Positions 1-64,000 of a stretch of 64,000 nucleotides of DNA are shown here, in pieces. This stretch comes from Candidatus Poribacteria bacterium (lineage in GTDB: Bacteria; Poribacteria; WGA-4E; WGA-3G). Every line of letters begins with the position of its first letter. Positions within the stretch are counted from its first letter, which is position 1. The stretch covers positions 576,001 to 640,000 of the forward strand of contig CBDANF010000003.1 in assembly GCA_965197475.1 (NCBI GenBank), written 5' to 3'. The notes beneath the pieces were generated by a model. It made no database searches. It had not been told where the DNA came from and saw nothing but the letters and a program-made list of their open reading frames with translations. A program made the position numbers and the translations under genes.

Positions 1-4
1 CCCG

Positions 5-2815
5 ATGGAGATGCGCGATATAGCAGATTGGGTGATCCGTTATCGGCTGCAATCAAAGGGCGGTATCGCCAATGTGATTAACATCGGTGGTTATATCAAG
101 CAATTTCAGGTCTTCGTCAATCCTGAACGGTTGGTAAGTTACGGTATTTCACTTGAAGATGTTGCACATGCACTTGAAAAGAGCAATGATAACGCTGCAG
201 GTGGATTTCTTATTAAGGACACGCGTGAGTTGATGATTAGAGGGTTGGGACGGATTTCTTCGGTTGCTGACATTGAAAATGTTGTGATTGATGTCCGAGA
301 ACACAACACACCTGTGCTCGTTAATGATGTCGCAACAGTGAGAATCGGGTCGTTACCAGAGATCCGCCGTGGTGCGGGGAGTCGAAATGGTGAAGAAACC
401 GTTTTAGGCAAGGTAGTTAAGCAACCCGGCATCAATACGCTTACCCTCAGCGATAAAGTGGTTTCAGAACTGGACTCGCTGGAAAAATCGCTGCCAGAAG
501 GAGTAAAAATTGAAGTTGAGTACGCGCAAGCTAACCTAATTCGGCGTGCTGTGGATACGGTCAAAGAAGCACTGCGGGATGGCGCAATCCTCGTTGTTGT
601 TGTCCTGATCATCTTTCTTTTTAATATCCGCACCGCGTTGATTACTCTCACTGCTATTCCGTTATCGTTGATTATCGCGATCATCGTGCTGCTTTCACAG
701 GGAGGCACTCTCAACATCATGACGCTCGCTGGCTTAGCGATTGCTGTCGGAATGGTGGTTGACGATGCGATTGTATACGTTGAAAACATCTTCAGACGAT
801 TACAAGAGTATTTTCATCTGCGTGATTTAGGGAATGAAACTGACGAAACGCCAACGCAGGTGGTGACACGCGCAAGCGATGAGATGCGTGTATCTATAGT
901 TTTTGCAACCTTAATTATTATCCTCGTGTTTTTACCGCTGTTCAGTCTCAGTGGGATTGAGGGCAGAATGTTCCGTCCGCTTGGTTGGGCAGTTGTAATT
1001 TCTATGGCAGCATCGCTACTCGTGGCTTTAACAGTGGTTCCTGTTTTAAGTGATCTACTGCTGGGACGCGTTAGAGATATACCGTTGCATGAACTCATTC
1101 CCATGGTTGACCCCTCAGAAAAACGGGGTCCGTTTACGTGGATAAAACGGGCTTATAACGCTTTTCGAAATCTTGTGGTGCGATGGCGGTTGTTTATTGT
1201 CAAATTGGCACCCGACTCGGATGTTGAAACTGCCTTGACACTTCAACCTGTGGTCATGTGGATCAAACGCGCTTATCGTCCTATTCTATCATTGGTGATT
1301 CGTTTACGTTGGGTTGTTGTAGCAGTTGCGCTCTTACTGGTAATATTAACTTGCGCATCGATTCCTCGTTTAGGTAGGGAATTTTTACCCGTGATGGATG
1401 AGGCAACGTTCACAATCAGCGTGTTTTCACCTCCCGGGACCTCGCTGAATGAATCTACACGTATCGGTCGAGAAATGGAAATTAGACTGGACGAAGAAAT
1501 TCCAGAAGTGACAAGCGTCAGCAGTCGAACCGGGCGCGCTGAAGCGGACGAACACGCGCACGATGTGAATACCCATGAAATCGTGGTCAATTTTGATCCG
1601 CCAGATAAACGTGAGAAAACACGTGAAGACCTCCTCGTTGAAGTGCGGGAGTTGCTTTCCACCGAAAACTTTCCGGGGGTCCAGGTATCCGTTGGACAAC
1701 CGATTCAACACCGCCTTGATCATCTTTTGTCCGGTGTTAGCGCGCAAGTGGCATTGAAACTCTTCGGCCCCGATCTTGACATGCTAAGGCAAAAAGCAGA
1801 AGACATTGAAGCAGTTATGTCGGAGATTGATGGTGTTGCGGATTTACAGGTTGAGCAGCAGGTGCAGATTGAACAACTTCAGATTAAAGTCAAGCGTTTT
1901 GAAGCAGCGCGCTACGGCTTAAGCGTCCAAGACATCACGCATTTCGCAGAAGGGGCTTTCAAAGGCGAAACAGTCAGTCAGATCATTCAGGGACAGCGGC
2001 AGTATGACCTCGTCGTCCGCATTGACCCGACACTTGTCACTACCGTTGAATCGTTCGGCAACCTCAAACTTCGAACGCCTTCAGGCGCATTTATTCCATT
2101 GAAACAGGTGGCAGATGTCAGCTTTGGTTTCGGACCTAATACCATCAATCGTGAGAACGTTTCTCGACGTATCGTGATTCAATGCAACGTGCAGGATAGA
2201 GACCTCGGTAACTTTATTGATGAAGTCAAAAAAGAAATTGAGGCACATGTTGATATACCTGAAGAATATTTCCTCACGTATGGTGGACAGTTTGAAAGTC
2301 AACAGCGCGCACAAAGACGTATTCTAATTCAAACCGGTTTCGTTTTTATTGGTATCTTTATTTTACTGTATCTTGCGATGGGTTCAGTCCGGCTTTCGAT
2401 ATTGGTAATCCTGAATTTACCGTTGGCGTTAATAGGTGGTGTTGTCAGTGTCTTTCTTACAGGTGGCGTGTTGAGTATTCCATCTATGGTTGGTTTTATT
2501 CTATTGTTCGGCATTGCTGTGCGAAATGGCATCATCTTGGTTTCACATATCAATGCGCTTCGTTCAGAAGGCATACCGCTATATGATGCTGTGATGAAGG
2601 GTGCTTCGGAACGGATTAGTCCTGTCTTAATGACAGCTTTAACCACAGGACTTGGGATGCTACCGCTCGCGCTTGCACACGGCTCCGGTGCGGAACTCCA
2701 GAAACCGCTTGCTATTGTCATCAGTGGTGGCATGATTACCGCCACCTTTTTGACGCTGCTTGTTTTACCAGCGTTGTATTACCTTGTTGAAAAACGCGGT
2801 GCTGAAGAATTGTAA
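5..2815 (+). CDS. CusA/CzcA family heavy-metal efflux RND permease (5' end outside window)
   Basis: RND motifs GLAIAVGMVVDDAIVYVEN, GREFLP.MDE, GFILLFGIAVRNGI, R.SPVLMTAL, PLAIVISGG. Confidence 0.93.
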   Translation: MEMRDIADWVIRYRLQSKGGIANVINIGGYIKQFQVFVNPERLVSYGISLEDVAHALEKSNDNAAGGFLIKDTRELMIRGLGRISSVADIENVVIDVREHNTPVLVNDVATVRIGSLPEIRRGAGSRNGEETVLGKVVKQPGINTLTLSDKVVSELDSLEKSLPEGVKIEVEYAQANLIRRAVDTVKEALRDGAILVVVVLIIFLFNIRTALITLTAIPLSLIIAIIVLLSQGGTLNIMTLAGLAIAVGMVVDDAIVYVENIFRRLQEYFHLRDLGNETDETPTQVVTRASDEMRVSIVFATLIIILVFLPLFSLSGIEGRMFRPLGWAVVISMAASLLVALTVVPVLSDLLLGRVRDIPLHELIPMVDPSEKRGPFTWIKRAYNAFRNLVVRWRLFIVKLAPDSDVETALTLQPVVMWIKRAYRPILSLVIRLRWVVVAVALLLVILTCASIPRLGREFLPVMDEATFTISVFSPPGTSLNESTRIGREMEIRLDEEIPEVTSVSSRTGRAEADEHAHDVNTHEIVVNFDPPDKREKTREDLLVEVRELLSTENFPGVQVSVGQPIQHRLDHLLSGVSAQVALKLFGPDLDMLRQKAEDIEAVMSEIDGVADLQVEQQVQIEQLQIKVKRFEAARYGLSVQDITHFAEGAFKGETVSQIIQGQRQYDLVVRIDPTLVTTVESFGNLKLRTPSGAFIPLKQVADVSFGFGPNTINRENVSRRIVIQCNVQDRDLGNFIDEVKKEIEAHVDIPEEYFLTYGGQFESQQRAQRRILIQTGFVFIGIFILLYLAMGSVRLSILVILNLPLALIGGVVSVFLTGGVLSIPSMVGFILLFGIAVRNGIILVSHINALRSEGIPLYDAVMKGASERISPVLMTALTTGLGMLPLALAHGSGAELQKPLAIVISGGMITATFLTLLVLPALYYLVEKRGAEEL

Positions 2816-2878
2816 CCGTTTAATGCTCGCAAAATATTCTTGTGGGAGGGCTTTCTAAGCCCGATGAAGTTGATTTCT

Positions 2879-2911
2879 CTTGTGGGAGGACTTTCTAAGT
2901 CCTCCCACAAG
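2879..2911. repeat. REP-like palindrome / possible terminator after RND gene
   Basis: CTTGTGGGAGGACT-ttcta-AGTCCTCCCACAAG perfect inverted repeat; half copy at ~2840. Confidence 0.7.
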
Positions 2912-3014
2912 AAAATTGGCACTGGCGTTGATTCGTAAATCCTGGTTCAGACAATCCGAGAAATCTGTGTAATCTGTAAAATCCGTGATTCAGACAAACC
3001 ACACATCCAACCCA

Positions 3015-3136
3015 CAGAGCCATTCAATTGTCGATTTTTTACACGTTTATCCGAAAAGTCGCGATTCGGAGATCGCTCCTGCAGAGGAAAGACCGTTAGC
3101 AGAAAGTAGCAACTACTTGAGAATTGAATGGCTCTG
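3015..3136. mobile_element. MITE (122 bp) with 15-bp TIRs CAGAGCCATTCAATT / AATTGAATGGCTCTG; left end of composite island
   Basis: TIRs at 3015-3029 and 3122-3136; the right ~94 bp recur at ~7487-7578 and ~16397-16488. Confidence 0.8.
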
Positions 3137-3363
3137 TCTATAAAAAGAAAATTGGTAGATCTGTATCTACGAGTAAATTCAGGGAAATGGTGTAAATACC
3201 TAAAATTTTGCGAATTTTTAGAAAAAAGTTGAAATTTCTGTAACCTATCTTGCAATACATAACGTTGAATAAGGTATATATGGATATCATGCACGTGCAA
3301 CACAAATTTGTAGTGAGGAAGTTACACCGTCGTTAACCATATTTTGCGTAAGGGGATTTAACA

Positions 3364-3513
3364 ATGAAAAACCGAGATATGAATACCACAATCCAGAAAG
3401 TGACCACGCTGGATGCCTGCCACCTGAGCAGGATTTGCTCACGCAGCATACATCGGTTGGCGAATTTTAACTATAAGTTAATACCCCCCCCCCCCCCACT
3501 TCACATTCGTTAA
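3364..3513 (+). other. Short leader ORF (49 aa) containing a C14 homopolymer (3484-3497)
   Basis: AAGGGGA RBS, ATG 3364, poly-C read as poly-Pro, stop shortly after the tract. Confidence 0.35.
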
Positions 3514-3714
3514 TTTCAATCAATTTATTGGACAAGGTCTTATTGCAGACGTTAGCAGCTGCGATATCTTCGCGCCCGCACGCGCGCTCCGTCTCACACG
3601 GAGTGTCTCGTCGCGGGCTTTTGTTGTTTGTGGAAATAGACGCGATTTATGCTGAATCGTGTCTGATAATTGTTTTAGTTTTACTTGAAAAATTTTAACG
3701 GAGGAGATATAATT

Positions 3715-4158
3715 GTGAAAAAGAAATTTTTTACAGCAAATGTTGATGTGGCAGCTATAGCTGCATTCGGTGGACTTACCGCTATCTCGTTCTTCGCACT
3801 CTTTTTTGAGGAACACGGAATCCGCCTCAGTATCGTTGCACTCGCTATCTCGCTTTGGGGATTCTTGTCCTTAAAACAGATGGATACGGAACAGGAGACA
3901 CAGCGTGTTGAAAAAACCTCGTCTGTTTTTCACAAACCGCAACATCGGAAAAACAGGCGGAGACTCATCACTGCAGTGGTTCTCATTTTGATTAGCGGGG
4001 TTATTCTGTCCGGTGCTATTAAAATGACACGCGCAACACAGATGGATAAACTTGACTGCACAGAACAACCCCGATCTGACAGTATCATATTGGAAAAACA
4101 GGAAACGCCTTGTCCAAAATCAACCATACTGCCCTGCTCGCTGGACGCAGCGGAATAA
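3715..4158 (+). CDS. Hypothetical membrane protein (about 3 TM segments)
   Basis: GGAGGAG RBS before GTG 3715; hydrophobic stretches. Confidence 0.65.
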   Translation: MKKKFFTANVDVAAIAAFGGLTAISFFALFFEEHGIRLSIVALAISLWGFLSLKQMDTEQETQRVEKTSSVFHKPQHRKNRRRLITAVVLILISGVILSGAIKMTRATQMDKLDCTEQPRSDSIILEKQETPCPKSTILPCSLDAAE

Positions 4159-4193
4159 CAGGGATAAACAATCCTAATTCGGAGGATATTTTG

Positions 4194-5036
4194 ATGAAAC
4201 GCAAACTTTACTGGGGACTCGGTGTCCTCATTATTCTACTGATCGGTGTTAGTGCCGTGTTGGTAATCCGACACGAAATGGCGGTACACAAGCAACTCAA
4301 AGCCAATTTAGATGCAGCGAATAAACTGCTTGAAGCACAGAACAAGCCATCAGAAGTGCCGGCTGAAAAAGGGCATGTTCACGATGATGGCACTTTTCAC
4401 GTAGGCGAACATGGCGATCCGATAGTGGAACAAGACGACCCCACGGGTGAACAAAATGAACCCCTAAAACCACCACCATCACGAGACTTCGAACCCGTCC
4501 AAATACAGATACCAGAAGGTATAACAGACCCCGATGTGTTGGCAGCGTGGGAACGACTTGACTACATCGCCAATAATATTTGGGACTGGGGTGGTGTGCC
4601 ATCGCAAGAGACAGAAGAACTGATCGCACAACTTATGCCACCGCCAGATGGGTTTTCGGGTCCCAGCGGACACAGCGATGCCGAAGAGACCATAAATCTA
4701 CTCGGCAGCTTGGATAGAAACGACCCGCGCTCCGCAGAAGTCATGGTGACTTATTACTGTGAGAATATTATCGGGGGGCTTGGTCCACGAAATGCGATAA
4801 TAGATATAGGACCGCCTGCCGTGCCACTGCTGATACCCTATCTGTTTGAAGATGGAAATGCAGAAGCCGTTGCCGCTTTAGGTGGGATAGTCGTAAAGCA
4901 TCGTAAGGAATTAGGGGGTATTGTAGACCATATCATTATTCCAAAATTGGAAGAATATGCGGCAATAGAAGACCCGCCAGGTAAGATGTATTATCCGAGA
5001 AAGTGGGCGCGAGAAGCCCTTGAACTTTTGAAATAA
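4194..5036 (+). CDS. Membrane-anchored His-motif / HEAT-repeat-like protein, copy 1
   Basis: GGAGG RBS; N-terminal MKRKLYWGLG-TM; GHVHDDGTFHVGEH motif; HEAT-like IGPPAVPLLI...AVAAL...AREAL. Confidence 0.75.
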   Translation: MKRKLYWGLGVLIILLIGVSAVLVIRHEMAVHKQLKANLDAANKLLEAQNKPSEVPAEKGHVHDDGTFHVGEHGDPIVEQDDPTGEQNEPLKPPPSRDFEPVQIQIPEGITDPDVLAAWERLDYIANNIWDWGGVPSQETEELIAQLMPPPDGFSGPSGHSDAEETINLLGSLDRNDPRSAEVMVTYYCENIIGGLGPRNAIIDIGPPAVPLLIPYLFEDGNAEAVAALGGIVVKHRKELGGIVDHIIIPKLEEYAAIEDPPGKMYYPRKWAREALELLK

Positions 5037-5066
5037 CCGAAATCTATATATGAAAGGAGAAATCCG

Positions 5067-6875
5067 ATGAAAGTTCGTTATGTTTTCTACATGCTATTAC
5101 TTGTTATCTGTGTGTTAATTCCGTTTCATTTGAGTTCCACAGTAATATCGTTTCATTCGCAGACACCTTGTATTCGTATCAAATCGTGGTCTGTCGGACA
5201 AAGTTCGGGTTATTATGGTAAAGAGAAACTCGCAATAAACATTGGGTCGTTCATTACGAATTCAGAACAGACGTGTTGTGTGCATGTATCGGTGGGTTAT
5301 TGTGATGACCAACCTTCGCAGACCAACATAATGTATCCGATTACTTCGTTTGGATATGAGTTGTCTATGAGTCATGGGTTCGTAGTAGAAAAGGCGGTTT
5401 ATAGTGTGAGTGGTCCGGATGCTGCGTTGTTTGACCCGGCCACAAGTTTTTCTGTGAGTGCGAAGTTTAAGGGACCCAAGGATGAGGAGGAGCTTGTCTC
5501 ATCGTGTAACGGAAATAATGGTCGCGATAACAAACCGATGTGGGTCAAGGTGAAGTTTATTGGCTACTACGGGACGGATCTCGATAACCAAAAGTCCGTT
5601 TCAGTTTCGGGACAGTGGGTACAAGATACAAAAGACAGGATACGGCAGGAATATGTGGATATGACACCACCCGATAGTAGAGCCGAATTGCCGGTGCCTG
5701 GCAGATCGTCATTTGTTTCCACAATCTCAACCGACAACGGTGTGGATCGATGGAATACGGGGCATTATAGTAGTTTCATGATAGATGATGGATTGAAAGG
5801 GAAAAAGGCAGATTGGCTCGCGGAAGTTAATAAAGAACGCAAAAGTAACGGTTTATCCGCGTTTACGGATGCTGATTTTCAGGTGAACAGTGCGTATCGC
5901 AATCCGTATCATCAGCGTTTTCATGTCGGCAAGGGGGCACTTGCTTCATTTCATAGTCGTCATCCGTTTGGCGATGCGTTAGATGTTCACACCCCCGATG
6001 TAAATGGCAATGGCACAGAAGAGCAAGTCTATAAGAATTATGCTAACAGTGCCGATGGCGTTGCTATGCAGCGAGCCGCCGAGTCTAAGTCTGTTGGTGC
6101 TTTGTGGACAGCTTCTTATCTATACTATAGTACGCACACGCATGCGGATTGGACGCTGCGCGTGAAAGATGGCGGGAGTTGGCCTCCGCCGAATGGCACT
6201 GTCTATTCTCCACCGTGTAACATAGATGGAACAGCATCAAGTGGTCCGTATGTGACGGGGGCAACAACGGGCAATGCAGAAGAAACGAATGAAGGTCAAA
6301 CGGGACAGGATACCGGTGGTAGTGAACAGACCACAGATGCTCCTGCCATCGGCCCCTGTGGACATACCTATTGGCTAGGTTCATCCTCGGACTACGACCA
6401 TAGATCAGAAACTTGGGGGTGTGGACATACGATCTATGTTTGTCAATCCAGTTCCCATTCGCTGCAAGCGAGTTGTTCCGAAACGAATGCGAATGGCGAT
6501 AGTTGTACGGTGACAAGTTTCTATGCGTGTCAGACGCATACACACGAGTATCCTGCTGCGCCGAGTTTTGCGCCCAGTTTATCCGTCGGTTCAAGCAGCT
6601 ATAGTGCGGGGAGTTCTTTGTCTCCGGTTGTCACATCTGATGCGCCTATTTACGGTGCGCATTTGTTTGTGCGTGCGCCGGGGGATACAAGCACCTATGG
6701 CACAAAAATAGGCTGGTTTCCTGGGGGTCGCACGACACAGACATTGACGTTGCCTTACACGTTTGCTGCTAATGCTGCGAGTGGCAGCTATAAGATCACT
6801 GCGCGTGTGTATCCGTGGAATGGTGATGCGTGGGGCGATCCGGATTATTTATCTGACTACGTGTCGGTTGAGTAG
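5067..6875 (+). CDS. Secreted protein with peptidase M15-like (LAS zinc peptidase) domain, Cys/His-rich repeats and C-terminal beta-rich domain, copy 1
   Basis: Signal peptide; VNSAYRNP..H...SRHPFGDALD...HTHAD matches M15A S(G/A)YR..SxHxxGxAxD..HxD; CGH/CQ..H repeats. Confidence 0.75.
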   Translation: MKVRYVFYMLLLVICVLIPFHLSSTVISFHSQTPCIRIKSWSVGQSSGYYGKEKLAINIGSFITNSEQTCCVHVSVGYCDDQPSQTNIMYPITSFGYELSMSHGFVVEKAVYSVSGPDAALFDPATSFSVSAKFKGPKDEEELVSSCNGNNGRDNKPMWVKVKFIGYYGTDLDNQKSVSVSGQWVQDTKDRIRQEYVDMTPPDSRAELPVPGRSSFVSTISTDNGVDRWNTGHYSSFMIDDGLKGKKADWLAEVNKERKSNGLSAFTDADFQVNSAYRNPYHQRFHVGKGALASFHSRHPFGDALDVHTPDVNGNGTEEQVYKNYANSADGVAMQRAAESKSVGALWTASYLYYSTHTHADWTLRVKDGGSWPPPNGTVYSPPCNIDGTASSGPYVTGATTGNAEETNEGQTGQDTGGSEQTTDAPAIGPCGHTYWLGSSSDYDHRSETWGCGHTIYVCQSSSHSLQASCSETNANGDSCTVTSFYACQTHTHEYPAAPSFAPSLSVGSSSYSAGSSLSPVVTSDAPIYGAHLFVRAPGDTSTYGTKIGWFPGGRTTQTLTLPYTFAANAASGSYKITARVYPWNGDAWGDPDYLSDYVSVE

Positions 6876-6913
6876 TTGTCCTTTAGATTAGAAAGGGGCG
6901 TGTCTTGGAACTG

Positions 6914-6950
6914 ACAGGCAGATATTCTTTTGGGTATCTGCCTGTTTTTT
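6914..6950 (+). terminator. Intrinsic terminator (copy 2 at 13846-13882)
   Basis: ACAGGCAGATA-loop-TATCTGCCTGT followed by a T tract. Confidence 0.75.
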
Positions 6951-6965
6951 GTAAAGGAGCACTTA

Positions 6966-7439
6966 ATGAAAGTAAAATCCTTCATAACAGGTCTTATCAT
7001 CCCGTTACTCCTCACTGCTGGTATCATTCTATATCTGCAACATGCACCAAAATTGGCACCCGCAACTGAAATTCCGCATCAAAAAGATGTAATAGCAAAT
7101 GTGGAACAACCGAAGGTAAACGCTGTCAATTCCAACACAACTGCAGAAAACCCTGACGCGTTCTATCAGTTGATTATTGACAACAACATCTTCCGTCCAC
7201 TCGGTTGGCAACCGCCCAGAAAACAGCCGGACTATACCCTTATCGGCACAACAGTTTCACAGAACGCAGCAGATTCAAAGGCGTTTATATTGGAGCGGCG
7301 TTCAAATCGCATGCATATCGTCAAAGTTGGGGACACCCTTGACGATGCGCGTGTGAAAGAGATTCAATCGAAACGTGTCACACTGCATGAAGCAGGAAAA
7401 GACATAATCCTGCATGGCGGTAGGCTGCAGTTTTTCTAA
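6966..7439 (+). CDS. GspC/PilP-like (type II secretion protein C HR-domain) membrane protein, copy 1
   Basis: N-terminal TM, linker, NIF, then YTLIGT...AFI...VKVGDTL.DARVKEI.SKRVTL pattern typical of the T2SS-C HR domain. Confidence 0.65.
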   Translation: MKVKSFITGLIIPLLLTAGIILYLQHAPKLAPATEIPHQKDVIANVEQPKVNAVNSNTTAENPDAFYQLIIDNNIFRPLGWQPPRKQPDYTLIGTTVSQNAADSKAFILERRSNRMHIVKVGDTLDDARVKEIQSKRVTLHEAGKDIILHGGRLQFF

Positions 7440-7664
7440 CATCTTCCTCTTCCCACAAGGTTATTTAGTTTTAGACTTTTTGTCCAGTTTATCCGAAAAG
7501 TCGTGATTCGGAGATCGCTCCTACAGCGGAAAGACCGTTATCAGAAAGTAACAACTACTTGAGAATTGAATGGCTCTGTCCAACCCAGAAAAAACCTTGA
7601 ATGATAGAAAAAAATATGCTATAATACTCTCAAACCTGAAATTTGTAAGAAGAGGGAAAGTCAC

Positions 7665-7877
7665 GTGAATTGCGAAATGAGCGAAACACGCATGCGTATC
7701 CTACAACTTTTGAAGATGCGTTCCAGCATGACGGTCAGTCAACTAATTGAAGCACTCCACATCAGTGACATGGGGGTCAGACAACATCTCACTATCCTTC
7801 AAGAAGAAGGTTTGGTTGAATATCATCAAGAAAAGCATGGACGCATCGAAATAACAGGGATAAACAATCCTAATTAG
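7665..7877 (+). pseudogene. Truncated copy of the HTH regulator at 16575, fused to the cassette leader
   Basis: Near-identical to 16575-16754 up to TGGACGC (7838-7844), then switches to the ATAACAGGGATAAACAATCCTAA leader. Confidence 0.85.
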
Positions 7878-7889
7878 GAGGATATTTTG

Positions 7890-9260
7890 ATGAAACGCAA
7901 ACTTTATTGGGGGTTTGCAGCCCTCATTATCCTGATTATCGGCACTGCAGGTGTGTTGTTCATTCAACACAACCGCGCCGAAATGGTGCTCCTTGAAGCG
8001 TTGTCGGATGCCGATAACAGCGATAGTTCACAACAGCAGCCCGCCCAACGTGGCGTTGGTTCTACTGACTACAAAGCCCCCCCGCTCGGTGAAACAGACG
8101 ATACAGGGTATTGGGAAGGAAACACATGGCATCAGAAACCGGCACCCAAACCGAAGAAAAAAGGGTGGTGGAAGACAGGGGATACAAGAAAATATCTTGA
8201 GATGCTTGCCATTACCGGTAACATCCCAAAAGAATTCAGGCCCGACTCCAAAGCTTTTGCCCGGTGGATCATTGCCGAACACCCCTATTCCCAAGCAGCC
8301 CTTGAAGCGAGATTAGTGCTGGGTGGTTGGGGGACATCATATCTAATGGATGCCCTGAAATACCATCCAACATCACCATTACTACACGCAAAAATAGCAG
8401 CCTCTACTTCCAGTCGTCGTTATCCCGAAAAGGTTGTCGCCTTTGCAAAAAAAAAAGCACTCCGCCTGCTTCCCACGACTACCGAAGATACTTCCTATAG
8501 AGGAATATGGAATTCCCCTGCTGTGCTAAGCCACGAATCTTTAGGTCAGGCATATCAGCGATTGGGCGATTACAAATCTGCGTTAGTTCACCTCAAAGCC
8601 GCACAACGTCTTTACAAAACTGGAATTGGGGACGATGACTTAAACATGGACGGATACGAACTGATGTCTAAGTGGATCGCTGGGATAGAAGCGGGGAAGC
8701 CGCTCATAGGACCGAATCCGAAGCCGCATCCGGAGCCGTCCGCCGACTTTCCTTTATCTACTTCACAACCGTCCGCACCTGTGGCCCCTGTAGATGCCGC
8801 CGAACTCCCGCCTGTGCCGTTTGATTTCCCCGCAAGCCCGTCTGATGATATGTTCCGTGCCCCGAACACGTCCTCTTTGTCTCCTTCTGATCAAGGGATG
8901 CGTGAGCGTGAGGCCGCTAAGCAAGCCCATTCAGCGTTTGCCAAACGGCAGCAGCAAGAGTTTGGTGATTTTCTTCGGTGGATGGCGCGTATAGAACAGG
9001 CGAAGTCGCCTGCGGATTTAGAAGATTTTTTGATGCGTGAGATGGCGAAGCACCTGCAAGGTGGTGCTTCCGAGTTCACGCCGGATCGTTTGATCCATGC
9101 GTTTGAAATGGTCAATCGCCACGGAGACGCAGCGGGGATGGTGCATCTGCAAGCGTTGGATCCCGATATTGCGAAAGCGATGTCGCGTCACCCTCAAAGT
9201 AAACGTGTGCCACCGCGCACCGCGCCTGTGCGTCCGAAAACAGTTCATAACCCGAAATAG
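7890..9260 (+). CDS. Membrane-anchored TPR-containing protein (paralogue 1)
   Basis: MKRKLYWG-TM; TPR-like LGQAYQRLGDYKSALVHLKAA; Pro-rich linker; conserved C-terminal module. Confidence 0.75.
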   Translation: MKRKLYWGFAALIILIIGTAGVLFIQHNRAEMVLLEALSDADNSDSSQQQPAQRGVGSTDYKAPPLGETDDTGYWEGNTWHQKPAPKPKKKGWWKTGDTRKYLEMLAITGNIPKEFRPDSKAFARWIIAEHPYSQAALEARLVLGGWGTSYLMDALKYHPTSPLLHAKIAASTSSRRYPEKVVAFAKKKALRLLPTTTEDTSYRGIWNSPAVLSHESLGQAYQRLGDYKSALVHLKAAQRLYKTGIGDDDLNMDGYELMSKWIAGIEAGKPLIGPNPKPHPEPSADFPLSTSQPSAPVAPVDAAELPPVPFDFPASPSDDMFRAPNTSSLSPSDQGMREREAAKQAHSAFAKRQQQEFGDFLRWMARIEQAKSPADLEDFLMREMAKHLQGGASEFTPDRLIHAFEMVNRHGDAAGMVHLQALDPDIAKAMSRHPQSKRVPPRTAPVRPKTVHNPK

Positions 9261-9274
9261 AAAGGAGATTTCTC

Positions 9275-10632
9275 ATGAGACATAAAATGTATTGGGGGCT
9301 TGGAGCTCTCATAATCCTGATTATCGGCACAGCCGGTGTGTTGTTCATGCGGCACAATCGCGCTGAAATGGCACGCTTTGAAAAAGCGTTAGCAGATGCC
9401 GATAACCGGCTACAAGAAAGCGATAGTTCACCCCAGCAGCCCGCCCAACGTGGCGTTGGCTCTCCAACGTATAAACCGCCCCCGCTGGGTGAAACAGAAG
9501 ATACAGGTCACTGGGACGGCAACGTGTGGCATCAAACCGCACCCAAACCGAAAAAGAAAAAAGTGTTGGGCTTGTGGTCACGCGAGATGACTCTGCGAGA
9601 TTACTACGCTGCGATGCCTCAGGGAAATCACAACAATAGACAGACAAAGTTTATGGAAAGCGTTGTTCGAAAACAACCCTATTCAGAGGCGGGCTTTGAA
9701 GCGATGTACAATTTAGCATCAATTAACTCACGTTACAGCAGCGCAGATTATATTGAGAACCTAAAGGGAGTGCTGAAATACCATCCGGAGTCGCCACGCG
9801 TACTCTCAAAGTTAGCGTGGTATACTTCTCCATCTGATTCAAAGTTCCCACCTGAAGAGTCAATAGCGTATGCGAAAAAGGCACTTCGTCTGCTTCCCAA
9901 TAGTTCGGAGGATAATACATGGTTTAAGCTATGGCAGTCCCCCGCTGTGAACATTCATGGGGCATTAGGCTTTGCGTATCAGCGGGTAGGCGATTACAAA
10001 GCTGCGTTGGTTCACCTCAAAACGATACAAAGTCTGCTGAACATGCCTACAAAGCGACTTTGAAGCATATAGCTGCAATAGAAGCGGGGAAGCCGCTCAT
10101 AAAACCCGATCCGAAGCCGCAGCCGGATGCTGCCACCGTTTCGTCTCTATTCCCTCCAGTGCCCGAGCCGGTGTCAGCCCCTAAAGATGCGTCAGATTTT
10201 CCTCCCGTGCCTTCTGATCATCCGGGTTTTGACCCTAACAATCCTTCTTTCGTTCCGTCCGATAAATCTGTTCGTTCGAAACAAGCGTCGGCGCAAGCGC
10301 GTGCGGACTTTGCGCGTCATCAGCAGCAAGAGTTTGGTGATTTTCTGCGGTGGATGGAACGGATAGAGCAAGCGAAGTCGCCTGCAGATTTAGAAGATTT
10401 TTTGATGCGTGAGATGGCAAAGCAGCTGCAAGGCGGTCAATCCGAGTTCACACCGGACCGGTTGATCCGTGCGTTTGAAACGGTCAATCGTCATGGTGAA
10501 ACCGCAGGGATGTCACAGCTGCAACAGTTGGATCCCGATATTGCGAAAGCGATGTCGCGTCACCCTCAAAGTAAACGTGTGCCACCGCGCACCGCGCCTG
10601 TGCGTCCGAAAACAGTTCATAACCCGAAATAG
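9275..10632 (+). pseudogene. TPR protein paralogue 2, frameshifted near 10035-10050
   Basis: ORF 9275-10063 matches the N-terminal half of paralogue 1; another frame (YKATLKHIAAIEAGKPLI... to 10632) matches the C-terminal half. Confidence 0.8.
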
Positions 10633-10646
10633 AAAGGAGATTTCTC

Positions 10647-11084
10647 ATGAGACATAAAATGTATTGGGGGCTTGGAGCTCTCATAATCCTGATTATCGGC
10701 ACAGCCGGTGTGTTGTTCATGCGGCACAATCGCGCTGAAATGGCACGCTTTGAAAAAGCGTTAGCAGATGCCGATAACCGGCTACAAGAAAGCGATAGTT
10801 CACCCCAGCAGCCCGCCCAACGTGGCGTTGGCTCTCCAACGTATAAACCGCCCCCGCTGGGTGAAACAGAAGATACAGGTCACTGGGACGGCAACGTGTG
10901 GCATCAAACCACACCCAAACCGAAAAAGAAAAAAGTGTTTGGCTTGTGGTCACGCGAGATGACTCTGCGAGATTACCGCGCGGCGATGCCCCATGGAAAT
11001 CACGACAATAGACAGACAAAGTTTATGGAAACACCTTGTCCAAGATCAACCACACCACCTTGCCCGCTGGACGCAGCGGAATAA
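10647..11084 (+). pseudogene. Truncated TPR paralogue 3 fused to the tail of the 3715-4158 gene
   Basis: Near-identical to 9275-9659 up to ...TTTATGGAAA, then continues as ETPCP.ST..PC.LDAAE. Confidence 0.8.
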
Positions 11085-11119
11085 CAGGGATAAACAATCC
11101 TAATTCGGAGGGTATTTTG

Positions 11120-11968
11120 ATGAAACGCAAACTTTACCGGGGACTCGGTGTCCTCATTATACTACTCATCGGTGTTGGTGCCGTGTTGGTGATCCGGCAC
11201 GAAATGGCGATACACAAGCAACTCAAAGCCAATTTAGATGCAGCGAATAAACTGCTTGAAGAACAGAACAAGCCATCAGAAGTGCCGAATGAAAAAGGGC
11301 ATGTTCACGAAGATGGCACTTTTCACGTAGGCGAACATGGCGATCCGATAGTGGAACAAGACGACCCCACGGGTGAACAAGATGAACCCCTAAAACCACC
11401 ACCATCACGAGACTTTGAACCCGTCCAAATACAGATACCAGAAGGTATAACAGACCCCGATGTGTTAGCAGCGTGGGAACGACTTGACTACATCGCCAAT
11501 AATATTTGGGACTGGGGTGGTGTGCCATCGCAAGAGACAGAAGAACTGATCGCACAACTTATGCCACCGCCAGATGGGTTTTCGGGTCCCAGCGGACACA
11601 GCGATGCCGAAGAGACCATAAATCTACTCGGCAGCTTGGATAGAAACGACCCGCGCTCCGCAGAAGTCATGGCGACTTATTTCTGTGAGAATATTATCGG
11701 GGGACGTGGTCCGATATATGCGTTGGCAGAGATAGGACCCCCAGCCGTGCCACTCCTGATAAATTACCTGTTTTCTACTGATGGAAACGTAGGAAGGGCA
11801 GTTGCCGCTTTAGAAGAAATTAGCGTAAAGCATCGTAAGGAATTAGGGGGTATTGTAGACCACATCATCATTCCAAAATTCGAAGAATATGCGGCAATAG
11901 AAGACCCGCCAGGTAAGATGTATTATCCGAGAAAGTGGGCGCGAGAAGCCCTTGAACTTTTGAAATAA
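11120..11968 (+). CDS. Membrane-anchored His-motif / HEAT-repeat-like protein, copy 2
   Basis: Near-identical to 4194-5036 except a divergent patch in the HEAT region. Confidence 0.75.
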   Translation: MKRKLYRGLGVLIILLIGVGAVLVIRHEMAIHKQLKANLDAANKLLEEQNKPSEVPNEKGHVHEDGTFHVGEHGDPIVEQDDPTGEQDEPLKPPPSRDFEPVQIQIPEGITDPDVLAAWERLDYIANNIWDWGGVPSQETEELIAQLMPPPDGFSGPSGHSDAEETINLLGSLDRNDPRSAEVMATYFCENIIGGRGPIYALAEIGPPAVPLLINYLFSTDGNVGRAVAALEEISVKHRKELGGIVDHIIIPKFEEYAAIEDPPGKMYYPRKWAREALELLK

Positions 11969-11998
11969 CCGAAATCTATATATGAAAGGAGAAATCCG

Positions 11999-13807
11999 AT
12001 GAAAGTTCGTTATGTTTTCTACATGCTATTACTTGTTATCTGTGTGTTAATTCCGTTTCATTTGAGTTCCACAGTAATATCGTTTCATTCGCAGACACCT
12101 TGTATTCGTATCAAATCGTGGTCTGTCGGACAAAGTTCGGGTTATTATGGTAAAGAGAAACTCGCAATAAACATTGGGTCGTTCATTACGAATTCAGAAC
12201 AGACGTGTTGTGTGCATGTATCGGTGGGTTATTGTGATGACCAACCTTCGCAGACCAACATAATGTATCCGATTACTTCGTTTGGATATGAGTTGTCTAT
12301 GAGTCATGGGTTCGTAGTAGAAAAGGCGGTTTATAGTGTGAGTGGTCCGGATGCTGCGTTGTTTGACCCGGCCACAAGTTTTTCTGTGAGTGCGAAGTTT
12401 AAGGGACCCAAGGATGAGGAGGAGCTTGTCTCATCGTGTAACGGAAATAATGGTCGCGATAACAAACCGATGTGGGTCAAGGTGAAGTTTATTGGCTACT
12501 ACGGGACGGATCTCGATAACCAAAAGTCCGTTTCAGTTTCGGGACAGTGGGTACAAGATACAAAAGACAGGATACGGCAGGAATATGTGGATATGACACC
12601 ACCCGATAGTAGAGCCGAATTGCCGGTGCCTGGCAGATCGTCATTTGTTTCCACAATCTCAACCGACAACGGTGTGGATCGATGGAATACGGGGCATTAT
12701 AGTAGTTTCATGATAGATGATGGATTGAAAGGGAAAAAGGCAGATTGGCTCGCGGAAGTTAATAAAGAACGCAAAAGTAACGGTTTATCCGCGTTTACGG
12801 ATGCTGATTTTCAGGTGAACAGTGCGTATCGCAATCCGTATCATCAGCGTTTTCATGTCGGCAAGGGGGCACTTGCTTCATTTCATAGTCGTCATCCGTT
12901 TGGCGATGCGTTAGATGTTCACACCCCCGATGTAAATGGCAATGGCACAGAAGAGCAAGTCTATAAGAATTATGCTAACAGTGCCGATGGCGTTGCTATG
13001 GAGAATGCTGCCACAGATAAGTCTGTTGGTGCTTTGTGGACAGCTTCTTATCTATACTATGGTACGCACACGCATGCGGATTGGACGCTGCGCGTGAAAG
13101 ATGGCGGGAGTTGGCCTCCGCCGAATGGCACTGTCTATTCTCCACCGTGTAACATAGATGGAACAGCATCAAGTGGTCCGTATGTGACGGGGGCAACAAC
13201 GGGCAATGCAGAAGAGACGAATGAAGGTCAAACGGGACAGGATACCGGTGGTAATGAACAGACCACAGATGCTCCTGCCATCGGCCCCTGTGGACATACC
13301 TATTGGCTAGGTTCATCCTCGGACTACGACCATAGATCAGAAACTTGGGGGTGTGGACATACGATCTATGTTTGTCAATCCAGTTCCCATTCGCTGCAAG
13401 CGAGTTGTTCCGAAACGAATGCGAATGGCGATAGTTGTACGGTGACAAGTTTCTATGCGTGTCAGACGCATACACACGAGTATCCTGCTGCGCCGAGTTT
13501 TGCGCCCAGTTTATCCGTCGGTTCAAGCAGCTATAGTGCGGGGAGTTCTTTGTCTCCGGTTGTCACATCTGATGCGCCTATTTACGGTGCGCATTTGTTT
13601 GTGCGTGCGCCGGGGGATACAAGCACCTATGGCACAAAAATAGGCTGGTTTCCTGGGGGTCGCACGACACAGACATTGACGTTGCCTTACACGTTTGCTG
13701 CTAATGCTGCGAGTGGCAGCTATAAGATCACTGCGCGTGTGTATCCGTGGAATGGTGATGCGTGGGGCGATCCGGATTATTTATCTGACTACGTGTCGGT
13801 TGAGTAG
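11999..13807 (+). CDS. Secreted peptidase M15-like protein, copy 2
   Basis: 602 aa, identical to copy 1 except QRAAES>ENAATD, S>G and S>N. Confidence 0.75.
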   Translation: MKVRYVFYMLLLVICVLIPFHLSSTVISFHSQTPCIRIKSWSVGQSSGYYGKEKLAINIGSFITNSEQTCCVHVSVGYCDDQPSQTNIMYPITSFGYELSMSHGFVVEKAVYSVSGPDAALFDPATSFSVSAKFKGPKDEEELVSSCNGNNGRDNKPMWVKVKFIGYYGTDLDNQKSVSVSGQWVQDTKDRIRQEYVDMTPPDSRAELPVPGRSSFVSTISTDNGVDRWNTGHYSSFMIDDGLKGKKADWLAEVNKERKSNGLSAFTDADFQVNSAYRNPYHQRFHVGKGALASFHSRHPFGDALDVHTPDVNGNGTEEQVYKNYANSADGVAMENAATDKSVGALWTASYLYYGTHTHADWTLRVKDGGSWPPPNGTVYSPPCNIDGTASSGPYVTGATTGNAEETNEGQTGQDTGGNEQTTDAPAIGPCGHTYWLGSSSDYDHRSETWGCGHTIYVCQSSSHSLQASCSETNANGDSCTVTSFYACQTHTHEYPAAPSFAPSLSVGSSSYSAGSSLSPVVTSDAPIYGAHLFVRAPGDTSTYGTKIGWFPGGRTTQTLTLPYTFAANAASGSYKITARVYPWNGDAWGDPDYLSDYVSVE

Positions 13808-13897
13808 TTGTCCTTTAGATTAGAAAGGGGCGTGTCTTGGAACTGACAGGCAGATATTCTTTTGGGTATCTGCCTGTTTTTTGTAAAGGAGCACTTA

Positions 13898-14371
13898 ATG
13901 AAAGTAAAATCCTTCATAACAGGTCTTATCATCCCGTTACTCCTCACTGCTGGTATCATTCTATATCTGCAACATGCACCAAAATTGGCACCCGCAACTG
14001 AAATTCCGCATCAAAAAGATGTAATAGCAAATGTGGAACAACCGAAGGTAAACGCTGTCAATTCCAACACAACTGCAGAAAACCCTGACGCGTTCTATCA
14101 GTTGATTATTGACAACAACATCTTCCGTCCACTCGGTTGGCAACCGCCCAGAAAACAGCCGGACTATACCCTTATCGGCACAACAGTTTCACAGAACGCA
14201 GCAGATTCAAAGGCGTTTATATTGGAGCGGCGTTCAAATCGCATGCATATCGTCAAAGTTGGGGACACCCTTGACGATGCGCGTGTGAAAGAGATTCAAT
14301 CGAAACGTGTCACACTGCATGAAGCAGGAAAAGACATAATCCTGCATGGCGGTAGGCTGCAGTTTTTCTAA
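13898..14371 (+). CDS. GspC/PilP-like protein, copy 2
   Basis: Protein identical to 6966-7439. Confidence 0.65.
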   Translation: MKVKSFITGLIIPLLLTAGIILYLQHAPKLAPATEIPHQKDVIANVEQPKVNAVNSNTTAENPDAFYQLIIDNNIFRPLGWQPPRKQPDYTLIGTTVSQNAADSKAFILERRSNRMHIVKVGDTLDDARVKEIQSKRVTLHEAGKDIILHGGRLQFF

Positions 14372-14642
14372 CATCTTTCTCTTCCCACAAGGTTATTTAG
14401 TTTCGCAATAAGTAGTTTTGGACTTGCAACAAACATGTAAAAATCGCTACAAACACAGATGTAGACTACATTTCCACTTGTTTTAATTGTGCAACTATGA
14501 TACAATATAGATAAGAAAGTAGGGGGTTGGTAGCCCCCTAAATGAACACAAAAAGCGAGTTGCTTTTTGACGGTTCTAATCTTATCTGGTATTATATCAG
14601 AAATCCGTCAGAAAAAGCAACTCCTATTTCAAGGAGTATCTG

Positions 14643-15527
14643 ATGGATTTATTGAAGGTAATGGAGCGTTTTCCTGACCAAGAAGCATGTATTGAGCATT
14701 TGGAATATATTCGGTGGCGTGGTGAACCAAGATGTCCGCATTGTGATAGTCTAAACGTTGCGGAACGGACAGAGACGGAATTGGGACGCATCGGACGCTG
14801 GCAATGCCATGATTGCACTGCTACTTTCAAGGTGACGTGTGGCACGGTGTTTCACGGGACAAAGATAGCACTTCAGAAGTGGTTTTTGGCGATCTCGTTG
14901 ATTGTGAATGCGAAGAAGTCGTTATCCAGTTACCAGTTGAGTCGTGATTTAGACTTGAATCAGAAAACTGCATGGTTTATAATGACTCGTATCCGTGCTG
15001 AAATGGCAAAGAAAGGTAGCAACGTGCTATTACAAGGCATCATAGAGGCTGATGAAACTTACATCGGGGGTAAACCTCGCAAGCCGAACAAGAAAGCAGA
15101 TGCGGAGCCTGCCAAGCGTGGTCGTGGCACTGATAAAGACGCAATCATCGGGGCTGTCCAACGCGGTGGGAAAGTTGTAGCACAACTTGCAAGGGATTTG
15201 ACAGGACGGACTATTTTAGACTTTATCCGAAGAGCCGTGAAAGTTCAGGATTCGGAGTTGATGACCGATGAATATAATGCTTATCTCGCACTCGGTAGAG
15301 ATATGAAGCATCATATCATCAATCATCAAGAGCAATTTGTTGACGGTGATGTCCACACAAACACGATTGAGGGGTTTTGGTCGCTTCTCAAACGCGCTTG
15401 GTATGGTTCACATCACCACTATTGGACTGAATATACGCCCCTGTATGTCGCAGAGGCGTGCTACAAGTATAACTATAGGAGCATTGACAGCATCTTTGAT
15501 AAGTTTGTTAATGAGAGTATGAGATGA
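14643..15527 (+). CDS. IS1595 (ISXO2-like) transposase
   Basis: Zn ribbon CPHC...CHDC; GIIEADETYIGG, TDE and HTNTIEGFW motifs. Confidence 0.95.
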   Translation: MDLLKVMERFPDQEACIEHLEYIRWRGEPRCPHCDSLNVAERTETELGRIGRWQCHDCTATFKVTCGTVFHGTKIALQKWFLAISLIVNAKKSLSSYQLSRDLDLNQKTAWFIMTRIRAEMAKKGSNVLLQGIIEADETYIGGKPRKPNKKADAEPAKRGRGTDKDAIIGAVQRGGKVVAQLARDLTGRTILDFIRRAVKVQDSELMTDEYNAYLALGRDMKHHIINHQEQFVDGDVHTNTIEGFWSLLKRAWYGSHHHYWTEYTPLYVAEACYKYNYRSIDSIFDKFVNESMR

Positions 15528-15533
15528 GTGAAA

Positions 15534-15905
15534 CTAAAGGTACCCAGGGCGTTTCTTTGCATGATCCGCGGGTTCAGGCGGTGCTTGCAGCACAGATGGC
15601 GGAAGCTCGAATGTCTTTTGATCCGAATTCAAAGCTTCGAGAATATTTTGGAACAATGTATAGCAATCTGACTCGGATTGGAAGATGCCCAAATTGTAGA
15701 GAAAAGTTGATTGGTTCGATCCATGAGCGTCTACATGTTTCAACAGAGTCAGATTGAACAAGTTTGATTCGTTGTTCTTGATGATCACAATTTCATCATA
15801 AATATTAAGATTTACGGCTAATGGACAAAATCCAGTGATTTGTTCAGGTTTTGGAAATATGATTAACATGATAGTTCCTTTGTGAGTTAGAGGGGACAGG
15901 GGCAC
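15534..15905 (-). CDS. IS passenger gene, hypothetical (likely start 15869)
   Basis: ORF inside the IS; AAAGGA RBS-like sequence before MLIIF; overlaps an alternative + strand ORF 15524-15757. Confidence 0.45.
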   Translation of the reverse strand: MPLSPLTHKGTIMLIIFPKPEQITGFCPLAVNLNIYDEIVIIKNNESNLFNLTLLKHVDAHGSNQSTFLYNLGIFQSESDCYTLFQNILEALNSDQKTFELPPSVLQAPPEPADHAKKRPGYL

Positions 15906-15917
15906 CTCGTTGTTGGG

Positions 15918-16154
15918 TTAGTCTGTTTTCTTTCGGTTTACATACCGTTTGATACACCAAGCGGTGAATCTTGCCGACAGAAAAATAATAGGTATGCCGA
16001 CAATTTGGGCTACCAATGCTACTAATGCGTATTCTCGAGCACCGAGAACAGTGACTATAGATCCAATGATAGCGAAAAACAAAAGCCAGTTTTTCAACGT
16101 GTATTTTTGCTTATAGTAAGCAAATACAAGAAGTGGCCACACTAAAAGTACCAT
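15918..16154 (-). CDS. IS passenger gene, small membrane protein
   Basis: 78 aa, mostly hydrophobic, AAGGGA RBS. Confidence 0.55.
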   Translation of the reverse strand: MVLLVWPLLVFAYYKQKYTLKNWLLFFAIIGSIVTVLGAREYALVALVAQIVGIPIIFLSARFTAWCIKRYVNRKKTD

Positions 16155-16574
16155 GATATTCCCTTATGGTAAGGGTTGTACGTGTTTTGTTTATAGGATC
16201 ACGTTGTTTAACCTTAACGTTGTTCCCGATCTCATTCGGTTTGGTAGGGACTGCCTCAAGCGAGACAGATGAGATTCCCTACCAACAACGTTAGGATAGT
16301 ATAACATGTGGGAGAAAAGAGAGTCAAGTGAAAAATTCAATGGCTTGTTGCAAGTCCAAAACTACTTATTGCGTTTAGTTTTAGACTTTTTGTCCAGTTT
16401 ATCCGAAAAGTCGCGATTCGGAGATCGCTCCTACAGCGGAAAGACCGTTATCAGAAAGTAACAACTACTTGAGAATTGAATGGCTCTGTCCAACCCAGAA
16501 AAAACCTTGAATAATAGAAAAAAATATGCTATAATACTCTCAAACCTGAAATTTGTAAGAAGAGGGAAAGTCAC

Positions 16575-17261
16575 GTGAATTGCGAAATGAGCGAAACACG
16601 CATGCGTATCCTACAACTTTTGAAGATGCGTTCCGGTATGACGGTCAGTCAACTAACTGAAGCACTCCACATCAGTGACATGGGGGTCAGACAACATCTC
16701 ACTATCCTTCAAGAAGAAGGTTTGGTTGAATATCATCAAGAAAAGCATGGACGCGGCCGTCCGCATCATCTCTATACTTTAACTGATGAAGCAAACAGCC
16801 TCTTCCCAACAACCTATGCTAATTTTGCTGTCGGTTTGATGCATGAGGTGGCAAAATTCAACGGCCCCGGATTCATCAATAAAATTTTCCGAAGCCGCAT
16901 GAAATCACAACTTCAGACCTATCAACAGCGACTTAACGGAAAAACTTTGCTTGAACGTATCGTAGAACTTGCACATATTCGCGACGAAGAAGGTTACATG
17001 GCTCGATTTGATGAAAATGACACCGACTACGTTTTAATTGAACACAATTGCCCTATTGCGGCAATCGCTCAGGAATATCCACACGTTTGTGAAATTGAAT
17101 TGGCACTCTTCAGACAATCCTTAGGAACGAAGGTGTATCGAGTAGAACATCTCATGCAGGGCAGCCATAGATGTTGCTACCGCGTTCCCAAAGGCGATTG
17201 CATGAAGCCGGAATTAGAATCCTCGTCAGATGAACAGTCAAGCAAACAAATGGATACCTAA
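16575..17261 (+). CDS. SufR-like / ArsR-type HTH transcriptional regulator
   Basis: N-terminal wHTH, GRGRP, C-terminal EHNCPI...CEIE...CCY Cys motif. Confidence 0.85.
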   Translation: MNCEMSETRMRILQLLKMRSGMTVSQLTEALHISDMGVRQHLTILQEEGLVEYHQEKHGRGRPHHLYTLTDEANSLFPTTYANFAVGLMHEVAKFNGPGFINKIFRSRMKSQLQTYQQRLNGKTLLERIVELAHIRDEEGYMARFDENDTDYVLIEHNCPIAAIAQEYPHVCEIELALFRQSLGTKVYRVEHLMQGSHRCCYRVPKGDCMKPELESSSDEQSSKQMDT

Positions 17262-17320
17262 AATAGAGCGGTATCCGCACTCATCTCTCAATTACCTAAC
17301 CCAACCTAAAGGTAATTTCA

Positions 17321-17914
17321 ATGTCTGACGAAACAGGAAGGCGGGACTTTTTCAAGGAAGCCTTGAACCAAATCATGAAACCTGTCGCTGAATTTATAGA
17401 CGACAGGATCGGCGATCAATTTCCTATTGATGAGCCGAATCGTGTCATTTTGCGACCACCAGGTGCGCTCCCCGAACCCGAATTCTTGGAAAAATGCCTT
17501 CGGTGCGGCAACTGCGTTAAAAACTGCCCTGCAGATGCTATACAACCGTTACAAAACCAAGACCCTAACCTTACTAACACACCATATATTGATCCCGATG
17601 AGCAACCCTGCGTGATTTGTGATTCGCTGGCATGCATGTATGTCTGCCCAAGCGGTGCGCTACAAACTCTCTTTGCCGAAGATATCAGAATGGGAATCGC
17701 AATCTTTAACGTTGAGACTTGTCTCCGCACAAAATCTGTCGGCTGTTCCTACTGCGTAGATACCTGTCCTATTGGAAAAGATGCGATCAAGTTCTCATCG
17801 GAAGGAATAGTAGAAGTTCTCGATTCAGGATGTACAGGGTGCGGGGTTTGTCAGTACGCATGTCCAACATCTCCAAAATCGATAGTGGTCAAACCTTTGA
17901 CGCTTTCAACATAG
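17321..17914 (+). CDS. NapF/MauM-type multi-4Fe-4S ferredoxin
   Basis: RRDFF leader, LRPPGA, four CxxCxxCxxxCP-like clusters. Confidence 0.88.
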   Translation: MSDETGRRDFFKEALNQIMKPVAEFIDDRIGDQFPIDEPNRVILRPPGALPEPEFLEKCLRCGNCVKNCPADAIQPLQNQDPNLTNTPYIDPDEQPCVICDSLACMYVCPSGALQTLFAEDIRMGIAIFNVETCLRTKSVGCSYCVDTCPIGKDAIKFSSEGIVEVLDSGCTGCGVCQYACPTSPKSIVVKPLTLST

Positions 17915-17918
17915 CACC

Positions 17919-18458
17919 ATGTCCGTTTTTCCACAATTTCTATTGCAGACACCTTTGAACGCACAAAGTTTACGGGACATCAAACCCCCGTTGGATGTTC
18001 CGCAAAATCTGCTGCCTTATATATTTCTTGGTGGGCTTATAATTGTTGCTATTGGCGGAGCAATATGGATATATCTCCGAAAACGTCATCGGATTGACCA
18101 ACTACCTCCAAACGAGACGGAAATTACACATCCTCCACATCAAATTGCGCTGGAACAGTTGAAAACACTTGAAGCCACATCGTGCGATATGGAAACTTAC
18201 CACACCCGAATTTCTTATATCATTCGTGAATACATAGCAGCGCGCTATCGAATCCCCGCATTAGAGTTAACAACAACCCATCTTCTTCAGCAAATGACAC
18301 GTGAACAGATAGGCGATTTATATGTTGAACGTATTCAGCAATTTCTTGCGAACTGTGATACGGTAAAGTTTGCAATGTGTCAACCTGAACCATCTGAAGC
18401 CGATGCAAGAATGGTAGACGCTCGGTGGTTTGTTGATGTCACAAAATCAACGGCATAA
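17919..18458 (+). CDS. Single-TM protein, DUF4381/Bat-operon-associated type
   Basis: LRDIKPP, TM, ALEQL, IIREYI..RY, ALELTT, CDTVKFA pattern. Confidence 0.7.
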   Translation: MSVFPQFLLQTPLNAQSLRDIKPPLDVPQNLLPYIFLGGLIIVAIGGAIWIYLRKRHRIDQLPPNETEITHPPHQIALEQLKTLEATSCDMETYHTRISYIIREYIAARYRIPALELTTTHLLQQMTREQIGDLYVERIQQFLANCDTVKFAMCQPEPSEADARMVDARWFVDVTKSTA

Positions 18459-18598
18459 AAAGCAGCTTCATGTTGAAAATAGAAACCATATTTAGAGACT
18501 CTGTACTGGGATTTCTTCAGTCCCGTTGAATGTCAAATGTGCATTTGTCGTTGATTCGCGCCTGGAAGGTTTGTAGAAACGTGACAACTAACCCTCTT

Positions 18599-18689
18599 AT
18601 ACCAAATTAACTTGATCCCACTCGGTAGGCGCGCTTTGTCCGCGTGCTGTCTACCAAGAAAAATAAGACTAATCCCGTTAATTTGGTAT
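18599..18689. mobile_element. 91-bp MITE, TIR ATACCAAATTAAC; inverted copy at 21798-21888
   Basis: 13-bp TIRs; two copies in opposite orientation flank mutS. Confidence 0.75.
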
Positions 18690-18979
18690 TAGCCCTAAAA
18701 AGGCGGCAGGGAATAGTGATCTTTGACAAAACACACCCTATGGCACTTGTCGTGTGGCATTTGTCGGGTCGCTCCTACAGAAGATGTGTTGCTGTCAACA
18801 AAGGTATCCGAGATATAAACAATTTTATCCACAATTTGAAAGTAGACAAAGCACTACAGAGAATTGAAAGGTTCTGGTTAAGTATAAAAAAATTGACATG
18901 TAACATAGTCTATGATATGGTATTAAAAATTATTTTGCGTATAAAATAGAATTTACTAATATAGTGTGAGGACACCTAA

Positions 18980-21667
18980 ATGTCACGTTTAAAGCAATCA
19001 GAACCTTCCATGATGGAACTTTACAAACAGGTTAAAAAACAGCATGAAGATGCCATTCTCCTCTGTCGGGTAGGTGATTTCTATGAAGCATTCTTTGAAG
19101 ATGCCGAGTTAATTTCTCGCCTCCTTGAGATAGCCCTGACATCAAGAAGCCATAAAAACCAAAAAACACCGCCGCCACCAATGGCAGGAATCCCTCACCA
19201 TGCCCTTGACTCCTACCTCTACAAATTAGTTTCCGCTGGACACAAAGTGGCAATTTTAGATCAGACTGAGGATGCGAAAGTCGCACGAGATGAAAATCGT
19301 CTGGTCAAACGCGATGTCGTCAGAATCGTCACACCTGGCACCGTTACTGACCCAAAAGTACTTGAGCATAAGGCAAACAATTATCTTATCTCAATTTATC
19401 AAGAAAAGGATACATTCGGCATTGCTGTCGCTGATCTCTCTACAGGAGAATTTCAGGTAACTGAACTCACTGATTTCTCCCGACTCTGGGCAGAGATTCA
19501 CCGGTTTTCACCAAAAGAATGTCTTTTTTCAGAGTCTTTTGAGGATCAAAAGATGTTTGATCAACTCAAAATAGAACTGAAAGCAGTGCTGAATTTTCTT
19601 CCCGATTGGCGTTTTGAATTTGATACGGCTCGATCCGAACTTCTTGAACATTTCCGAACGATTTCGCTTGATGGGTTCGGATGTGAACACCTCTCCACTG
19701 CTATCTGCGCCGCTGGCGCACTCATCTATTACCTCCATGAAACGCAGAAACAGGAAGTTGAGCACATCCTTTCTCTTCATACCTACACACTATCAGATTT
19801 TATGGTGCTGGATGCAGATACGCAACGTAATCTTGAATTAACAACCTCTATTCGGGATGGATCCACAAATGGCACATTACTTGAAGTTATTGATCAAACA
19901 GTGACTGCTATGGGAGGAAGGAAGCTGCGTCAGTGTTTGTTGCAACCGTTGCTTGATGAAAATAATATAAAAGAACGTCTCAATGCTGTTGAAGAACTTA
20001 AAGCACAGATTAACTTACAAGAGGAATTACGGGAAGATCTCGGACAAATGTCCGATATGGAGCGTCTCATTACCCGCATTAGTCTCGGTTCAGTAAACGC
20101 GCGCGACTTGCATTCACTCAAAGATTCGCTACTCCTTATTCCAGCAGTTAAGGAACAACTTCAAAGTTGCCAAACACCACTTTTGACTTCTCTGAATGCA
20201 GAATTAAATCCGATGACTGCGTTGGTGGAATTAATAGAGCGTGGGATTCATCCAAACCCTCCCGCAACAATTCGCGAAGGTGGTTTGATTAGCGATGGTT
20301 ATAACGCTGAGCTTGATGAACTTCGACAAATTGTGGGACAAGGTAGAGCGTGGATGGCTACGCTGCAAGAGGAGGAACGAAAACGCAGCGGAATCGCTTC
20401 ACTGAAGATCGGATTCAACCAGGTCTTTGGCTATTACATTGAGGTTACAAAACCAAATCTCAACATGGTGCCGGATCATTATATCCGTAAGCAGACCTTG
20501 CGAAACTCCGAAAGGTTTATCACGCCCGAATTGAAGGAAGAGGAAGCCAAGGTGTTGAACGCTGAAGACCGTATACAAACGCTTGAATACGAACTTTTCT
20601 GTGATATACGGGATGAGGTCGCTAAATCAACAGAGGAAATTCAGAAAATCTCAGCGGCTATCGCTATGGTAGATGTTATTGCAAACTTCGCATATTGTGC
20701 ATCGAAATACAACTATGTGAAACCTGCCGTTGCGGATACTGATGAAATTATTATCCGTGATGGGCGGCATCCGGTAGTAGAACAGATATTCACCCAAGAA
20801 GGTTTTGTGCCAAACGATACTATGCTGAACTGTTCTGACGAACAACTCCATATTATCACAGGCCCCAATATGAGTGGAAAAAGCACCTATCTGCGCCAGA
20901 CAGCACTGATCGTTTTAATGACGCAGGTCGGGTGTTTTGTGCCTGCATCCGCAGCAAAAATTGGATTGGTAGATAGGATTTTCACTCGGGTTGGTGCCTC
21001 AGACAATCTCGTGATGGGACAAAGTACTTTCCTTGTGGAGATGAACGAAACAGCGAATATCCTCAACAATGCCACGCGTAAAAGCCTCGTTATTTTGGAC
21101 GAAGTCGGACGCGGCACAAGCACGTTTGACGGTCTCAGTATTGCGTGGGCAGTTTCAGAGTATCTGTTAGATGAGAAAAAAATGGGTGCTAAAACGCTCT
21201 TCGCAACACATTATCATGAACTTGTAGAACTCGCAAGCAAGTACAAAAGCGCGAAGAACTACAACGTCGCTGTCCATGAAGATGGAGAAAAGGTGACATT
21301 CCTGCGAAAAGTAGTACCTGGCGGTGCCGACCAAAGTTATGGAATTCACGTCGCTCGACTTGCAGGGTTACCACACACTGTGATCTCGCGTGCACAGGAA
21401 ATTCTTGAGGTTCTTGAACAACACAATATCAGTGTTGAGGCAGATGGTGCAGCAGAAAAACCCCAGAAAGCAACCCAAACAATGCCACGACCAAAACGCC
21501 GTGTCACCCGAAAAACGCTACAGAGCGATTCGCTGCAGATGGCACTTTTCACGCCGAAAACACACCCTCTCGTAGAAGATATCCGACAGTTGGAACTTTC
21601 TCAAATGACACCTTTAGATGCAGTGAACATCCTTTACGACCTGAAGGCAAAAGCAGAGGAATCTTGA
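18980..21667 (+). CDS. mutS: DNA mismatch repair protein MutS
   Basis: GDFYEAF, GRHPVVE, ITGPNMSGKSTYLRQ, STFLVEM, DEVGRGTST, ATHYHEL, SYGIHVA. Confidence 0.98.
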   Translation: MSRLKQSEPSMMELYKQVKKQHEDAILLCRVGDFYEAFFEDAELISRLLEIALTSRSHKNQKTPPPPMAGIPHHALDSYLYKLVSAGHKVAILDQTEDAKVARDENRLVKRDVVRIVTPGTVTDPKVLEHKANNYLISIYQEKDTFGIAVADLSTGEFQVTELTDFSRLWAEIHRFSPKECLFSESFEDQKMFDQLKIELKAVLNFLPDWRFEFDTARSELLEHFRTISLDGFGCEHLSTAICAAGALIYYLHETQKQEVEHILSLHTYTLSDFMVLDADTQRNLELTTSIRDGSTNGTLLEVIDQTVTAMGGRKLRQCLLQPLLDENNIKERLNAVEELKAQINLQEELREDLGQMSDMERLITRISLGSVNARDLHSLKDSLLLIPAVKEQLQSCQTPLLTSLNAELNPMTALVELIERGIHPNPPATIREGGLISDGYNAELDELRQIVGQGRAWMATLQEEERKRSGIASLKIGFNQVFGYYIEVTKPNLNMVPDHYIRKQTLRNSERFITPELKEEEAKVLNAEDRIQTLEYELFCDIRDEVAKSTEEIQKISAAIAMVDVIANFAYCASKYNYVKPAVADTDEIIIRDGRHPVVEQIFTQEGFVPNDTMLNCSDEQLHIITGPNMSGKSTYLRQTALIVLMTQVGCFVPASAAKIGLVDRIFTRVGASDNLVMGQSTFLVEMNETANILNNATRKSLVILDEVGRGTSTFDGLSIAWAVSEYLLDEKKMGAKTLFATHYHELVELASKYKSAKNYNVAVHEDGEKVTFLRKVVPGGADQSYGIHVARLAGLPHTVISRAQEILEVLEQHNISVEADGAAEKPQKATQTMPRPKRRVTRKTLQSDSLQMALFTPKTHPLVEDIRQLELSQMTPLDAVNILYDLKAKAEES

Positions 21668-21797
21668 TTTACTTTTGGATTTAGTAAGATAAAATTAGGT
21701 ATATATTCCTTGTAGTTGCCGAATGCCGAAAGTGCATTCGGCATTCATTTTGCCTAATACAAATTTGTTGGGTTTCGCTGTATTTATTTAACGAATA

Positions 21798-21888
21798 ATA
21801 CCAAATTAACGGGATTAGTCTTATTTTTTTGGACAGGCAGCGCGCGGACAAAGCGCGCCTACCGAGTGGGATCAAGTTAATTTGGTAT
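21798..21888. mobile_element. 91-bp MITE, second copy
   Basis: Reverse complement of 18599-18689 with a few mismatches. Confidence 0.75.
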
Positions 21889-21893
21889 AAGAT

Positions 21894-22067
21894 CAGGACG
21901 GACGCATTTTCTCTTAAAGTCCCCTGATAAGGGGGACTTAGGGGGTTAAAAACACGGAAATAACAACTTTGAACTGCGGGATGGACGCATGAGTGGTAGA
22001 ATCCTTGATGCATCTGCCAGTTTAACCCCCCTAACCCCCCTTATCAAGGGGGAATGCGTAAGTCCTG
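21894..22067. mobile_element. MITE with TIR CAGGAC(TT/GG)ACGCA and 5-bp TSD AAGAT, carrying CCCCC-TTATCAA-GGGGG palindromes
   Basis: CAGGACGGACGCA ... TGCGTAAGTCCTG; AAGAT on both sides. Confidence 0.8.
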
Positions 22068-22159
22068 AAGATATCAAAACAGAAGTTTCTTAGAGTTTTG
22101 ATAAAGTTAGATATTTTACTGCTCAACCCAACCTACGATGACAACAGAATACCTCAACG

Positions 22160-23128
22160 CTATAACGTTACGGATTTTCCACTCCGCGCACATTCATAGA
22201 TAGCCATGTTGAGCGCAACAGAACGTCTGCCTTCATATCCATCAACTGCAGGTGCAGCATCATCGTGTATCACTCGTAGCGCGTCTTGAATAACATTACC
22301 GGGATATGATGGAAGTTCAATTTCCGGTTCTTCGCCATCAGAAAACTGCCATATTTCTGGTCCAAGACCAACGATACCTTTCTCGCCATGAATGTGAATC
22401 ATTGAAACGTTACCGCCGGGATATGTAGTTGTTGTCAGGACGTGCCCAAGTGCACCGTTTTCAAATTCTAATATTGCGGAGGTCATATCTTCGGTTTCAC
22501 AATTTTCGTGGTCGTAGACATCAAAGTGTGCACCGATAACGCGTTTGACAGGTCCCATAAACCATAACATCAGGTCAATGTAATGTACACCCTGGTTCAT
22601 GATAGAGCCGCCACCATCAAATTCCCATGTGCCGTGCCACCCCACGTAATAGCTATCCGGTCGTTTCCATTTCATACGCAACTCGCACAGCAGGGGTCTA
22701 CCGAGTGCACCTTGTTCAAGTACATTCTTAATCCGTCTGTTGTGTTTGCCGTACCTTTCTCCAAAGTCAATGAGCAGTTTGACGTTATTGTCTTCACAGG
22801 TTTTGATGAGAGCATCGCAATTTTCAACGCTGACATCCATCGGTTTTGTCGTAATGACGTGTTTACCACGACGCGCAGCTTCTTGTCCGAATTTACCATG
22901 AAGACCACTCGGTGTCATTATCATTGCGACATCAATATCATCTCGGTCAAACATTTCAAGTGCATCGTCGTGACTTTCGCACCCGAACTTTTCTTCAGCA
23001 GCTTTACGTCGATCTTCAACAAGGTCAGCAACAGCGACAAGTTCAGCACCGTCTGTGCTATGAATTACACCAGAACGATTCATGCCCATACCTAAACCTA
23101 CAACGCCGAAACGTAGATTGTTAGCCAT
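22160..23128 (-). CDS. Gfo/Idh/MocA family oxidoreductase
   Basis: GVVGLGMG Rossmann motif, GKHV..KP, GGGSIMNQGVHYID. Confidence 0.93.
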   Translation of the reverse strand: MANNLRFGVVGLGMGMNRSGVIHSTDGAELVAVADLVEDRRKAAEEKFGCESHDDALEMFDRDDIDVAMIMTPSGLHGKFGQEAARRGKHVITTKPMDVSVENCDALIKTCEDNNVKLLIDFGERYGKHNRRIKNVLEQGALGRPLLCELRMKWKRPDSYYVGWHGTWEFDGGGSIMNQGVHYIDLMLWFMGPVKRVIGAHFDVYDHENCETEDMTSAILEFENGALGHVLTTTTYPGGNVSMIHIHGEKGIVGLGPEIWQFSDGEEPEIELPSYPGNVIQDALRVIHDDAAPAVDGYEGRRSVALNMAIYECARSGKSVTL

Positions 23129-23356
23129 TAAAATTTCTCCTAATAACGCACCTTACTTGGGTCACCCCGATGAAAGTACGCAGATAATTCTTATCGCCAG
23201 ACAGAAGTCAATATAGGTCTGGCAGACTAAGTGAGCGAGTACTTCATTATATCAAAGAGGTTCTCTTTATACCACACTTTTATTGCACTCGCGTTAAAAA
23301 AGTATATCATTTATGTTTTTTCCATTCCAGACATATTATTCCAGACATATTATAGG

Positions 23357-23545
23357 TTACCCACTTTTAGTGGTAATGGATTCGCCGTGTACCATCAAAT
23401 GAATACGAAGCCAATCGCGTTCCCAGTTTTCAGAGCGGTATGGAATATAGTGACATGCCAACCCGTGTCTACGTGTTCTCGGTTTTAGCACCGGTGCGCC
23501 ACCATGAATGAGTTTCCCATCAAACAGCATCGCATTGATAGCCAA
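23357..23545 (-). pseudogene. C-terminal remnant of a phytanoyl-CoA-dioxygenase-like gene
   Basis: AMLFDGKLIHGGAP...RRHGLACHY resembles the PhyH C-terminus; no N-terminal part present. Confidence 0.5.
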
Positions 23546-23550
23546 AAAAG

Positions 23551-23579
23551 TTGACATCTGCGGTGAGATATGATATACT
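23551..23579 (+). promoter_or_regulatory. Sigma70 promoter of rpsU
   Basis: TTGACA-17bp-TATACT. Confidence 0.8.
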
Positions 23580-23614
23580 ACTATAATAATTTTACTTATA
23601 GGAGGGTTGTAAAC

Positions 23615-23836
23615 ATGGTTCAAGTTGAAATTACAGTTGATTCAGGCGAAACATTTGATAGGGCACTCGCTCGTTTTAAAAAGATGTGCGGCAAAGCGGG
23701 TGTTGTGACAGAGATTAAAAAACGAAGTTTTTATGAAAAACCGAGTGAAAAACGGCGCCGAATTGAACTGAAACGCCAGCGGAAAGTCAAACCGAGAACG
23801 ACAGAATATCGCCCACGCTATGATAACAGCAGGTAG
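23615..23836 (+). CDS. rpsU: 30S ribosomal protein S21
   Basis: GETFDRALARFKK...EIKKRSFYEKPSEKRR; GGAGG RBS before ATG 23615. Confidence 0.95.
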   Translation: MVQVEITVDSGETFDRALARFKKMCGKAGVVTEIKKRSFYEKPSEKRRRIELKRQRKVKPRTTEYRPRYDNSR

Positions 23837-23856
23837 GCGGTTTCAGGAGGTAGTGT

Positions 23857-24384
23857 ATGGTTGTTCAGGATGTTGCGGAGGTTGATGGGAACTATAAAGG
23901 ACTTTTAATTCAATACTGCCAAGAACGGGGATTGAGCCAACCGCAGTTCACTGAAACAAAACACGGCACGCCGGACGCACCGAGTTGGAAAGTTACAGTA
24001 CATTACGGGGACCGGATCCATGAGATGACGGATCCGATACCGGGAGCGAAAAAAGAGGCTCATCAGCTCGCTGCGAAACAGGTGCTTGACACAATTAGTC
24101 AAAACCGTGAGCGTTTATTGGCAGGTGAAGATGATGCAAAAGACGATATAATATCAGAATTGGTTGAGATGCCAGTGTTCGCTGAACCAGTTGAGGTGGG
24201 ATTGCCGCTTGTTACGAGTGCAATGGCAATTGCAAATGAACGGCTCGGAACATCGCAACCCTCACGATACCGAGGTGTTTCTGATACTGAATTCTCTCGG
24301 AAATTAGCACAGCTGACGATACAGATTATCAAAGATTTGAATAAGGCTGCGGAAGAGGCGAATATGAAGTTTCCTCAAACATAA
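23857..24384 (+). CDS. Stand-alone double-stranded RNA-binding domain (DSRM) protein
   Basis: NYKGLL.QYCQ.RGLSQPQF...GTP.AP.W.VTV...KKEA.QLAA matches the dsRBD pattern; no RNase III domain. Confidence 0.75.
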   Translation: MVVQDVAEVDGNYKGLLIQYCQERGLSQPQFTETKHGTPDAPSWKVTVHYGDRIHEMTDPIPGAKKEAHQLAAKQVLDTISQNRERLLAGEDDAKDDIISELVEMPVFAEPVEVGLPLVTSAMAIANERLGTSQPSRYRGVSDTEFSRKLAQLTIQIIKDLNKAAEEANMKFPQT

Positions 24385-24391
24385 GCAGTGG

Positions 24392-24420
24392 CGGGGTCAG
24401 AGTTCTGACCCCGTTTTTTT
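24392..24420 (+). terminator. Intrinsic terminator
   Basis: CGGGGTCAGA-GT-TCTGACCCCG followed by a T tract. Confidence 0.85.
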
Positions 24421-24564
24421 ATTGCAGTCGGCTATTTATCGACTATCGGAATTAGAATGTGCTAATTATCAAAAAGTTGGGTTTCGCACGCTCTACCTAA
24501 CCTACGAAGTGTAAGGACGGGCACAGGGTTACGGCACACGGAGTGTGCCTACTACTTTTAAGAT

Positions 24565-25248
24565 ATGATTGAACGGATTAAACGCCGGCTACGGCAAAAC
24601 CGATTTTTGGCACCGCTAATGGGATGTCCGTATCCTGCACCGCGTTGGAATCGATCTGTTAAACGGGTGATCCGAGAACTGGGACCTGATGCACGGATTT
24701 TGGACTTGGGTTCCGGGATGCATCGCCGTGCACCGAATGTGATTAATCTTGAGATTGAGGCGACTCCTGCGGTGGATGTTGTGGCGGATGGGCATTGTCT
24801 GCCGTTTGCAGATGGTGTTTTTGATGCGGTTATTTCTGAGGCGGTGTTGGAGCATGTGCGTGAGCCTGGGCGTGTGGTGGCTGAGATGTCCCGTGTGTTA
24901 AAACCGGGTGGATATGTGTGTGCTGCGGTGCCGTTCTTACAAGGGTATCATGCGTCTCCTCACGATTATCAACGTTGGACGACGACTGGGTTTGTTGCGT
25001 TGTTTTCTCGGTTTAACGAGGTTGAAAGTGGTGCTTGTGCGGGTCCGTCGGCAGCACTGCATTGGGTTTTTCGTGAATATGTCGGGCTTGTGTGTTCTTT
25101 CGGGAGTTTGCTGGTTGCGAAGGCTCTGTCGCTTTTGGTTGGATGGTTGACGTTTCCGTTGGTGTGGGTGGATATGTTGTTGTTATTGCATCCGCATTCG
25201 CATATTTTGGCATCTGCGGTGTATTTTGTGGGGCGGAAAGTGGAGTAG
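24565..25248 (+). CDS. Class I SAM-dependent methyltransferase
   Basis: ILDLGSG, LPFADGVFDAV, VLEHV, RVLKPGG, PHDYQR. Confidence 0.9.
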   Translation: MIERIKRRLRQNRFLAPLMGCPYPAPRWNRSVKRVIRELGPDARILDLGSGMHRRAPNVINLEIEATPAVDVVADGHCLPFADGVFDAVISEAVLEHVREPGRVVAEMSRVLKPGGYVCAAVPFLQGYHASPHDYQRWTTTGFVALFSRFNEVESGACAGPSAALHWVFREYVGLVCSFGSLLVAKALSLLVGWLTFPLVWVDMLLLLHPHSHILASAVYFVGRKVE

Positions 25249-25403
25249 TTTCAACTGCATCGTAAAGACAGGTCTCCGTTCTCCGTGCCCGCCCCTATTC
25301 TTAGCACATTGTATGGGCGGGTCTCCGTGCCCGCCCCTCGTGATTATTAGCTCAAAACGTGTCAAAGCACAGAAGATACCTAATCTACAATGGGATCATC
25401 GTT

Positions 25404-25976
25404 TCATGGAGCAATACCTAAACGTTCCAATTCCCATTTGCGAATGTTGTTGTGGATGTACTCTCGTACAGATCGTAGGGAGGATTCATTTCGGATAACA
25501 TGATCATGAAACGAAAATTCCCACAATTTTTTGCTAAACCTTTGCCAACCGTTTTGTTTGACCCCTTGAATGTATCGGTTTGTTGTTATAGATTTAAAAC
25601 GTTCCATCAGTGTGATTAACGATATCGGGTTTTTTGAATTAACTGGTTGCTGTGAGGTTTCTGTATCTCCCTCTATAACATTGGTAGGTTTCGATTTGAT
25701 GATGAGAATACCATGAAAGTGGTCAGGCATGACTTGGAATGTATCTAATTCAATCTGCCGGAAATATCGTGGTAATTCCTGCCAAGTTTTTTCGATCATG
25801 TAACCCGCGTTTGTTAAGGCAATTTTGTCGTTTTCCAGGTGTCCGAATAGGCAAGATCTATTTCGTGTGGTGAGTGTAATAAAATACCATCCGGGTTGGG
25901 AATAGTCATATCCGGGGAGACGAAGATTTTTGGATTTAGGGTAATACATTTTTATATTTTTTGCATTGCGGGGCAC
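25404..25976 (-). CDS. REP-associated tyrosine transposase (RAYT, Y1 HUH)
   Basis: RLPGYDYS, YFIT, VMPDHFHGI, W..SFHDHVIRN, YI.NN; flanked by GGGCGGG.TCTCCGTGCCCGCCC-type REPs (~25270-25338, 25968-25992). Confidence 0.9.
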   Translation of the reverse strand: MPRNAKNIKMYYPKSKNLRLPGYDYSQPGWYFITLTTRNRSCLFGHLENDKIALTNAGYMIEKTWQELPRYFRQIELDTFQVMPDHFHGILIIKSKPTNVIEGDTETSQQPVNSKNPISLITLMERFKSITTNRYIQGVKQNGWQRFSKKLWEFSFHDHVIRNESSLRSVREYIHNNIRKWELERLGIAP

Positions 25977-26009
25977 GGAGACCCCGCCCTACAGTTTTAT
26001 TATAAACAG

Positions 26010-27257
26010 TTACTCCACTGGCTGATATTCGCTTGCATCAACGTAATAGACGAAGCCGATGCACATCTCATCTGTGGTTTTGTCGCCCCAACCGACGGGG
26101 ATAGGTGGGGTGTGTGGGTTGGCTGGGTTAGTGGCGGAGTTGTCGAAGTGGGCAACGAGTGAGATACGTGTGCCTGCGGGTAGGAAGATCGGTTTGCGGT
26201 AGTGATAGATGTCTTGCCAGTTGAAATCCCAATCTTGTATCCAGATAAGGTCGATCGGGTCGCCTGTTGACGGTTTTGCGATGATCCGCATGTCGCGTCC
26301 GAGCAGATGCATGTGCGGCATTGTGGCTAACAGATAACTATCTTTTTTGAGCTGGTGTGATGCTTTAACAGCATATTTCGCTTCTCCTGCCGGAATTACG
26401 AATTTGTCGTTGATCGCGGAACCGATACGCAGCGGGGTTGTTTTCTCGGTTTTGGAGAAGTAGAGTCCCATTCTCGATTGGTCGCGTTCCGTATGTCCGG
26501 TGCGGTAGTAGTGTACCTGTAGGACGATGTCTGCCCCTTTCAGCAACAGATACCCAACGCCTTCTGGTAGCACAGAAGGTGTTACACCGGGTGCCCATCC
26601 GCCAAGCGTTCCTGCAACATCAATACCGGGACCGGTGCCTTGTGTGACATACCCGGGTTTCGGATCCTGTGCAGCAAGCTCCCGTCCTTGTCCCTTTGTA
26701 TCCAAATAGGCGATGACGTGGTGGACTGTCTTCCGATTGCCGGGTTGGACATCAACGGCTTGGACGTATATGTCTGTATCAAAGTTGGTGGGTATGATGA
26801 AGTGTCGATATTCGTCTTCACCTTCAGGTTCGATTTCGTATTCGACTGGCATTTCAACGATGTGGTCGGGTTCACCGAGTGCCCACCCGTCATGGAATTT
26901 GGGGTTCGGCGGTACTGTGGAGAGGTCGCCTGCGGGTGTGCCTGCTTCTGTCCAGTCGGTGATCATTTGGATTTCTTTGTCGGTGAGGCGGCGTTCGTTT
27001 TTGAAGTTGCCGTAACCGTCTGCTGGTTTCCAAGGCGGCATGAGCCGTGCTTTGGTGTATTCAGCGATTTCAGTTGCCCACGCTTTGGCTTGCCTATAGT
27101 CGGTAAGTGCAAAGGGTGCGACTTCGCCGTGCCGATGGCAACTTTGGCACTGTTTTTGTAGGATGGGTGCGATGTGTTCGCTATAGGTGATTTCGTCTGC
27201 TTGGATATGGGGGGTCAGGATTATAAGTGTGATAAATATGATTAAGAACTTTTTCAT
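26010..27257 (-). CDS. Secreted cytochrome c + copper type II ascorbate-dependent monooxygenase-like protein
   Basis: Signal peptide, CQSCH, MPPW, VHH, QVHY, PHMH, WDFNWQ, DEMC. Confidence 0.85.
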   Translation of the reverse strand: MKKFLIIFITLIILTPHIQADEITYSEHIAPILQKQCQSCHRHGEVAPFALTDYRQAKAWATEIAEYTKARLMPPWKPADGYGNFKNERRLTDKEIQMITDWTEAGTPAGDLSTVPPNPKFHDGWALGEPDHIVEMPVEYEIEPEGEDEYRHFIIPTNFDTDIYVQAVDVQPGNRKTVHHVIAYLDTKGQGRELAAQDPKPGYVTQGTGPGIDVAGTLGGWAPGVTPSVLPEGVGYLLLKGADIVLQVHYYRTGHTERDQSRMGLYFSKTEKTTPLRIGSAINDKFVIPAGEAKYAVKASHQLKKDSYLLATMPHMHLLGRDMRIIAKPSTGDPIDLIWIQDWDFNWQDIYHYRKPIFLPAGTRISLVAHFDNSATNPANPHTPPIPVGWGDKTTDEMCIGFVYYVDASEYQPVE

Positions 27258-27275
27258 TGGTTCGGGTTTGTCCTC

Positions 27276-27419
27276 CTATTTGTTGGATGTTGTAGACTTT
27301 TGGCTATTGGTTGACGGTTCAACAGGCGGTGGTTCATTGAAGTCCTCACCTTTGCCTTCCTCTTTTGCAATTTGCCTCCGCTTCTCACGTCTTTCTGCGT
27401 ACCAATCTGACAATAACAT
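27276..27419 (-). CDS. Small hypothetical protein (47 aa) or gene remnant
   Basis: GGAGG upstream; MLLSDWYAERREKRR...FNEPPP; not in the ORF track. Confidence 0.35.
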   Translation of the reverse strand: MLLSDWYAERREKRRQIAKEEGKGEDFNEPPPVEPSTNSQKSTTSNK

Positions 27420-27566
27420 GATAAGATCAATGCCTCCTATTACCATAAATATCTAACAGATGGCCAAAACGCGCCCCATCTTTTCAAAATGTCCTCCACA
27501 AAATTCACTACGGGTACAGAATAGCATATATTGTTTGAAATATCAAATAAAAGTCAGGTTGGTCTG

Positions 27567-27894
27567 AAATGTTTATTCTCAAGAATATCTATAACGATCT
27601 CATTGCAGAAAGCGCGATTGTCTAAGACAAAAACCTTCAGCACTCCCATAATCCTGAAAATCTACTAATCCTGAAAATCCTGGTTCAGACAACGACAAAA
27701 ACCTTCAGCACTCCCATAATCCTGAAAATCTACTAATCCTGAAAATCCTGGTTCAGACAACGACAAGAACCTTCAGCACTCCCATAATCCTGAAAATCTA
27801 CTAATCCTGAAAATCCTGGTTCAGACAACGACAAGAACCTTCAGCACTCCCATAATCCTGAAAATCTACTAATCCTGAAAATCCTGGTTCAGAC
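27567..27894. repeat. 328-bp block A: ~59-bp leader + four 68-bp tandem units
   Basis: Units start at 27626, 27694, 27762, 27830; core AATCCTGAAAATCTACTAATCCTGAAAATCCTGGTTCAGAC. Confidence 0.95.
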
Positions 27895-28266
27895 TTTTTT
27901 GTTCGGATTAAACAGCCTTTTATGTTCTAAACTTTTTCCACCAAAATTTATTAAGAGCCCGATGTCAAAGCGGAATGCCTCCAGATAATTTCTCGCTTGT
28001 GCAATATGGATATCTTCCAACTTAATTAATGCTTTTAATTCAACAACGACCTTTTCTGCGACAATGAAATCAGCTCTTCTCGTACCGATTTCGATTTCAT
28101 CGTAATAGACAGGGTATTCTACCTCACGTTCATAACCGATTCCTGCACGTTCTAACTCAATAGCAAGTGCACGCTGATAAATTACCTCCTGAAACCCTCC
28201 TCCAAGAGTTTTATGAACCTTCATCGCACAACCAATTATTTGATATGTTAATTTTTCTTCTTGCAT
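27889..28266 (-). CDS. GxxExxY protein (PD-(D/E)xK nuclease fold)
   Basis: IIGCAMKVH..LGGGFQEVIYQ, RADFIV, VVVELK, AQ..NYL, GLLINFG. Confidence 0.95.
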   Translation of the reverse strand: MQEEKLTYQIIGCAMKVHKTLGGGFQEVIYQRALAIELERAGIGYEREVEYPVYYDEIEIGTRRADFIVAEKVVVELKALIKLEDIHIAQARNYLEAFRFDIGLLINFGGKSLEHKRLFNPNKKV

Positions 28267-28407
28267 TTTGACAGTCCTTGTCTGAATCTAATCGTTTGCA
28301 CCCAAATTTACGAGATTATAGCATTAATTTCGGAGGGATGTCAAGGGTGTTGTCTGAACCAGGATTTTCAGGATTACCAGATTTTCAAGATTAGCATTTT
28401 CTCGGCT

Positions 28408-28735
28408 AAATGTTTATTCTCAAGAATATCTATAACGATCTCATTGCAGAAAGCGCGATTGTCTAAGACAAGAACCTTCAGCACTCCCATAATCCTGAAA
28501 ATCTACTAATCCTGAAAATCCTGGTTCAGACAACGACAAGAACCTTCAGCACCCCCATAATCCTGAAAATCTACTAATCCTGAAAATCCTGGTTCAGACA
28601 ACGACAAGAACCTTCAGCACTCCCATAATCCTGAAAATCTACTAATCCTGAAAATCCTGGTTCAGACAACGACAAGAACCTTCAGCACTCCCATAATCCT
28701 GAAAATCTACTAATCCTGAAAATCCTGGTTCAGAC
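28408..28735. repeat. 328-bp block B, direct repeat of block A, preceded by an inverted arm at 28352-28392
   Basis: Same leader and four units; arm GTCTGAACCAGGATTTTCAGGATTACCAGATTTTCAAGATT. Confidence 0.95.
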
Positions 28736-28775
28736 AAAAAAAGCGGGCAACGAACCGGAGTTCGTCGCCCGCCTT
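28736..28775 (-). terminator. Terminator of the large surface-protein gene
   Basis: A7 + GCGGGC.ACGAAC-loop-GTTCGT.GCCCGC. Confidence 0.75.
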
Positions 28776-28805
28776 TCGGGGTAGGTTAGTTAGAATATCC
28801 CTGAG

Positions 28806-31800
28806 TTAATCTCGTGATTTCAATTCGCCCCACCGCAAGGTCGCCTTGTTCTTGGCCGAGATCAAGCCTTTCAAGCGGTTTGTAGCAAGCGTTTGACGCT
28901 CACCGGCGAAAGATACATCTTCAATTTGGTAGTAATATACAAAACCGGGTTTCGCTGTAGCATCAACCCATTTATAGGTATTACGTTCACCTGTGGTACC
29001 ATGACCTTGGATCATCTTAGCGTTGACCTGTTTGAACTCACCGTTCCGGCTATCGCTACGGAGGATATTAAATCCTGCGTTGTCAAGTTCAGATTCGGTT
29101 GTCCAACGGATAACGACTTTGCCGTCTTGCACTGATGGACGGAAAGAGGACAATGAAACTGGTAGTGGTGAACGAACGGTTTGACCCGGTGTGCTAATAT
29201 CGTCTTCGTTCCCATAATAGGTTACGTCGATTTTTTGGATTCTGCCATCATCACTGGAGAGCACCCAACCTGCGGCTGTTTTCCCATCAGCGATACCAGT
29301 AGTATTCGGATTAGCACGAGCGACTGAGATACGATCACCATCTGCGGTATGTGCATCCGGCCATGCCCAACGAGGAGCATCATAACGTTCCGTATCCGTT
29401 CTCTCTCCTCGCTCTGCATCTCTCCGATCAGCGAGGTTACTGACTTCGTCAACTAACTGGCTACTCGTGGCATGCAGCGTGATTTTGAAGCCATAGATAT
29501 TGATAACATCACTACCAGGACCTGACATATCGAAAGTGTTTCTATGTGCCGGGAACAGGGTAAAGATATCAGTATTGGGAAGGCGAACGTCAAACCGAGG
29601 TGCTCTGGATGAGGCAATCAGCACAGATGAATTCGGTTTAATTTTCAGATTCTTGAGCTCTATACTTGCATCGGCTTCACCACCCCATTGCGTGCCATCA
29701 GCATCAGTTGAATCGTGATTGATGATCTTAAGCTTCCAGTTGTGTAAGTTTGCACCAACAGTCTTAGACGGGTTACGGAGTTCAATCCACTGTGGGAGTG
29801 AGCCGTTTGGTCCATCAGCATACATAATTTCGCTGATATAGACAGGACGTGTGATAACGCTACCGCTTGACTTCAGAGCACTGTTATCATAACCGGGTGT
29901 TCCCCCATAAACGGCTCCGCCTGTGATGCGACGTTTATAGCCGACACCTGTGAAACCAATATCACGGAATGCTGCCGTACTGTCGGAGGTTGAATTAGTC
30001 GTAGAACCAACACCACTACGACCATCTTTCGTTGTCTTATGCTGGCGATAGTGAACCTTGTTTACTTCAAGCTTGTTATCAGTGAACTCTGGTGCTTTAA
30101 ATTCCCTTAGTGGCCATAAGTCGGTAGATGAAACGTTATTAGAATAGTTGGATTTTTCCAAATCATCGTGCCATCCAGCAATATCCACAATTTTGTCAAG
30201 GTCATCTTTACCAAGTTCAGCGGGATTGTTTCCACTAGCACTGTCTGGTTTGCGCACAATCAGCACGAACTTACCACTGTCTGGTAGACCATTATTCTTA
30301 AACTCAATGACCTTATACCGAACTGGACTGTGCCATTCCCATTGTAAATGTTCTGCTTCACTTTTATTAACGTTGCGTCCAGGGACAAGCGGATGATTCG
30401 GATCAATTGCTGGATCGGATGCAACTAAGAGTAGCACACCACCTGCAGGAATCTTGGCTTTATCATCGTTCGGGAATTCAATAAGGAGTTGGTCAGTATC
30501 ATCATCAATTACCTTAGAGATTCTGTATTTCCGCAGGTTTTTTTCACTGCTAGAGGCATTGTGAAGCTCAATCCACTCGTACTTTTTATCCGTATCAGAA
30601 CGGTTCGCGACCTCGTTGATGATAATCGCATTACTTGGAACATCTGTTCGGCTATTTTTAGTGTACGGCTGTCTCTCAGGGCTAAACGAATTCACCTGTC
30701 CGGGTGTGCCTTTATATTCATAAACCACCTGCACATCACCAACAGACACTGCCTTCCGTACATAAACGTTTGAAGATGTCGTCCAACTCCCTGACGCTCT
30801 ACCATCTCGGTTGCTATACCTTGAACTACTGGCATCGGCATAAGCTGACTTCCCAGATGGTAGAATGCGTGCCATTGAGACGAAATTTGCGCCTGATACG
30901 GTATTACCGTTTGAACCTGGCACATCCCACGCTACGCCACCTGGACGATTGTTAAAGAAGTTCGTCACTACATCAATTGTGGGAGCTGTAAGGCTACCTA
31001 AGAGTTCGTCGTCATCGGTAATATCGCGACCTGTGAGTGAATGTAGTTTGACCATTACATCTTTATCGGAGATGTTGTGAAGTTCAATCCATTGTGAAGC
31101 AGATTGATCTGCTAAACCGAGATTACCTTCATCTATACCCCACATAATTTCGCTAATACCGACTCTACCGACAGAGATATTTGCATCATCAGCAGCATCT
31201 TCCACAACAAGTGCGCCACCACCACCGGGAGCAGTTCTATCAAATAACTCCTGTAGATTTGGCATAGTTGCCCATTCTACTTTCGTTTCCGCAACATCAG
31301 CACGGAATGCTTGACCTTCCGGTATCGGCGAAGCGCCAATGTCTCTAACGACAACGACGAAACTATTTTTGGGAATAGCGATTTCCTCGCTTGTGATCCG
31401 AGAAGTAGTCTCCTCTTCCTCTTCCTCTTCCTCTTCCTCCACCACATCTACGCCGCGGATACTGAAAGACTGACTATACTGACCGACAGATACCTTCAGT
31501 CTATCAGTTTCACCCGCATCTGGAGTATCGGGATCCACTTCCAATGTGTAGGTTGTGTCGTTTTTTTTCGCAAAATCTCCTTTATCGCCGCCTTCAACTG
31601 TAATACTCTCTACAGTAAGGGGAGATGATGGTGCTACATTATACTTAATAGTTACCGTAAACTCCGCACCACCTCTACGATCCTCATCAGAAGAAGTTGA
31701 TGTAATATCAATCCGTTGCGCTAACGGATTGCTATCAACAGTAATTTCTTTCGAGAGGACGAAAGGCCCACCGGCTATTGCTTCTACTTTCATTCTGTAG

Positions 31801-32735
31801 AAAGTGCCAATACCACCTTGAGGGACAACTATTATTGTCCATATCGTATTAGGATCGGTAGTTGCATCGGCGTTTGAATATAACCCATCATCACCATCTG
31901 TGGTAAGATCGTCTGGAAAAATACTTCCTTTCGTAACTATAATGTTAGTGCGAGAAGGGACATCACCACCGGTAGGAGCTTCATCAAACGTCAATGTCAA
32001 AGTAACCGTCTCGTCAAGTCCGATCGTACTTTTAGAAACCGTAACATCCGGTTTTAACAAAACTTTTGGTATGACAGTGAAAGTTGCACTCGCTTCTTGG
32101 TTGCCTACTCCAGGGAGTGCTTGTTGGGGCACACCGTTAACAATCTGAAAAGTAGTTCCAACACCGAAGACTTGATCCACGTTGAGCATGAGGGTCAGGA
32201 TTAACGGCACATCGTTATAAGGGACTGATAGTGTTACCAGAAAATTGGTCTTGGAAAGCTCTGTCACATTTGGATCACCGTTTGTGTCAACACGATCAAC
32301 ATCCGTGACATTTATACCAGTGACCTCTGCTCCACCACGAATTGCTCCAGCTACAATAGCCCAAGCAGCATCTGTGGTAACAAGATCGCCAATGTCAACT
32401 GTTGCTGTAGCTACATCAGTCTCAGTATCATCATTAAAAACTGCCTCACGAAAAGAGACTTTCACACGAAAATAACCGGTGCCGCCTGTAACGAGATTTT
32501 CGCGATTTGCGTCTGTGAGCAACACATTCGTGCCATCCACAGTCTCTATGGTAACGTTATCGTCAGTCGTCTCAGGATCATTATCAGGACCTGGTTGTAT
32601 GATCGGTGAGTCGTCAATCGTAATTGTCGCTGTCGGACCGCCTTCTGCCGCCATAACGGTCGGCACAAGGGCAAACCCTGCAACGAGCAAAACAGAAAAA
32701 ACTAAAGAAAATGCCAATCGATTTGACAGGTTCAT
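28806..32735 (-). CDS. Large secreted/surface protein with three lamin-tail-like (LTD) domains and a C-terminal PLPVSLSSF...WGELK module
   Basis: Signal peptide; ISEIM/INEV ... WIEL.N x3; poly-Glu linker; WTTESELDNAGFNI.RS. Confidence 0.85.
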   Translation of the reverse strand: MNLSNRLAFSLVFSVLLVAGFALVPTVMAAEGGPTATITIDDSPIIQPGPDNDPETTDDNVTIETVDGTNVLLTDANRENLVTGGTGYFRVKVSFREAVFNDDTETDVATATVDIGDLVTTDAAWAIVAGAIRGGAEVTGINVTDVDRVDTNGDPNVTELSKTNFLVTLSVPYNDVPLILTLMLNVDQVFGVGTTFQIVNGVPQQALPGVGNQEASATFTVIPKVLLKPDVTVSKSTIGLDETVTLTLTFDEAPTGGDVPSRTNIIVTKGSIFPDDLTTDGDDGLYSNADATTDPNTIWTIIVVPQGGIGTFYRMKVEAIAGGPFVLSKEITVDSNPLAQRIDITSTSSDEDRRGGAEFTVTIKYNVAPSSPLTVESITVEGGDKGDFAKKNDTTYTLEVDPDTPDAGETDRLKVSVGQYSQSFSIRGVDVVEEEEEEEEEETTSRITSEEIAIPKNSFVVVVRDIGASPIPEGQAFRADVAETKVEWATMPNLQELFDRTAPGGGGALVVEDAADDANISVGRVGISEIMWGIDEGNLGLADQSASQWIELHNISDKDVMVKLHSLTGRDITDDDELLGSLTAPTIDVVTNFFNNRPGGVAWDVPGSNGNTVSGANFVSMARILPSGKSAYADASSSRYSNRDGRASGSWTTSSNVYVRKAVSVGDVQVVYEYKGTPGQVNSFSPERQPYTKNSRTDVPSNAIIINEVANRSDTDKKYEWIELHNASSSEKNLRKYRISKVIDDDTDQLLIEFPNDDKAKIPAGGVLLLVASDPAIDPNHPLVPGRNVNKSEAEHLQWEWHSPVRYKVIEFKNNGLPDSGKFVLIVRKPDSASGNNPAELGKDDLDKIVDIAGWHDDLEKSNYSNNVSSTDLWPLREFKAPEFTDNKLEVNKVHYRQHKTTKDGRSGVGSTTNSTSDSTAAFRDIGFTGVGYKRRITGGAVYGGTPGYDNSALKSSGSVITRPVYISEIMYADGPNGSLPQWIELRNPSKTVGANLHNWKLKIINHDSTDADGTQWGGEADASIELKNLKIKPNSSVLIASSRAPRFDVRLPNTDIFTLFPAHRNTFDMSGPGSDVINIYGFKITLHATSSQLVDEVSNLADRRDAERGERTDTERYDAPRWAWPDAHTADGDRISVARANPNTTGIADGKTAAGWVLSSDDGRIQKIDVTYYGNEDDISTPGQTVRSPLPVSLSSFRPSVQDGKVVIRWTTESELDNAGFNILRSDSRNGEFKQVNAKMIQGHGTTGERNTYKWVDATAKPGFVYYYQIEDVSFAGERQTLATNRLKGLISAKNKATLRWGELKSRD

Positions 32736-33679
32736 TATTATTCTCCTCTTTAATCTAATAAAAAAATCTTTCTAAAACATTTAACCTTTTGGGGCGATAT
32801 GTGCATTGGACTGCGTTATCGCGCCCGACAATACAATTTGAAATATCAAAGATAGATTCAGGGATGGAATCTACTCTGAACTAACCTTTTGGTATCGGTT
32901 GCGTGCATTCCCGATGCACACGACCTCTGTTTTTTGGGTTTCGGTTTGGTTCTCTGTAGGAGGGAATTCCGGTTCCCGATAATATGTCGCGATGCTGAGA
33001 TCGCTCCTACAAGTTTTACATCAAACCGCTTTTAATCTTAACGTTGCCTATTATGGCATCGGTTACAAAAAAAAGTCAACCGATTCACTTTACGGCATCA
33101 CGTTAAATTAACGTTACCCATTCTAATCGGGTTACAAAAAATTGTCAACCCTAATTACGCGCTATTTTTCTGAACGTTGCGCTGTGTTCTGTAAAGTTGC
33201 GTTTATGAGATTTATTTAGAATTCCTAAATCGCAAAAAATATGATATGGAATACGTTATAATTGAATCTCGTTTCGCATGCTATTAATGCTAACACAAAG
33301 AAATAAGGTTTGTCAAGTATATTTAAGTTTGTTGGCGTACGGTAAAATTCGGAACTTATTGCATGCCACGTTATTAAGTATACCTTCTGTTGCAAGTTTT
33401 GTCAAGTGTTTTTGCAGAAAAATTGTTAATTCTACTGAATTTGTCCAAATTGTAGCAATTTTGCACAAATTTGTCAAGTGTTTTTTTGATGAATCTGTTT
33501 TTTGTGGGAGTTAGACGTTGTGTTGTCTGAACCAGGATTATCAGGATTTCCAGATTTCCAAGATTATTCCTCATCAAACCTTTTCGCATGGATTTAGCCT
33601 CAACGCGGTATGGGGTCATAGCAAATGTTTATTCTGTGCGATCTTTCTATCCGACCTACGGACTGAACCATGATTTCGG

Positions 33680-33821
33680 CAGCCCCAGCGGGGCGAAAGG
33701 TGTCCAGAACAGTCGTAACCTCCATTCACAAAGCCCCAGCGGGGCGAAAGGTGTCCATTATATGGGTTGTGTAATACACCTCATGCAGCATGCCATACGC
33801 GCATGCTGCCCCGCTGGGGCT
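33680..33821. repeat. REP-like AGCCCCAGCGGGGC repeats (two direct, one inverted)
   Basis: Copies at ~33681, ~33732 and inverted at ~33808. Confidence 0.7.
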
Positions 33822-33915
33822 ATACACACTCACAAATACGGAACATTTCTTAGATTGACGCTTATGGGTTTCGCTGCGCTCTACCCAACGGACATCTACA
33901 TTTGGATCTTATTAT

Positions 33916-34139
33916 TAGACATTATAACGTTTTAATTGTGTGTTGTTACTGGTCTATAATAAAATCTAAAGTTCGTAGGTCGGGTAGAGCGCAGCGAAAC
34001 CCGACAATATCAGGGTTCCAGAGATAATAGACATTATAACGTTTTAATTGTGTGTTGTTACTGGTCTATAATAAAATCTAAAGTTCGTAGGTCGGGTAGA
34101 GCGCAGCGAAACCCGACAATATCAGGGTTCCAGAGATAA
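33916..34139. repeat. Two 112-bp tandem units containing a GTAGGTCGGGTAGAGCGCAGCGAAACCCGAC REP
   Basis: Units at 33916 and 34028. Confidence 0.85.
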
Positions 34140-34314
34140 TATAGCAGATTTCGCAATCTATAAAACGGTAACTTCCACCATCTGAACACTTGACATTCAG
34201 AACAAACAGGTCGGGTTTCGCTGCGCTCTACCCGACGGACAAGCCATTAGCGTTTAGACTATATTTCGGTCTTAGTGATATCAGGGACGGACGATTAAAT
34301 CATTATAATGTCTA
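34082..34314. repeat. ~232-bp REP-doublet repeat; inverted copy at 38174-38405
   Basis: Reverse-complement match read by eye. Confidence 0.85.
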
Positions 34315-34341
34315 TTGAACTTACGTTATTTTTAAAAGTAA

Positions 34342-34463
34342 CAGGACTTACGCAAATTGAGTAGAAAAAGGAAATATTGGACTTAAAAAGTCGTTATTTC
34401 GGTATTTTAACCCCCTAAGTCCCCCTTATCAAGGGGACTTGTGAACCAGCTGCGTAAGTCCTG
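34342..34463. mobile_element. MITE with TIR CAGGACTTACGCA and 5-bp TSD AGTAA
   Basis: Perfect 13-bp TIRs; AGTAA at 34337-34341 and 34464-34468. Confidence 0.85.
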
Positions 34464-34476
34464 AGTAAAAAAAGAT

Positions 34477-34541
34477 TTGACAAACTCTTTTTTAGCGTGT
34501 AATATAATCAAACTCAGATTGTTGAGGTTAAATCAACCTAA
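34477..34541 (+). promoter_or_regulatory. Sigma70 promoter with a downstream DtxR/IdeR-like operator
   Basis: TTGACA-17-TAATAT; TGAGGTTAAATCAACCTAA (34523-34541) matches 14/19 of TTAGGTTAGCCTAACCTAA; next gene is an Fe3+-binding protein. Confidence 0.55.
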
Positions 34542-34655
34542 ATATTATGAAACGAAGATATAAAGTGTTAGTCAGCGTGTATTTATTTTTGTGTATGCGC
34601 TATGTCCGTTGAAGCGGCAACCCGTGAATATTGGATTGCTGCCGAAAAAGTCGTG

Positions 34656-35333
34656 CTGGTTCACAAGTCCCCTTGATAAGGGGGACTTAGGGGGTTAAAA
34701 TACCAAAATTCTGCTTATTTAACCCCCCTAACCCCCCTTATCAAGGGGGAATGCGTCCGTCCTGTATAAATAACATGAGGCGCGTGAATTGTGCAACTAC
34801 AAACGTTGTTGGGTTTCGTTCGCGCGCTGCCACAACTGTCAACTTCTGGTTCACAAGTCCCCTTGATAAGGGGGACTTAGGGGGCTAAAATACCAAAATT
34901 CTGCTTATTTAACCCCCCTAACCCCCCTTATCAAGGGGGAATGCGTCCGTCCTGTATAAATAACATGAGGCGCGTGAATTGTGCAACTACAAACGTTGTT
35001 GGGTTTCGTTCGCGCGCTGCCACAACTGTCAACTTCTGGTTCACAAGTCCCCTTGATAAGGGGGACTTAGGGGGCTAAAATACCAAAATTCTGCTTATTT
35101 AACCCCCCTAACCCCCCTTATCAAGGGGGAATGCGTCCGTCCTGTATAAATAACATGAGGCGCGTGAATTGTGCAACTACAAACGTTGTTGGGTTTCGTT
35201 CGCGCGCTGCCACAACTGTCAACTTCTGGTTCACAAGTCCCCTTGATAAGGGGGGTTAGGGGGCTAAAAATACCAAAATTCTGCTTATTTAACCCCCCTA
35301 ACCCCCTTATCAAGGGGGAATGCGTCCGTCCTG
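34656..35333. repeat. 190-bp tandem repeat, ~3.6 copies, with CCCCTTGATAAGGGG palindromes and a MITE end
   Basis: Units start at 34656, 34846, 35036, 35226. Confidence 0.92.
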
Positions 35334-35502
35334 ATAGAAAACGTGGCAATTACTCTCTTGAGCTCCGTCCGAGCGACATAGATTCTATAAACATTCCGCC
35401 GCTACGAGGCTATACAAATCCTTATGTTGGCACACACTAAATTGACGCATAATGGGTTTCGCAAGCTCTGCCCAACCTACGAAAATTCTATCATAGAAGG
35501 AG

Positions 35503-36519
35503 ATGACTATGTTTAACAACCGATCCATCTTATTTAATTACTTTTTACCAATCGTGATGCTGTTCACCCTCATCGGTACGGCGCATGCTGAAACGTTAAC
35601 ACTCTATTCTGGACGGAGTAAGAGTCTCGTTGATCCGATTATCCAGCAGTTTGAAAAAGAGACCGGCATAGAAGTAAAGGTGAGTTATGCTAATACGACT
35701 CAGTTAGCCGCTAAACTCCGAACTGAGGGTAAAAAAAGCCCCGCCTCCCTATTTTGGGCGCAGGATGCCGGCGCGCTTGGGGCTGTCAGCAAAGAGGGAT
35801 TGTTTACAAAGTTGCCGGAATCAATTCTTGCGAAAGTTCCGAAGACGTTCCGTCACGCCGATGGATTGTGGGTTGCAACAAGCGGTAGAGCACGCGTCCT
35901 TGCCTATTCACCTGAACGTGTTAAAATGGAACAACTTCCTGAAAGTGTTTTTGATTTAACGCAACCGATGTGGAAAGACAAAGTCGGTTGGGCACCGCTT
36001 AATGCCTCGTTCCAAGCGTTTGTAACAGCGATGCGTGCGCAGGTCGGTGAGGAACGCACTGAAAAATGGCTGCGTGATATGAGAGCCAACGGCACAAAAG
36101 CCTATCCCAAGAATACACCGATTATAGAGGCACTCGATGCGGGTGAGATTGATCTCGGCTTGCCAAACCATTACTACCTCTTCCGTTTTAAAAAGGGAAA
36201 TTCAAATTTTCCGGTTGAGCAAACCTTTTTTAAAGCGAACGATCCGGGTAATCTCGTGAATGTTGCCGGAATTGGATTATTGAAAAGTAGTGACAACCAA
36301 GAAACTGCCCTTAAGTTCATTGAATACCTTCTCTCCGCTAAGGCACAACAGTACTTCGTCAGTGAGGTTTTTGAATATCCGGTGACTGAAAGTGTGATTC
36401 CGAACGCTAATTTGTTGCCATTGGAAAAATTGCTTAAATTAGTACCGACATTTGACTTAAATGAGATGGATGATATAAAAGGCACCCTCAAACTCCTTCG
36501 GCGCGTGGGTATTATGTAG
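35503..36519 (+). CDS. Fe3+ ABC transporter substrate-binding protein (FbpA/FutA type)
   Basis: LTLYSGR, EG.KSPA, SGRARVLAY, NHYY, NVAG, FEYP. Confidence 0.92.
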   Translation: MTMFNNRSILFNYFLPIVMLFTLIGTAHAETLTLYSGRSKSLVDPIIQQFEKETGIEVKVSYANTTQLAAKLRTEGKKSPASLFWAQDAGALGAVSKEGLFTKLPESILAKVPKTFRHADGLWVATSGRARVLAYSPERVKMEQLPESVFDLTQPMWKDKVGWAPLNASFQAFVTAMRAQVGEERTEKWLRDMRANGTKAYPKNTPIIEALDAGEIDLGLPNHYYLFRFKKGNSNFPVEQTFFKANDPGNLVNVAGIGLLKSSDNQETALKFIEYLLSAKAQQYFVSEVFEYPVTESVIPNANLLPLEKLLKLVPTFDLNEMDDIKGTLKLLRRVGIM

Positions 36520-36697
36520 ACAAGGGTGGAGGTTGATTGCTGAGATACTGAGGTGAGTCATCAATAGGCAACACACCTTTATTCACGTTAGACAAAGATG
36601 GTACTTCTTCATCCCCGCAATCGTTGTCGGTGTCGGCGGTCTGATTCCGTTAGGATACCTGATAGCCAAAGCGTTTGATGTTGAGGGCACTGCGCTG

Positions 36698-38116
36698 GTG
36701 GAGAATCTGTTTCGCTTACGGAACGCGAAACTTTTCCTCAACACGCTTTTGTTGACGGTTGGCGTGCTTGTTCTTGATATTCTTTTAGCAACCCCTGCCG
36801 CATGGTTAACCACGCACGCAAACCTTCGAGGCAAACGGATTTTTAGTGTCCTATGCACTTTACCATTAGCGATCCCAGGCTATGTGATGGCTTACGCGCT
36901 TTTGGCACTCGGCGGCAATAACGGCATATTTGCGGCTCTTTTTGGTAAAAGCCTCCCACGTCTTAGCGGATACTGGGGGGCTTTAATTGCACTCTCCTTC
37001 TATACAAGTCCTTACCTCTTTCTAAATTTACGGGCAGCACTCTTGGGACTTGACCAGAGTCTTGAGGAGTCAGCGCGTAGTCTCGGCTACCGGCAATGGG
37101 GCGTTTTCATACGTGTTATCCTCCCCCAACTCCGTCCGGCATTCTATGCAGCAGGATTGCTCATCTGTTTACATGTGCTTGGTGATTTCGGTGTTGTTTC
37201 GCTGATGCGCTATGAGACATTTAGTTATGCGCTTTACGTTGAATATGAATTTGTATTTGATCATAACTACGCCTCATGGCTTGCGTTGATTCTGCTCGGT
37301 TTTACCGGTTGTTTGCTCTACCTTGAAACGCGATTATTAAGTACGGTAACGCTCCATCGCGCTGGGCACGGCACTTCTCGGTATCGGTCTTTAATTCCGC
37401 TGCGCGTATGGAAAAGTGCGGGGTATCTCTATTTGGGTGTTCTGTTCATCGCAACTGTTGGGATACCGGCAGCAACTGTGTTTTTCTGGATGTTCAGAGG
37501 ATTTGAGGTGTCGGCTTTAGATGGACTTTTGGAATCGCTCATCGGTTCTGTAGGTGTTGCCGTTCCGTCCGCTGTATGCTGTGCAGTTTTAGTTGTGCCG
37601 TTTGCATATATTGGTGTGCGTTATGCCTCACGTTTCTCAAACATGTTAGCGCGTGTCCCGTATGTCATTTACGCAATTCCACCGCTTGCTTTTGCGTTAT
37701 CAATCATCTTTTTTGTGGGAAGCCGTGAGACCATACTCGTGCTAATCTGCGCGTGTATTCTACACTTTCTTGCAGAAGCGATAGGACCGGTGCGTAGTAC
37801 GCTCTACCAAGCCTCACCCTACTTAGAAGAAGCAGCACGGTCACTCGGATGTTCACCTTTTCAAGCATTTTTCAGAACACTCTTTCCACTTCTCATGCGT
37901 GGCATGTTGACAGCCACGGCACTCGTTTTCCTTGCCACAATGAGAGAATTGCCGCTGACCCTCCTACTACGTCCCCCAGAATATGAGACTTTGGCTGTTA
38001 ATGTATGGGATTACACAGGAGAAGCGATGTTCGCCCAAGCGGCACCCTATGCCTTTCTGATTCTGCTTTTTTCCGCCCTATTTGTCGGTTTCCTCATCCG
38101 CAAAGAGGAAGCGTGA
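36698..38116 (+). CDS. Fe3+ ABC transporter permease (FbpB type); frame open from 36557
   Basis: Two EAA loops (LEESARSLG, LEEAARSLG), PLAIPGYV, MRELP. Confidence 0.9.
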   Translation: MENLFRLRNAKLFLNTLLLTVGVLVLDILLATPAAWLTTHANLRGKRIFSVLCTLPLAIPGYVMAYALLALGGNNGIFAALFGKSLPRLSGYWGALIALSFYTSPYLFLNLRAALLGLDQSLEESARSLGYRQWGVFIRVILPQLRPAFYAAGLLICLHVLGDFGVVSLMRYETFSYALYVEYEFVFDHNYASWLALILLGFTGCLLYLETRLLSTVTLHRAGHGTSRYRSLIPLRVWKSAGYLYLGVLFIATVGIPAATVFFWMFRGFEVSALDGLLESLIGSVGVAVPSAVCCAVLVVPFAYIGVRYASRFSNMLARVPYVIYAIPPLAFALSIIFFVGSRETILVLICACILHFLAEAIGPVRSTLYQASPYLEEAARSLGCSPFQAFFRTLFPLLMRGMLTATALVFLATMRELPLTLLLRPPEYETLAVNVWDYTGEAMFAQAAPYAFLILLFSALFVGFLIRKEEA

Positions 38117-38203
38117 CACATTTTACAACAATTCTTGTATATATTCGTCTAATTCTGATATAATGAGCAATATTAGACATTATAATGATTTAATCGTCCG
38201 TCC

Positions 38204-38603
38204 CTGATATCACTAAGACCGAAATATAGTCTAAACGCTAATGGCTTGTCCGTCGGGTAGAGTTTGCGAAACCCGACCTGTTTGTTCTGAATGTCAAGTG
38301 TTCAGATGGTGGAAGTTACCGTTTTATAGATTGCGAAATCTGCTATATTATCTCTGGAACCCTGATATTGTCGGGTTTCGCTGCGCTCTACCCGACCTAC
38401 GAACTGATATCACTAAGACCGAAATATAGTCTAAACGCTAATGGCTTGTCCGTCGGGTAGAGTTTGCGAAACCCGACCTGTTTGTTCTGAATGTCAAGTG
38501 TTCAGATGGTGGAAGTTACCGTTTTATAGATTGCGAAATCTGCTATATTATCTCTGGAACCCTGATATTGTCGGGTTTCGCTGCGTTCTACCCGACCTAC
38601 GAA
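38204..38603. repeat. Two 200-bp tandem REP-doublet units
   Basis: Units at 38204 and 38404. Confidence 0.88.
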
Positions 38604-38704
38604 ATAAACTTATATAATCGGGAATATGATTTTTGGCAGTTGGTTGTTGATACCTCGCTATGCCCCTACAATGAGGAAACAACAAGCGAGACACAGAGAC
38701 TTTT

Positions 38705-39394
38705 TTGCATTATAATATCCGTGTATACTATGGAAAACATATTTTGTTAGACTTTTTTACGCTACCGCTGTTCATCACACTTGGTGCGAATGCACTCAGA
38801 TTACTCCTCGCTTTTGCACTGAGTGTTTTTATTGTCATTATCTATCAGTGGACACACGTCAAAGGCCCACAAAAATCATTTACCGATACACTCATTATCC
38901 TATGTATGCTTATTTCAGTGGTGATGGTCGTTATCGGCGATAGCATTGCACGGGCATTCAGTCTTGTCGGGGCACTTTCAATCATTCGTTTTCGCACGGC
39001 AATCCAAGACCCGCGCGATATCGGTTTTGTGTTTTATGCTTTAGCTGTTGGAATGGCTGTTGGCGCGGGAAGCCCTACTGTTGCGATTCTCGCTACGTTC
39101 CTTATCGGTATTATTATCCTCTGCATGTACTATTGGCATCAACATTTTGCAAAGGATGATGAATTTAACCTTGAAATTTGCCTGCCGCCCGACCAGTCAT
39201 CTGAAACCGTTTATCGTCCTATTTTTGAAAAACACGTCATTCAAGAACGCTTAATTGAAAAACGGATCAAAAAATCACAAGTAGTTGAACTGAACTTCCG
39301 TATAAAATTGGCAAATCCAGAAGAGTGGATCACATTTTTTAATGAACTTTCAGAACATGAAAATATCACTGAAGTTAAATTGGATAAAGAGTAA
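38705..39394 (+). CDS. DUF4956 family membrane protein (start uncertain)
   Basis: IARAFSLVGALSIIRFRTAI.DPRD..F.F..LAVGMA.G. Confidence 0.85.
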   Translation: MHYNIRVYYGKHILLDFFTLPLFITLGANALRLLLAFALSVFIVIIYQWTHVKGPQKSFTDTLIILCMLISVVMVVIGDSIARAFSLVGALSIIRFRTAIQDPRDIGFVFYALAVGMAVGAGSPTVAILATFLIGIIILCMYYWHQHFAKDDEFNLEICLPPDQSSETVYRPIFEKHVIQERLIEKRIKKSQVVELNFRIKLANPEEWITFFNELSEHENITEVKLDKE

Positions 39395-39439
39395 AAATAC
39401 GAACCTTCTGATTCTGGACTTGTCTAAACCGAAAATAAA

Positions 39440-41956
39440 ATGAAGGAGAATACCATGAAACAGATAAAATTAATAGTACTCATCGGCATAATTATTTGCT
39501 CAGGAACGTATGCAAACGCCCAAGAAAATGAGGCGATGCCAAAACTTACAGCGGAACAGAAACAATTCGACCTTGATGGAAACGGTAGACTTAGCCCTGA
39601 AGAAGATCAACTCATGCTTCGAATCATAACTTTAGAGGCGTTCATGGATAGTAAACTCAGTCGTGAAGAAATTCAGGAAATGGCTGGTAACCGTCCAAAC
39701 AGAGATGGCGGTCCTCCTGGCTTTAGTGGCGGACCTCCTGATTTTGGTAGGGGTAGACCCCCTGGTGGCAGAGGTGGACCGCGCCCACCAGAAAAACTGG
39801 TTGCAAGGTTTGATACAAATAAAGATGGAAAATTAACAGGTGACGAGCGGGAAGCAGCACTTGATTCGCGTGGCGGTGCATATTCACCTGAACAACGCGC
39901 GGGAACGCCAACTGGAAATATTCAGGATGATACGAAAGCGAGTCTCGCTTCTGCACCAGCAGGTACCCCCACATTCTATGATGGCGGGACACTCCGCACC
40001 TTATATCTTCGTTTCCACGATGAAGATTGGTATGCACAACTGAACGCATTTTATCGCACGGATGTTGAAGTGCCAGCCGAATTAGTTGTTGATGGGAAGG
40101 TTTATCCAGAGGTCGGTATCCGATTCCGTGGCACCTCGTCCTACTTCACAGTTCAATCTGAGAAAAAGTCGTTTAACATTGCCGTTGACTATGGCGATGA
40201 TAGCCAACGTCTTTACAGTTATAAGACACTCAACTTGCTCAACGGACATGTTGACGCATCTTTCCTCCGAGAAGTGCTCTACAATCGAATTGCACGCGAC
40301 TATATCCCCGCCATGAAAACTAATTTTGTGAAATTAGTTATCAACGGTGAAAGCTGGGGTGTTTATATCAACCTCCAGCAGTACAACAAAGATTTTCTGG
40401 ACGAGTGGTTCGGTACGAGAGATGGAGCCCGTTGGAAAGTGGGACCCGGTGGCGGTGCGCTAACTCATACCGGTAACGATGCAGCAGCGTACCAAAGGAC
40501 CTACCAGCTCAAAACCGCGAATGTAGAAAACCCGTGGGAAGATTTAATTGCGCTTTGTGAAATGCTTGATTCTAAAACGCCTGATGCGAAATTAGAAACG
40601 GATTTACCATCAATATTTAACGTTGACCGCGCCCTATGGCAACTTGCTGTCTCAAACGTCTTTATGGACGATGATAGTTACATTCACAAAGAGGGAGATT
40701 TTGCCATTTATCAGGACACCAATGAAAGATTCCATCTCATATCGCACGATAACAACGAAACTTTCAGATTTGGTCGTGAGGGTCGTGGCGGTCCTGGTGG
40801 CAGAGGTCCTGGCGGTTGGTCGTGGGGAGAGTTGACATCAGGGATGGTATCTCCGATGACACACGCGGACAATCCGATGCGTCCGGTTATTAGCCGTTTG
40901 CTTGGCATTCCAAAATGGAGAGCCCGATATATTGCGCATGTACGTACTGTCGTAAATGAGTGGCTTGATTGGGATGTGTTGGAACCGGTCATCAAAGAAT
41001 ATCACGCACTCATTGATGTAGAAGTGCAAGAAGATGATAAAAAACTTTACGACTACCGCAATTTTGAGGTAAGTGCTGATGGCGACCGTGGAGGACGCAC
41101 ACCGAGTTTCAAGCAATTTGTAACCCAAAGACGAGAATCGCTACTTAATCATCCTGAATTAAACAAACCAACGCCAAAGATTATTTCTATTTCAACACCT
41201 GACTCGCAATATGAACCTATGGCGGATCAACCCGTCGAAATTACAGCGGAATTAGATAAAAAGGTTGCAGCAGATTCGGTTCTATTGTATTATAGTACTG
41301 ACCAACATTCAGTTTTTAAGCAGACGCTGATGTCAAAAAATGGGAACAGATTTGTTGGTAACATTCCGGGTTTTCCAGTAGACACTACGGTTTATTATTA
41401 CGTAGAAGCGAATGCGGTGAAGACACACGGCACAACAACATTTTATCCCGCACGCGCAGAGTTCGGTGCAGCGCATTACCGAGTCAAAGTGCCGAGGGCA
41501 GAACAGGTTACGGTTGTAATTAACGAACTCATGGCTGCCAATACCAATGGTATTGTCGATTCGCAGGGAGACCATGAAGACTGGCTGGAATTGCACAATA
41601 TCACAGATAACCCCGTGCTGCTCACCGGAATGTATCTTACAGATAAAATGGATAATCTTACAAAATGGGCATTTCCCGAAAATACCACGATCTCACCACG
41701 TGGGTACTTGATTGTATGGTTAGATGAAGATGGAAAAGCATCAAAAGGACTGCATGCAAACTTTAAACTATCCCGTAGTGGTGAAACAGTTATGCTCGTG
41801 GATACCGATGCCCGTGGGAATCAAGTGATAGATACAATTACATTTGGGCAGCAACAGAAAGATACCGCCATCGGCAGATTGCCGAATGCTACCGGCACTT
41901 TTCAAGCTGTGCAGACGACACCTGGGACACAAAACAGGGAAAAGAAAGCAAAATAA
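39440..41956 (+). CDS. CotH kinase family protein with EF-hand-like motifs and a C-terminal lamin-tail domain
   Basis: VGIRFRGTSS, KKSFNI, LRE.L, INGE.WGVY, HDNNETF; DLDGNG/DTNKDG; INELMA..DWLELHN. Confidence 0.88.
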   Translation: MKENTMKQIKLIVLIGIIICSGTYANAQENEAMPKLTAEQKQFDLDGNGRLSPEEDQLMLRIITLEAFMDSKLSREEIQEMAGNRPNRDGGPPGFSGGPPDFGRGRPPGGRGGPRPPEKLVARFDTNKDGKLTGDEREAALDSRGGAYSPEQRAGTPTGNIQDDTKASLASAPAGTPTFYDGGTLRTLYLRFHDEDWYAQLNAFYRTDVEVPAELVVDGKVYPEVGIRFRGTSSYFTVQSEKKSFNIAVDYGDDSQRLYSYKTLNLLNGHVDASFLREVLYNRIARDYIPAMKTNFVKLVINGESWGVYINLQQYNKDFLDEWFGTRDGARWKVGPGGGALTHTGNDAAAYQRTYQLKTANVENPWEDLIALCEMLDSKTPDAKLETDLPSIFNVDRALWQLAVSNVFMDDDSYIHKEGDFAIYQDTNERFHLISHDNNETFRFGREGRGGPGGRGPGGWSWGELTSGMVSPMTHADNPMRPVISRLLGIPKWRARYIAHVRTVVNEWLDWDVLEPVIKEYHALIDVEVQEDDKKLYDYRNFEVSADGDRGGRTPSFKQFVTQRRESLLNHPELNKPTPKIISISTPDSQYEPMADQPVEITAELDKKVAADSVLLYYSTDQHSVFKQTLMSKNGNRFVGNIPGFPVDTTVYYYVEANAVKTHGTTTFYPARAEFGAAHYRVKVPRAEQVTVVINELMAANTNGIVDSQGDHEDWLELHNITDNPVLLTGMYLTDKMDNLTKWAFPENTTISPRGYLIVWLDEDGKASKGLHANFKLSRSGETVMLVDTDARGNQVIDTITFGQQQKDTAIGRLPNATGTFQAVQTTPGTQNREKKAK

Positions 41957-42089
41957 CGGATCTCCAAAAGAAAAACGAACTTTTTTGTGCGTGCTATGTC
42001 TTATAGGTTGAAAGCAAAATCTAAAACCTATTCTTAAGTTAAGCTCGGACAAGACTTAGTGAGATGCTGATAAACTCTGGAGGAGATAA

Positions 42090-42710
42090 ATGTCCGTTAC
42101 GACCCTAACCTTTGATATGGAAACCTATTCGGATATAGTCCAAGTGGAAGATTTTGACAGGCAACAGGAACGCGAACTTATTTTGCGGTGCCAAGACAGA
42201 GATACCGCCGCAATGGGAACCCTCGTTGTGCAATACCAACATTGGGTTTACAATATCGCTTACGGTTTACTTGGTCATCACGAAGATGCCCAAGATGCTG
42301 CGCAGGACGCGTTCGTTTCTGTTTGGGAAAATATCGGCAAGTTTGAGTTCCGTTCCCGATTTTCTACATGGTTGTATAAAATTGTCCGTAATAAGTGTCT
42401 CAATCTAATTGACCAACGTAAACGTAGAAAAACTGACCCGATGGAGATTGACGACTCGCAACCTTGGGTACCACTTGACAATGTAACGCCTGAACAGGAA
42501 GCATTACGTACCGAACAGCGTGAAATACTGCACGCTGCCCTCGGCAGGCTCAAAGAAAGTTATCGAACAATCTTAATCCTACGCGAATTGCGCGAACTCT
42601 CTTACGAAGAGATAGCAGAAGTCCTCAATTGCACGCTGGGACGCGTCAAATCCCGATTACATGAAGCGCGAAAAGCTTTGAAAGCTGAACTTGAACGTAT
42701 TGATTGGTAA
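42090..42710 (+). CDS. ECF sigma-70 factor (RpoE-like)
   Basis: DAQDAAQDAF, FSTWLYKI, LSYEEIAEVL..LGRVKSRL; GAACTT...GTCT upstream (~41977-42002). Confidence 0.93.
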   Translation: MSVTTLTFDMETYSDIVQVEDFDRQQERELILRCQDRDTAAMGTLVVQYQHWVYNIAYGLLGHHEDAQDAAQDAFVSVWENIGKFEFRSRFSTWLYKIVRNKCLNLIDQRKRRKTDPMEIDDSQPWVPLDNVTPEQEALRTEQREILHAALGRLKESYRTILILRELRELSYEEIAEVLNCTLGRVKSRLHEARKALKAELERIDW

Positions 42711-42772
42711 AAGTTGTACTATAATTGTACATGTGATATTTAACCACGTACTACTAAGCTTAATTAAGAAAA

Positions 42773-43285
42773 ATGAAACATCAACGTATTCAGAAACATT
42801 TATCAACATATCTTGACAATGAATTGGCACCTGCTATACATAAGCAGGTGGACAACCATATCCGTGGTTGCCAAGAATGTACGGACATGCTGGCAGATTT
42901 CAGGCAAAACCGGCGACAGATAGCTGCGCTTGTACATCCCGCGCCATCTATGAAGAATGTGGTTTTGGCAAAGATTCGCGAAAACGAGGCTGCACCACGC
43001 AAGAAGTTTCTCCCAATCTTCAGACGCTGGATTTTTCGTCCTTTCACTGTTGGCGCAACCGCCTTTTCAACTGTCTGTATCATCGTCGCGTTTTTCTTCT
43101 TTACATATTCGCCTGCTCCTCAATACGATGAACTCCTTGATTTCTATTTTGGTGTCCATACAGAAGAGGTCGCGAATAATCCCTTGAAATCGAACGTCGC
43201 AATGCCACTTAGCGATCCCGTAACATTCACCGAAGATATCGGTGAAGATACAGAAACATTGCTCAATCTGTATCTGGGTGATTAA
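42773..43285 (+). CDS. Zinc-finger (HxxxCxxC) anti-sigma factor
   Basis: LSTYLDNEL...HIRGCQEC, TM segment. Confidence 0.88.
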   Translation: MKHQRIQKHLSTYLDNELAPAIHKQVDNHIRGCQECTDMLADFRQNRRQIAALVHPAPSMKNVVLAKIRENEAAPRKKFLPIFRRWIFRPFTVGATAFSTVCIIVAFFFFTYSPAPQYDELLDFYFGVHTEEVANNPLKSNVAMPLSDPVTFTEDIGEDTETLLNLYLGD

Positions 43286-43291
43286 TCCTCT

Positions 43292-44362
43292 GTGAATCTA
43301 AGAAATGCTATAGATGATCTTATGTTAACGAAACCACTACACGCATTCTGCTTTTTAACGCTAACTATTTCTCTGTTGGCAGCCAACTATCTCTTTGCCG
43401 ATGTAGCTGTGCTTAAACGCATTGCAGAAGCGGAACGTGATGTTGGTTACGTCGGTCTTCGTCTAAAAATATATAGTAGATCTCGCGGTTCTCGGACGAT
43501 GGAAGAAATCATCATCCATAGGACAGCTGAAGATTCATATCGGAAAGTTGTATCCGTTATTGGGGAACAGAAGCCATTTGCTGAAGAGAACGGCCGTGAC
43601 AGGGGACAGGATGACAGAAACGGAGACCAGGAAAATCGTAGAAGAGACAGAGAATTTAGATGGGAACGCCAAAGGAGTCAATTTTCTACAAAAGAGATTG
43701 AATTGATAGCTCAAAACTATAATTTGGAGCGGCAACTTCGGGGAGAAAAAATCGCGGGTCATGAAACGGATCTTCTTATCATTAAACCAAAACATGCTGG
43801 CAGACCAACAAAGCATATTTTTTTCGCTCGTAAAAACGGTGTTATCTTGCGGGTTGACGACTTAGATGCTGCGGGTGTGCGACGAGATATGTTCGTTTAT
43901 ACTCGTATTAGTTTTGATCCCAAAAATGTGGAACCCAAATGGAAAGCCTTGGAAAAGGAGATTAAACGCGAACCGCGACCTGATCGAACGATTACACTTG
44001 TTGACGCGGAAAAGTTCTTAAAGACAAAACCTATTCAACCGAAATACTTACCACCAGGTTTCCAACTTCAGAGTATTCAAAAACACCAATTTAGAGGCAC
44101 ACATCTTCGATTAAAATATACAGATGGTTTGTTGGATTTGTACATATTCGAAACGACAGATAAGATCTCAGATCGCGGCAATCAGAATAGAGGGACAGTT
44201 ATTAAGATTGGAAACACGCCTGTACATAAACATCAGCGTGGACCGACCTATGCGTTCAGATGGTCAAGCTCGGATATCCACTTTTTTTTACTTGGCGCAA
44301 TACCTGCCACCGAAATGCAGAAGGTCGTAGAATCTATTATCCACAAAGCTGATCAAAAGTAG
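43292..44362 (+). CDS. MucB/RseB-like periplasmic regulator
   Basis: NY...EKIAG.ET, PKYLPPGFQL, YTDGL; follows the sigma/anti-sigma pair. Confidence 0.75.
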   Translation: MNLRNAIDDLMLTKPLHAFCFLTLTISLLAANYLFADVAVLKRIAEAERDVGYVGLRLKIYSRSRGSRTMEEIIIHRTAEDSYRKVVSVIGEQKPFAEENGRDRGQDDRNGDQENRRRDREFRWERQRSQFSTKEIELIAQNYNLERQLRGEKIAGHETDLLIIKPKHAGRPTKHIFFARKNGVILRVDDLDAAGVRRDMFVYTRISFDPKNVEPKWKALEKEIKREPRPDRTITLVDAEKFLKTKPIQPKYLPPGFQLQSIQKHQFRGTHLRLKYTDGLLDLYIFETTDKISDRGNQNRGTVIKIGNTPVHKHQRGPTYAFRWSSSDIHFFLLGAIPATEMQKVVESIIHKADQK

Positions 44363-44390
44363 TTTTAAATTGATACCGTTTAATAGTAGC

Positions 44391-44790
44391 GTAGGTTGGG
44401 TAGAGCAAAGCGAAACCCACATAGGTGTCAATTTAAGAAAGTACTACACCTTCCTCCGTTCCGGTAGGAGCGGTTTCCTAACCGCTCCATATCGTTCGCG
44501 AAAACCTTTCATCTTTAGCGTTCTCCAAACAGCGGTGTAAAAAACAGAAAACTGAGGCTAATAGGGCTTGCATAAGCCCGATGCGGTTAGGAAACCGCAT
44601 CTACCGGGGTGAAGGACCGCTAAATTGACACTTATGGGTTTCGTAAACTCTACCCGACCTATAAGACTGTACGGATTGTATTCATTTATATCATAGCATG
44701 ACTCACGTAGGTCCAAATCAACGCTGTGAATGCCTTTTTGGCATTCCCCGGGCATTCAGCGGGTAGAGCAACGCGAAACCCATTCTACAA
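44391..44790. repeat. Cluster of GTAG-type REP elements with a nested MITE-like unit (GTGTCAATTTA...TAAATTGACAC)
   Basis: GTAGGTTGGGTAGAGC..GCGAAACCCA, GTAGGAGCGGTTTCCTAACCGC and inverse copies. Confidence 0.7.
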
Positions 44791-44934
44791 CCCACTTCTC
44801 GGATTATATAACACGGAACTCACATGCCTTACCAACCGTCATTATCATTGACTCCAAAAAGCTTATAACCTATACTATATACAAACATTACCCTCATGAC
44901 ATAAGAAGCACACAACACAATAGGAGAGTAGGCA

Positions 44935-47169
44935 ATGAAAAAGATTTTATACGCAATCATAACAACACTGCTCATAACACTCATAACCACACCTAGCATC
45001 ACCGCCCAAGACCATACGGAATTGGGTCTACCCAAAGGTGCTATAGCACGGTTTGGGAAAGGGGGGAAATCGGGTGATATTGCGTATTCGCCAGATGGTG
45101 CCAAGTTCGCTGTGCCGTGCAAAATCGGCATTTGGATATACGATGCAGAAACAGGAGAAGAGCTTGACCTATACACTGAACATACGGATGCGGTTAGGAG
45201 TGTTGCTTTTAGTCCGGATGGAAACACAATCGTCAGTGGGAGTCATGACAAAACTGTTCGGTTGTGGAACGCAAATACGGGAGAACAACTACGCATACTT
45301 GAAGGTCATTGGAACTACGTTTATAGTGTTGCTTTTAGTCCGGATGGAAATACAATCGCAAGTGGGAGTTATGACAAAACCATCCGGTTGTGGAACGCAA
45401 ATACGGGAGAACAACTACGAACACTTGAGGGGCATCGGAGTTCCATTTTTAGTGTTGCTTTTAGTCCGGATGGAAACACAATCGCAAGTGGGAGTTATGA
45501 CAAAACCATCCGGTTGTGGAACGCAAATACGGGAGAACAACTCCAAACAATCAACACATCGTCCTTAGAGATTTCATTTAGTCCAGATTGGACTATGATA
45601 GCAAGTGCAGGTTTAGACTATTCTGTTCGGTTGTGGGACGCAAAAACGGGAGAACAACTACGAACACTTAAGGGGCATCAGGGTGGGATTTCAAGTATCG
45701 CCTTTAATCCTAAAAACAACATCATCGCAAGCGGGAGTTGGGATGGCATTTATCTGTGGGACGCAAAAACAGGGAAACATCTCCAAACACTTGAAGGGCA
45801 TAATGGTTGGACCAACACCTTAGCTTTTAGTCCGGATGGCAACACCCTCGTCAGTGGGAGTACGGATTCTACAATTCGCCTATGGGATGCAAACTCAAGG
45901 AAACATAAACGCACAATTGAAGGATATACGAATAGGTTCGCAGGTGTCGCTTTTAGTCCGGATGGTAGCATACTCGCAGGTGGCGGTTCAAGAGATATCC
46001 GATTATGGGACATAAAAACGGGTGAAAAACTCAAAACGCTTACCAAGACTGGAGGCTCGGTCTATGACTTGTCATTTAGTCCAGATGGCGATATGATCGC
46101 AAGTGTCGGTGATTCACCAGTCACCGTTCTGTTAGATGTAAACACCACAGAAGTTATCCATAGAATAAGCACGAATTGTAAATGGCTTAATTGTGTCGCA
46201 TTTAGTCCGGATGGCAAGTTAGTCGCAAGCGGTGGTTCAGGTGTATTCTCAGACCTCGCTATATGCAACGTAAGAACAGGGAAACTTCACCGTAGAATTT
46301 TGCAACATACGAGGTTCCTCAATAGTGTCGCGTTTAGTCCGGATAGCAAGACGATCGCATGTGGGAGTCCGGACAGAGTCATCAGGATATGGGATGTAAC
46401 ATCGAGGAAACTCCTTCACACATTTAAAGGACATACGGCTAATATCAGAAGTATCTCATTTAGCCCGGATGGTAACACGCTCGTAAGTGGCAGTGGGAAC
46501 GAAATTGATGGCGACTTCACCGTCAGGTTGTGGGATGTAAAATCCGGGAAACTTTTACACACCCTTCAGCGGCATACGAGTTACGTCAATAGTGTTGCTT
46601 TTAGCCCGGATGGCAACGTCATCGCAAGTGGAAGTAATGACACACACATTCGGTTGTGGGACGCAAACAAGGGGCTGCATCTACGCAAACTTGAGGGGCA
46701 TAAGGGACCCGTGCTCAGTATATCTTTCGGTAATGATAATCGCACGCTCGCAAGTGGGAGTTCTGACGGCACCGTGCTGGTCTGGGACTACAGATCCGGT
46801 GCTGATGGGATTGATGTGGGGGAGCCGTTTTCCGTTGAGGCACGTGGTAAGAAACTTGTCACACTCGGTCAGATAAAGCGTAACCAACTGTTCCAAAACT
46901 ATCCTAACCCCTTCAATCCTGAGACGTGGATTCCGTATCAATTGGCATCACCTGTGAATGTTAGTATCTCTATCTATACTGAAGATGGCAAGCTGATTCG
47001 GACGTTAGATTTAGGAGATAAGCCTATCGGCATCTATCAAGATCGTGACCGTGCGGCTTTTTGGGATGGTAGAAACGAGAATGGAGAAAAAATCGCCAGT
47101 GGCGTATACTTCTACACTCTCACCGCAGACGATTTCACTGCAACGCGCAAGATGTTGATACGGAAATAG
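44935..47169 (+). CDS. Secreted WD40-repeat protein with a C-terminal FlgD-Ig/sorting-type domain
   Basis: Many SVAFSPDG..IASGS.D.TIRLW repeats; QNYPNPFNPETWIPYQL...WDGRNE.GE...SGVYFY...TRKMLIRK. Confidence 0.92.
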   Translation: MKKILYAIITTLLITLITTPSITAQDHTELGLPKGAIARFGKGGKSGDIAYSPDGAKFAVPCKIGIWIYDAETGEELDLYTEHTDAVRSVAFSPDGNTIVSGSHDKTVRLWNANTGEQLRILEGHWNYVYSVAFSPDGNTIASGSYDKTIRLWNANTGEQLRTLEGHRSSIFSVAFSPDGNTIASGSYDKTIRLWNANTGEQLQTINTSSLEISFSPDWTMIASAGLDYSVRLWDAKTGEQLRTLKGHQGGISSIAFNPKNNIIASGSWDGIYLWDAKTGKHLQTLEGHNGWTNTLAFSPDGNTLVSGSTDSTIRLWDANSRKHKRTIEGYTNRFAGVAFSPDGSILAGGGSRDIRLWDIKTGEKLKTLTKTGGSVYDLSFSPDGDMIASVGDSPVTVLLDVNTTEVIHRISTNCKWLNCVAFSPDGKLVASGGSGVFSDLAICNVRTGKLHRRILQHTRFLNSVAFSPDSKTIACGSPDRVIRIWDVTSRKLLHTFKGHTANIRSISFSPDGNTLVSGSGNEIDGDFTVRLWDVKSGKLLHTLQRHTSYVNSVAFSPDGNVIASGSNDTHIRLWDANKGLHLRKLEGHKGPVLSISFGNDNRTLASGSSDGTVLVWDYRSGADGIDVGEPFSVEARGKKLVTLGQIKRNQLFQNYPNPFNPETWIPYQLASPVNVSISIYTEDGKLIRTLDLGDKPIGIYQDRDRAAFWDGRNENGEKIASGVYFYTLTADDFTATRKMLIRK

Positions 47170-47295
47170 TATCAAATGACCATAGGATAGCTGGAAGGCT
47201 GATGTTTATTGGCTTCCCAGCGATCGTTGATGAGTGGGTTGCGTTGGGATCGCGAGCATCCTCTTTGAGAAATGATGCGTTTAGCGATAAACGTG
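47169..47295 (-). ncRNA. Candidate structured ~125-nt RNA at the element end
   Basis: Downstream of a consensus promoter; four consecutive stems readable by eye (CGTTTA/TAAACG, GCATC/GATGC, GCGATC/GATCGC, CTGGGAAG/CCTTCCAG). Confidence 0.4.
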
Positions 47296-47300
47296 TCTAA

Positions 47301-47329
47301 AGTATAGCAAAACCAGTAGCGGTTGTCAA
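47301..47329 (-). promoter_or_regulatory. Outward-facing consensus sigma70 promoter inside the element
   Basis: Minus strand TTGACA-17bp-TATACT. Confidence 0.75.
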
Positions 47330-47396
47330 CCATATTTTCAAGGCACCTGCCCCGGTTTTGCGAAGTAAAGTTCGTCGGGAACATAGGATTAGGGTC

Positions 47397-48281
47397 TCAT
47401 TGGGCTTCTCCTTGGTGAGTGGCTTCATCGTTTGAGTCTGAATTGGCAAGGTCTGCATCTATGGCTTGGAGTTGGTGCTGCGGTATGAGGTCGAGATATT
47501 GAGAGATGACGCGTTTAGAAAGTCGTGTAATCTGTGAGATTTTATCAATATCTGCGGTTGCTTTCCGAACGACTTTGACGCTCTCATAATCGCGAATGTA
47601 TCGGTCAACTGCCTCCTTAGAGTGTTTGGTCTTTGCGGCAATCCTGGGGGTGAGATGTCCTTGAAGATAGAGGGTTATGATCTCTTTCTTATGGGTAATA
47701 GCCCCCGATAAGTCATGGATATTGCCACGGGTGGGCAAGAGTTCTCCAGTGGTTTTTTGCCATTCATTAACATAATCACAGACAACGGCATCGCAGACAT
47801 TGAGCAAAACTGCCAAGTCGAGTTGTGTCAATAATGCCCCTTGGTCATAAGCTTGATGACACCAGCGGACCAAGCGATTGATCCGCAATTGCCGGGAGGT
47901 GAAACCGTTGCGAAAGGATTCAATATCCTCTGCGGCGAGGTAAGTCAGGATGACGGGTTTCATGCGGGTTTTGACGATGGACTTTCCTCTTTCTGGATGC
48001 TCTTCAATAGGGACGGCCATCCAAACGAGTTGTCCATAACTCAAGAAACGCTCATCCGGGAGTTGATCGCCGGTGGCGAGTTTCTCCAAAGGAAGGGTAA
48101 TCACGAAATAGTCTTCAACGGTCTTAAGAATATCATCAACAATGGCGGTGGCAGTGACTTCGCCTTTGTCATAACCATAGTCATTGAGAAAGCGGTGAAT
48201 GAGCAACTGTCGTAGGGACTTATCGTTGATGCGTCTGAATTTCTTCTCGTTGATTTGCGTGCGGGTTAGAGGTTTGCTCAT
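47397..48281 (-). CDS. DUF1670-like protein B
   Basis: GQLVWMAV, QAYDQGALLTQLDLAVLL, PTRGNIHD.....THK, KHSKEAVDRY. Confidence 0.75.
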   Translation of the reverse strand: MSKPLTRTQINEKKFRRINDKSLRQLLIHRFLNDYGYDKGEVTATAIVDDILKTVEDYFVITLPLEKLATGDQLPDERFLSYGQLVWMAVPIEEHPERGKSIVKTRMKPVILTYLAAEDIESFRNGFTSRQLRINRLVRWCHQAYDQGALLTQLDLAVLLNVCDAVVCDYVNEWQKTTGELLPTRGNIHDLSGAITHKKEIITLYLQGHLTPRIAAKTKHSKEAVDRYIRDYESVKVVRKATADIDKISQITRLSKRVISQYLDLIPQHQLQAIDADLANSDSNDEATHQGEAQ

Positions 48282-49078
48282 GAGAGGTCCCCCTTTTTTG
48301 TGTCCTCAGGTTCTGGGTGAAGGAGTTGGGTCATGCGATCTGTGTGTTGGTATTCCTCATAGAGTGAGAGATACTCGCGGATCAACCGGTCAGATAGATG
48401 GGTGATCAGGCGTATCTGTGCGTTAGGAAAGCCTTGATGATGGAGCGTAGCGACTTGTGTAAAGTCTTTCAAGTAGCGGTAGACAGCTCGTTCGCTGTGG
48501 TTCGTCTTTTTCTCGATTTCGGTGAAGGTATAGGCTTTGAAATATAACTCCAGGACCTGGGTTTTATGAGAAGTGCCGGGGCCCATGTCGTGTTTCGTCC
48601 CGCGCGTCATAACGAAATACCCATCCTGCTTCAAGTGTCGAATGTCGCGTTTGACTGTAGCAGGACTGGTGGTTAATAATACAGCTAAATCCTCGTAGCT
48701 CAGTAAGGCATCTTGGTCATAAGCTTCTTGGGTCAATCGGAGGATCCGATGCCGTCTGAGTCCTGCGAGACCATAATTCGCTAAGACTTCAAGATCGGCG
48801 TTTGTGTCATTGAGAGTTAGCCGACAGGAAACTTTTTTCGCTAAAGCGATATGTTTACCTGCGGGTTCCTCTGCGGCGACTGCCTCGTAGCAGATTTGCC
48901 CTGATGTCAGGTGCACATCGGCGTGTTGTTCAAAGTAGGTGGAAATCTGTTTATAGTAGGCTTCAGCAACGAGAGGCATTAGATTAAAGTCTGCTGAAAT
49001 CTTCTGAATAATCGCGGCTCTGGCATTCTTGGATTCGAGCCGAGTGATACCGTAAGCGGTATCCTTCTTGCGGTTCAT
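48278..49078 (-). CDS. DUF1670-like protein A (ATGA-coupled to B)
   Basis: GQICYEAV, EAYDQDALLSYEDLAVLL, TRGTKHDMGPGTSHK, NHSERAVYRY; GGAGG RBS before ATG 49078. Confidence 0.75.
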   Translation of the reverse strand: MNRKKDTAYGITRLESKNARAAIIQKISADFNLMPLVAEAYYKQISTYFEQHADVHLTSGQICYEAVAAEEPAGKHIALAKKVSCRLTLNDTNADLEVLANYGLAGLRRHRILRLTQEAYDQDALLSYEDLAVLLTTSPATVKRDIRHLKQDGYFVMTRGTKHDMGPGTSHKTQVLELYFKAYTFTEIEKKTNHSERAVYRYLKDFTQVATLHHQGFPNAQIRLITHLSDRLIREYLSLYEEYQHTDRMTQLLHPEPEDTKKGDLS

Positions 49079-49371
49079 ATTGACCTCCATGAATAGATTA
49101 TCGGGGATCCGAGGACATCTACTCGTTAGTTTAACGAATACTAATAGTATAACTCATGGGGTCATTTGATACAAACTATAAATAGAGTGTATCTCATAGA
49201 TAGAATTGTGTTGTGCAAAGTACAGGTACTGCAGGAAATGTTAACATTTTCGAATTCTTCTAACCCCTTGCATTGATTTTTTCTCAGAATCATGTAACCA
49301 TTTCGCATCATACCCGCGTCATTATAAAATGATAGGACATTAAACAATCTAGCATTTTCTTGAGGTGTCTG

Positions 49372-53623
<4,252 letters not shown>

Positions 53624-53821
53624 TGTTTCACGCATCTGCTTTCGCGGGAAAACGGTGGAACAAAGCACTCACTGCAGTATCCTGTCAAATATAGAATAGA
53701 AATACCGGTATAAGGTATCCAAATTTATCTACAATTACAGGATCAGATTTAAACGAAGTGTCGCCTTGTCCCCTGTTTCTCAATGAAAGCAGGGGTTTCT
53801 TGTTTCATTACGGAGGTTTTA

Positions 53822-55138
53822 ATGAAAACAGGTTTTTTCTGTAGGCGACTTTCCTCGTCCCGCTTTAATCACAAACTGCATTCGCTTCTACTAATCGGCG
53901 CAATGCTCTTCACGTTCCTCGTTAGTTCCCCTCTTGCACAAACAGACGTTCAAAATCTTGCCGTTGTTGTGAATGCGTTAGAAAAAGATGACATGAATAT
54001 CACCTCTTCACTTTCAATTATTGATCTGGACGAACCCGATCTGAAACGCGCAATTGATCGTGAAGTTATTACTATAGGCGATGTGCCGAGTGATATTCTC
54101 ATCCATGGACATCTTGCATACATCTCTCGTTTCGATTGGCTTTCTGGTTATTCTAACGACAGTATTTTAATTGTCAATCTGGAACGGCGCGAGATTGCTG
54201 GCGTAATCCCGATTCAATCTGGGGCATATCCACAAAGTCTCGCGCTTGTGAATCCGAATAAGATGTATGTTACCTGCGATAACGCGCATCAGGTGCATGT
54301 CGTTGACATCGGCAGTCGCAGTGTGACCAATATTATTACAGATCCATCCTTCAACAAAACCACCGGCATTACGATTCTCAACGGAAAGGCTTATGTGACC
54401 AATCCAGCTTGGGAGTTGGATGCGGCAACGGGTAAAACCGTCTATCACCAAAGTAGTGTCACTGTAATAGATACACAGACAGACTCGGTATTGAAATCTA
54501 TCTCAATGCCCAGCAATGCTGGTGGAATTCTCAACGATGGTGGCTCCACCGTAATTGTAAAGACAACAGGCGATTACAATCTGATTTCCGGCAAACTTGT
54601 TCTAATTGACACTACTACCGATGAAGTTATCAAAACAGTTGACCTTCGGATGACTCCAGGGTCTTTTGCAATCAATTCAGAGAAACAGGTATTTATCCAA
54701 GGCGGATGGTTGAACCCCGGTCTACTGATCTATGATGTGCCAACCCAAAAGTGGATTCGAAACATAAAGTGGATTCGAAACATAAATAATATACTCGCCG
54801 AGTTCGGTGGTGGGGCAGGGATGGCTTTTGGACAAGATGGAAACCTCTACATCACTAAACCGAATTGGGGGCTCGGTGAACTATCTACTATGCTCGTTAT
54901 GAGACCAGATGAGACACTCGTCAAAACATACCAACTCGGACACGGCACGGATAAGGTAGCACTTGTGCAAATTGTGCCGCGCGATGAGGATGTAAACGAC
55001 GATGGTTTTGTTAACATAAAAGACCTCGTCATAGTCAGTCAGGATTTCGGTCAAAGAGGTCCCGGCATACTTGGTGATGTTAACAAGGATGGTGAGGTTA
55101 ACATCCGTGATTTAATCCTTGTTGCTCAGAATTTCTAA
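53822..55138 (+). CDS. YncE/BtuG-like beta-propeller protein with a C-terminal dockerin-like duplicated EF-hand; probable B12-binding
   Basis: K.YVT repeats, VIDT.TD.V.K.I; DVNDDGFVNIKDL / DVNKDGEVNIRDL; under the B12 riboswitch. Confidence 0.7.
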   Translation: MKTGFFCRRLSSSRFNHKLHSLLLIGAMLFTFLVSSPLAQTDVQNLAVVVNALEKDDMNITSSLSIIDLDEPDLKRAIDREVITIGDVPSDILIHGHLAYISRFDWLSGYSNDSILIVNLERREIAGVIPIQSGAYPQSLALVNPNKMYVTCDNAHQVHVVDIGSRSVTNIITDPSFNKTTGITILNGKAYVTNPAWELDAATGKTVYHQSSVTVIDTQTDSVLKSISMPSNAGGILNDGGSTVIVKTTGDYNLISGKLVLIDTTTDEVIKTVDLRMTPGSFAINSEKQVFIQGGWLNPGLLIYDVPTQKWIRNIKWIRNINNILAEFGGGAGMAFGQDGNLYITKPNWGLGELSTMLVMRPDETLVKTYQLGHGTDKVALVQIVPRDEDVNDDGFVNIKDLVIVSQDFGQRGPGILGDVNKDGEVNIRDLILVAQNF

Positions 55139-55297
55139 ACGCGAGTAGTAGGTGTGCGTATAGAATGGAAAACATCCTTGCTTTAGTACTATTGTAGTAA
55201 ATTTCGAAAATATGTGAACACTTACTTCCCTATGTCGTAGCACAAACTGTTAGTCTTTGTTTCCGTATCTGCACAAACTGCACAAGAAGGTTTCGTT

Positions 55298-57217
55298 ATG
55301 GGTAAATGGTGGTTTTTGCTTTTTCTACCGATACTATGCATCGGTTGCACATCGGAAACACAAGAGGACGCACTATCATGGCAAATTACCTTTTTTCCTC
55401 TCGGTGCCAAAGTGCAGTTTGCCAACCAAGCACCGATTAAGCAGGTCTCTGCCTTCAATTCCGATGGCACAATGGTCGCACAACTCAATTTTCCCTTCCT
55501 GCCGCGACAGATAGAATCGCTCTATTTTGAGTGGCAGGAAGGAGAAACTTATAGATTTGAGGCGACTTCGTCCTCGGACCGTGTTAGCGTTCAAAGGGTG
55601 ACAGCACCGCGCGCATATTCCCGCGGCAGCTTGGAGATTGCTATCCCTTACGGTGCCGTAATGAAATCGGGTGCGCAAAATCGGTTGGGTGGCAATCAGA
55701 AGGCAGTTATCCTGCAAGGGAGCGAAATGACTGCCACAGTTATTGTCACAAATGGAAATGCTCCCGTCACCTTTGATCTGGAGTTATGCTTACCATCAAC
55801 ATTGGCTGTCGCTCGAATGCCAGTGGACTGGGAAGCAGAGACAACGGATATGGAAACCTGCCTTTCAACAACAGGGACGTTTAGCGTCACGTCGGAAGTC
55901 TGGTTTCGCGAATTAGTTTTAAAAACATCCGAAGTTTCAGAAGAAACACCGGATCAATCGGACATACAAGAAATTTCAGGTGTTGTCCGTTTTACGGCAA
56001 CCGATGAAGGGACATGGGAACAGAAAGCGACGGTGCAGCTGCGTATAGCGACCGTTCCAGAGATTGTTGAACATATTTCCATTGCATCAATTGGGATGCC
56101 TACGGATGCAGCAGGCATAGCAGATCGGAGGCAGCGAGAAGATACCATTTATCATCCTCGTCCTTTGTTCAGTGGGTTCGGAACGCCACAGACTGATGCA
56201 TACACTCCTGTAACCTACCAGACAATTCAGCTTAACAATCAGGGTAAAGAGACTATCCACGTGGTTGTTTCATCCATCAACCGCGATGTGAAAAGTGGGG
56301 AGGCAGTGCCGTTTCTCGCGCCGCCAGATGCAGTCAATGCTGGCACAGATCGGAGTATTAGTTTTGCCAGTTTACCGGGGGGAGAGCTGGCCTCTATCTC
56401 TTTGCCTATCTATTTTCACCCACAATCTGCTGAAGCCGGTGAATACGAACGTGAAATTGGTGTGAAGATATGGGGGAGTGACACGACAGTCCTGAGTGAA
56501 AAAAGACCACTTCACATCATCGTTCCAAACCGACACGCGTTGTTTGTGAGCGGATTGGCAATCATCGCTAGCTGCATCGGACTTGTAGTGCTACTTCGGT
56601 TTCACAGCCAATTCTTTCTCCGTTTCACGACCAAACAACTCATTGTTATAGCACTATTCGGCACAACGATATTTGTGACAGTCGTAGTGCCATCAACACT
56701 ATTTTTGAACCTTATCCGCGTGATACTTGGACCTATCTCTGTTCTACTGACGGGATTGATTAATGAAACGCTCTACTATGCATTGCTCACAGCATTGTTA
56801 ATCTATATTTATGGTGCCTTCGGTGATAAGACACCGCAAGGTTCCGATGCCTCGCAAACCTACGGTAAAGGCGGTGTCATCTTGCTCGTCTCTGCTGTTC
56901 GTTTACTTCTTGGTGCTGTTACGTTCGGGCTTTTCACACCGATGACTATTATCTACACAGGGACAAGTGTTCTACTGCTTGAAACAGGGTTTCTGCTTGT
57001 CCGAAGGCGTGGCCTGCTTGCATGGGCACTTGTTCTCGGTATCTGCGATGCAATTGCTGTGTATGTCGATTTTCAACTCTCTATCCTATTTTATCGTCTC
57101 TTTTTCGCAGATTGGTATATTTGGCTGCGAATTCTTGTTGAAGGGTTCGCGTATACATTTATCGGTGTACTGCTTGGAGCGAGATTAGGTCGCGGATTGT
57201 GGCGAGTGGCGGATTAA
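55298..57217 (+). CDS. Lipoprotein-like extracytoplasmic domain fused to a multi-TM domain resembling an ECF-transporter S component
   Basis: LCIGC lipobox-like motif; C-terminal FTTKQLIVIALF followed by ~6 TM segments. Confidence 0.55.
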   Translation: MGKWWFLLFLPILCIGCTSETQEDALSWQITFFPLGAKVQFANQAPIKQVSAFNSDGTMVAQLNFPFLPRQIESLYFEWQEGETYRFEATSSSDRVSVQRVTAPRAYSRGSLEIAIPYGAVMKSGAQNRLGGNQKAVILQGSEMTATVIVTNGNAPVTFDLELCLPSTLAVARMPVDWEAETTDMETCLSTTGTFSVTSEVWFRELVLKTSEVSEETPDQSDIQEISGVVRFTATDEGTWEQKATVQLRIATVPEIVEHISIASIGMPTDAAGIADRRQREDTIYHPRPLFSGFGTPQTDAYTPVTYQTIQLNNQGKETIHVVVSSINRDVKSGEAVPFLAPPDAVNAGTDRSISFASLPGGELASISLPIYFHPQSAEAGEYEREIGVKIWGSDTTVLSEKRPLHIIVPNRHALFVSGLAIIASCIGLVVLLRFHSQFFLRFTTKQLIVIALFGTTIFVTVVVPSTLFLNLIRVILGPISVLLTGLINETLYYALLTALLIYIYGAFGDKTPQGSDASQTYGKGGVILLVSAVRLLLGAVTFGLFTPMTIIYTGTSVLLLETGFLLVRRRGLLAWALVLGICDAIAVYVDFQLSILFYRLFFADWYIWLRILVEGFAYTFIGVLLGARLGRGLWRVAD

Positions 57218-57388
57218 TTGTGGGTATTCATAAATAAACGATCCCATTCTAAACCAATGTATAATTGAGTAATGTGAGAGTTAATTGTCTGAGCCAGGAT
57301 TCACAGGATTTTAGGATTTCCAAGATTATGAATCAACACTAAATGCGCTTATAGCACTGGTTGGGTTTCACGTTGTTCTATCCAACTT

Positions 57389-57513
57389 ATACCATTTCTA
57401 TTTGAAAAACTTACATAACGACTATTCTTTAAAAGTCCCCCTGATAAGGGGGACTTAGGGGGTTTCTTCCACGGACAAATCCCTAATGAAAGATAATTTA
57501 TTAGAAATGGTAT
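57389..57513. mobile_element. MITE-like unit, TIR ATACCATTTCTA, carrying a CCCCCTGATAAGGGGG palindrome
   Basis: ATACCATTTCTA ... TAGAAATGGTAT. Confidence 0.6.
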
Positions 57514-57712
57514 TACACTTGATTCCTCATTTCGGACTCACGTTAAATTTGTGTATTTGTCTGGGCGGTGCTGAATGTCGACCTTTCTACCTCTCTCCTT
57601 CTCTCTTTGCTCAAATTTCCCTTTTTTGCAGAATTGTGAAACTTTTTCACTTCAAGTCGCGTCACTATATGTTGATGTGAAATGATGAACTTCCCTTTTT
57701 CAGAGGTGTCTG

Positions 57713-60688
57713 ATGAAGAATGACGATGCGAAACTCATTCAACGTGTCCTTGATGGCGATGATACTGCGTTCTCCGCGCTTGTGAAAAAATATCAGAAGC
57801 AGGTTCACGCGCTTGTGTGGCGGAAGATTGGAGATTTCCACATCGCCGAGGAGCTTACGCAAGACACCTTTCTGAAAGCATACAAGAAATTGGATGCGCT
57901 GAAGAAACCTCAGCGTTTCGCCAGTTGGCTCTATGTGATAGTGACAAACCACTGCAAGTCGTGGCTTCGTAAAAAGCGTTTGCGGATGCAGTCGCTGGAA
58001 GATACGAGTAGTTCGCAGTTTGAAAAAGCGACGTATTCACAATATGTCATTGAGGAAAACGAGCGAACAGTAGCGGAAGCACAGCGCGAGGTCGTCAAGA
58101 AGTTACTCGCGAAGTTACAGGAGAGTGATCGAACTGTCATTACGCTCTACTATCTTGGCGGAATGACGTATGAGGAGATAAGCGAGTTTTTAGGTGTATC
58201 GGTAAGTGCGATTAAGAATCGTCTCTACCGTGCGCGGCAACGTTTAAAGAAGGAGGAACCGATGATTAGAGAAGCACTCGACCATTTCCAAATTTCACCT
58301 AACCTAACCGATAACATTATGCGAGAGGTGGCACAACTTAAACCCGCTGTTCCCGCAGGCAGTAAGCCGCTTGTGCCCTGGGCAGTTGCTGCTTCAAGTG
58401 CCGTTTTGATTGTGTTAATGCTTGGCATCGGCAGTCAATACTTGGCACGTTTTCAGAAACCTTATAGTTATGATGCGCAAGCTGAGATGACGGTTGAACT
58501 TATTGACACACCTATTGTACTAAATATAGACGCGAAGCCGGATGTACGTCGTCAATTTGGGAATTTAAATGCACTTGGTAGAAGTGATAATGACGGTCAG
58601 AAACCGGATGAGGAATTGTTGGCTGCGCAGGCCGATGGAGAGGACATTTCTGTCTCTAAACAGCAGTGGATTCAGTCAAAACCTACCGAGGGAACTATGG
58701 TAGAAGGTTTACTTGTGAGCTCTGATGGAAAACTTTACACGCTCGCTCGTGGGCACCTATACAAATTACAGGATGATAGAGAGGGATGGCAACACGTTAG
58801 TGACATGAGTTTAAAAACTGATGTTCCGCTTATTGGTATTCCTATGGCAGAGTGGGACAACACCCTCTATATTGTTCCATCAAATAAACTCTATGCTTCA
58901 AAGGATAATGGTAAAACGTGGAATTTAGTCCACGAATTCCCAGATAAATATAGTTTTCCAAACCAATTGTTACTGACTAAACAAGCCTTTTATATCGTAT
59001 ATGAAATTCACGGTGCTTTCCGTTCTGAGGATAAAGGCAAGACATGGAAAAATATAAACGATGAATTTCCCAGCGAACCTAATTATATTGTAACGGCCCA
59101 AGACACGGTATTTGCTTTAGCAGGTAATGTCTATCGCTGGAACTCCGGTAGTTGGCAACGTTTAGCAGAATTCCCAGTACCTCAAGCAAAGTCATGTTTT
59201 TCCATTACAGCAACCAAAGATAAGTTGTATGCATTCGCAGTTAATGCCTATTTTGATCCTGACAAAGCAGCGGAAGGTGAACGAGGTTGGTGGATATTTC
59301 GCTCAACTGACTTGGGAAATTCGTGGAAAGATATTACGCCAACACATGTCTGGAATGCAAGAGAGGGATGGAGAATCAATATAAAACTTATTGCTGCAGG
59401 TGAAACACTCTTTGCACTGGAACAAGGTATGGTGCGCTCTACCGATGGTGGAGATACATGGATGCCACTACAAGCACAAGGTGTTTCACCTACAATGTTT
59501 TCTAATTCTCCCGCCTTGGCATTGAACGAGCGTGTTTTTTATCTTGGCAGCCTTGATGAAGGACTTCAACGTTCTACTGATAGCGGTAAATCATGGGACG
59601 TGGTAAATGTTACTCCGGAAATGAGTGGGATAAGTAGTCTAATTGTGTTTAAAGAAGATGCTAAGGAGCGGAACATGCTTCCGATAATTTATGGAAGTAT
59701 TGGAGATATGCTAAAGACTGCTGACCAGGGTAAGTCTTGGACAACTATCCCAACCGTGTCAATGACAACACGGTATAGAGAAGAACCACTACAAATAACA
59801 CAAATAGTAAATTCTGGCGGTGTGATCTATGCAAAAGGATACAATTCTTTGATTTCTGAGCATGACATTAAAACAACACAAATATATCATCTATCTAAAG
59901 ATAGCAATACATTAGTGCCGATTCAAGACATGCCCATATTTGACCCATGGATAGGGAGCCAACTATCTCAAAGAAAACTTGACATGTCAGATGAAGCGTT
60001 CGCTGAACAATTGCAAGAAAGATTCTCTGGTGCAACGGTGTTCTTCAGACAATTAGTTGAAAAAAATTAGCAACAGCAAAGAGGACTTCGCCGATCTGGG
60101 TTGCGTGGTGCGTTTGCCGTGAGTGGCGACACGTTCTACATAGAATACAATTTTAAGCTTTTTCGATGGGAACCCGGGGATACAGAATGGCAGGATATCG
60201 GTGTTGAAGAAACCGATGAATTATCTTTGAACATAGGAAGAAATCTCAAACTTGCAGTTTCAGGTGATACAGTTTATGCCGGGAAACGGGATGGACACCT
60301 TGTCGTATCGTATGATAGGGGAAATAATTGGATTGATCTAACACCTGCACTACCGTTTTCTGTTGAAGTTTTCAAAGAGATTATGGTTGCTGGATCTACC
60401 GTATATGTAGCAACGGACGCAGGTATTATTACATCAGATGATGGTAGAAATTGGCGAGTCGTCGCTGATGCAGAGGGCACTAATCTCATCATGGAACACT
60501 TGGCTGTTGACGGCACAACGCTTTTTGGCATCACTAAAGGGACAGGTATCTATCGCTTAAAAAACGGTACTTGGGAACAGGTTGTTTCAGAAATACCAGA
60601 AGGTATAACTTCTCTTGCTGTTGACGAAAACACGTTATACGTAGGCACTAAAAGAAACGGTATGCTTCATTTCAATCTTGAAGAATAA
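57713..60688 (+). CDS. ECF sigma-TM-BNR/Asp-box propeller fusion interrupted by an in-frame TAG at 60068-60070
   Basis: Sigma domain, TM, S.D.G.TW repeats; reading frame continues after TAG to TAA 60688 with homology to the next paralogue. Confidence 0.85.
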
Positions 60689-60852
60689 TGTTCCTTGTTA
60701 GGACGGTGCCAAATGCCACCCTTCTTATCTCTATCCACCTTTTCCTCCAAAAATTTCTCTTTTTGCAGAATTATGCAACCGTTTTGCCTCTAACTTGCGT
60801 CACTATAGTTTGATATGTGATTAATCAAACTATCGCTTTCTGGAGACACCTG

Positions 60853-63800
60853 ATGAAACACGACGATGTTGCACTTATCAGACGAATTCTCGCTGGTGAT
60901 GAACCCGCTTTCGCTGAGCTTGTAAAAAAATACCAAAAGCCGGTTCACGCACTGGCTTGGCGGAAGCTTGGAGATTTCCACATCGCCGAAGAGATAACGC
61001 AAGATGCCTTTCTGAAAGTGTATCAGAGACTTCACACCCTGAAAGATCCGCGCCAGTTTTCCGGATGGCTCTATGTGATTACGACAAACCTATGCGCCAC
61101 ATGGCTCCGCAAAAAACGGATACAAACGCAACCTTTAGACGGTTCAGAAATAACGATGGCGGATTCAGAAACAACGATGATTCAAAGAGATGCTTATTCC
61201 CTACATGTCGCAGAAGATCGTGCTAAAACTGTTGTTGAAGCACAACGCGAAGTCGTCAAGAAGCTGCTTGCAAAGTTGAAAGAGAGTGAACGCACAGTGA
61301 TGACGCTCCACTACCTCGGTGAAATGACATGTGAAGAGATTAGCAAGTTTTTGGGGGTGTCTGCGGGGACAATTAAAAGTCGCCTGCAACGTGCGCGGCA
61401 CCGTTTACAAAAGGAGGAAACGATGATTAGAGAAGCACTCGACCATTTTAAAATTTCACCGAACTTAACCGATAACATTATGCGAGAAATCGCACGACTT
61501 AAACCGGCTGCACCTACTGGCAGCAAACCTTTGATGCCGTGGGCAGTTGCTGCATCAAGTGCAATTTTGATTGTGTTGATACTTGGCATAGGCAGCCAAT
61601 ACTTAGTCCGTTTTCAGCAACCCTATAGTTTGGATGCGCAAGCTGAGACAACAGTTGAACTCGTTGACGCGCCTATTGTGCTAAATCTTGAGGTGAAGCC
61701 CGATGTACGTCGTCAACTTGGGAATTCAAATGCACTTGGTGAAAACGATAGCCGTGGAGAAAAACCTGATGAAGTTTTATTGGCTGCCGCACAAGCAGAA
61801 GGAGAAGACACTTCTGCTCAAAAACAGGAATGGATTCAGGGAAACGTACCCGAAATGGGAACCTATATGGGTGCTCTATTTCTTACACCCGATGGGGAAA
61901 TCTACTTAGTTCACCCCGGTAAATATATCTATAAACTGCTTGTTGATAGATCTGAATTACAGCTTGTAAAAGACGTTGGTAAACTTGCAACAGGATGGGA
62001 TGATAAAGTCCCTCTGGCAAAATTGAACGACAAGCTATATGTTGTAATTAATGATGAACTATTTAGTTCTACAGATGATGGTAAAACGTTACAATCAGTC
62101 GGTAAATGTCCAGAAGGCAACGTACGTGATTTAGTAATAACGGACGAAGTGTTTTACCTTGTCCACGAAGATAGTATTTTCTCCTCTACAGACTCTGGAA
62201 AGACGTGGACTCCAGTGGTGGATAAAGGTTTGTCAGGTAGATTAAATTCGTTGGATGCAATTCAAAACACACTATTTGCTTCTACAGACACAGGCCTGTA
62301 CCGTCTTAATGCAGGCAATTGGGAACGTTTGCAATTTCCGGTGGATGGAGCCGATGTTTTCACTTCGTTTGCAGGAACTGAAAACAGTCTCTATGTGAAG
62401 GCAGAATTACATTTTGAAAAGAATGATTGGAAAAAACAGTCCTGGTGGATTTTTCGCTCAACCGATAACGGAGATTCGTGGACAGATATAACGCCTACAA
62501 ATGCCTGGCATTTTATTGGGGAACCTCCCGCTGTAGAACTTGCCGCAGCGGGAAAAACAGTTTTAGTGATCGGCAAAAGCGATGGTTTTGTAGCACGTTC
62601 AATTGACAACGGAAACACATGGACACTTGTGGAAAACACCGGCATTCCCATTTCAAGTAGTGGTATTTCACAGGTAGTGGCTATTAATGAACGTACATAT
62701 TTTTCATCTGGCAATTCTGGAATATTGCACTCGGTTGATGGGGGACTATCGTGGGAGCGGTTTAATATTGGCATGGATGGCAGAATAGACAACCTAATAT
62801 TCATTCGAAATAATAATGTGCAAAATCCTTCAAGAACCTTCTACGCTCTGATTCTCAGCGACATATATAAATCCAGTGACAGTGGAAAATCTTGGCGAGT
62901 GATCAATCCAAAGAGACAAATCACGGAATTTAAGCCTAATCAGGAAGCACCTCCGAAATTTACTCAGATCGGTGAATCCGATGGAATTCTCTATGCAAAA
63001 TTTGGTGGAAGATCTCTTAGGGATGAAGAAGCTGGTATATATCGGATATCTATAGATGGTGCAAACTTTGTTCCGATTCAAGGTATGCCTCTCCTTAACT
63101 CACAGAAAATAAAAAGCCTGGTATCACAGCGATTCCAAGGTCGTCTGAATATGTCAGACAAGTCCTTTTTTGAGAATTTGAAAGAGAATGGCTTCGGTTC
63201 GACTCAGTTTTTCAAACAGTTAGCACGAGGGGAAATTCAGAAGCAAGATGGACAAATTAAGACACAACTATATACTGAACAAGTTACTCTTATCAATTCG
63301 GGTTTAGGCGGTGAGTTTGCAGTCAGTGGCGACACATTCTACATGGTATACAATTTCAAACTCTTTAGATGGAGACCCGGTGATACAGAGTGGTACGACA
63401 CGGGTGTGGAAGAGACAGCGGAACTCACATATAAAAAAGTTGTAAAGGCATTAGAACGAGAAGGTTTGCCAAAGGAAAAGATTGGTGAAATCCTTATGTC
63501 TTGGCTGCGAGGATTAAAACTTGCGGTTTTAGGTGACATAGTCTACGTGGGAAAACGGGATGGACAGCTTGTCGTATCTTTTGATAAAGGTGACAATTGG
63601 ATTGATATCACCTACAATTTACCGTTTAAAGTTAAAGCCTTAAAAGATATCGTATTTGCGGGTTCCACGGTGTATGTAGCAACTGATGAAGGAGTTGTTA
63701 CATCAAGTGATGGAAAACGGTAGCAAGCCGTCACCGATTCAGAGGGAACGCCTATCAATATGAACAAACTGGCTGTTGATAGCACAACGCTTTATGGTGT

Positions 63801-63957
63801 TTCCAAAAGAACAGGTGTCTATCGCTTGGAAAGCGGCACTTGGAAACAGATCGTCTCTGAGGTGCCGATTCGTGTAAATTCCCTCGTTGTTGATGGGAAC
63901 ACGCTATACGTGGGAATACAAGAACGCGGTATGCTTCATTTCAATCTTGAAGAATAA
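60853..63957 (+). CDS. ECF sigma-TM-BNR/Asp-box propeller fusion interrupted by an in-frame TAG at 63721-63723
   Basis: Same architecture; TAG aligns with Trp of the paralogue (SDDGRNW vs SSDGKR*); ends GMLHFNLEE. Confidence 0.85.
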
Positions 63958-64000
63958 TAAAATTCGCATATTTTGTTGGGCGGTGCTAAATGCCGCCCTT

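Follow-up and report, generated by a model that had tools for sequence, protein, structure and literature searches.

MITE-bounded composite transposons are an already known kind of mobile element. Tn3-derived composites make 5-bp duplications, IS231-type MICs are known in Bacillus cereus, and elements of the ISAs1 family usually duplicate 8–10 bp of target (ISfinder). The yeast LTR retroelements Ty3 and Ty1, which are tethered by Pol III factors, insert upstream of a transcription signal at a constant spacing. The closest described bacterial composites are TIME-COMP of Pseudomonas, in which a pair of miniature non-autonomous elements forms the composite (Szuplewska et al., 2014; PMC4133298), and the 'integron mobilization unit', a composite of the same kind (mentioned in PMC5444012). 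In MICs, passenger genes without a transposase lie between IS-type inverted repeats, carry a TSD and are presumed to be mobilised in trans, an example being the qnrS2 cassette of the Aeromonas plasmid pAC3 (PMC5444012). Composites formed by MITE derivatives of the ISAs1 family were not reported in the literature searched.

The locus studied here lies in a 64,000-nt stretch of a Candidatus Poribacteria genome (the window, on contig C3), in which the 9-mer TCCAACCCA at 3006–3014 adjoins a left TIR and is identical to the right copy of the target-site duplication at 7579–7587. An exact-match scan located CAGAGCCATTCAATT at 3015–3029 (+) and at 3122–3136, 7564–7578 and 16474–16488 (−), and at up to two mismatches there were five matches versus 0.26 expected from shuffles. 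Exact copies of TCCAACCCA number three (3006, 7579 and 16489; 0.51 expected, with 1 of 100 shuffles reaching three). The right TIRs ending at 7578 and 16488 are followed by TCCAACCCA, and the one ending at 3136 by TCTATAAAA. The outermost inverted-repeat pair, 3015–3029 with 7564–7578, both exact, brackets 4564 bp whose flanking bases are identical at 9/9 positions, a match with a chance of about 4e-6. The preliminary description had reported a 4.56-kb unit within matching TIRs and a TSD, and this observation is confirmed as correct; its third 9-mer at 16489 was real, yet is not independent evidence because it lies within a segmental duplication.

The left element, MITE1 (3015–3136, +; TIR scan), is a complete ISAs1-derived MITE of 122 bp with perfect 15-bp TIRs, and a congener's 1327-bp IS has a TIR identical to the left tip of MITE1, CAGAGCCATTCAATTGTCGA. 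The right-hand end had been taken for a bare TIR; sequence comparison revealed instead a complete element of 123 bp in the same orientation (MITE', 7456–7578, +), with a variant left end, CAAGGTTATTTAG, from a sister sub-family (CAGGGCTATTTAG), a right ~100 bp that is 92% identical to MITE1, and a perfect right TIR. Neither MITE holds a notable ORF according to the ORF list. Comparison of TIR-pair flanks gave a match of just 4/9 for MITE1 on its own, and MITE' is flanked by CTCTTCCCA on the left versus TCCAACCCA on the right, about 5/9 by reading of the letters.

This arrangement resembles TIME-COMP and the integron mobilization unit in that two transposase-less miniature elements surround unrelated genes, the outer inverted repeats bound the unit, a TSD surrounds the whole, and the transposase would act in trans. 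Those composites are Tn3-derived, were caught moving on trap plasmids and carry resistance or recombination genes, whereas the putatively mobile window unit has ends derived from an ISAs1-family IS, a 9-bp duplication, MITEs of different sub-families and a secreted-peptidase cassette as cargo. In a MIC, a single pair of IS ends immediately encloses the cargo; the window unit has a complete MITE at each end and hence three usable ends, and the small MITE1 could move alone.

The MITE family is represented in this genome by 62 BLAST segments, of which 11 are other full-length copies. Among TIR pairs 100–200 bp apart (n = 23), a flanking repeat was present in 9/23 under a strict rule (at least 8/9 of a 9-mer, or a perfect 10-mer repeat) and in 13/23 under a looser one that also allows 9/10. 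Because the duplications at solo MITEs are unrelated (9–10 bp, all different in sequence, none equal to TCCAACCCA), the 9-mer is not a part of the element that flanks every copy. MITE1 and MITE' are shorter than ~300 bp and have TIRs and no transposase gene, and the family occurs as dispersed copies with varying TSDs alongside an autonomous IS with the same termini, as is characteristic of MITEs.

This autonomous IS was found in congeners, as intact copies of 1327–1329 bp with the TIR CAGAG[G/C/T]CATTCAATTGTCGA and 9–10-bp duplications. Its one ORF encodes a 399-aa transposase (L039:604-1803), which scores 214.4 bits against NF033564 (ISAs1; cut-off 70), 75.6 against PF13808 and 45.1 against PF01609; an ORF of ~400 aa, TIRs starting with CAG and duplications of this length are shared with the ISAs1 family (NF033564; PF13808 + PF01609). 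Judged from sequence, the cognate element is this 1327-bp ISAs1-family IS. The search for it was fruitful in congeners only; this genome (assembly 92.7% complete, 6.97% contaminated) yielded no intact cognate transposase, all 26 transposase matches being fragments, and its IS remnants are internally deleted relics of 452–885 bp, one of which reaches 28.6 bits for PF13808, under the 32.3 cut-off. These results fit the earlier remark that the unit contains no cognate transposase, and the neighbouring IS1595-family element indeed has ends unlike the MITE TIRs. Since all matches are fragmentary, mobilisation needs a helper that was lost or is unassembled, and for want of an intact cognate transposase in the assembly the unit is probably immobile now.

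A second MITE–cassette–MITE unit, of 5418 bp, is present on contig C2 (C2:361420-366837). Its inner junctions are the same as those of the window unit (GGCTCTG/TCTATAAAAAGAAAATTGGTA and TTCCCA/CAAGGTTATTTAG), the sequence outside the unit is unrelated, and the unit is flanked by a repeat of its own, GCATAAATT/GCATAAATA (= GCATAAAT[T/A]), which matches at 8/9 and is thus not perfect. Sub-family-specific bases are common to both composites up to 13–21 nt from each tip (..CAATTGTCGA.. and ..ACTTGAGAATTG..), and the two copies of MITE1 are 95% identical. A scan of 40 genomes of the genus found the MITE1–leader junction only in these two composites; a donor locus showing the inner half-sites that would be expected did not turn up in the TIR-pair survey. 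Internally, the two units are strongly diverged (leader 81% identical, just a 93-aa module shared by the large protein, TPR-like genes unrelated), so that exchange of cargo by recombination must be added to any account. As in a composite transposon, two copies surround cargo, the TSD lies on the whole and not on the individual MITEs, and the arrangement occurs at more than one site.

We consider it probable, at roughly 0.75, that a MITE-bounded composite transposon moved the cassette as a whole. Two complete ISAs1-derived MITEs in the same orientation would have enclosed a leader, a small membrane protein, TPR-like proteins, a secreted M15/LAS-type peptidase and a GspC-like protein, and a transposase supplied in trans would have acted on the two outermost TIRs, the left one of MITE1 and the right one of MITE'. 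The whole block would have moved with what appears to be the family's usual 9-bp staggered cut, landing at TCCAACCCA so that 18 bp separate its right end from the downstream −35 of an ArsR-type regulator, in the family's preferred geometry. The earlier proposal that a non-autonomous unit with MITE ends was delivered whole gains support from the C2 unit with its identical inner junctions. From the sequence comparisons, we infer that the secreted-protein genes have travelled together, as a block, into two or more sites of this genome, and that every landing was at a short and constant spacing ahead of a promoter.

The preliminary description had offered a circle recombined into a resident MITE as its other option, and this is now the weaker rival. 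In its general form, which we regard as unlikely, solo MITEs already stood at TCCAACCCA and at the C2 site, and the cassette was copied in without transposase, by homologous recombination, gene conversion or single crossover of a circle. This route leads to the same end product, a repeat around the whole and inner MITE ends without repeats; cassette paralogs do recombine often (mosaic composites; a 3.7-kb duplication in the window), a solo MITE would obey the promoter spacing too, and one base close to the right end of the C2 MITE' is MITE1-like. However, the route needs the same rare sub-family at both sites, and the genome has no solo copy of that sub-family, every other full-length copy being at most 83% identical; moreover, the sub-family bases reach so close to both tips, in both copies, that almost no room for a crossover is left.

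An assembly artefact, either a mis-join at the repeated MITEs or a collapsed or expanded tandem cassette repeat, is very improbable. The completeness and contamination values, the abundance of MITEs and cassette paralogs, and short Logan contigs that break throughout the region lend it some plausibility. A mis-join, however, explains neither the matching 9-mers at the two outer edges nor a second unit that is flanked by a matching pair of its own; one Logan contig (359 nt, three differing letters) spans 2720–3074 and so crosses the left junction into MITE1, another stops at 7844, the very point of divergence between the two copies, and the cassette copies differ at 2.3% of positions, one of them holding an IS with its own 8-bp duplication. 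Just as improbable, and already contradicted, is a native cassette with MITEs inserted on either side and a 9-mer that is part of the element, a preferred target or chance, for although TCCAACCCA follows two right ends in the window and the family does show target preference, those two cases are one duplicated block, no other family copy carries the 9-mer, independent insertions would give each MITE a repeat of its own that neither has, a 9/9 match has the small chance given above with no conserved bases at positions 0–17 outside the family's ends, and congeners lack the cassette at both flanks.

The latter was seen in 6/6 congeners examined, where the 10 kb that follow the RND gene and the 6–7 kb that precede the regulator contain no cassette. 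The empty site with a single TCCAACCCA, proposed earlier as a check in related genomes, was not found, nor was any other pre-insertion state; two exact-match scans of metagenome contigs gave no matches, and the Logan contigs contain no usable joint. The closest genomes are only 80–91% identical at the locus; there the RND gene lies apart from the regulator, and conservation does not extend upstream of the −35.

Downstream of the unit lies a truncated copy of the regulator gene (7665–7877, +), whose homology to the full gene stops at 7844 on the heptamer TGGACGC (7838–7844). Three diverged TPR-like paralogs follow (7845–11026, +; 7887–9260, the 9275–10632 region and 10647–11084), then a second cassette copy (11027–14403, +) with the 308/310-aa, 602-aa and 169-aa genes and the first 16 nt of MITE', 97.7% identical to 4101–7471. 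This second MITE' is interrupted by an IS1595-family IS (14404–16373, +; 294-aa transposase, 29-bp perfect IRs) flanked by the 8-bp duplication TTTAGTTT; the segment 16374–16497 (+) holds the rest of MITE' (to 16488) and the duplicated TCCAACCCA (16489–16497), and the full-length ArsR/HTH_20-type regulator, gene of the targeted promoter, lies at 16575–17261 (+). The segmental duplication pairs 4101–7844 with 11027–14403 plus 16374–16754 and extends 266 bp beyond the 9-mer. Because 7464–7844 and 16374–16754 are 98.7% identical over 381 bp, the MITE, 9-mer, promoter and first ~60 regulator codons form one duplicated block.

In the composite-transposon reading, a later copying error using the heptamer three times would have duplicated this block together with the cassette, so that the two cassette copies came to enclose the TPR-like array, and the IS1595-family element would then have inserted in the distal MITE'. 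The array probably belonged to the original cargo; the unit was probably ~7.8 kb at insertion, including 7845–11026, and its present 4.56 kb are probably the outcome of later duplication and deletion.

The cassette opens with the conserved non-coding 'leader' of its family (3137–3684, +), which has a poly-C tract of variable length, is 79–91% identical over ~440 nt at 9 other loci, and has no match in Rfam. A 157-aa small membrane protein (M; 3685–4158, +), the last ~19 codons of which are repeated at 11027–11084, is followed by a 308-aa protein (4110–5036, +) of unassigned family, whose N-terminal ~77 aa are common to the TPR-like paralogs at 7887, 9275 and 10647; its former label 'HEAT' is not supported, as no Pfam family at E ≤ 10 and no NCBIfam matched. 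The 169-aa protein (6930–7439, +) has a weak likeness to T2SS protein C, with 22.7 bits for PF11356 (cut-off 27) and 34.6 for NF041515 (cut-off 150), so 'GspC-like' denotes local similarity only. This genome contains ~10 paralogous loci of the cassette family, and since MITEs adjoin only 2/10 leader-bearing loci and 3/12 GspC-like genes, the MITE ends do not belong to the cassette family.

The largest product is a 602-aa secreted or anchored protein (5067–6875, +), characterised through its homologs and predicted fold. The model suggests an N-terminal helix, an Ig-like sandwich (aa ~32–191), a LAS/M15-type Zn-peptidase fold (aa ~205–375; pLDDT mostly 70–96) and a Cys/His-rich tail. Residues H299, G302, A304, D306 and H359 are invariant across 26 aligned homologs, which we take to be the M15/LAS Zn-ligand motif SxHxxGxAxD ... 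HxH (H-x6-D ... H). When the model was compared with 48,161 chains by VIA-align, the Zn DD-peptidase 1lbu_A was the sole chain with Z ≥ 8 (Z 9.0, rmsd 2.7, 109 residues, covering model residues 221–366), and the Hedgehog N-domain, Ply500, LysB4, VanY, VanX and VanXY gave Z 6.0–7.2. Pfam returned nothing for the protein itself at E ≤ 10; PF08291 is precomputed for 4/67 homologs, and a profile search of the PDB reached just E 0.89, to an M15C domain. The earlier name 'M15 peptidase' thus holds at the level of the predicted fold, which is supported.

The position of the unit relative to the regulator is part of a wider pattern. Ends of the IS/MITE family sit 18–19 bp upstream of a −35 hexamer in this genome and genus-wide, the spacing rule being seen in 34/40 genomes of the genus, and both composites obey it. 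In the window, the −35 of the regulator's promoter-like site TTGAAT-17-TATAAT (7597–7625, +) starts 18 nt from the right transposon end, which bears out the earlier claim of delivery just upstream of this promoter; the left end of the C2 composite lies 17 nt from TTGCAA-17-TATAAT. The regulator promoter is kept in 6/6 congeners examined. A tentative reading, to which we give slightly less than even odds, is that the ISAs1-lineage transposase reads promoters, placing an end 18–19 bp upstream of a sigma-70-type −35 in either orientation, with a target layout of a 9–10-bp duplication, ~9 bp and then TTGACA. The hexamer might be recognised directly, or the transposase might dock on promoter-bound RNA polymerase. 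Full-text searches of the literature returned no report of a fixed promoter spacing for the ISAs1 family, and the rule has apparently not been described previously.

Like this family, Ty3 and Ty1 insert at a set distance ahead of a transcription signal and so spare coding sequence; they are eukaryotic LTR elements, whereas this is a bacterial DDE transposon for which −35 recognition is as possible as a tether. If true, the rule would be a bacterial counterpart of their 'safe-haven' strategy, composites would deliver whole cassettes to a predictable spot before resident promoters, and insertion would replace the promoters' upstream (UP-element or activator) DNA. If the transposase determines the spacing, the family would offer a simple natural system for promoter-directed insertion and a ready-made promoter map for organisms beyond the reach of cultivation. 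Most known MITE-bounded composites concern plasmid-borne resistance genes; in the present case, an arrangement of the same kind would shift a cassette for a secreted cell-wall peptidase around the chromosome of an uncultured lineage, and the nearest named homologs are from Candidatus Poribacteria. Because the cassette belongs to a polymorphic family of ~10 loci, the composite would show one way in which such families spread and shuffle.

The cassette in the window, consisting of a leader and genes for a small membrane protein and for proteins of 308, 602 and 169 aa, is flanked by two miniature elements in the same orientation, MITE1 and MITE′. The TIR CAGAGCCATTCAATT is exact at 3015 on the plus strand and at the minus-strand ends 3136, 7578 and 16488, and five matches with ≤2 mismatches occur in the window against 0.26 expected. 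As reported in the preliminary description, the 9-mer TCCAACCCA immediately precedes the left TIR at 3015 (3006–3014) and immediately follows the right TIR ending at 7578 (7579–7587), bracketing a unit of 4564 bp, while the first right TIR (3136) is followed by TCTATAAAA instead; with a further copy after the right TIR ending at 16488, the 9-mer occurs three times in the window, against 0.51 expected. MITE1 (3015–3136) is a complete MITE of 122 bp. A 5′ truncation of MITE′, for which BLAST homology to MITE1 begins only at MITE1 position 21, was ruled out by family alignment: aligned with other family members, MITE′ (7456–7578) is complete at 123 bp, with a left end (CAAGGTTATTTAGTTTTAGAC) matching that of a sister sub-family (CAGGGCTATTTAGTTTTAGAC, e.g. 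C3:3938022, on the contig of the window) and a right part of ~100 bp that is 92% identical to MITE1. The structure is therefore a classical compound one, in which the cargo lies between two entire elements of like orientation.

The same cargo was looked for elsewhere between these ends, and a second unit was found on contig C2 of the source genome (G000) at C2:361420–366837 (5418 bp, minus strand), with a MITE1 copy at its start and a MITE′ copy at its end. Both inner junctions, GGCTCTG/TCTATAAAAAGAAAATTGGTA and TTCCCA/CAAGGTTATTTAG, recur exactly as in the window copy, with unrelated DNA beyond the outer ends, and the unit has its own flanking repeat (GCATAAATT and GCATAAATA, 8/9 matching). 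Positions 1–706 of its 5418 are 81% identical to window 3015–3766, positions 709–913 are 97% identical to 3946–4150, and the last 418 bp are 96.7% identical to 7161–7578. The middle differs from the window copy and encodes a 509-aa TPR protein; a 711-aa protein has only a 93-aa Cys/His module (81% identical) in common with the window's 602-aa protein, and a 155-aa GspC-like protein is 64% identical to its counterpart. Since matching repeats bound the unit at each of two unrelated sites and the inner junctions are identical, the MITE1–cassette–MITE′ unit probably formed once and was inserted whole at least twice, its cargo being reshuffled with paralogs later. Searches for a donor locus, with TCTATAAAA adjoining a left TIR or a right TIR adjoining CTCTTCCCA, gave no matches at ≤2 mismatches. 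Recombination into a resident MITE would yield the same picture, and its end product would be indistinguishable from a composite insertion; however, it would require that the resident element came from a sub-family of which G000 has no solo copy, as well as crossovers within 13–21 nt of both tips, and we consider it unlikely.

Insertion of a composite also agrees with the behaviour of the wider family. MITE1 returned 62 BLAST segments from the 5.7-Mb G000 genome, in which the window is C3:576001–640000. Among them are 11 other full-length family copies, ten at 71–83% identity to MITE1 and one, on C2, at 95%. Flanks were compared for 23 TIR pairs spaced 100–200 bp apart: seven have 9-mers matching at ≥8/9 and two have perfect 10-mers, a strict tally of 9/23, and four more matching at 9/10 bring a looser tally to 13/23. 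One pair matching at 8/10 was left out, and the 9-mer cases at C3:376 and C3:3239602 have identical flanks and represent one duplicated locus. The preliminary description had recognized that the 9-mer might flank all MITE copies as part of the element; this is contradicted by the repeats of the solo copies, which are all different (GTTATTTAT, ATATAAACC, GAGTTGTAG, GATGGAAAA and others) and do not include TCCAACCCA among the pairs surveyed in G000. The survey thus argues that TCCAACCCA arose as a target duplication, its length being the usual one for the family; a chance match of the 9-mers is contradicted by the data as a whole. A degenerate relic of a related MITE, with the right end CAGAACCTTTCAATT (2 mismatches), lies at 18760–18876, ~100 bp upstream of an 895-aa gene at 18980.

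The second right end can be traced to a segmental duplication. By self-BLAST, 4101–7471 matches 11027–14403 (97.7% over 3377 bp) and 7464–7844 matches 16374–16754 (98.7% over 381 bp), and a perfect 29-bp inverted repeat (14404–14432/16345–16373) bounds an IS1595-family element (14404–16373, 294-aa transposase, 8-bp duplication TTTAGTTT) that sits inside the distal MITE′ copy. The inverted repeats of this element begin CGCAATAAGTAG and differ from the MITE TIRs, as had been stated, and it arrived later than the segmental duplication. Without the element and its 8-bp duplication, the block 4101–7844 reads as a copy of 11027–16754. It takes in the cassette with MITE′ and TCCAACCCA, followed by the promoter and the initial ~60 codons of the downstream regulator. 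The proximal regulator copy is truncated at 7844 (70-aa ORF) and the distal copy is whole (228 aa, HTH_20/ArsR). The heptamer TGGACGC lies at every junction of the 3.7-kb duplication (4142–4148, 7838–7844, 11068–11074 and 16748–16754), which suggests microhomology-mediated template switching. What comes after 7844 is the beginning of the TPR-like array at 7845–11026 (ATCGAAATAAC...) rather than the 308-aa gene (AGCGGAATAAC...), and left of 4142 the duplicate copies are only ~79% identical. In the simplest reading, an original composite of ~7.8 kb would have carried the genes for the small membrane protein, three TPR-like proteins, the 308-aa protein, the peptidase and the GspC-like protein; two microhomology template switches, or else a tandem duplication and then a deletion, would have come next, and the IS1595-family insertion last. 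Because the duplicated block includes MITE′ and TCCAACCCA, the 9-mer at 16489, present as first noted, should not be counted as independent evidence, and the 4.56-kb bracketed unit, although correctly delimited, is best regarded as a derived state. Other repeats in the window include a 97-bp inverted pair (18595–18691/21796–21892) and tandem or dispersed arrays at 27567–28737, 33900–35345 and 38174–38603 (periods ~68, 112, 190 and 200 bp, 97–99% identity).

In the congeners examined, the two flanks of the unit occur apart and without it. The end of the upstream RND gene is present in 28/31 genomes, and neither cassette proteins nor the regulator lie within 10 kb downstream of it in any of the six congeners examined, so that no relative among these carries the cassette here without MITE ends. 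The 190-bp spacer from the RND gene to the 9-mer (2840–3000) is built of other short dispersed repeats, which (query positions 517–566 and 654–698) recur at many sites in G000 and congeners. The regulator–ferredoxin locus occurs in all 18 congeners sampled; its homology begins 9–72 nt past the 9-mer position and the promoter (TTGAAT/CTTGAA...TATAAT) is kept, while upstream of the −35 the sequence is unrelated between species, and within 6–7 kb upstream of the regulator neither TCCAACCCA nor the cassette nor the RND gene was found in six congeners examined. The empty site with a single 9-mer, envisaged earlier as a check, was found neither in congeners, where the regulator does not adjoin the RND gene and the region upstream of the −35 is not conserved, nor in metagenome contigs, where exact 24-nt scans with the right and left flanks gave 0 matches each. 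Outside the two G000 composites, the MITE1–leader junction was found in none of 40 genomes, which, together with the cassette-free flanks of congeners, indicates that the cassette is lineage-specific at this site. Two sequencing runs, from the same sample and study, contain the stretch as short Logan contigs; one contig bridges 2720–3074 and another stops at 7844, which adds to the case against a mis-assembly, a reading already contradicted by the matching 9-mers on both sides and by the second unit. None of the contigs listed spans the whole unit, and the uncovered parts are uninformative. The many joints from 3078–3084 to 7496–7505 in these contigs were rejected as excision products, since the letters between the two sides differ and identify other MITE copies.

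An autonomous IS with these TIRs, the expected partner, was found in congeners and only as fragments in G000. Elements of 452–885 bp with MITE-type TIRs in G000 carry transposase remnants, one of which scores 28.6 bits, below cut-off, against DDE_Tnp_1_assoc. A remnant query found relatives in 28/40 genomes of the genus, G000 included, with open frames of up to 426 aa. The cognate IS measures 1327–1329 bp at five congener loci and 1336 bp at a sixth; its TIRs begin CAGAG(G/C/T)CATTCAATTGTCGA..., equal to the MITE1 tip over 20 nt in one congener, and it is flanked by duplications of 9 bp (ACCAAATCT) or 10 bp (ACTAGATCCA). On the NCBIfam ISAs1 model, whose cut-off is 70, the 399-aa transposase encoded by one copy reaches 214.4 bits; it also matches PF13808 and PF01609. 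The usual duplication in the ISAs1 family is 8–10 bp. No intact cognate transposase was found in G000, where all 26 matches are fragments of at most ~127 query residues, so the helper is missing from this assembly. A 1356-bp IS was first suggested as the autonomous partner by a copy lying between CAGAGC...GGCTCTG ends at C2:877484–879192; this copy lies inside a longer MITE-like element, and the candidate was rejected because its own ends (CTGATATTTATC.../...GAAATATCAG) differ from the MITE TIRs. It has a 323-aa ORF weakly similar, below cut-offs, to IS701/IS4 transposases, and ~20 near-full-length copies in G000 (e.g. C3:773110–774473) plus fragments; most copies are 92–99% identical, and the element is thus probably active.

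The cargo belongs to a cassette family at ~10 G000 loci, which have in common a ~440-nt leader (79–91% DNA identity), a small membrane protein, TPR-like proteins, a large variable protein and a GspC-like protein; MITEs of the present family adjoin only 2/10 leader loci and 3/12 GspC-like genes. The leader (3137–3684, plus nine other loci, e.g. C3:1159252, C3:3672797, C2:611991 and C2:1191399) precedes every cassette of the family and is better conserved than the proteins behind it. It has an RBS–ATG with a ~49-codon frame whose substitutions show no synonymous bias. Its poly-C run (~8–14) differs in length between loci, as could result from phase variation or from sequencing error in a homopolymer; no Rfam match was obtained for 2800–7800 at E ≤ 1. 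The 602-aa protein (5067–6875) has 67 homologs, two of them named Candidatus Poribacteria and four carrying PF08291, and in an alignment of 26 sequences H299, G302, A304, D306 and H359 do not vary. In its AlphaFold model (mean pLDDT 65, residues 398–602 unreliable), residues 32–191 form an Ig-like domain, and the best VIA-align match is the Streptomyces Zn DD-peptidase 1lbu (Z 9.0, rmsd 2.7, 109 residues), followed by other LAS enzymes. The peptidase fold surfaced only with VIA-align: Foldseek with the whole model returned only Ig-like domains, phmmer against PDB gave no match and the ESM Atlas no usable match. The original label of M15 peptidase is therefore backed by predicted fold and motif, though not by a Pfam match on the protein itself; similarity to GspC is present in the 169-aa protein but sub-threshold, and HEAT repeats in the 308-aa protein are unsupported by Pfam search. 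Residues 404–496 of the 602-aa protein form a Cys/His-rich module of ~90 aa (GPCGHTYW...CQTHTHEYP), predicted by AlphaFold to be disordered, with paralogs at C2:362344–362616, C3:2833372 and C2:1191826. The module is ~80% identical between otherwise unrelated large cassette proteins and could serve metal binding or export in a polymorphic family of secreted proteins.

The insertion sites of the family have a regular position relative to promoters. In G000, offsets 0–59 outward of each of 125 distinct TIR ends (CAGAGCCATTCA, ≤1 mismatch) were scanned, and a TTGACA-like hexamer (≤1 mismatch) starts at offset 18 in 15 ends and at offsets 17 and 19 in six each, compared with 0–4 at every other offset and likewise in the opposite orientation. 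Promoter-like sites, defined by a −35 and a TAnnnT −10 of ≤2 mismatches each and a 16–18-nt spacer, accompany 33/125 ends (13/64 left, 20/61 right) when the −35 starts at offsets 17–19, against 1–5/125 at five other offset triplets. Positions 0–17 outside the ends have no conserved bases, and the −35 hexamer thus does not belong to the element. Among the genomes of the genus, an element end followed after 6–34 nt by TTGACA occurs in 34/40 genomes (G000 and 33 congeners; reversed control 0). Among the 150 of 276 matches listed, the gap is 18 in 43, 19 in 48 (91/150 for the two) and 17 in 12, and the other 47 are spread over 26 lengths; intact IS copies account for some of these ends, e.g. beside G044:C3:550469 and G042:C1:139518 in two genomes of the genus. 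The right end of the window composite lies 18 nt from TTGAAT-17-TATAAT (within 7579–7625) and the left end of the C2 composite 17 nt from TTGCAA-17-TATAAT; both insertions conform to the rule. The spacing could come from a transposase that reads the hexamer or docks on RNA polymerase, or from a pattern sharpened by selection. No precedent for the rule was found in the openly accessible full-text literature.

Movement has been demonstrated for TIME-COMP, in which two miniature elements form a composite (PMC4133298), and MICs and integron mobilization units are described (PMC5444012); this kind of unit is therefore already known. As in TIME-COMP, two miniature elements make up the composite here, but movement was shown for TIME-COMP whereas the window unit is known from sequence. 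What is new is the ISAs1 origin, the ends drawn from different sub-families, the lineage of the host, the cargo, and a target set by its spacing to a promoter.

Follow-up and report, generated by a model that had tools for sequence, protein, structure and literature searches.

A recently duplicated cassette of Candidatus Poribacteria predicted to encode a secreted LAS/M15-type peptidase and its cognate membrane-anchored inhibitor

A Candidatus Poribacteria MAG carries, within the 64,000-nucleotide stretch of DNA analysed here (the window), two near-identical copies of a three-gene cassette. We consider it moderately probable that the cassette encodes a Sec-exported peptidoglycan peptidase and a periplasmic inhibitor or immunity protein cognate to it, and that a recent duplication brought a switch of specificity. 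ORF2 would be the exported LAS/M15-fold zinc peptidase, cutting peptidoglycan stem peptides. ORF1 would inhibit it as a cognate partner and so function as an immunity protein: one N-terminal helix would anchor ORF1 to the inner membrane, and its periplasmic HEAT-like solenoid would lie over the zinc site, so that the enzyme does no harm in the periplasm of the cell that makes it; once released, the enzyme would act on other bacteria. The ORF1–ORF2 pair appears to be part of the accessory gene content of one Poribacteria genus and to diversify fast; here the whole cassette was probably duplicated recently and kept near-identical save for one short diverged tract per protein. As the predicted complex brings these tracts face to face, the two copies may represent two lock-and-key specificities, and divergence at a predicted contact is what would be expected of a toxin–antidote pair that has just switched lock and key. 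ORF3 and the C-terminal modules of ORF2 may be exchangeable add-ons common to other cassettes of the genome, possibly docking to its single secretin. The features of the region are as follows.

4101-7844, forward strand: copy 1 of the duplicated unit (self-BLAST)
11027-14403, forward strand: copy 2 of the duplicated unit (self-BLAST, global alignment)
16374-16754, forward strand: continuation of copy 2 after the insertion sequence, 98.7% identical to 7464-7844
4194-5036, forward strand: ORF1a, 280 amino acids from ATG (open reading frame, translation)
11120-11968, forward strand: ORF1b, 282 amino acids from ATG, 91% identical to ORF1a
4747-4949, forward strand: variable patch of ORF1, copy 1 (codons 186-253)
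11673-11881, forward strand: variable patch of ORF1, copy 2 (global alignment)
5067-6875, forward strand: ORF2a, a 602-amino-acid protein with signal peptide
11999-13807, forward strand: ORF2b, 602 amino acids, with six amino-acid differences from ORF2a
6069-6085, forward strand: variable patch of ORF2, copy 1 (Q335, R336, E339 and S340, between zinc ligands)
13001-13017, forward strand: variable patch of ORF2, copy 2 (E, N, T and D at 335, 336, 339 and 340)
6966-7439, forward strand: ORF3a, 157 amino acids from ATG (start given by the ORF lister: TTG at 6930)
13898-14371, forward strand: ORF3b, identical to ORF3a
7887-11084, forward strand: spacer between the copies, with three paralogous TM-anchored TPR protein genes
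14404-16373, forward strand: IS1595-family insertion sequence (Pfam match; ends read directly)

Self-BLAST of the window pairs 4101-7471 with 11027-14403 in a single alignment of 3381 columns, which is 97.8% identical and contains 61 mismatches and 11 gap openings. The two near-identical copies that a first-pass annotation had placed at 4194-7439 and 11120-14371 are thus confirmed, with their gene coordinates (ORF1 ATG at 4194 and 11120, ORF3 ends at 7439 and 14371) and the peptide strings quoted from them, all found in the translations, but the actual unit is longer, since by self-BLAST the duplication extends past 14403, 7464-7844 recurring at 16374-16754. Copy 1 opens with the 3′ end of the preceding gene, runs through ORF1a, ORF2a and ORF3a, and closes with 381 nt of downstream sequence, and the continuation of copy 2 contains the 5′ end of a gene for a 228-amino-acid regulator (16575-17261).

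Global alignment of the copies gives 78 differing columns, unevenly spread. In copy 1 coordinates, 22 are scattered over 4107-4541, 41 fall in 4747-4949, the C-terminal part of ORF1, and 11 in 6069-6085 inside ORF2; lone differences occur at 6129 (S355G, near the ORF2 variable patch), 6284 and 6322, and none in 4950-6068 or 6323-7445. With patch limits set after inspection of the data, the patches span 220 of 3371 positions and hold 52 of the 78 differences; chance alone would place 5.1 there, and none of 100,000 random placements exceeded 16; the longest run devoid of differences is 1124 bases (simulated maximum 664). The differences are clustered far beyond chance. They had been described as clustered non-synonymous changes, which is correct as to clustering, but the patches also hold many synonymous changes: that of ORF1 has 16 replacement, 11 synonymous and 2 indel codons. 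Because of these synonymous changes, the patches seem to be diverged tracts and not simply point mutations under positive selection; such tracts may have been imported, or spared by gene conversion. ORF3, on the other hand, has 0 synonymous and 0 non-synonymous codon differences, in line with the earlier remark that the GspC-like protein is unchanged.

That the copies are alleles of two co-existing strains, joined in tandem by the assembler, is very improbable. The estimated contamination of the MAG (6.97%), a repeat beyond the resolving power of short-read contigs, and a third ORF1 variant in another sample of the same study (one contig over 4527-5024 with 15 other letters) would favour such an artefact. 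However, the copies sit on a 4.17 Mb contig and have unlike flanks, copy 1 being preceded by a small membrane-protein gene and copy 2 adjoining a truncated TPR gene, which argues for a genuine segmental duplication over two joined haplotypes. Between them lie 3.2 kb with an array of TPR genes, the first intact and present once in the window (7887-9260), the second split over two frames (9275-10063 and 9931-10632) and the third cut short and joined to the duplicated tail (10647-11084). Only one copy has its downstream stretch interrupted by the IS1595-family element, which is 1970 bp long, has ∼29-bp perfect terminal inverted repeats and a transposase gene at 14643-15527 (Pfam DDE_Tnp_IS1595, 1.6e-36; Zn_ribbon_IS1595, 1.4e-9), and is bordered by a clean 8-bp target duplication (14396-14403 and 16374-16381). 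In addition, contigs of a run from a different study (X4) contain both the copy-1-specific 4542-4876 and the copy-2-specific 11796-12178 with 0 other letters, and tandem duplicated pairs occur in other genomes too (L020 and L021).

ORF2 begins with a signal peptide and a beta-sandwich (∼30-185), followed by a conserved DxxRQEYVD segment, a predicted LAS/M15 zinc-peptidase domain (∼186-375; H299, D306, H357/H359), a Cys/His-rich module (∼406-498) and a beta domain (499-602); its C-terminal modules are common to other genes of the genome. The peptidase call, already made in the first pass, holds at the family or profile level. Pfam Peptidase_M15_3 is matched by 13 of 22 family members (best 3.7e-7) and M15_4 by four of 22, and eight of nine distant relatives from other phyla match M15_3, six of the nine above the 23.2-bit cut-off. 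Against the PDB, a domain-only profile retrieves 30 sequences at E≤10, each either a LAS enzyme or a Hedgehog protein, led by the zinc D-Ala-D-Ala carboxypeptidase 1lbu_A (6.9e-4), with the L-Ala-D-Glu peptidase 2vo9 at 0.016. H299 and D306 are invariant in the family, and HTHADW and the motifs H-x6-D and H-x-H are conserved. Taken singly, the ORF2 of the window has no Pfam match at E≤0.1; its AF2 model is poor (mean pLDDT 54) and the peptidase domain of this model finds no structural match. In one distant relative the LAS domain stands behind an eCIS_core domain (2.6e-33), so the module serves elsewhere as a C-terminal cargo or toxin domain. Both the ORF1 and ORF2 families are ‘hypothetical protein’ wherever a source names them.

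Substrates other than peptidoglycan are also conceivable. The LAS domain could act on sponge matrix or on a peptide, or be a non-catalytic, Hedgehog-like zinc-binding ligand, with the beta-sandwich, Cys/His and C-terminal modules used for adhesion and ORF1 masking ORF2 until release. We regard this as quite improbable. Hedgehog N-terminal domains are among the profile matches (E 0.015 and weaker), ORF2 has several binding-type modules of no known family, and the organism belongs to a sponge-symbiont lineage, two small-share RNA runs being labelled sponge metagenome; yet the best profile matches are bacterial peptidoglycan peptidases, the catalytic-type motifs SxHxxGxAxD and HxH are intact and conserved, and orphan inhibitor genes and lock-and-key diversification would be unexpected for a host ligand.

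ORF1a consists of an N-terminal TM helix, a conserved His-rich hairpin (H62, H64, D66 and H70) and, at ∼114-280, a predicted periplasmic HEAT/ARM-like solenoid. Here too the assignment holds for the family: its profile matches HEAT_2/HEAT_PBS repeat proteins and two members pass Pfam HEAT_2, whereas the window's ORF1 alone has no Pfam match at E≤0.1. The AF2 model is an all-alpha solenoid (pLDDT 88), with designed armadillo repeats as best Foldseek matches (E 0.018). The HEAT and M15 calls of the first-pass annotation are thus borne out in silico at family level, and the window proteins singly match neither Pfam HEAT nor M15. The conserved His-rich hairpin is outside the modelled region of the complex described below.

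Modelling supports binding of ORF1 to ORF2. Three runs gave ipSAE values of 0.87, 0.00 and 0.85 (median 0.85), as against 0.00 for the best of three controls, with partner pLDDT of at least 77 and a stated agreement between runs of at least 0%. A mark of the 0.85 type is reached by 58 of 80 solved complexes and by 2 of 110 mismatched pairs, a calibration that is only rough because our own alignments were used. In the model the HEAT domain covers the zinc site of ORF2 and the two variable patches touch. The predicted ORF2 interface includes 296-298, 304 and 359-361 close to the zinc ligands, as well as variable-patch residues 335, 336, 338 and 339, and that of ORF1 includes variable-patch residues 197, 200, 201, 205 and 224. 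ORF2 residues 335, 336 and 339 contact ORF1 195-197 and 268, and the lowest-error contacts include 335/338/339 with 195-197.

Divergence between copies follows this predicted interface in more than one genome. In the window, three of the five variable ORF2 residues that the model covers fall in the interface (Fisher p=0.011), as do 5/16 of those of ORF1 (p=0.17, not significant), and in the L020 tandem pair of another genome, whose copies are 80.5% (ORF1) and 93.8% (ORF2) identical, interface residues make up 14/40 differing versus 22/147 unchanged positions of ORF1 (p=0.006) and 12/28 versus 29/343 of ORF2 (p=5.7e-6), in tests that do not control for surface exposure, interface residues being surface residues. 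By the model, L020 is an independent replicate of a tandem duplicate diverging at the same predicted interface. Family-wide, interface columns of ORF1 are more variable than the others (2.11 versus 1.32 bits, p=3.8e-6), those of ORF2 are not (1.15 versus 1.10 bits), and among 21 adjacent pairs the interface distances of the two proteins correlate once non-interface divergence is removed (partial r=0.38, 0/5000 permutations), although the related loci are kin and tests across them overstate significance. Moreover, the L017 orthologue has copy-1-type patches in both genes, yet is overall only 73% (ORF1) and 58-75% (ORF2) identical. The proposal that the variable patches form a cognate interface thus gains in silico support from several sides.

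Of 23 related loci (L009-L031), 20 have ORF1 immediately upstream of ORF2; the ORF1-like genes of L023 and L031 are downstream, and L030 is cut by a contig end. ORF1 genes also exist by themselves. A 97% complete genome of the same genus (G001) has at least six intact ORF1-family genes in four loci, and the M15 profile, which found the gene in 5/5 control genomes, matches nothing in it at E≤0.001; L014 has one ORF1–ORF2 pair plus four extra ORF1 genes. Such orphans bear on another explanation, in which the producer's peptidoglycan is remodelled by ORF2, for shape, division or turnover, with ORF1 as membrane-bound regulator, as in other pairs of hydrolase and regulator. Both proteins are predicted to be periplasmic with ORF1 membrane-anchored, the modelled ORF1 over the active site resembles an inhibitor-type regulator, and known bacterial members of the fold, by the names of the PDB matches, act on peptidoglycan peptides. 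Nevertheless, this explanation is improbable. The gene is patchy within one genus: some part of ORF2 is matched in 13/18 same-genus genomes other than the source and the catalytic part in 11/18, against none of 12 genomes representing three further families in the order. Copies number from 0 to 3, the closest orthologue reaches only 66% identity, the ORF1 interface is hypervariable, and the domain occurs elsewhere behind eCIS_core.

ORF3 is a small TM protein with a GspC/GspB-type HR-like domain, and has no PDZ or coiled-coil part. It scores below cut-off with Pfam T2SSC (9.6e-5, 22.7 bits, cut-off 27), a model matched by 5/11 of its paralogues, and with NCBIfam GspC_delta (1.7e-8, 34.6 bits, cut-off 150); its profile retrieves no PDB sequence at E≤1. 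The sole secretin of the genome is in a T2SS-like operon on another contig, in which no protein matches T2SSC and an ORF3 query finds nothing. ORF3 adjoins the ORF1–ORF2 pair in only two of 23 related loci. This genome has 12 substantial paralogues, and 38/39 other genomes of the genus have 1-13; among 20 short-form ORF3-like genes sampled in other genomes, seven adjoin an ECF sigma-factor gene (one Pfam-confirmed), and family members also adjoin unrelated genes. Given the weak HR match of a protein encoded outside the T2SS operon, the 2/23 loci and the family's place beside ECF sigma factors, the ‘dedicated T2SS adaptor’ of the first-pass annotation is unproven, and its interpretation is supported only in part, namely for HEAT, M15/LAS and the cognate interface.

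A related idea is that ORF1 is one of a set of membrane-anchored solenoids (HEAT or TPR), each holding a specific secreted protein in the periplasm and handing it to the type II machine, with ORF3 docking on the secretin; block of the active site would then be incidental and there would be no antagonism between bacteria. Several loci of this genome show the order TM-anchored TPR protein, signal-peptide protein lacking a Pfam family, ORF3-like gene, and a matching layout is found upstream of 6/20 short-form ORF3-like genes in other genomes. The spacer TPR genes share their N-terminal leader with ORF1 at the DNA level, and 891 nt covering the ORF2 C-terminal domain and ORF3 match another cassette of this genome at 92.5% identity, which suggests that they travel as a block; a single secretin, in an operon with no T2SSC or ORF3 match, also agrees with such hand-over. 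Cassettes of a TM-anchored TPR and an unrelated secreted protein fit a holder or chaperone as well as immunity. Still, we judge a cargo holder unlikely: orphan ORF1 genes and ORF1-only arrays are hard to explain for a chaperone, ORF3 is rarely with the pair and often beside ECF sigma factors, HMMs for the ORF2 C-terminal modules find a neighbour in only 1/20 short-form ORF3 loci of other genomes, and a hypervariable interface is more typical of conflict than of housekeeping. The preferred reading, peptidase and cognate immunity protein, has its own counterpoints. ORF2 has its own signal peptide and no evident delivery route into the periplasm of a target cell; the usual place of an immunity gene is downstream of its toxin gene, and ORF1 lies upstream.

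Among known systems, GspB/OutB provides a comparison for ORF3: according to PMC9239104, it binds the N-terminal domain of the secretin through a periplasmic HR domain, and its homologues differ in length and domain composition. Like HR-domain proteins (GspC and GspB/OutB), ORF3 joins a single HR-like domain through a linker to an N-terminal TM helix, an architecture closer to minimal GspB than to GspC. Unlike them, it scores below curated cut-offs, lacks a C-terminal extension as well as PDZ and coiled-coil parts, is encoded outside the gsp operon, and has many relatives beside ECF sigma factors besides its 12 paralogues here. For ORF2, the reference is the LAS/MEROPS M15 peptidases, such as 1lbu (Streptomyces albus), 2vo9 (phage L-alanyl-D-glutamate peptidase), ChiX (5opz) and the VanY-like 4mph and 4jid. 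It shares the motifs S-x-H-x-x-G-x-A-x-D and H-x-H and the Peptidase_M15_3 profile matches, but the similarity is distant, an extra segment precedes the domain, a long variable insert separates the ligands, and the domain is embedded in a multidomain protein. For ORF1, type VI phospholipase effectors come with tandem arrays of alpha-solenoid (Sel1/TPR-like) periplasmic immunity proteins, and colicin M and pesticin with membrane-anchored periplasmic ones. These systems differ in effector class and delivery route, and the likeness, in helical-repeat or membrane-anchored periplasmic protectors and in arrays, would be one of architecture.

The closest analogues may be peptidoglycan-hydrolase effectors with periplasmic immunity proteins, represented by Tae4/Tai4 and Tse3/Tsi3 (type VI) and X-Tfe/X-Tfi (Xanthomonas type IV) (PMC3695027, PMC3792639 and PMC10933484). 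The pair differs from these in its Sec signal peptide with no T6SS, T4SS or T7SS marker beside it, in a partner gene that is upstream and encodes a TM-anchored HEAT-like solenoid, and in that both families are unnamed, with toxicity and protection putative here. It resembles them in adjacent, co-oriented genes, in an enzyme predicted to attack the cell wall in the periplasm, in a periplasmic partner predicted to occlude the active site, in a diversifying interface and in partner genes found apart from the enzyme. Protection against self-intoxication on the way out, discussed for X-Tfe/X-Tfi in PMC10933484, is tentatively proposed here for ORF1 during export of ORF2.

The window carries a three-gene cassette twice. 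Self-comparison reveals a direct repeat (4101-7471 versus 11027-14403; 3381 columns, 97.8% identity, 61 mismatches, 11 gap openings), which goes on past the third gene (7464-7844 and 16374-16754, 98.7% identity). Copy 1 and copy 2 each encode a membrane-anchored HEAT/ARM-like solenoid (ORF1), a LAS/M15-domain protein with a putative signal peptide (ORF2) and a small transmembrane (TM) protein with an HR-like domain (ORF3); suffixes a and b mark the copies. Translation bore out the gene coordinates and every peptide quoted in a first-pass annotation, which had proposed an effector, its cognate inhibitor or immunity protein and a dedicated type II secretion system (T2SS) adaptor.

Features of the duplicated region (copy 1 / copy 2 where two values are given)
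ORF1: ATG at 4194 / 11120; co-oriented with ORF2 and ORF3; 280 / 282 aa
ORF2: 5067-6875 / 11999-13807; co-oriented with ORF1 and ORF3; 602 aa
ORF3: end at 7439 / 14371; co-oriented with ORF1 and ORF2; 157 aa from ATG 6966 (copy 1)
7887-11084: three paralogous genes for TM-anchored TPR proteins, between the copies; one intact, one split over two frames, one truncated and fused to the duplicated tail
14404-16373: complete IS1595-family element, 1970 bp, between the copy 2 cassette and its continuation
14643-15527: IS1595 transposase (Pfam DDE_Tnp_IS1595, 1.6e-36)

The IS1595 element ends in perfect ~29-bp inverted repeats and is flanked by a target duplication of 8 bp; the uninterrupted target is present in copy 1. 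This clean target duplication, the different flanks of the copies and their location on a 4.17-Mb contig argue for a real segmental duplication and make the rival explanation, that the second cassette is an artefact of assembly, extremely improbable. The window is positions 576001-640000 of contig C3 in a genome of 5.70 Mb (3 contigs, 92.7% complete, 6.97% contamination). Contigs from one run of a different study match both the copy-1-specific stretch 4542-4876 and the copy-2-specific stretch 11796-12178, which spans the ORF1-ORF2 junction, with 0 other letters in each; such public-run contigs (Logan) are too short to bridge the repeat, and as this run is an RNA library, cover of the copy-specific stretches does not amount to proof of transcription.

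Several other features of the window deserve mention. The IS1595 element has a passenger ORF of 123 aa on the minus strand (15534-15905), and public-run contigs link both of its ends without ~1925 of the bases in between, suggesting that shortened derivatives exist elsewhere. The first ~60 codons of the TPR genes, together with their upstream DNA, are common with ORF1 (64-86% DNA identity), and this leader may be the recombination site behind the duplication. A dispersed intergenic repeat of ~100 nt (7477-7580, 16387-16490 and 3035-3138) recurs through the genome in at least 41 copies (75-100% identity), one of them after another ORF3-like gene on contig C2; it folds no better than shuffled sequences (z = -1.15) and belongs to no Rfam family. 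Rfam gave no match within 1-20000; a cobalamin riboswitch (53397-53633, RF00174, 93.1 bits) lies upstream of a gene at 53783-55138. Near-perfect intergenic tandem repeats occur at 27626-27894 and 28467-28737 (four 68-nt units each, 841 bp apart), and further ones at 34656-35333, 33916-34141 and 38204-38603 (3.6 units of 190 nt, two of 112 nt and two of 200 nt, respectively); 34082-34314 is an inverted copy of 38174-38405. Upstream of the cassette, an RND efflux pump gene (5-2815; ACR_tran, 1.2e-240) has an ORF start preceding the window.

Differences between the copies are strongly clustered. Global alignment gives 78 differing columns (copy 1 numbering): 22 scattered over 4107-4541, 41 in an ORF1 patch (4747-4949), none in 4950-6068, 11 in an ORF2 patch (6069-6085), single ones at 6129, 6284 and 6322, and none in 6323-7445. 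The two patches, 220 of 3371 positions, thus hold 52 differences versus 5.1 expected; when 78 differences were placed at random 100,000 times, patches whose limits had been drawn after data inspection received at most 16, and the longest difference-free run was at most 664, versus 1124 observed. ORF3a and ORF3b are identical, as the first-pass annotation had stated for its GspC-like protein. Its clustered non-synonymous changes are confirmed as to clustering (52 of 78 differences), but 11 synonymous codon differences also fall in the ORF1 patch. They lie in codons 186-253 along with 16 replacements and two indel codons; codons 118-185 have no difference. In the ORF2 patch, replaced codons differ at one to three bases (CGA>AAT and GAG>ACA at all three), with one silent change among them. 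Such synonymous and multi-base differences indicate that the patches are old or imported tracts in an otherwise homogenised duplicate. They may stem from recombination with a diverged allele, or be islands shielded from erasure by gene conversion; the genome itself contains no donor, and the copy 2 ORF1 patch resembles variants in other family members. By either route, both patches have been kept different together.

Two further sources were considered and rejected. A diversity-generating retroelement does not fit substitutions of all kinds, which are not limited to template adenines. Gene conversion with a third paralogue of this genome as its source is contradicted by the occurrence of the ORF1 periplasmic domain and of ORF2 residues 1-400 only twice each, the sole exception being a short degenerate remnant (contig C3, 2395325-2395447).

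The assignment of ORF2 to the M15 peptidases, made in the first-pass annotation, holds through family and profile matches and the motif, although the window protein itself misses the Pfam model. Taken alone, it matches no Pfam family at E<=0.1 and nothing in NCBIfam or the PDB. A large protein collection contains 21 relatives, and among 22 aligned family members 13 match Peptidase_M15_3 (PF08291, best 3.7e-7) and four match M15_4. Nine distant relatives from other phyla (Anaerolineae, Gemmatimonadales, Verrucomicrobiia, Allomuricauda, Elusimicrobiota, Acidobacteria and others) have the DxxRQEYVD segment and the motifs in common with ORF2; eight match M15_3, six above the 23.2-bit cut-off. LAS enzymes bind zinc through H-x6-D followed downstream by H-x-H. 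ORF2 has S297-R-H299-P-F-G-D-A-L-D306 and H357-T-H359, aligned with SRHMYGHAAD of 1lbu and HVH of Hedgehog; H299 and D306 are invariant in the 22- and 24-sequence alignments, H296 is invariant among the 22 as well, and HTHADW is conserved. The zinc ligands are taken to be H299, D306 and H359, by alignment to the reference enzymes. A PDB search with a domain-only profile (24 sequences) gave 30 matches at E<=10, all LAS enzymes or Hedgehog: the zinc D-Ala-D-Ala carboxypeptidase 1lbu_A (6.9e-4, best), Hedgehog N-domains (0.015), the L-Ala-D-Glu peptidase 2vo9 (0.016) and, more weakly, ChiX and VanY-like enzymes; the full-length profile gave a chance match only. With Hedgehog domains among these matches and a D-Ala-D-Ala carboxypeptidase at their head, a host-directed or non-peptidoglycan function is regarded as highly unlikely.

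The AF2 model of ORF2 is poor (mean pLDDT 54, ~40-77 over the peptidase domain) apart from a confident N-terminal beta-sandwich, and Foldseek matched only this sandwich, as generic Ig-like. By eye, the N-terminus reads as a Sec signal peptide. Downstream of the peptidase domain, two modules (406-498, rich in Cys and His, and 499-602) are found again in ~15 other ORFs of the genome; at the DNA level, a gene on contig C2 shares 96.5% identity with 6326-6553, and another C3 cassette shares 92.5% with 6556-7443, which covers the C-terminal domain and ORF3. The Cys/His-rich module (6280-6560; ~80-90 aa, without a Pfam family) is seen in many secreted proteins of this and other genomes of the genus, sometimes repeated inside one protein.

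Examples of the Cys/His-rich module in the window's genome, among others
C2, 362104-364239
C3, 2832763-2833875
C2, 1191559-1193304
C3, 3633461-3634909

On C3 (2395325-2396751), a degenerate third cassette retains a short M15-domain remnant (profile E 3.3e-4) together with a Cys/His module and a gene resembling ORF3; immediately upstream, the other strand carries an ORF of 336 aa (2394145-2395155). In an Anaerolineae MAG (locus L032, 6927-8456), a 510-aa protein joins an N-terminal eCIS_core domain (2.6e-33) to a C-terminal DxxRQEYVD segment and M15_3 domain; here the peptidase module is part of a cargo architecture of the contractile-injection type.

ORF1 was likewise annotated beforehand as a HEAT-repeat protein. 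On its own it matches no Pfam family at E<=0.1, no NCBIfam family at E<=1 and nothing in the PDB, and the HEAT call holds at the family level, where the profile and scanned members match HEAT_2/HEAT_PBS. Against 1.84 billion representatives, the ORF1 profile gave 6416 matches at E<=0.001 and 75 at E<=1e-30, with profile positions ~150-230 matching long multi-repeat proteins many times each; all five such proteins scanned with Pfam carry HEAT_2 (PF13646)/HEAT_PBS. Of four ORF1-family matches scanned in the same way, P0142 (913 aa, with four ORF1-like domains) and P0145 score above the HEAT_2 cut-off, and P0181 matches nothing. The AF2 model (63 sequences, pLDDT 88) comprises a long N-terminal TM helix, a low-confidence linker and an all-helical part (114-280), for which Foldseek ranks designed armadillo-repeat proteins first (E 0.018-0.1, best probability 0.98); a protein atlas yielded leads only (scores 0.87-0.90). 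There are at least 169 relatives, and all named ones are 'hypothetical protein' of Candidatus Poribacteria. In P0177 (628 aa), peptidase M16 domains precede an ORF1-like HEAT domain (457-611); here an ORF1-type domain would be fused to a different peptidase. Between the TM helix and the HEAT domain, ORF1 residues 60-72 (window ~4368-4406) form a nearly invariant H-x-H-x-D-G-x-x-H hairpin with H62, H64, D66 and H70, its motif similar to one in another anchor protein (C3, 337028-338383), that could be a metal-binding or docking site.

ORF1 and ORF2 form a conserved pair. At 23 loci with ORF2 relatives (L009-L031; 21 labelled Candidatus Poribacteria and two 'uncultured bacterium'), an ORF1 homologue lies directly upstream of the ORF2 homologue in 20; of the exceptions, L023 and L031 have three ORF1-like genes downstream and L030 begins inside ORF2. 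L020 and L021 are tandem arrays of pairs, and L014 has one pair with four extra ORF1 genes. The family is patchily distributed: of 18 further genomes in the genus, 13 have a match to ORF2 in some part (E<=1e-10) and 11 to its catalytic part, with 0-3 copies each and a best match of 66% identity, and ORF2 finds no match in 12 genomes that represent three further families of the order. One genome of the same genus (G001; 97% complete, 4 contigs) has at least six intact ORF1-family genes (277-286 aa) at four loci, partly arranged as arrays of two or three genes, with no ORF2 match, no M15-profile match genome-wide at E<=0.001 and no M15 gene in the 1.5-kb flanks of the ORF1 genes; as a positive control, the M15 profile found the gene in 5/5 control genomes. 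Orphan partner genes of this kind, in a patchy, fast-evolving and multi-copy family, are more in keeping with a conflict system than with a housekeeping enzyme. A regulated autolysin is accordingly held to be distinctly unlikely. No delivery marker is present next to the pair.

A complex of the two proteins was modelled from ORF2 residues 30-400 and ORF1 residues 95-281 (the His-rich hairpin lying outside). Three runs gave ipSAE values of 0.87, 0.00 and 0.85 (median 0.85), and the best of three controls gave 0.00; this mark is reached by 58/80 solved complexes and 2/110 mismatched pairs, a calibration that is rough here since custom alignments were used. Partner pLDDT is at least 77, with a stated between-run agreement of at least 0%. 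The predicted interface involves ORF2 residues 296-298, 304 and 359-361, flanking the zinc ligands, together with 335, 336, 338, 339, 341 and 344-354, and ORF1 residues 163-176, 191-202, 205, 224, 228 and 262-268; among the contacts with the lowest error are those of ORF2 335, 338 and 339 with ORF1 195-197. The copies differ at Q335E, R336N, E339T, S340D, S355G and S419N in ORF2, and at L197R, R200I, N201Y, I203L, I204A, D205E and more, up to residue 253, in ORF1. The earlier idea that the variable patches form a cognate interface finds support in the model for ORF2, with 3/5 differences of the modelled range at the predicted interface (Fisher p=0.011), but not significantly for ORF1 (5/16, p=0.17).

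Other members of the family bear on the same question. The tandem duplicate L020, from another genome and a subfamily only ~28% identical to the window's, has copies with 80.5% (ORF1) and 93.8% (ORF2) identity; mapped to window numbering, interface positions make up 12/28 differing versus 29/343 unchanged positions in ORF2 (p=5.7e-6) and 14/40 versus 22/147 in ORF1 (p=0.006). In 63 aligned ORF1 sequences, variability is higher at interface columns than elsewhere (2.11 versus 1.32 bits, p=3.8e-6); in the ORF2 family it is not (1.15 versus 1.10 bits), the ORF2 interface being a mix of invariant catalytic residues and a variable helix. An orthologous locus, L017, has copy-1-type sequence in both patches, yet overall is only 73% (ORF1) and 58-75% (ORF2) identical; copy 2 differs from this type in both patches, though it is the same as copy 1 elsewhere. 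For 21 adjacent pairs (L029, without that part of ORF2, and L012, with a frameshift there, being omitted), ORF1 and ORF2 interface distances are correlated once divergence outside the interface is removed by regression (partial r=0.38, attained in 0/5000 permutations). In all these tests the interface comes from a single model, the reference is non-interface positions irrespective of solvent exposure, and the loci are mutually related.

Taken together, ORF2 would be a Sec-exported LAS/M15 peptidase acting on peptidoglycan, and ORF1 its cognate membrane-tethered HEAT-like inhibitor or immunity protein, capping the zinc site within the periplasm of the producing cell. Together they would be part of a family that is accessory and diversifying within one Poribacteria genus, and the pair would have been freshly duplicated here into copies that are unlike at their mutual interface. 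This reading as a whole is considered the best explanation and, on balance, a probable one.

The role of ORF3 is a separate matter. It consists of a TM helix, a linker and a single conserved domain, and ends a few residues after the HR-like domain. It matches Pfam T2SSC (PF11356) at 9.6e-5 (22.7 bits, under the cut-off of 27) and NCBIfam GspC_delta (NF041515) at 1.7e-8 (34.6 bits versus a cut-off of 150), covering only profile positions 95-157 of 311; its profile finds nothing in the PDB at E<=1. Five of 11 paralogues match T2SSC (E<=0.01) and one matches PilP, and 13/74 homologues have a precomputed PF11356 match. In GspC, a second periplasmic domain (PDZ or coiled coil) follows the HR domain. 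Unlike GspC, ORF3 has no PDZ or coiled coil, lies outside the gsp operon and has 12 substantial paralogues scattered over the genome. The only secretin of the genome (997 aa, six Secretin_N stretches) is encoded in a T2SS-like operon (C2, 571641-585329) together with GspE, GspF, pseudopilins, GspK and a PilM-like protein; none of the scanned proteins of this operon matches T2SSC, and an ORF3 query finds nothing there. The layout of ORF3, with an HR domain only, is nearer to a minimal GspB/OutB (PMC9239104) than to GspC.

The ORF3 family occurs in 38/39 other genomes of the genus (1-13 copies), its widely conserved form being longer (260-290 aa). It accompanies the M15 pair at only 2/23 loci. 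This, with a sub-threshold HR match and a position outside the gsp operon, leaves the dedicated T2SS adaptor of the first-pass annotation without support, and a tie between ORF3 and ORF2 secretion is put forward as a hypothesis only. That ORF3 always accompanies ORF2-type C-terminal modules was also rejected, as HMMs found such a neighbour in 1/20 short-form loci of other genomes. According to their ORF lists, six of these 20 loci have an anchor plus secreted-protein layout, seven lie beside an ECF sigma-factor gene (one Pfam-confirmed), five lie between PLP-decarboxylase-like and thioredoxin-like genes, and two adjoin the gene of an 815-aa membrane protein. At L109, L110, L112, L116, L122, L123 and L126, the short ORF3-like HR gene adjoins and sometimes overlaps the ECF sigma-factor gene. 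A gene in that place is usually an anti-sigma factor; the ORF3-like proteins there are devoid of a cytoplasmic anti-sigma domain.

In the window's genome, several ORF3 paralogues lie directly downstream of a pair formed by a TM-anchored TPR protein and a signal-peptide protein, and three of the latter share the ORF2 C-terminal modules. Here a cargo-holder or secretion-chaperone system without antagonism comes into consideration; with the orphan ORF1 genes of G001 on the other side, it is judged unlikely. A wider scheme, rather unlikely in its entirety, would be modular, cargo-specific export in this Poribacteria genus, in which the genes of several secreted proteins each lie between those of two helpers. 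The first helper would be the cargo's own inner-membrane-anchored solenoid 'holder' (HEAT or TPR), binding and silencing it. The second would be a minimal GspB/GspC-type HR protein that connects this cargo, by way of its exchangeable Cys/His and beta modules at the C-terminus, to the one secretin of a T2SS operon in which no GspC is detectable. The M15-HEAT pair would then be a member turned interbacterial weapon with switchable specificity.

If the reading of ORF2 and ORF1 as peptidase and cognate inhibitor is true, they would constitute a new phylum-restricted effector-inhibitor family in uncultivated sponge symbionts, combining a Sec-dependent LAS peptidase with a membrane-tethered HEAT-repeat inhibitor, and would point to enzyme-based competition among mesohyl symbionts. 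As the cassettes are 99% identical outside ~70 ORF1 codons and six ORF2 codons, the residues setting cognate specificity would be almost pinpointed, and the near-isogenic cassettes offer a rare natural experiment on such specificity. How T2SS substrates are selected is a long-standing open question; on weak evidence, it may be asked whether, in a lineage with no GspC apparent in its T2SS operon, small HR proteins encoded here and there next to cargo genes contribute to type II secretion. A full-text literature search, with supplements outside its reach, returned no description of this Poribacteria cassette. With known effector-immunity pairs it shares conserved adjacent genes (20/23 loci) and orphan or arrayed partner genes (G001, L014). 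From effectors with periplasmic immunity proteins it is set apart by unnamed families, a putatively Sec-dependent enzyme and a HEAT-repeat anchor.
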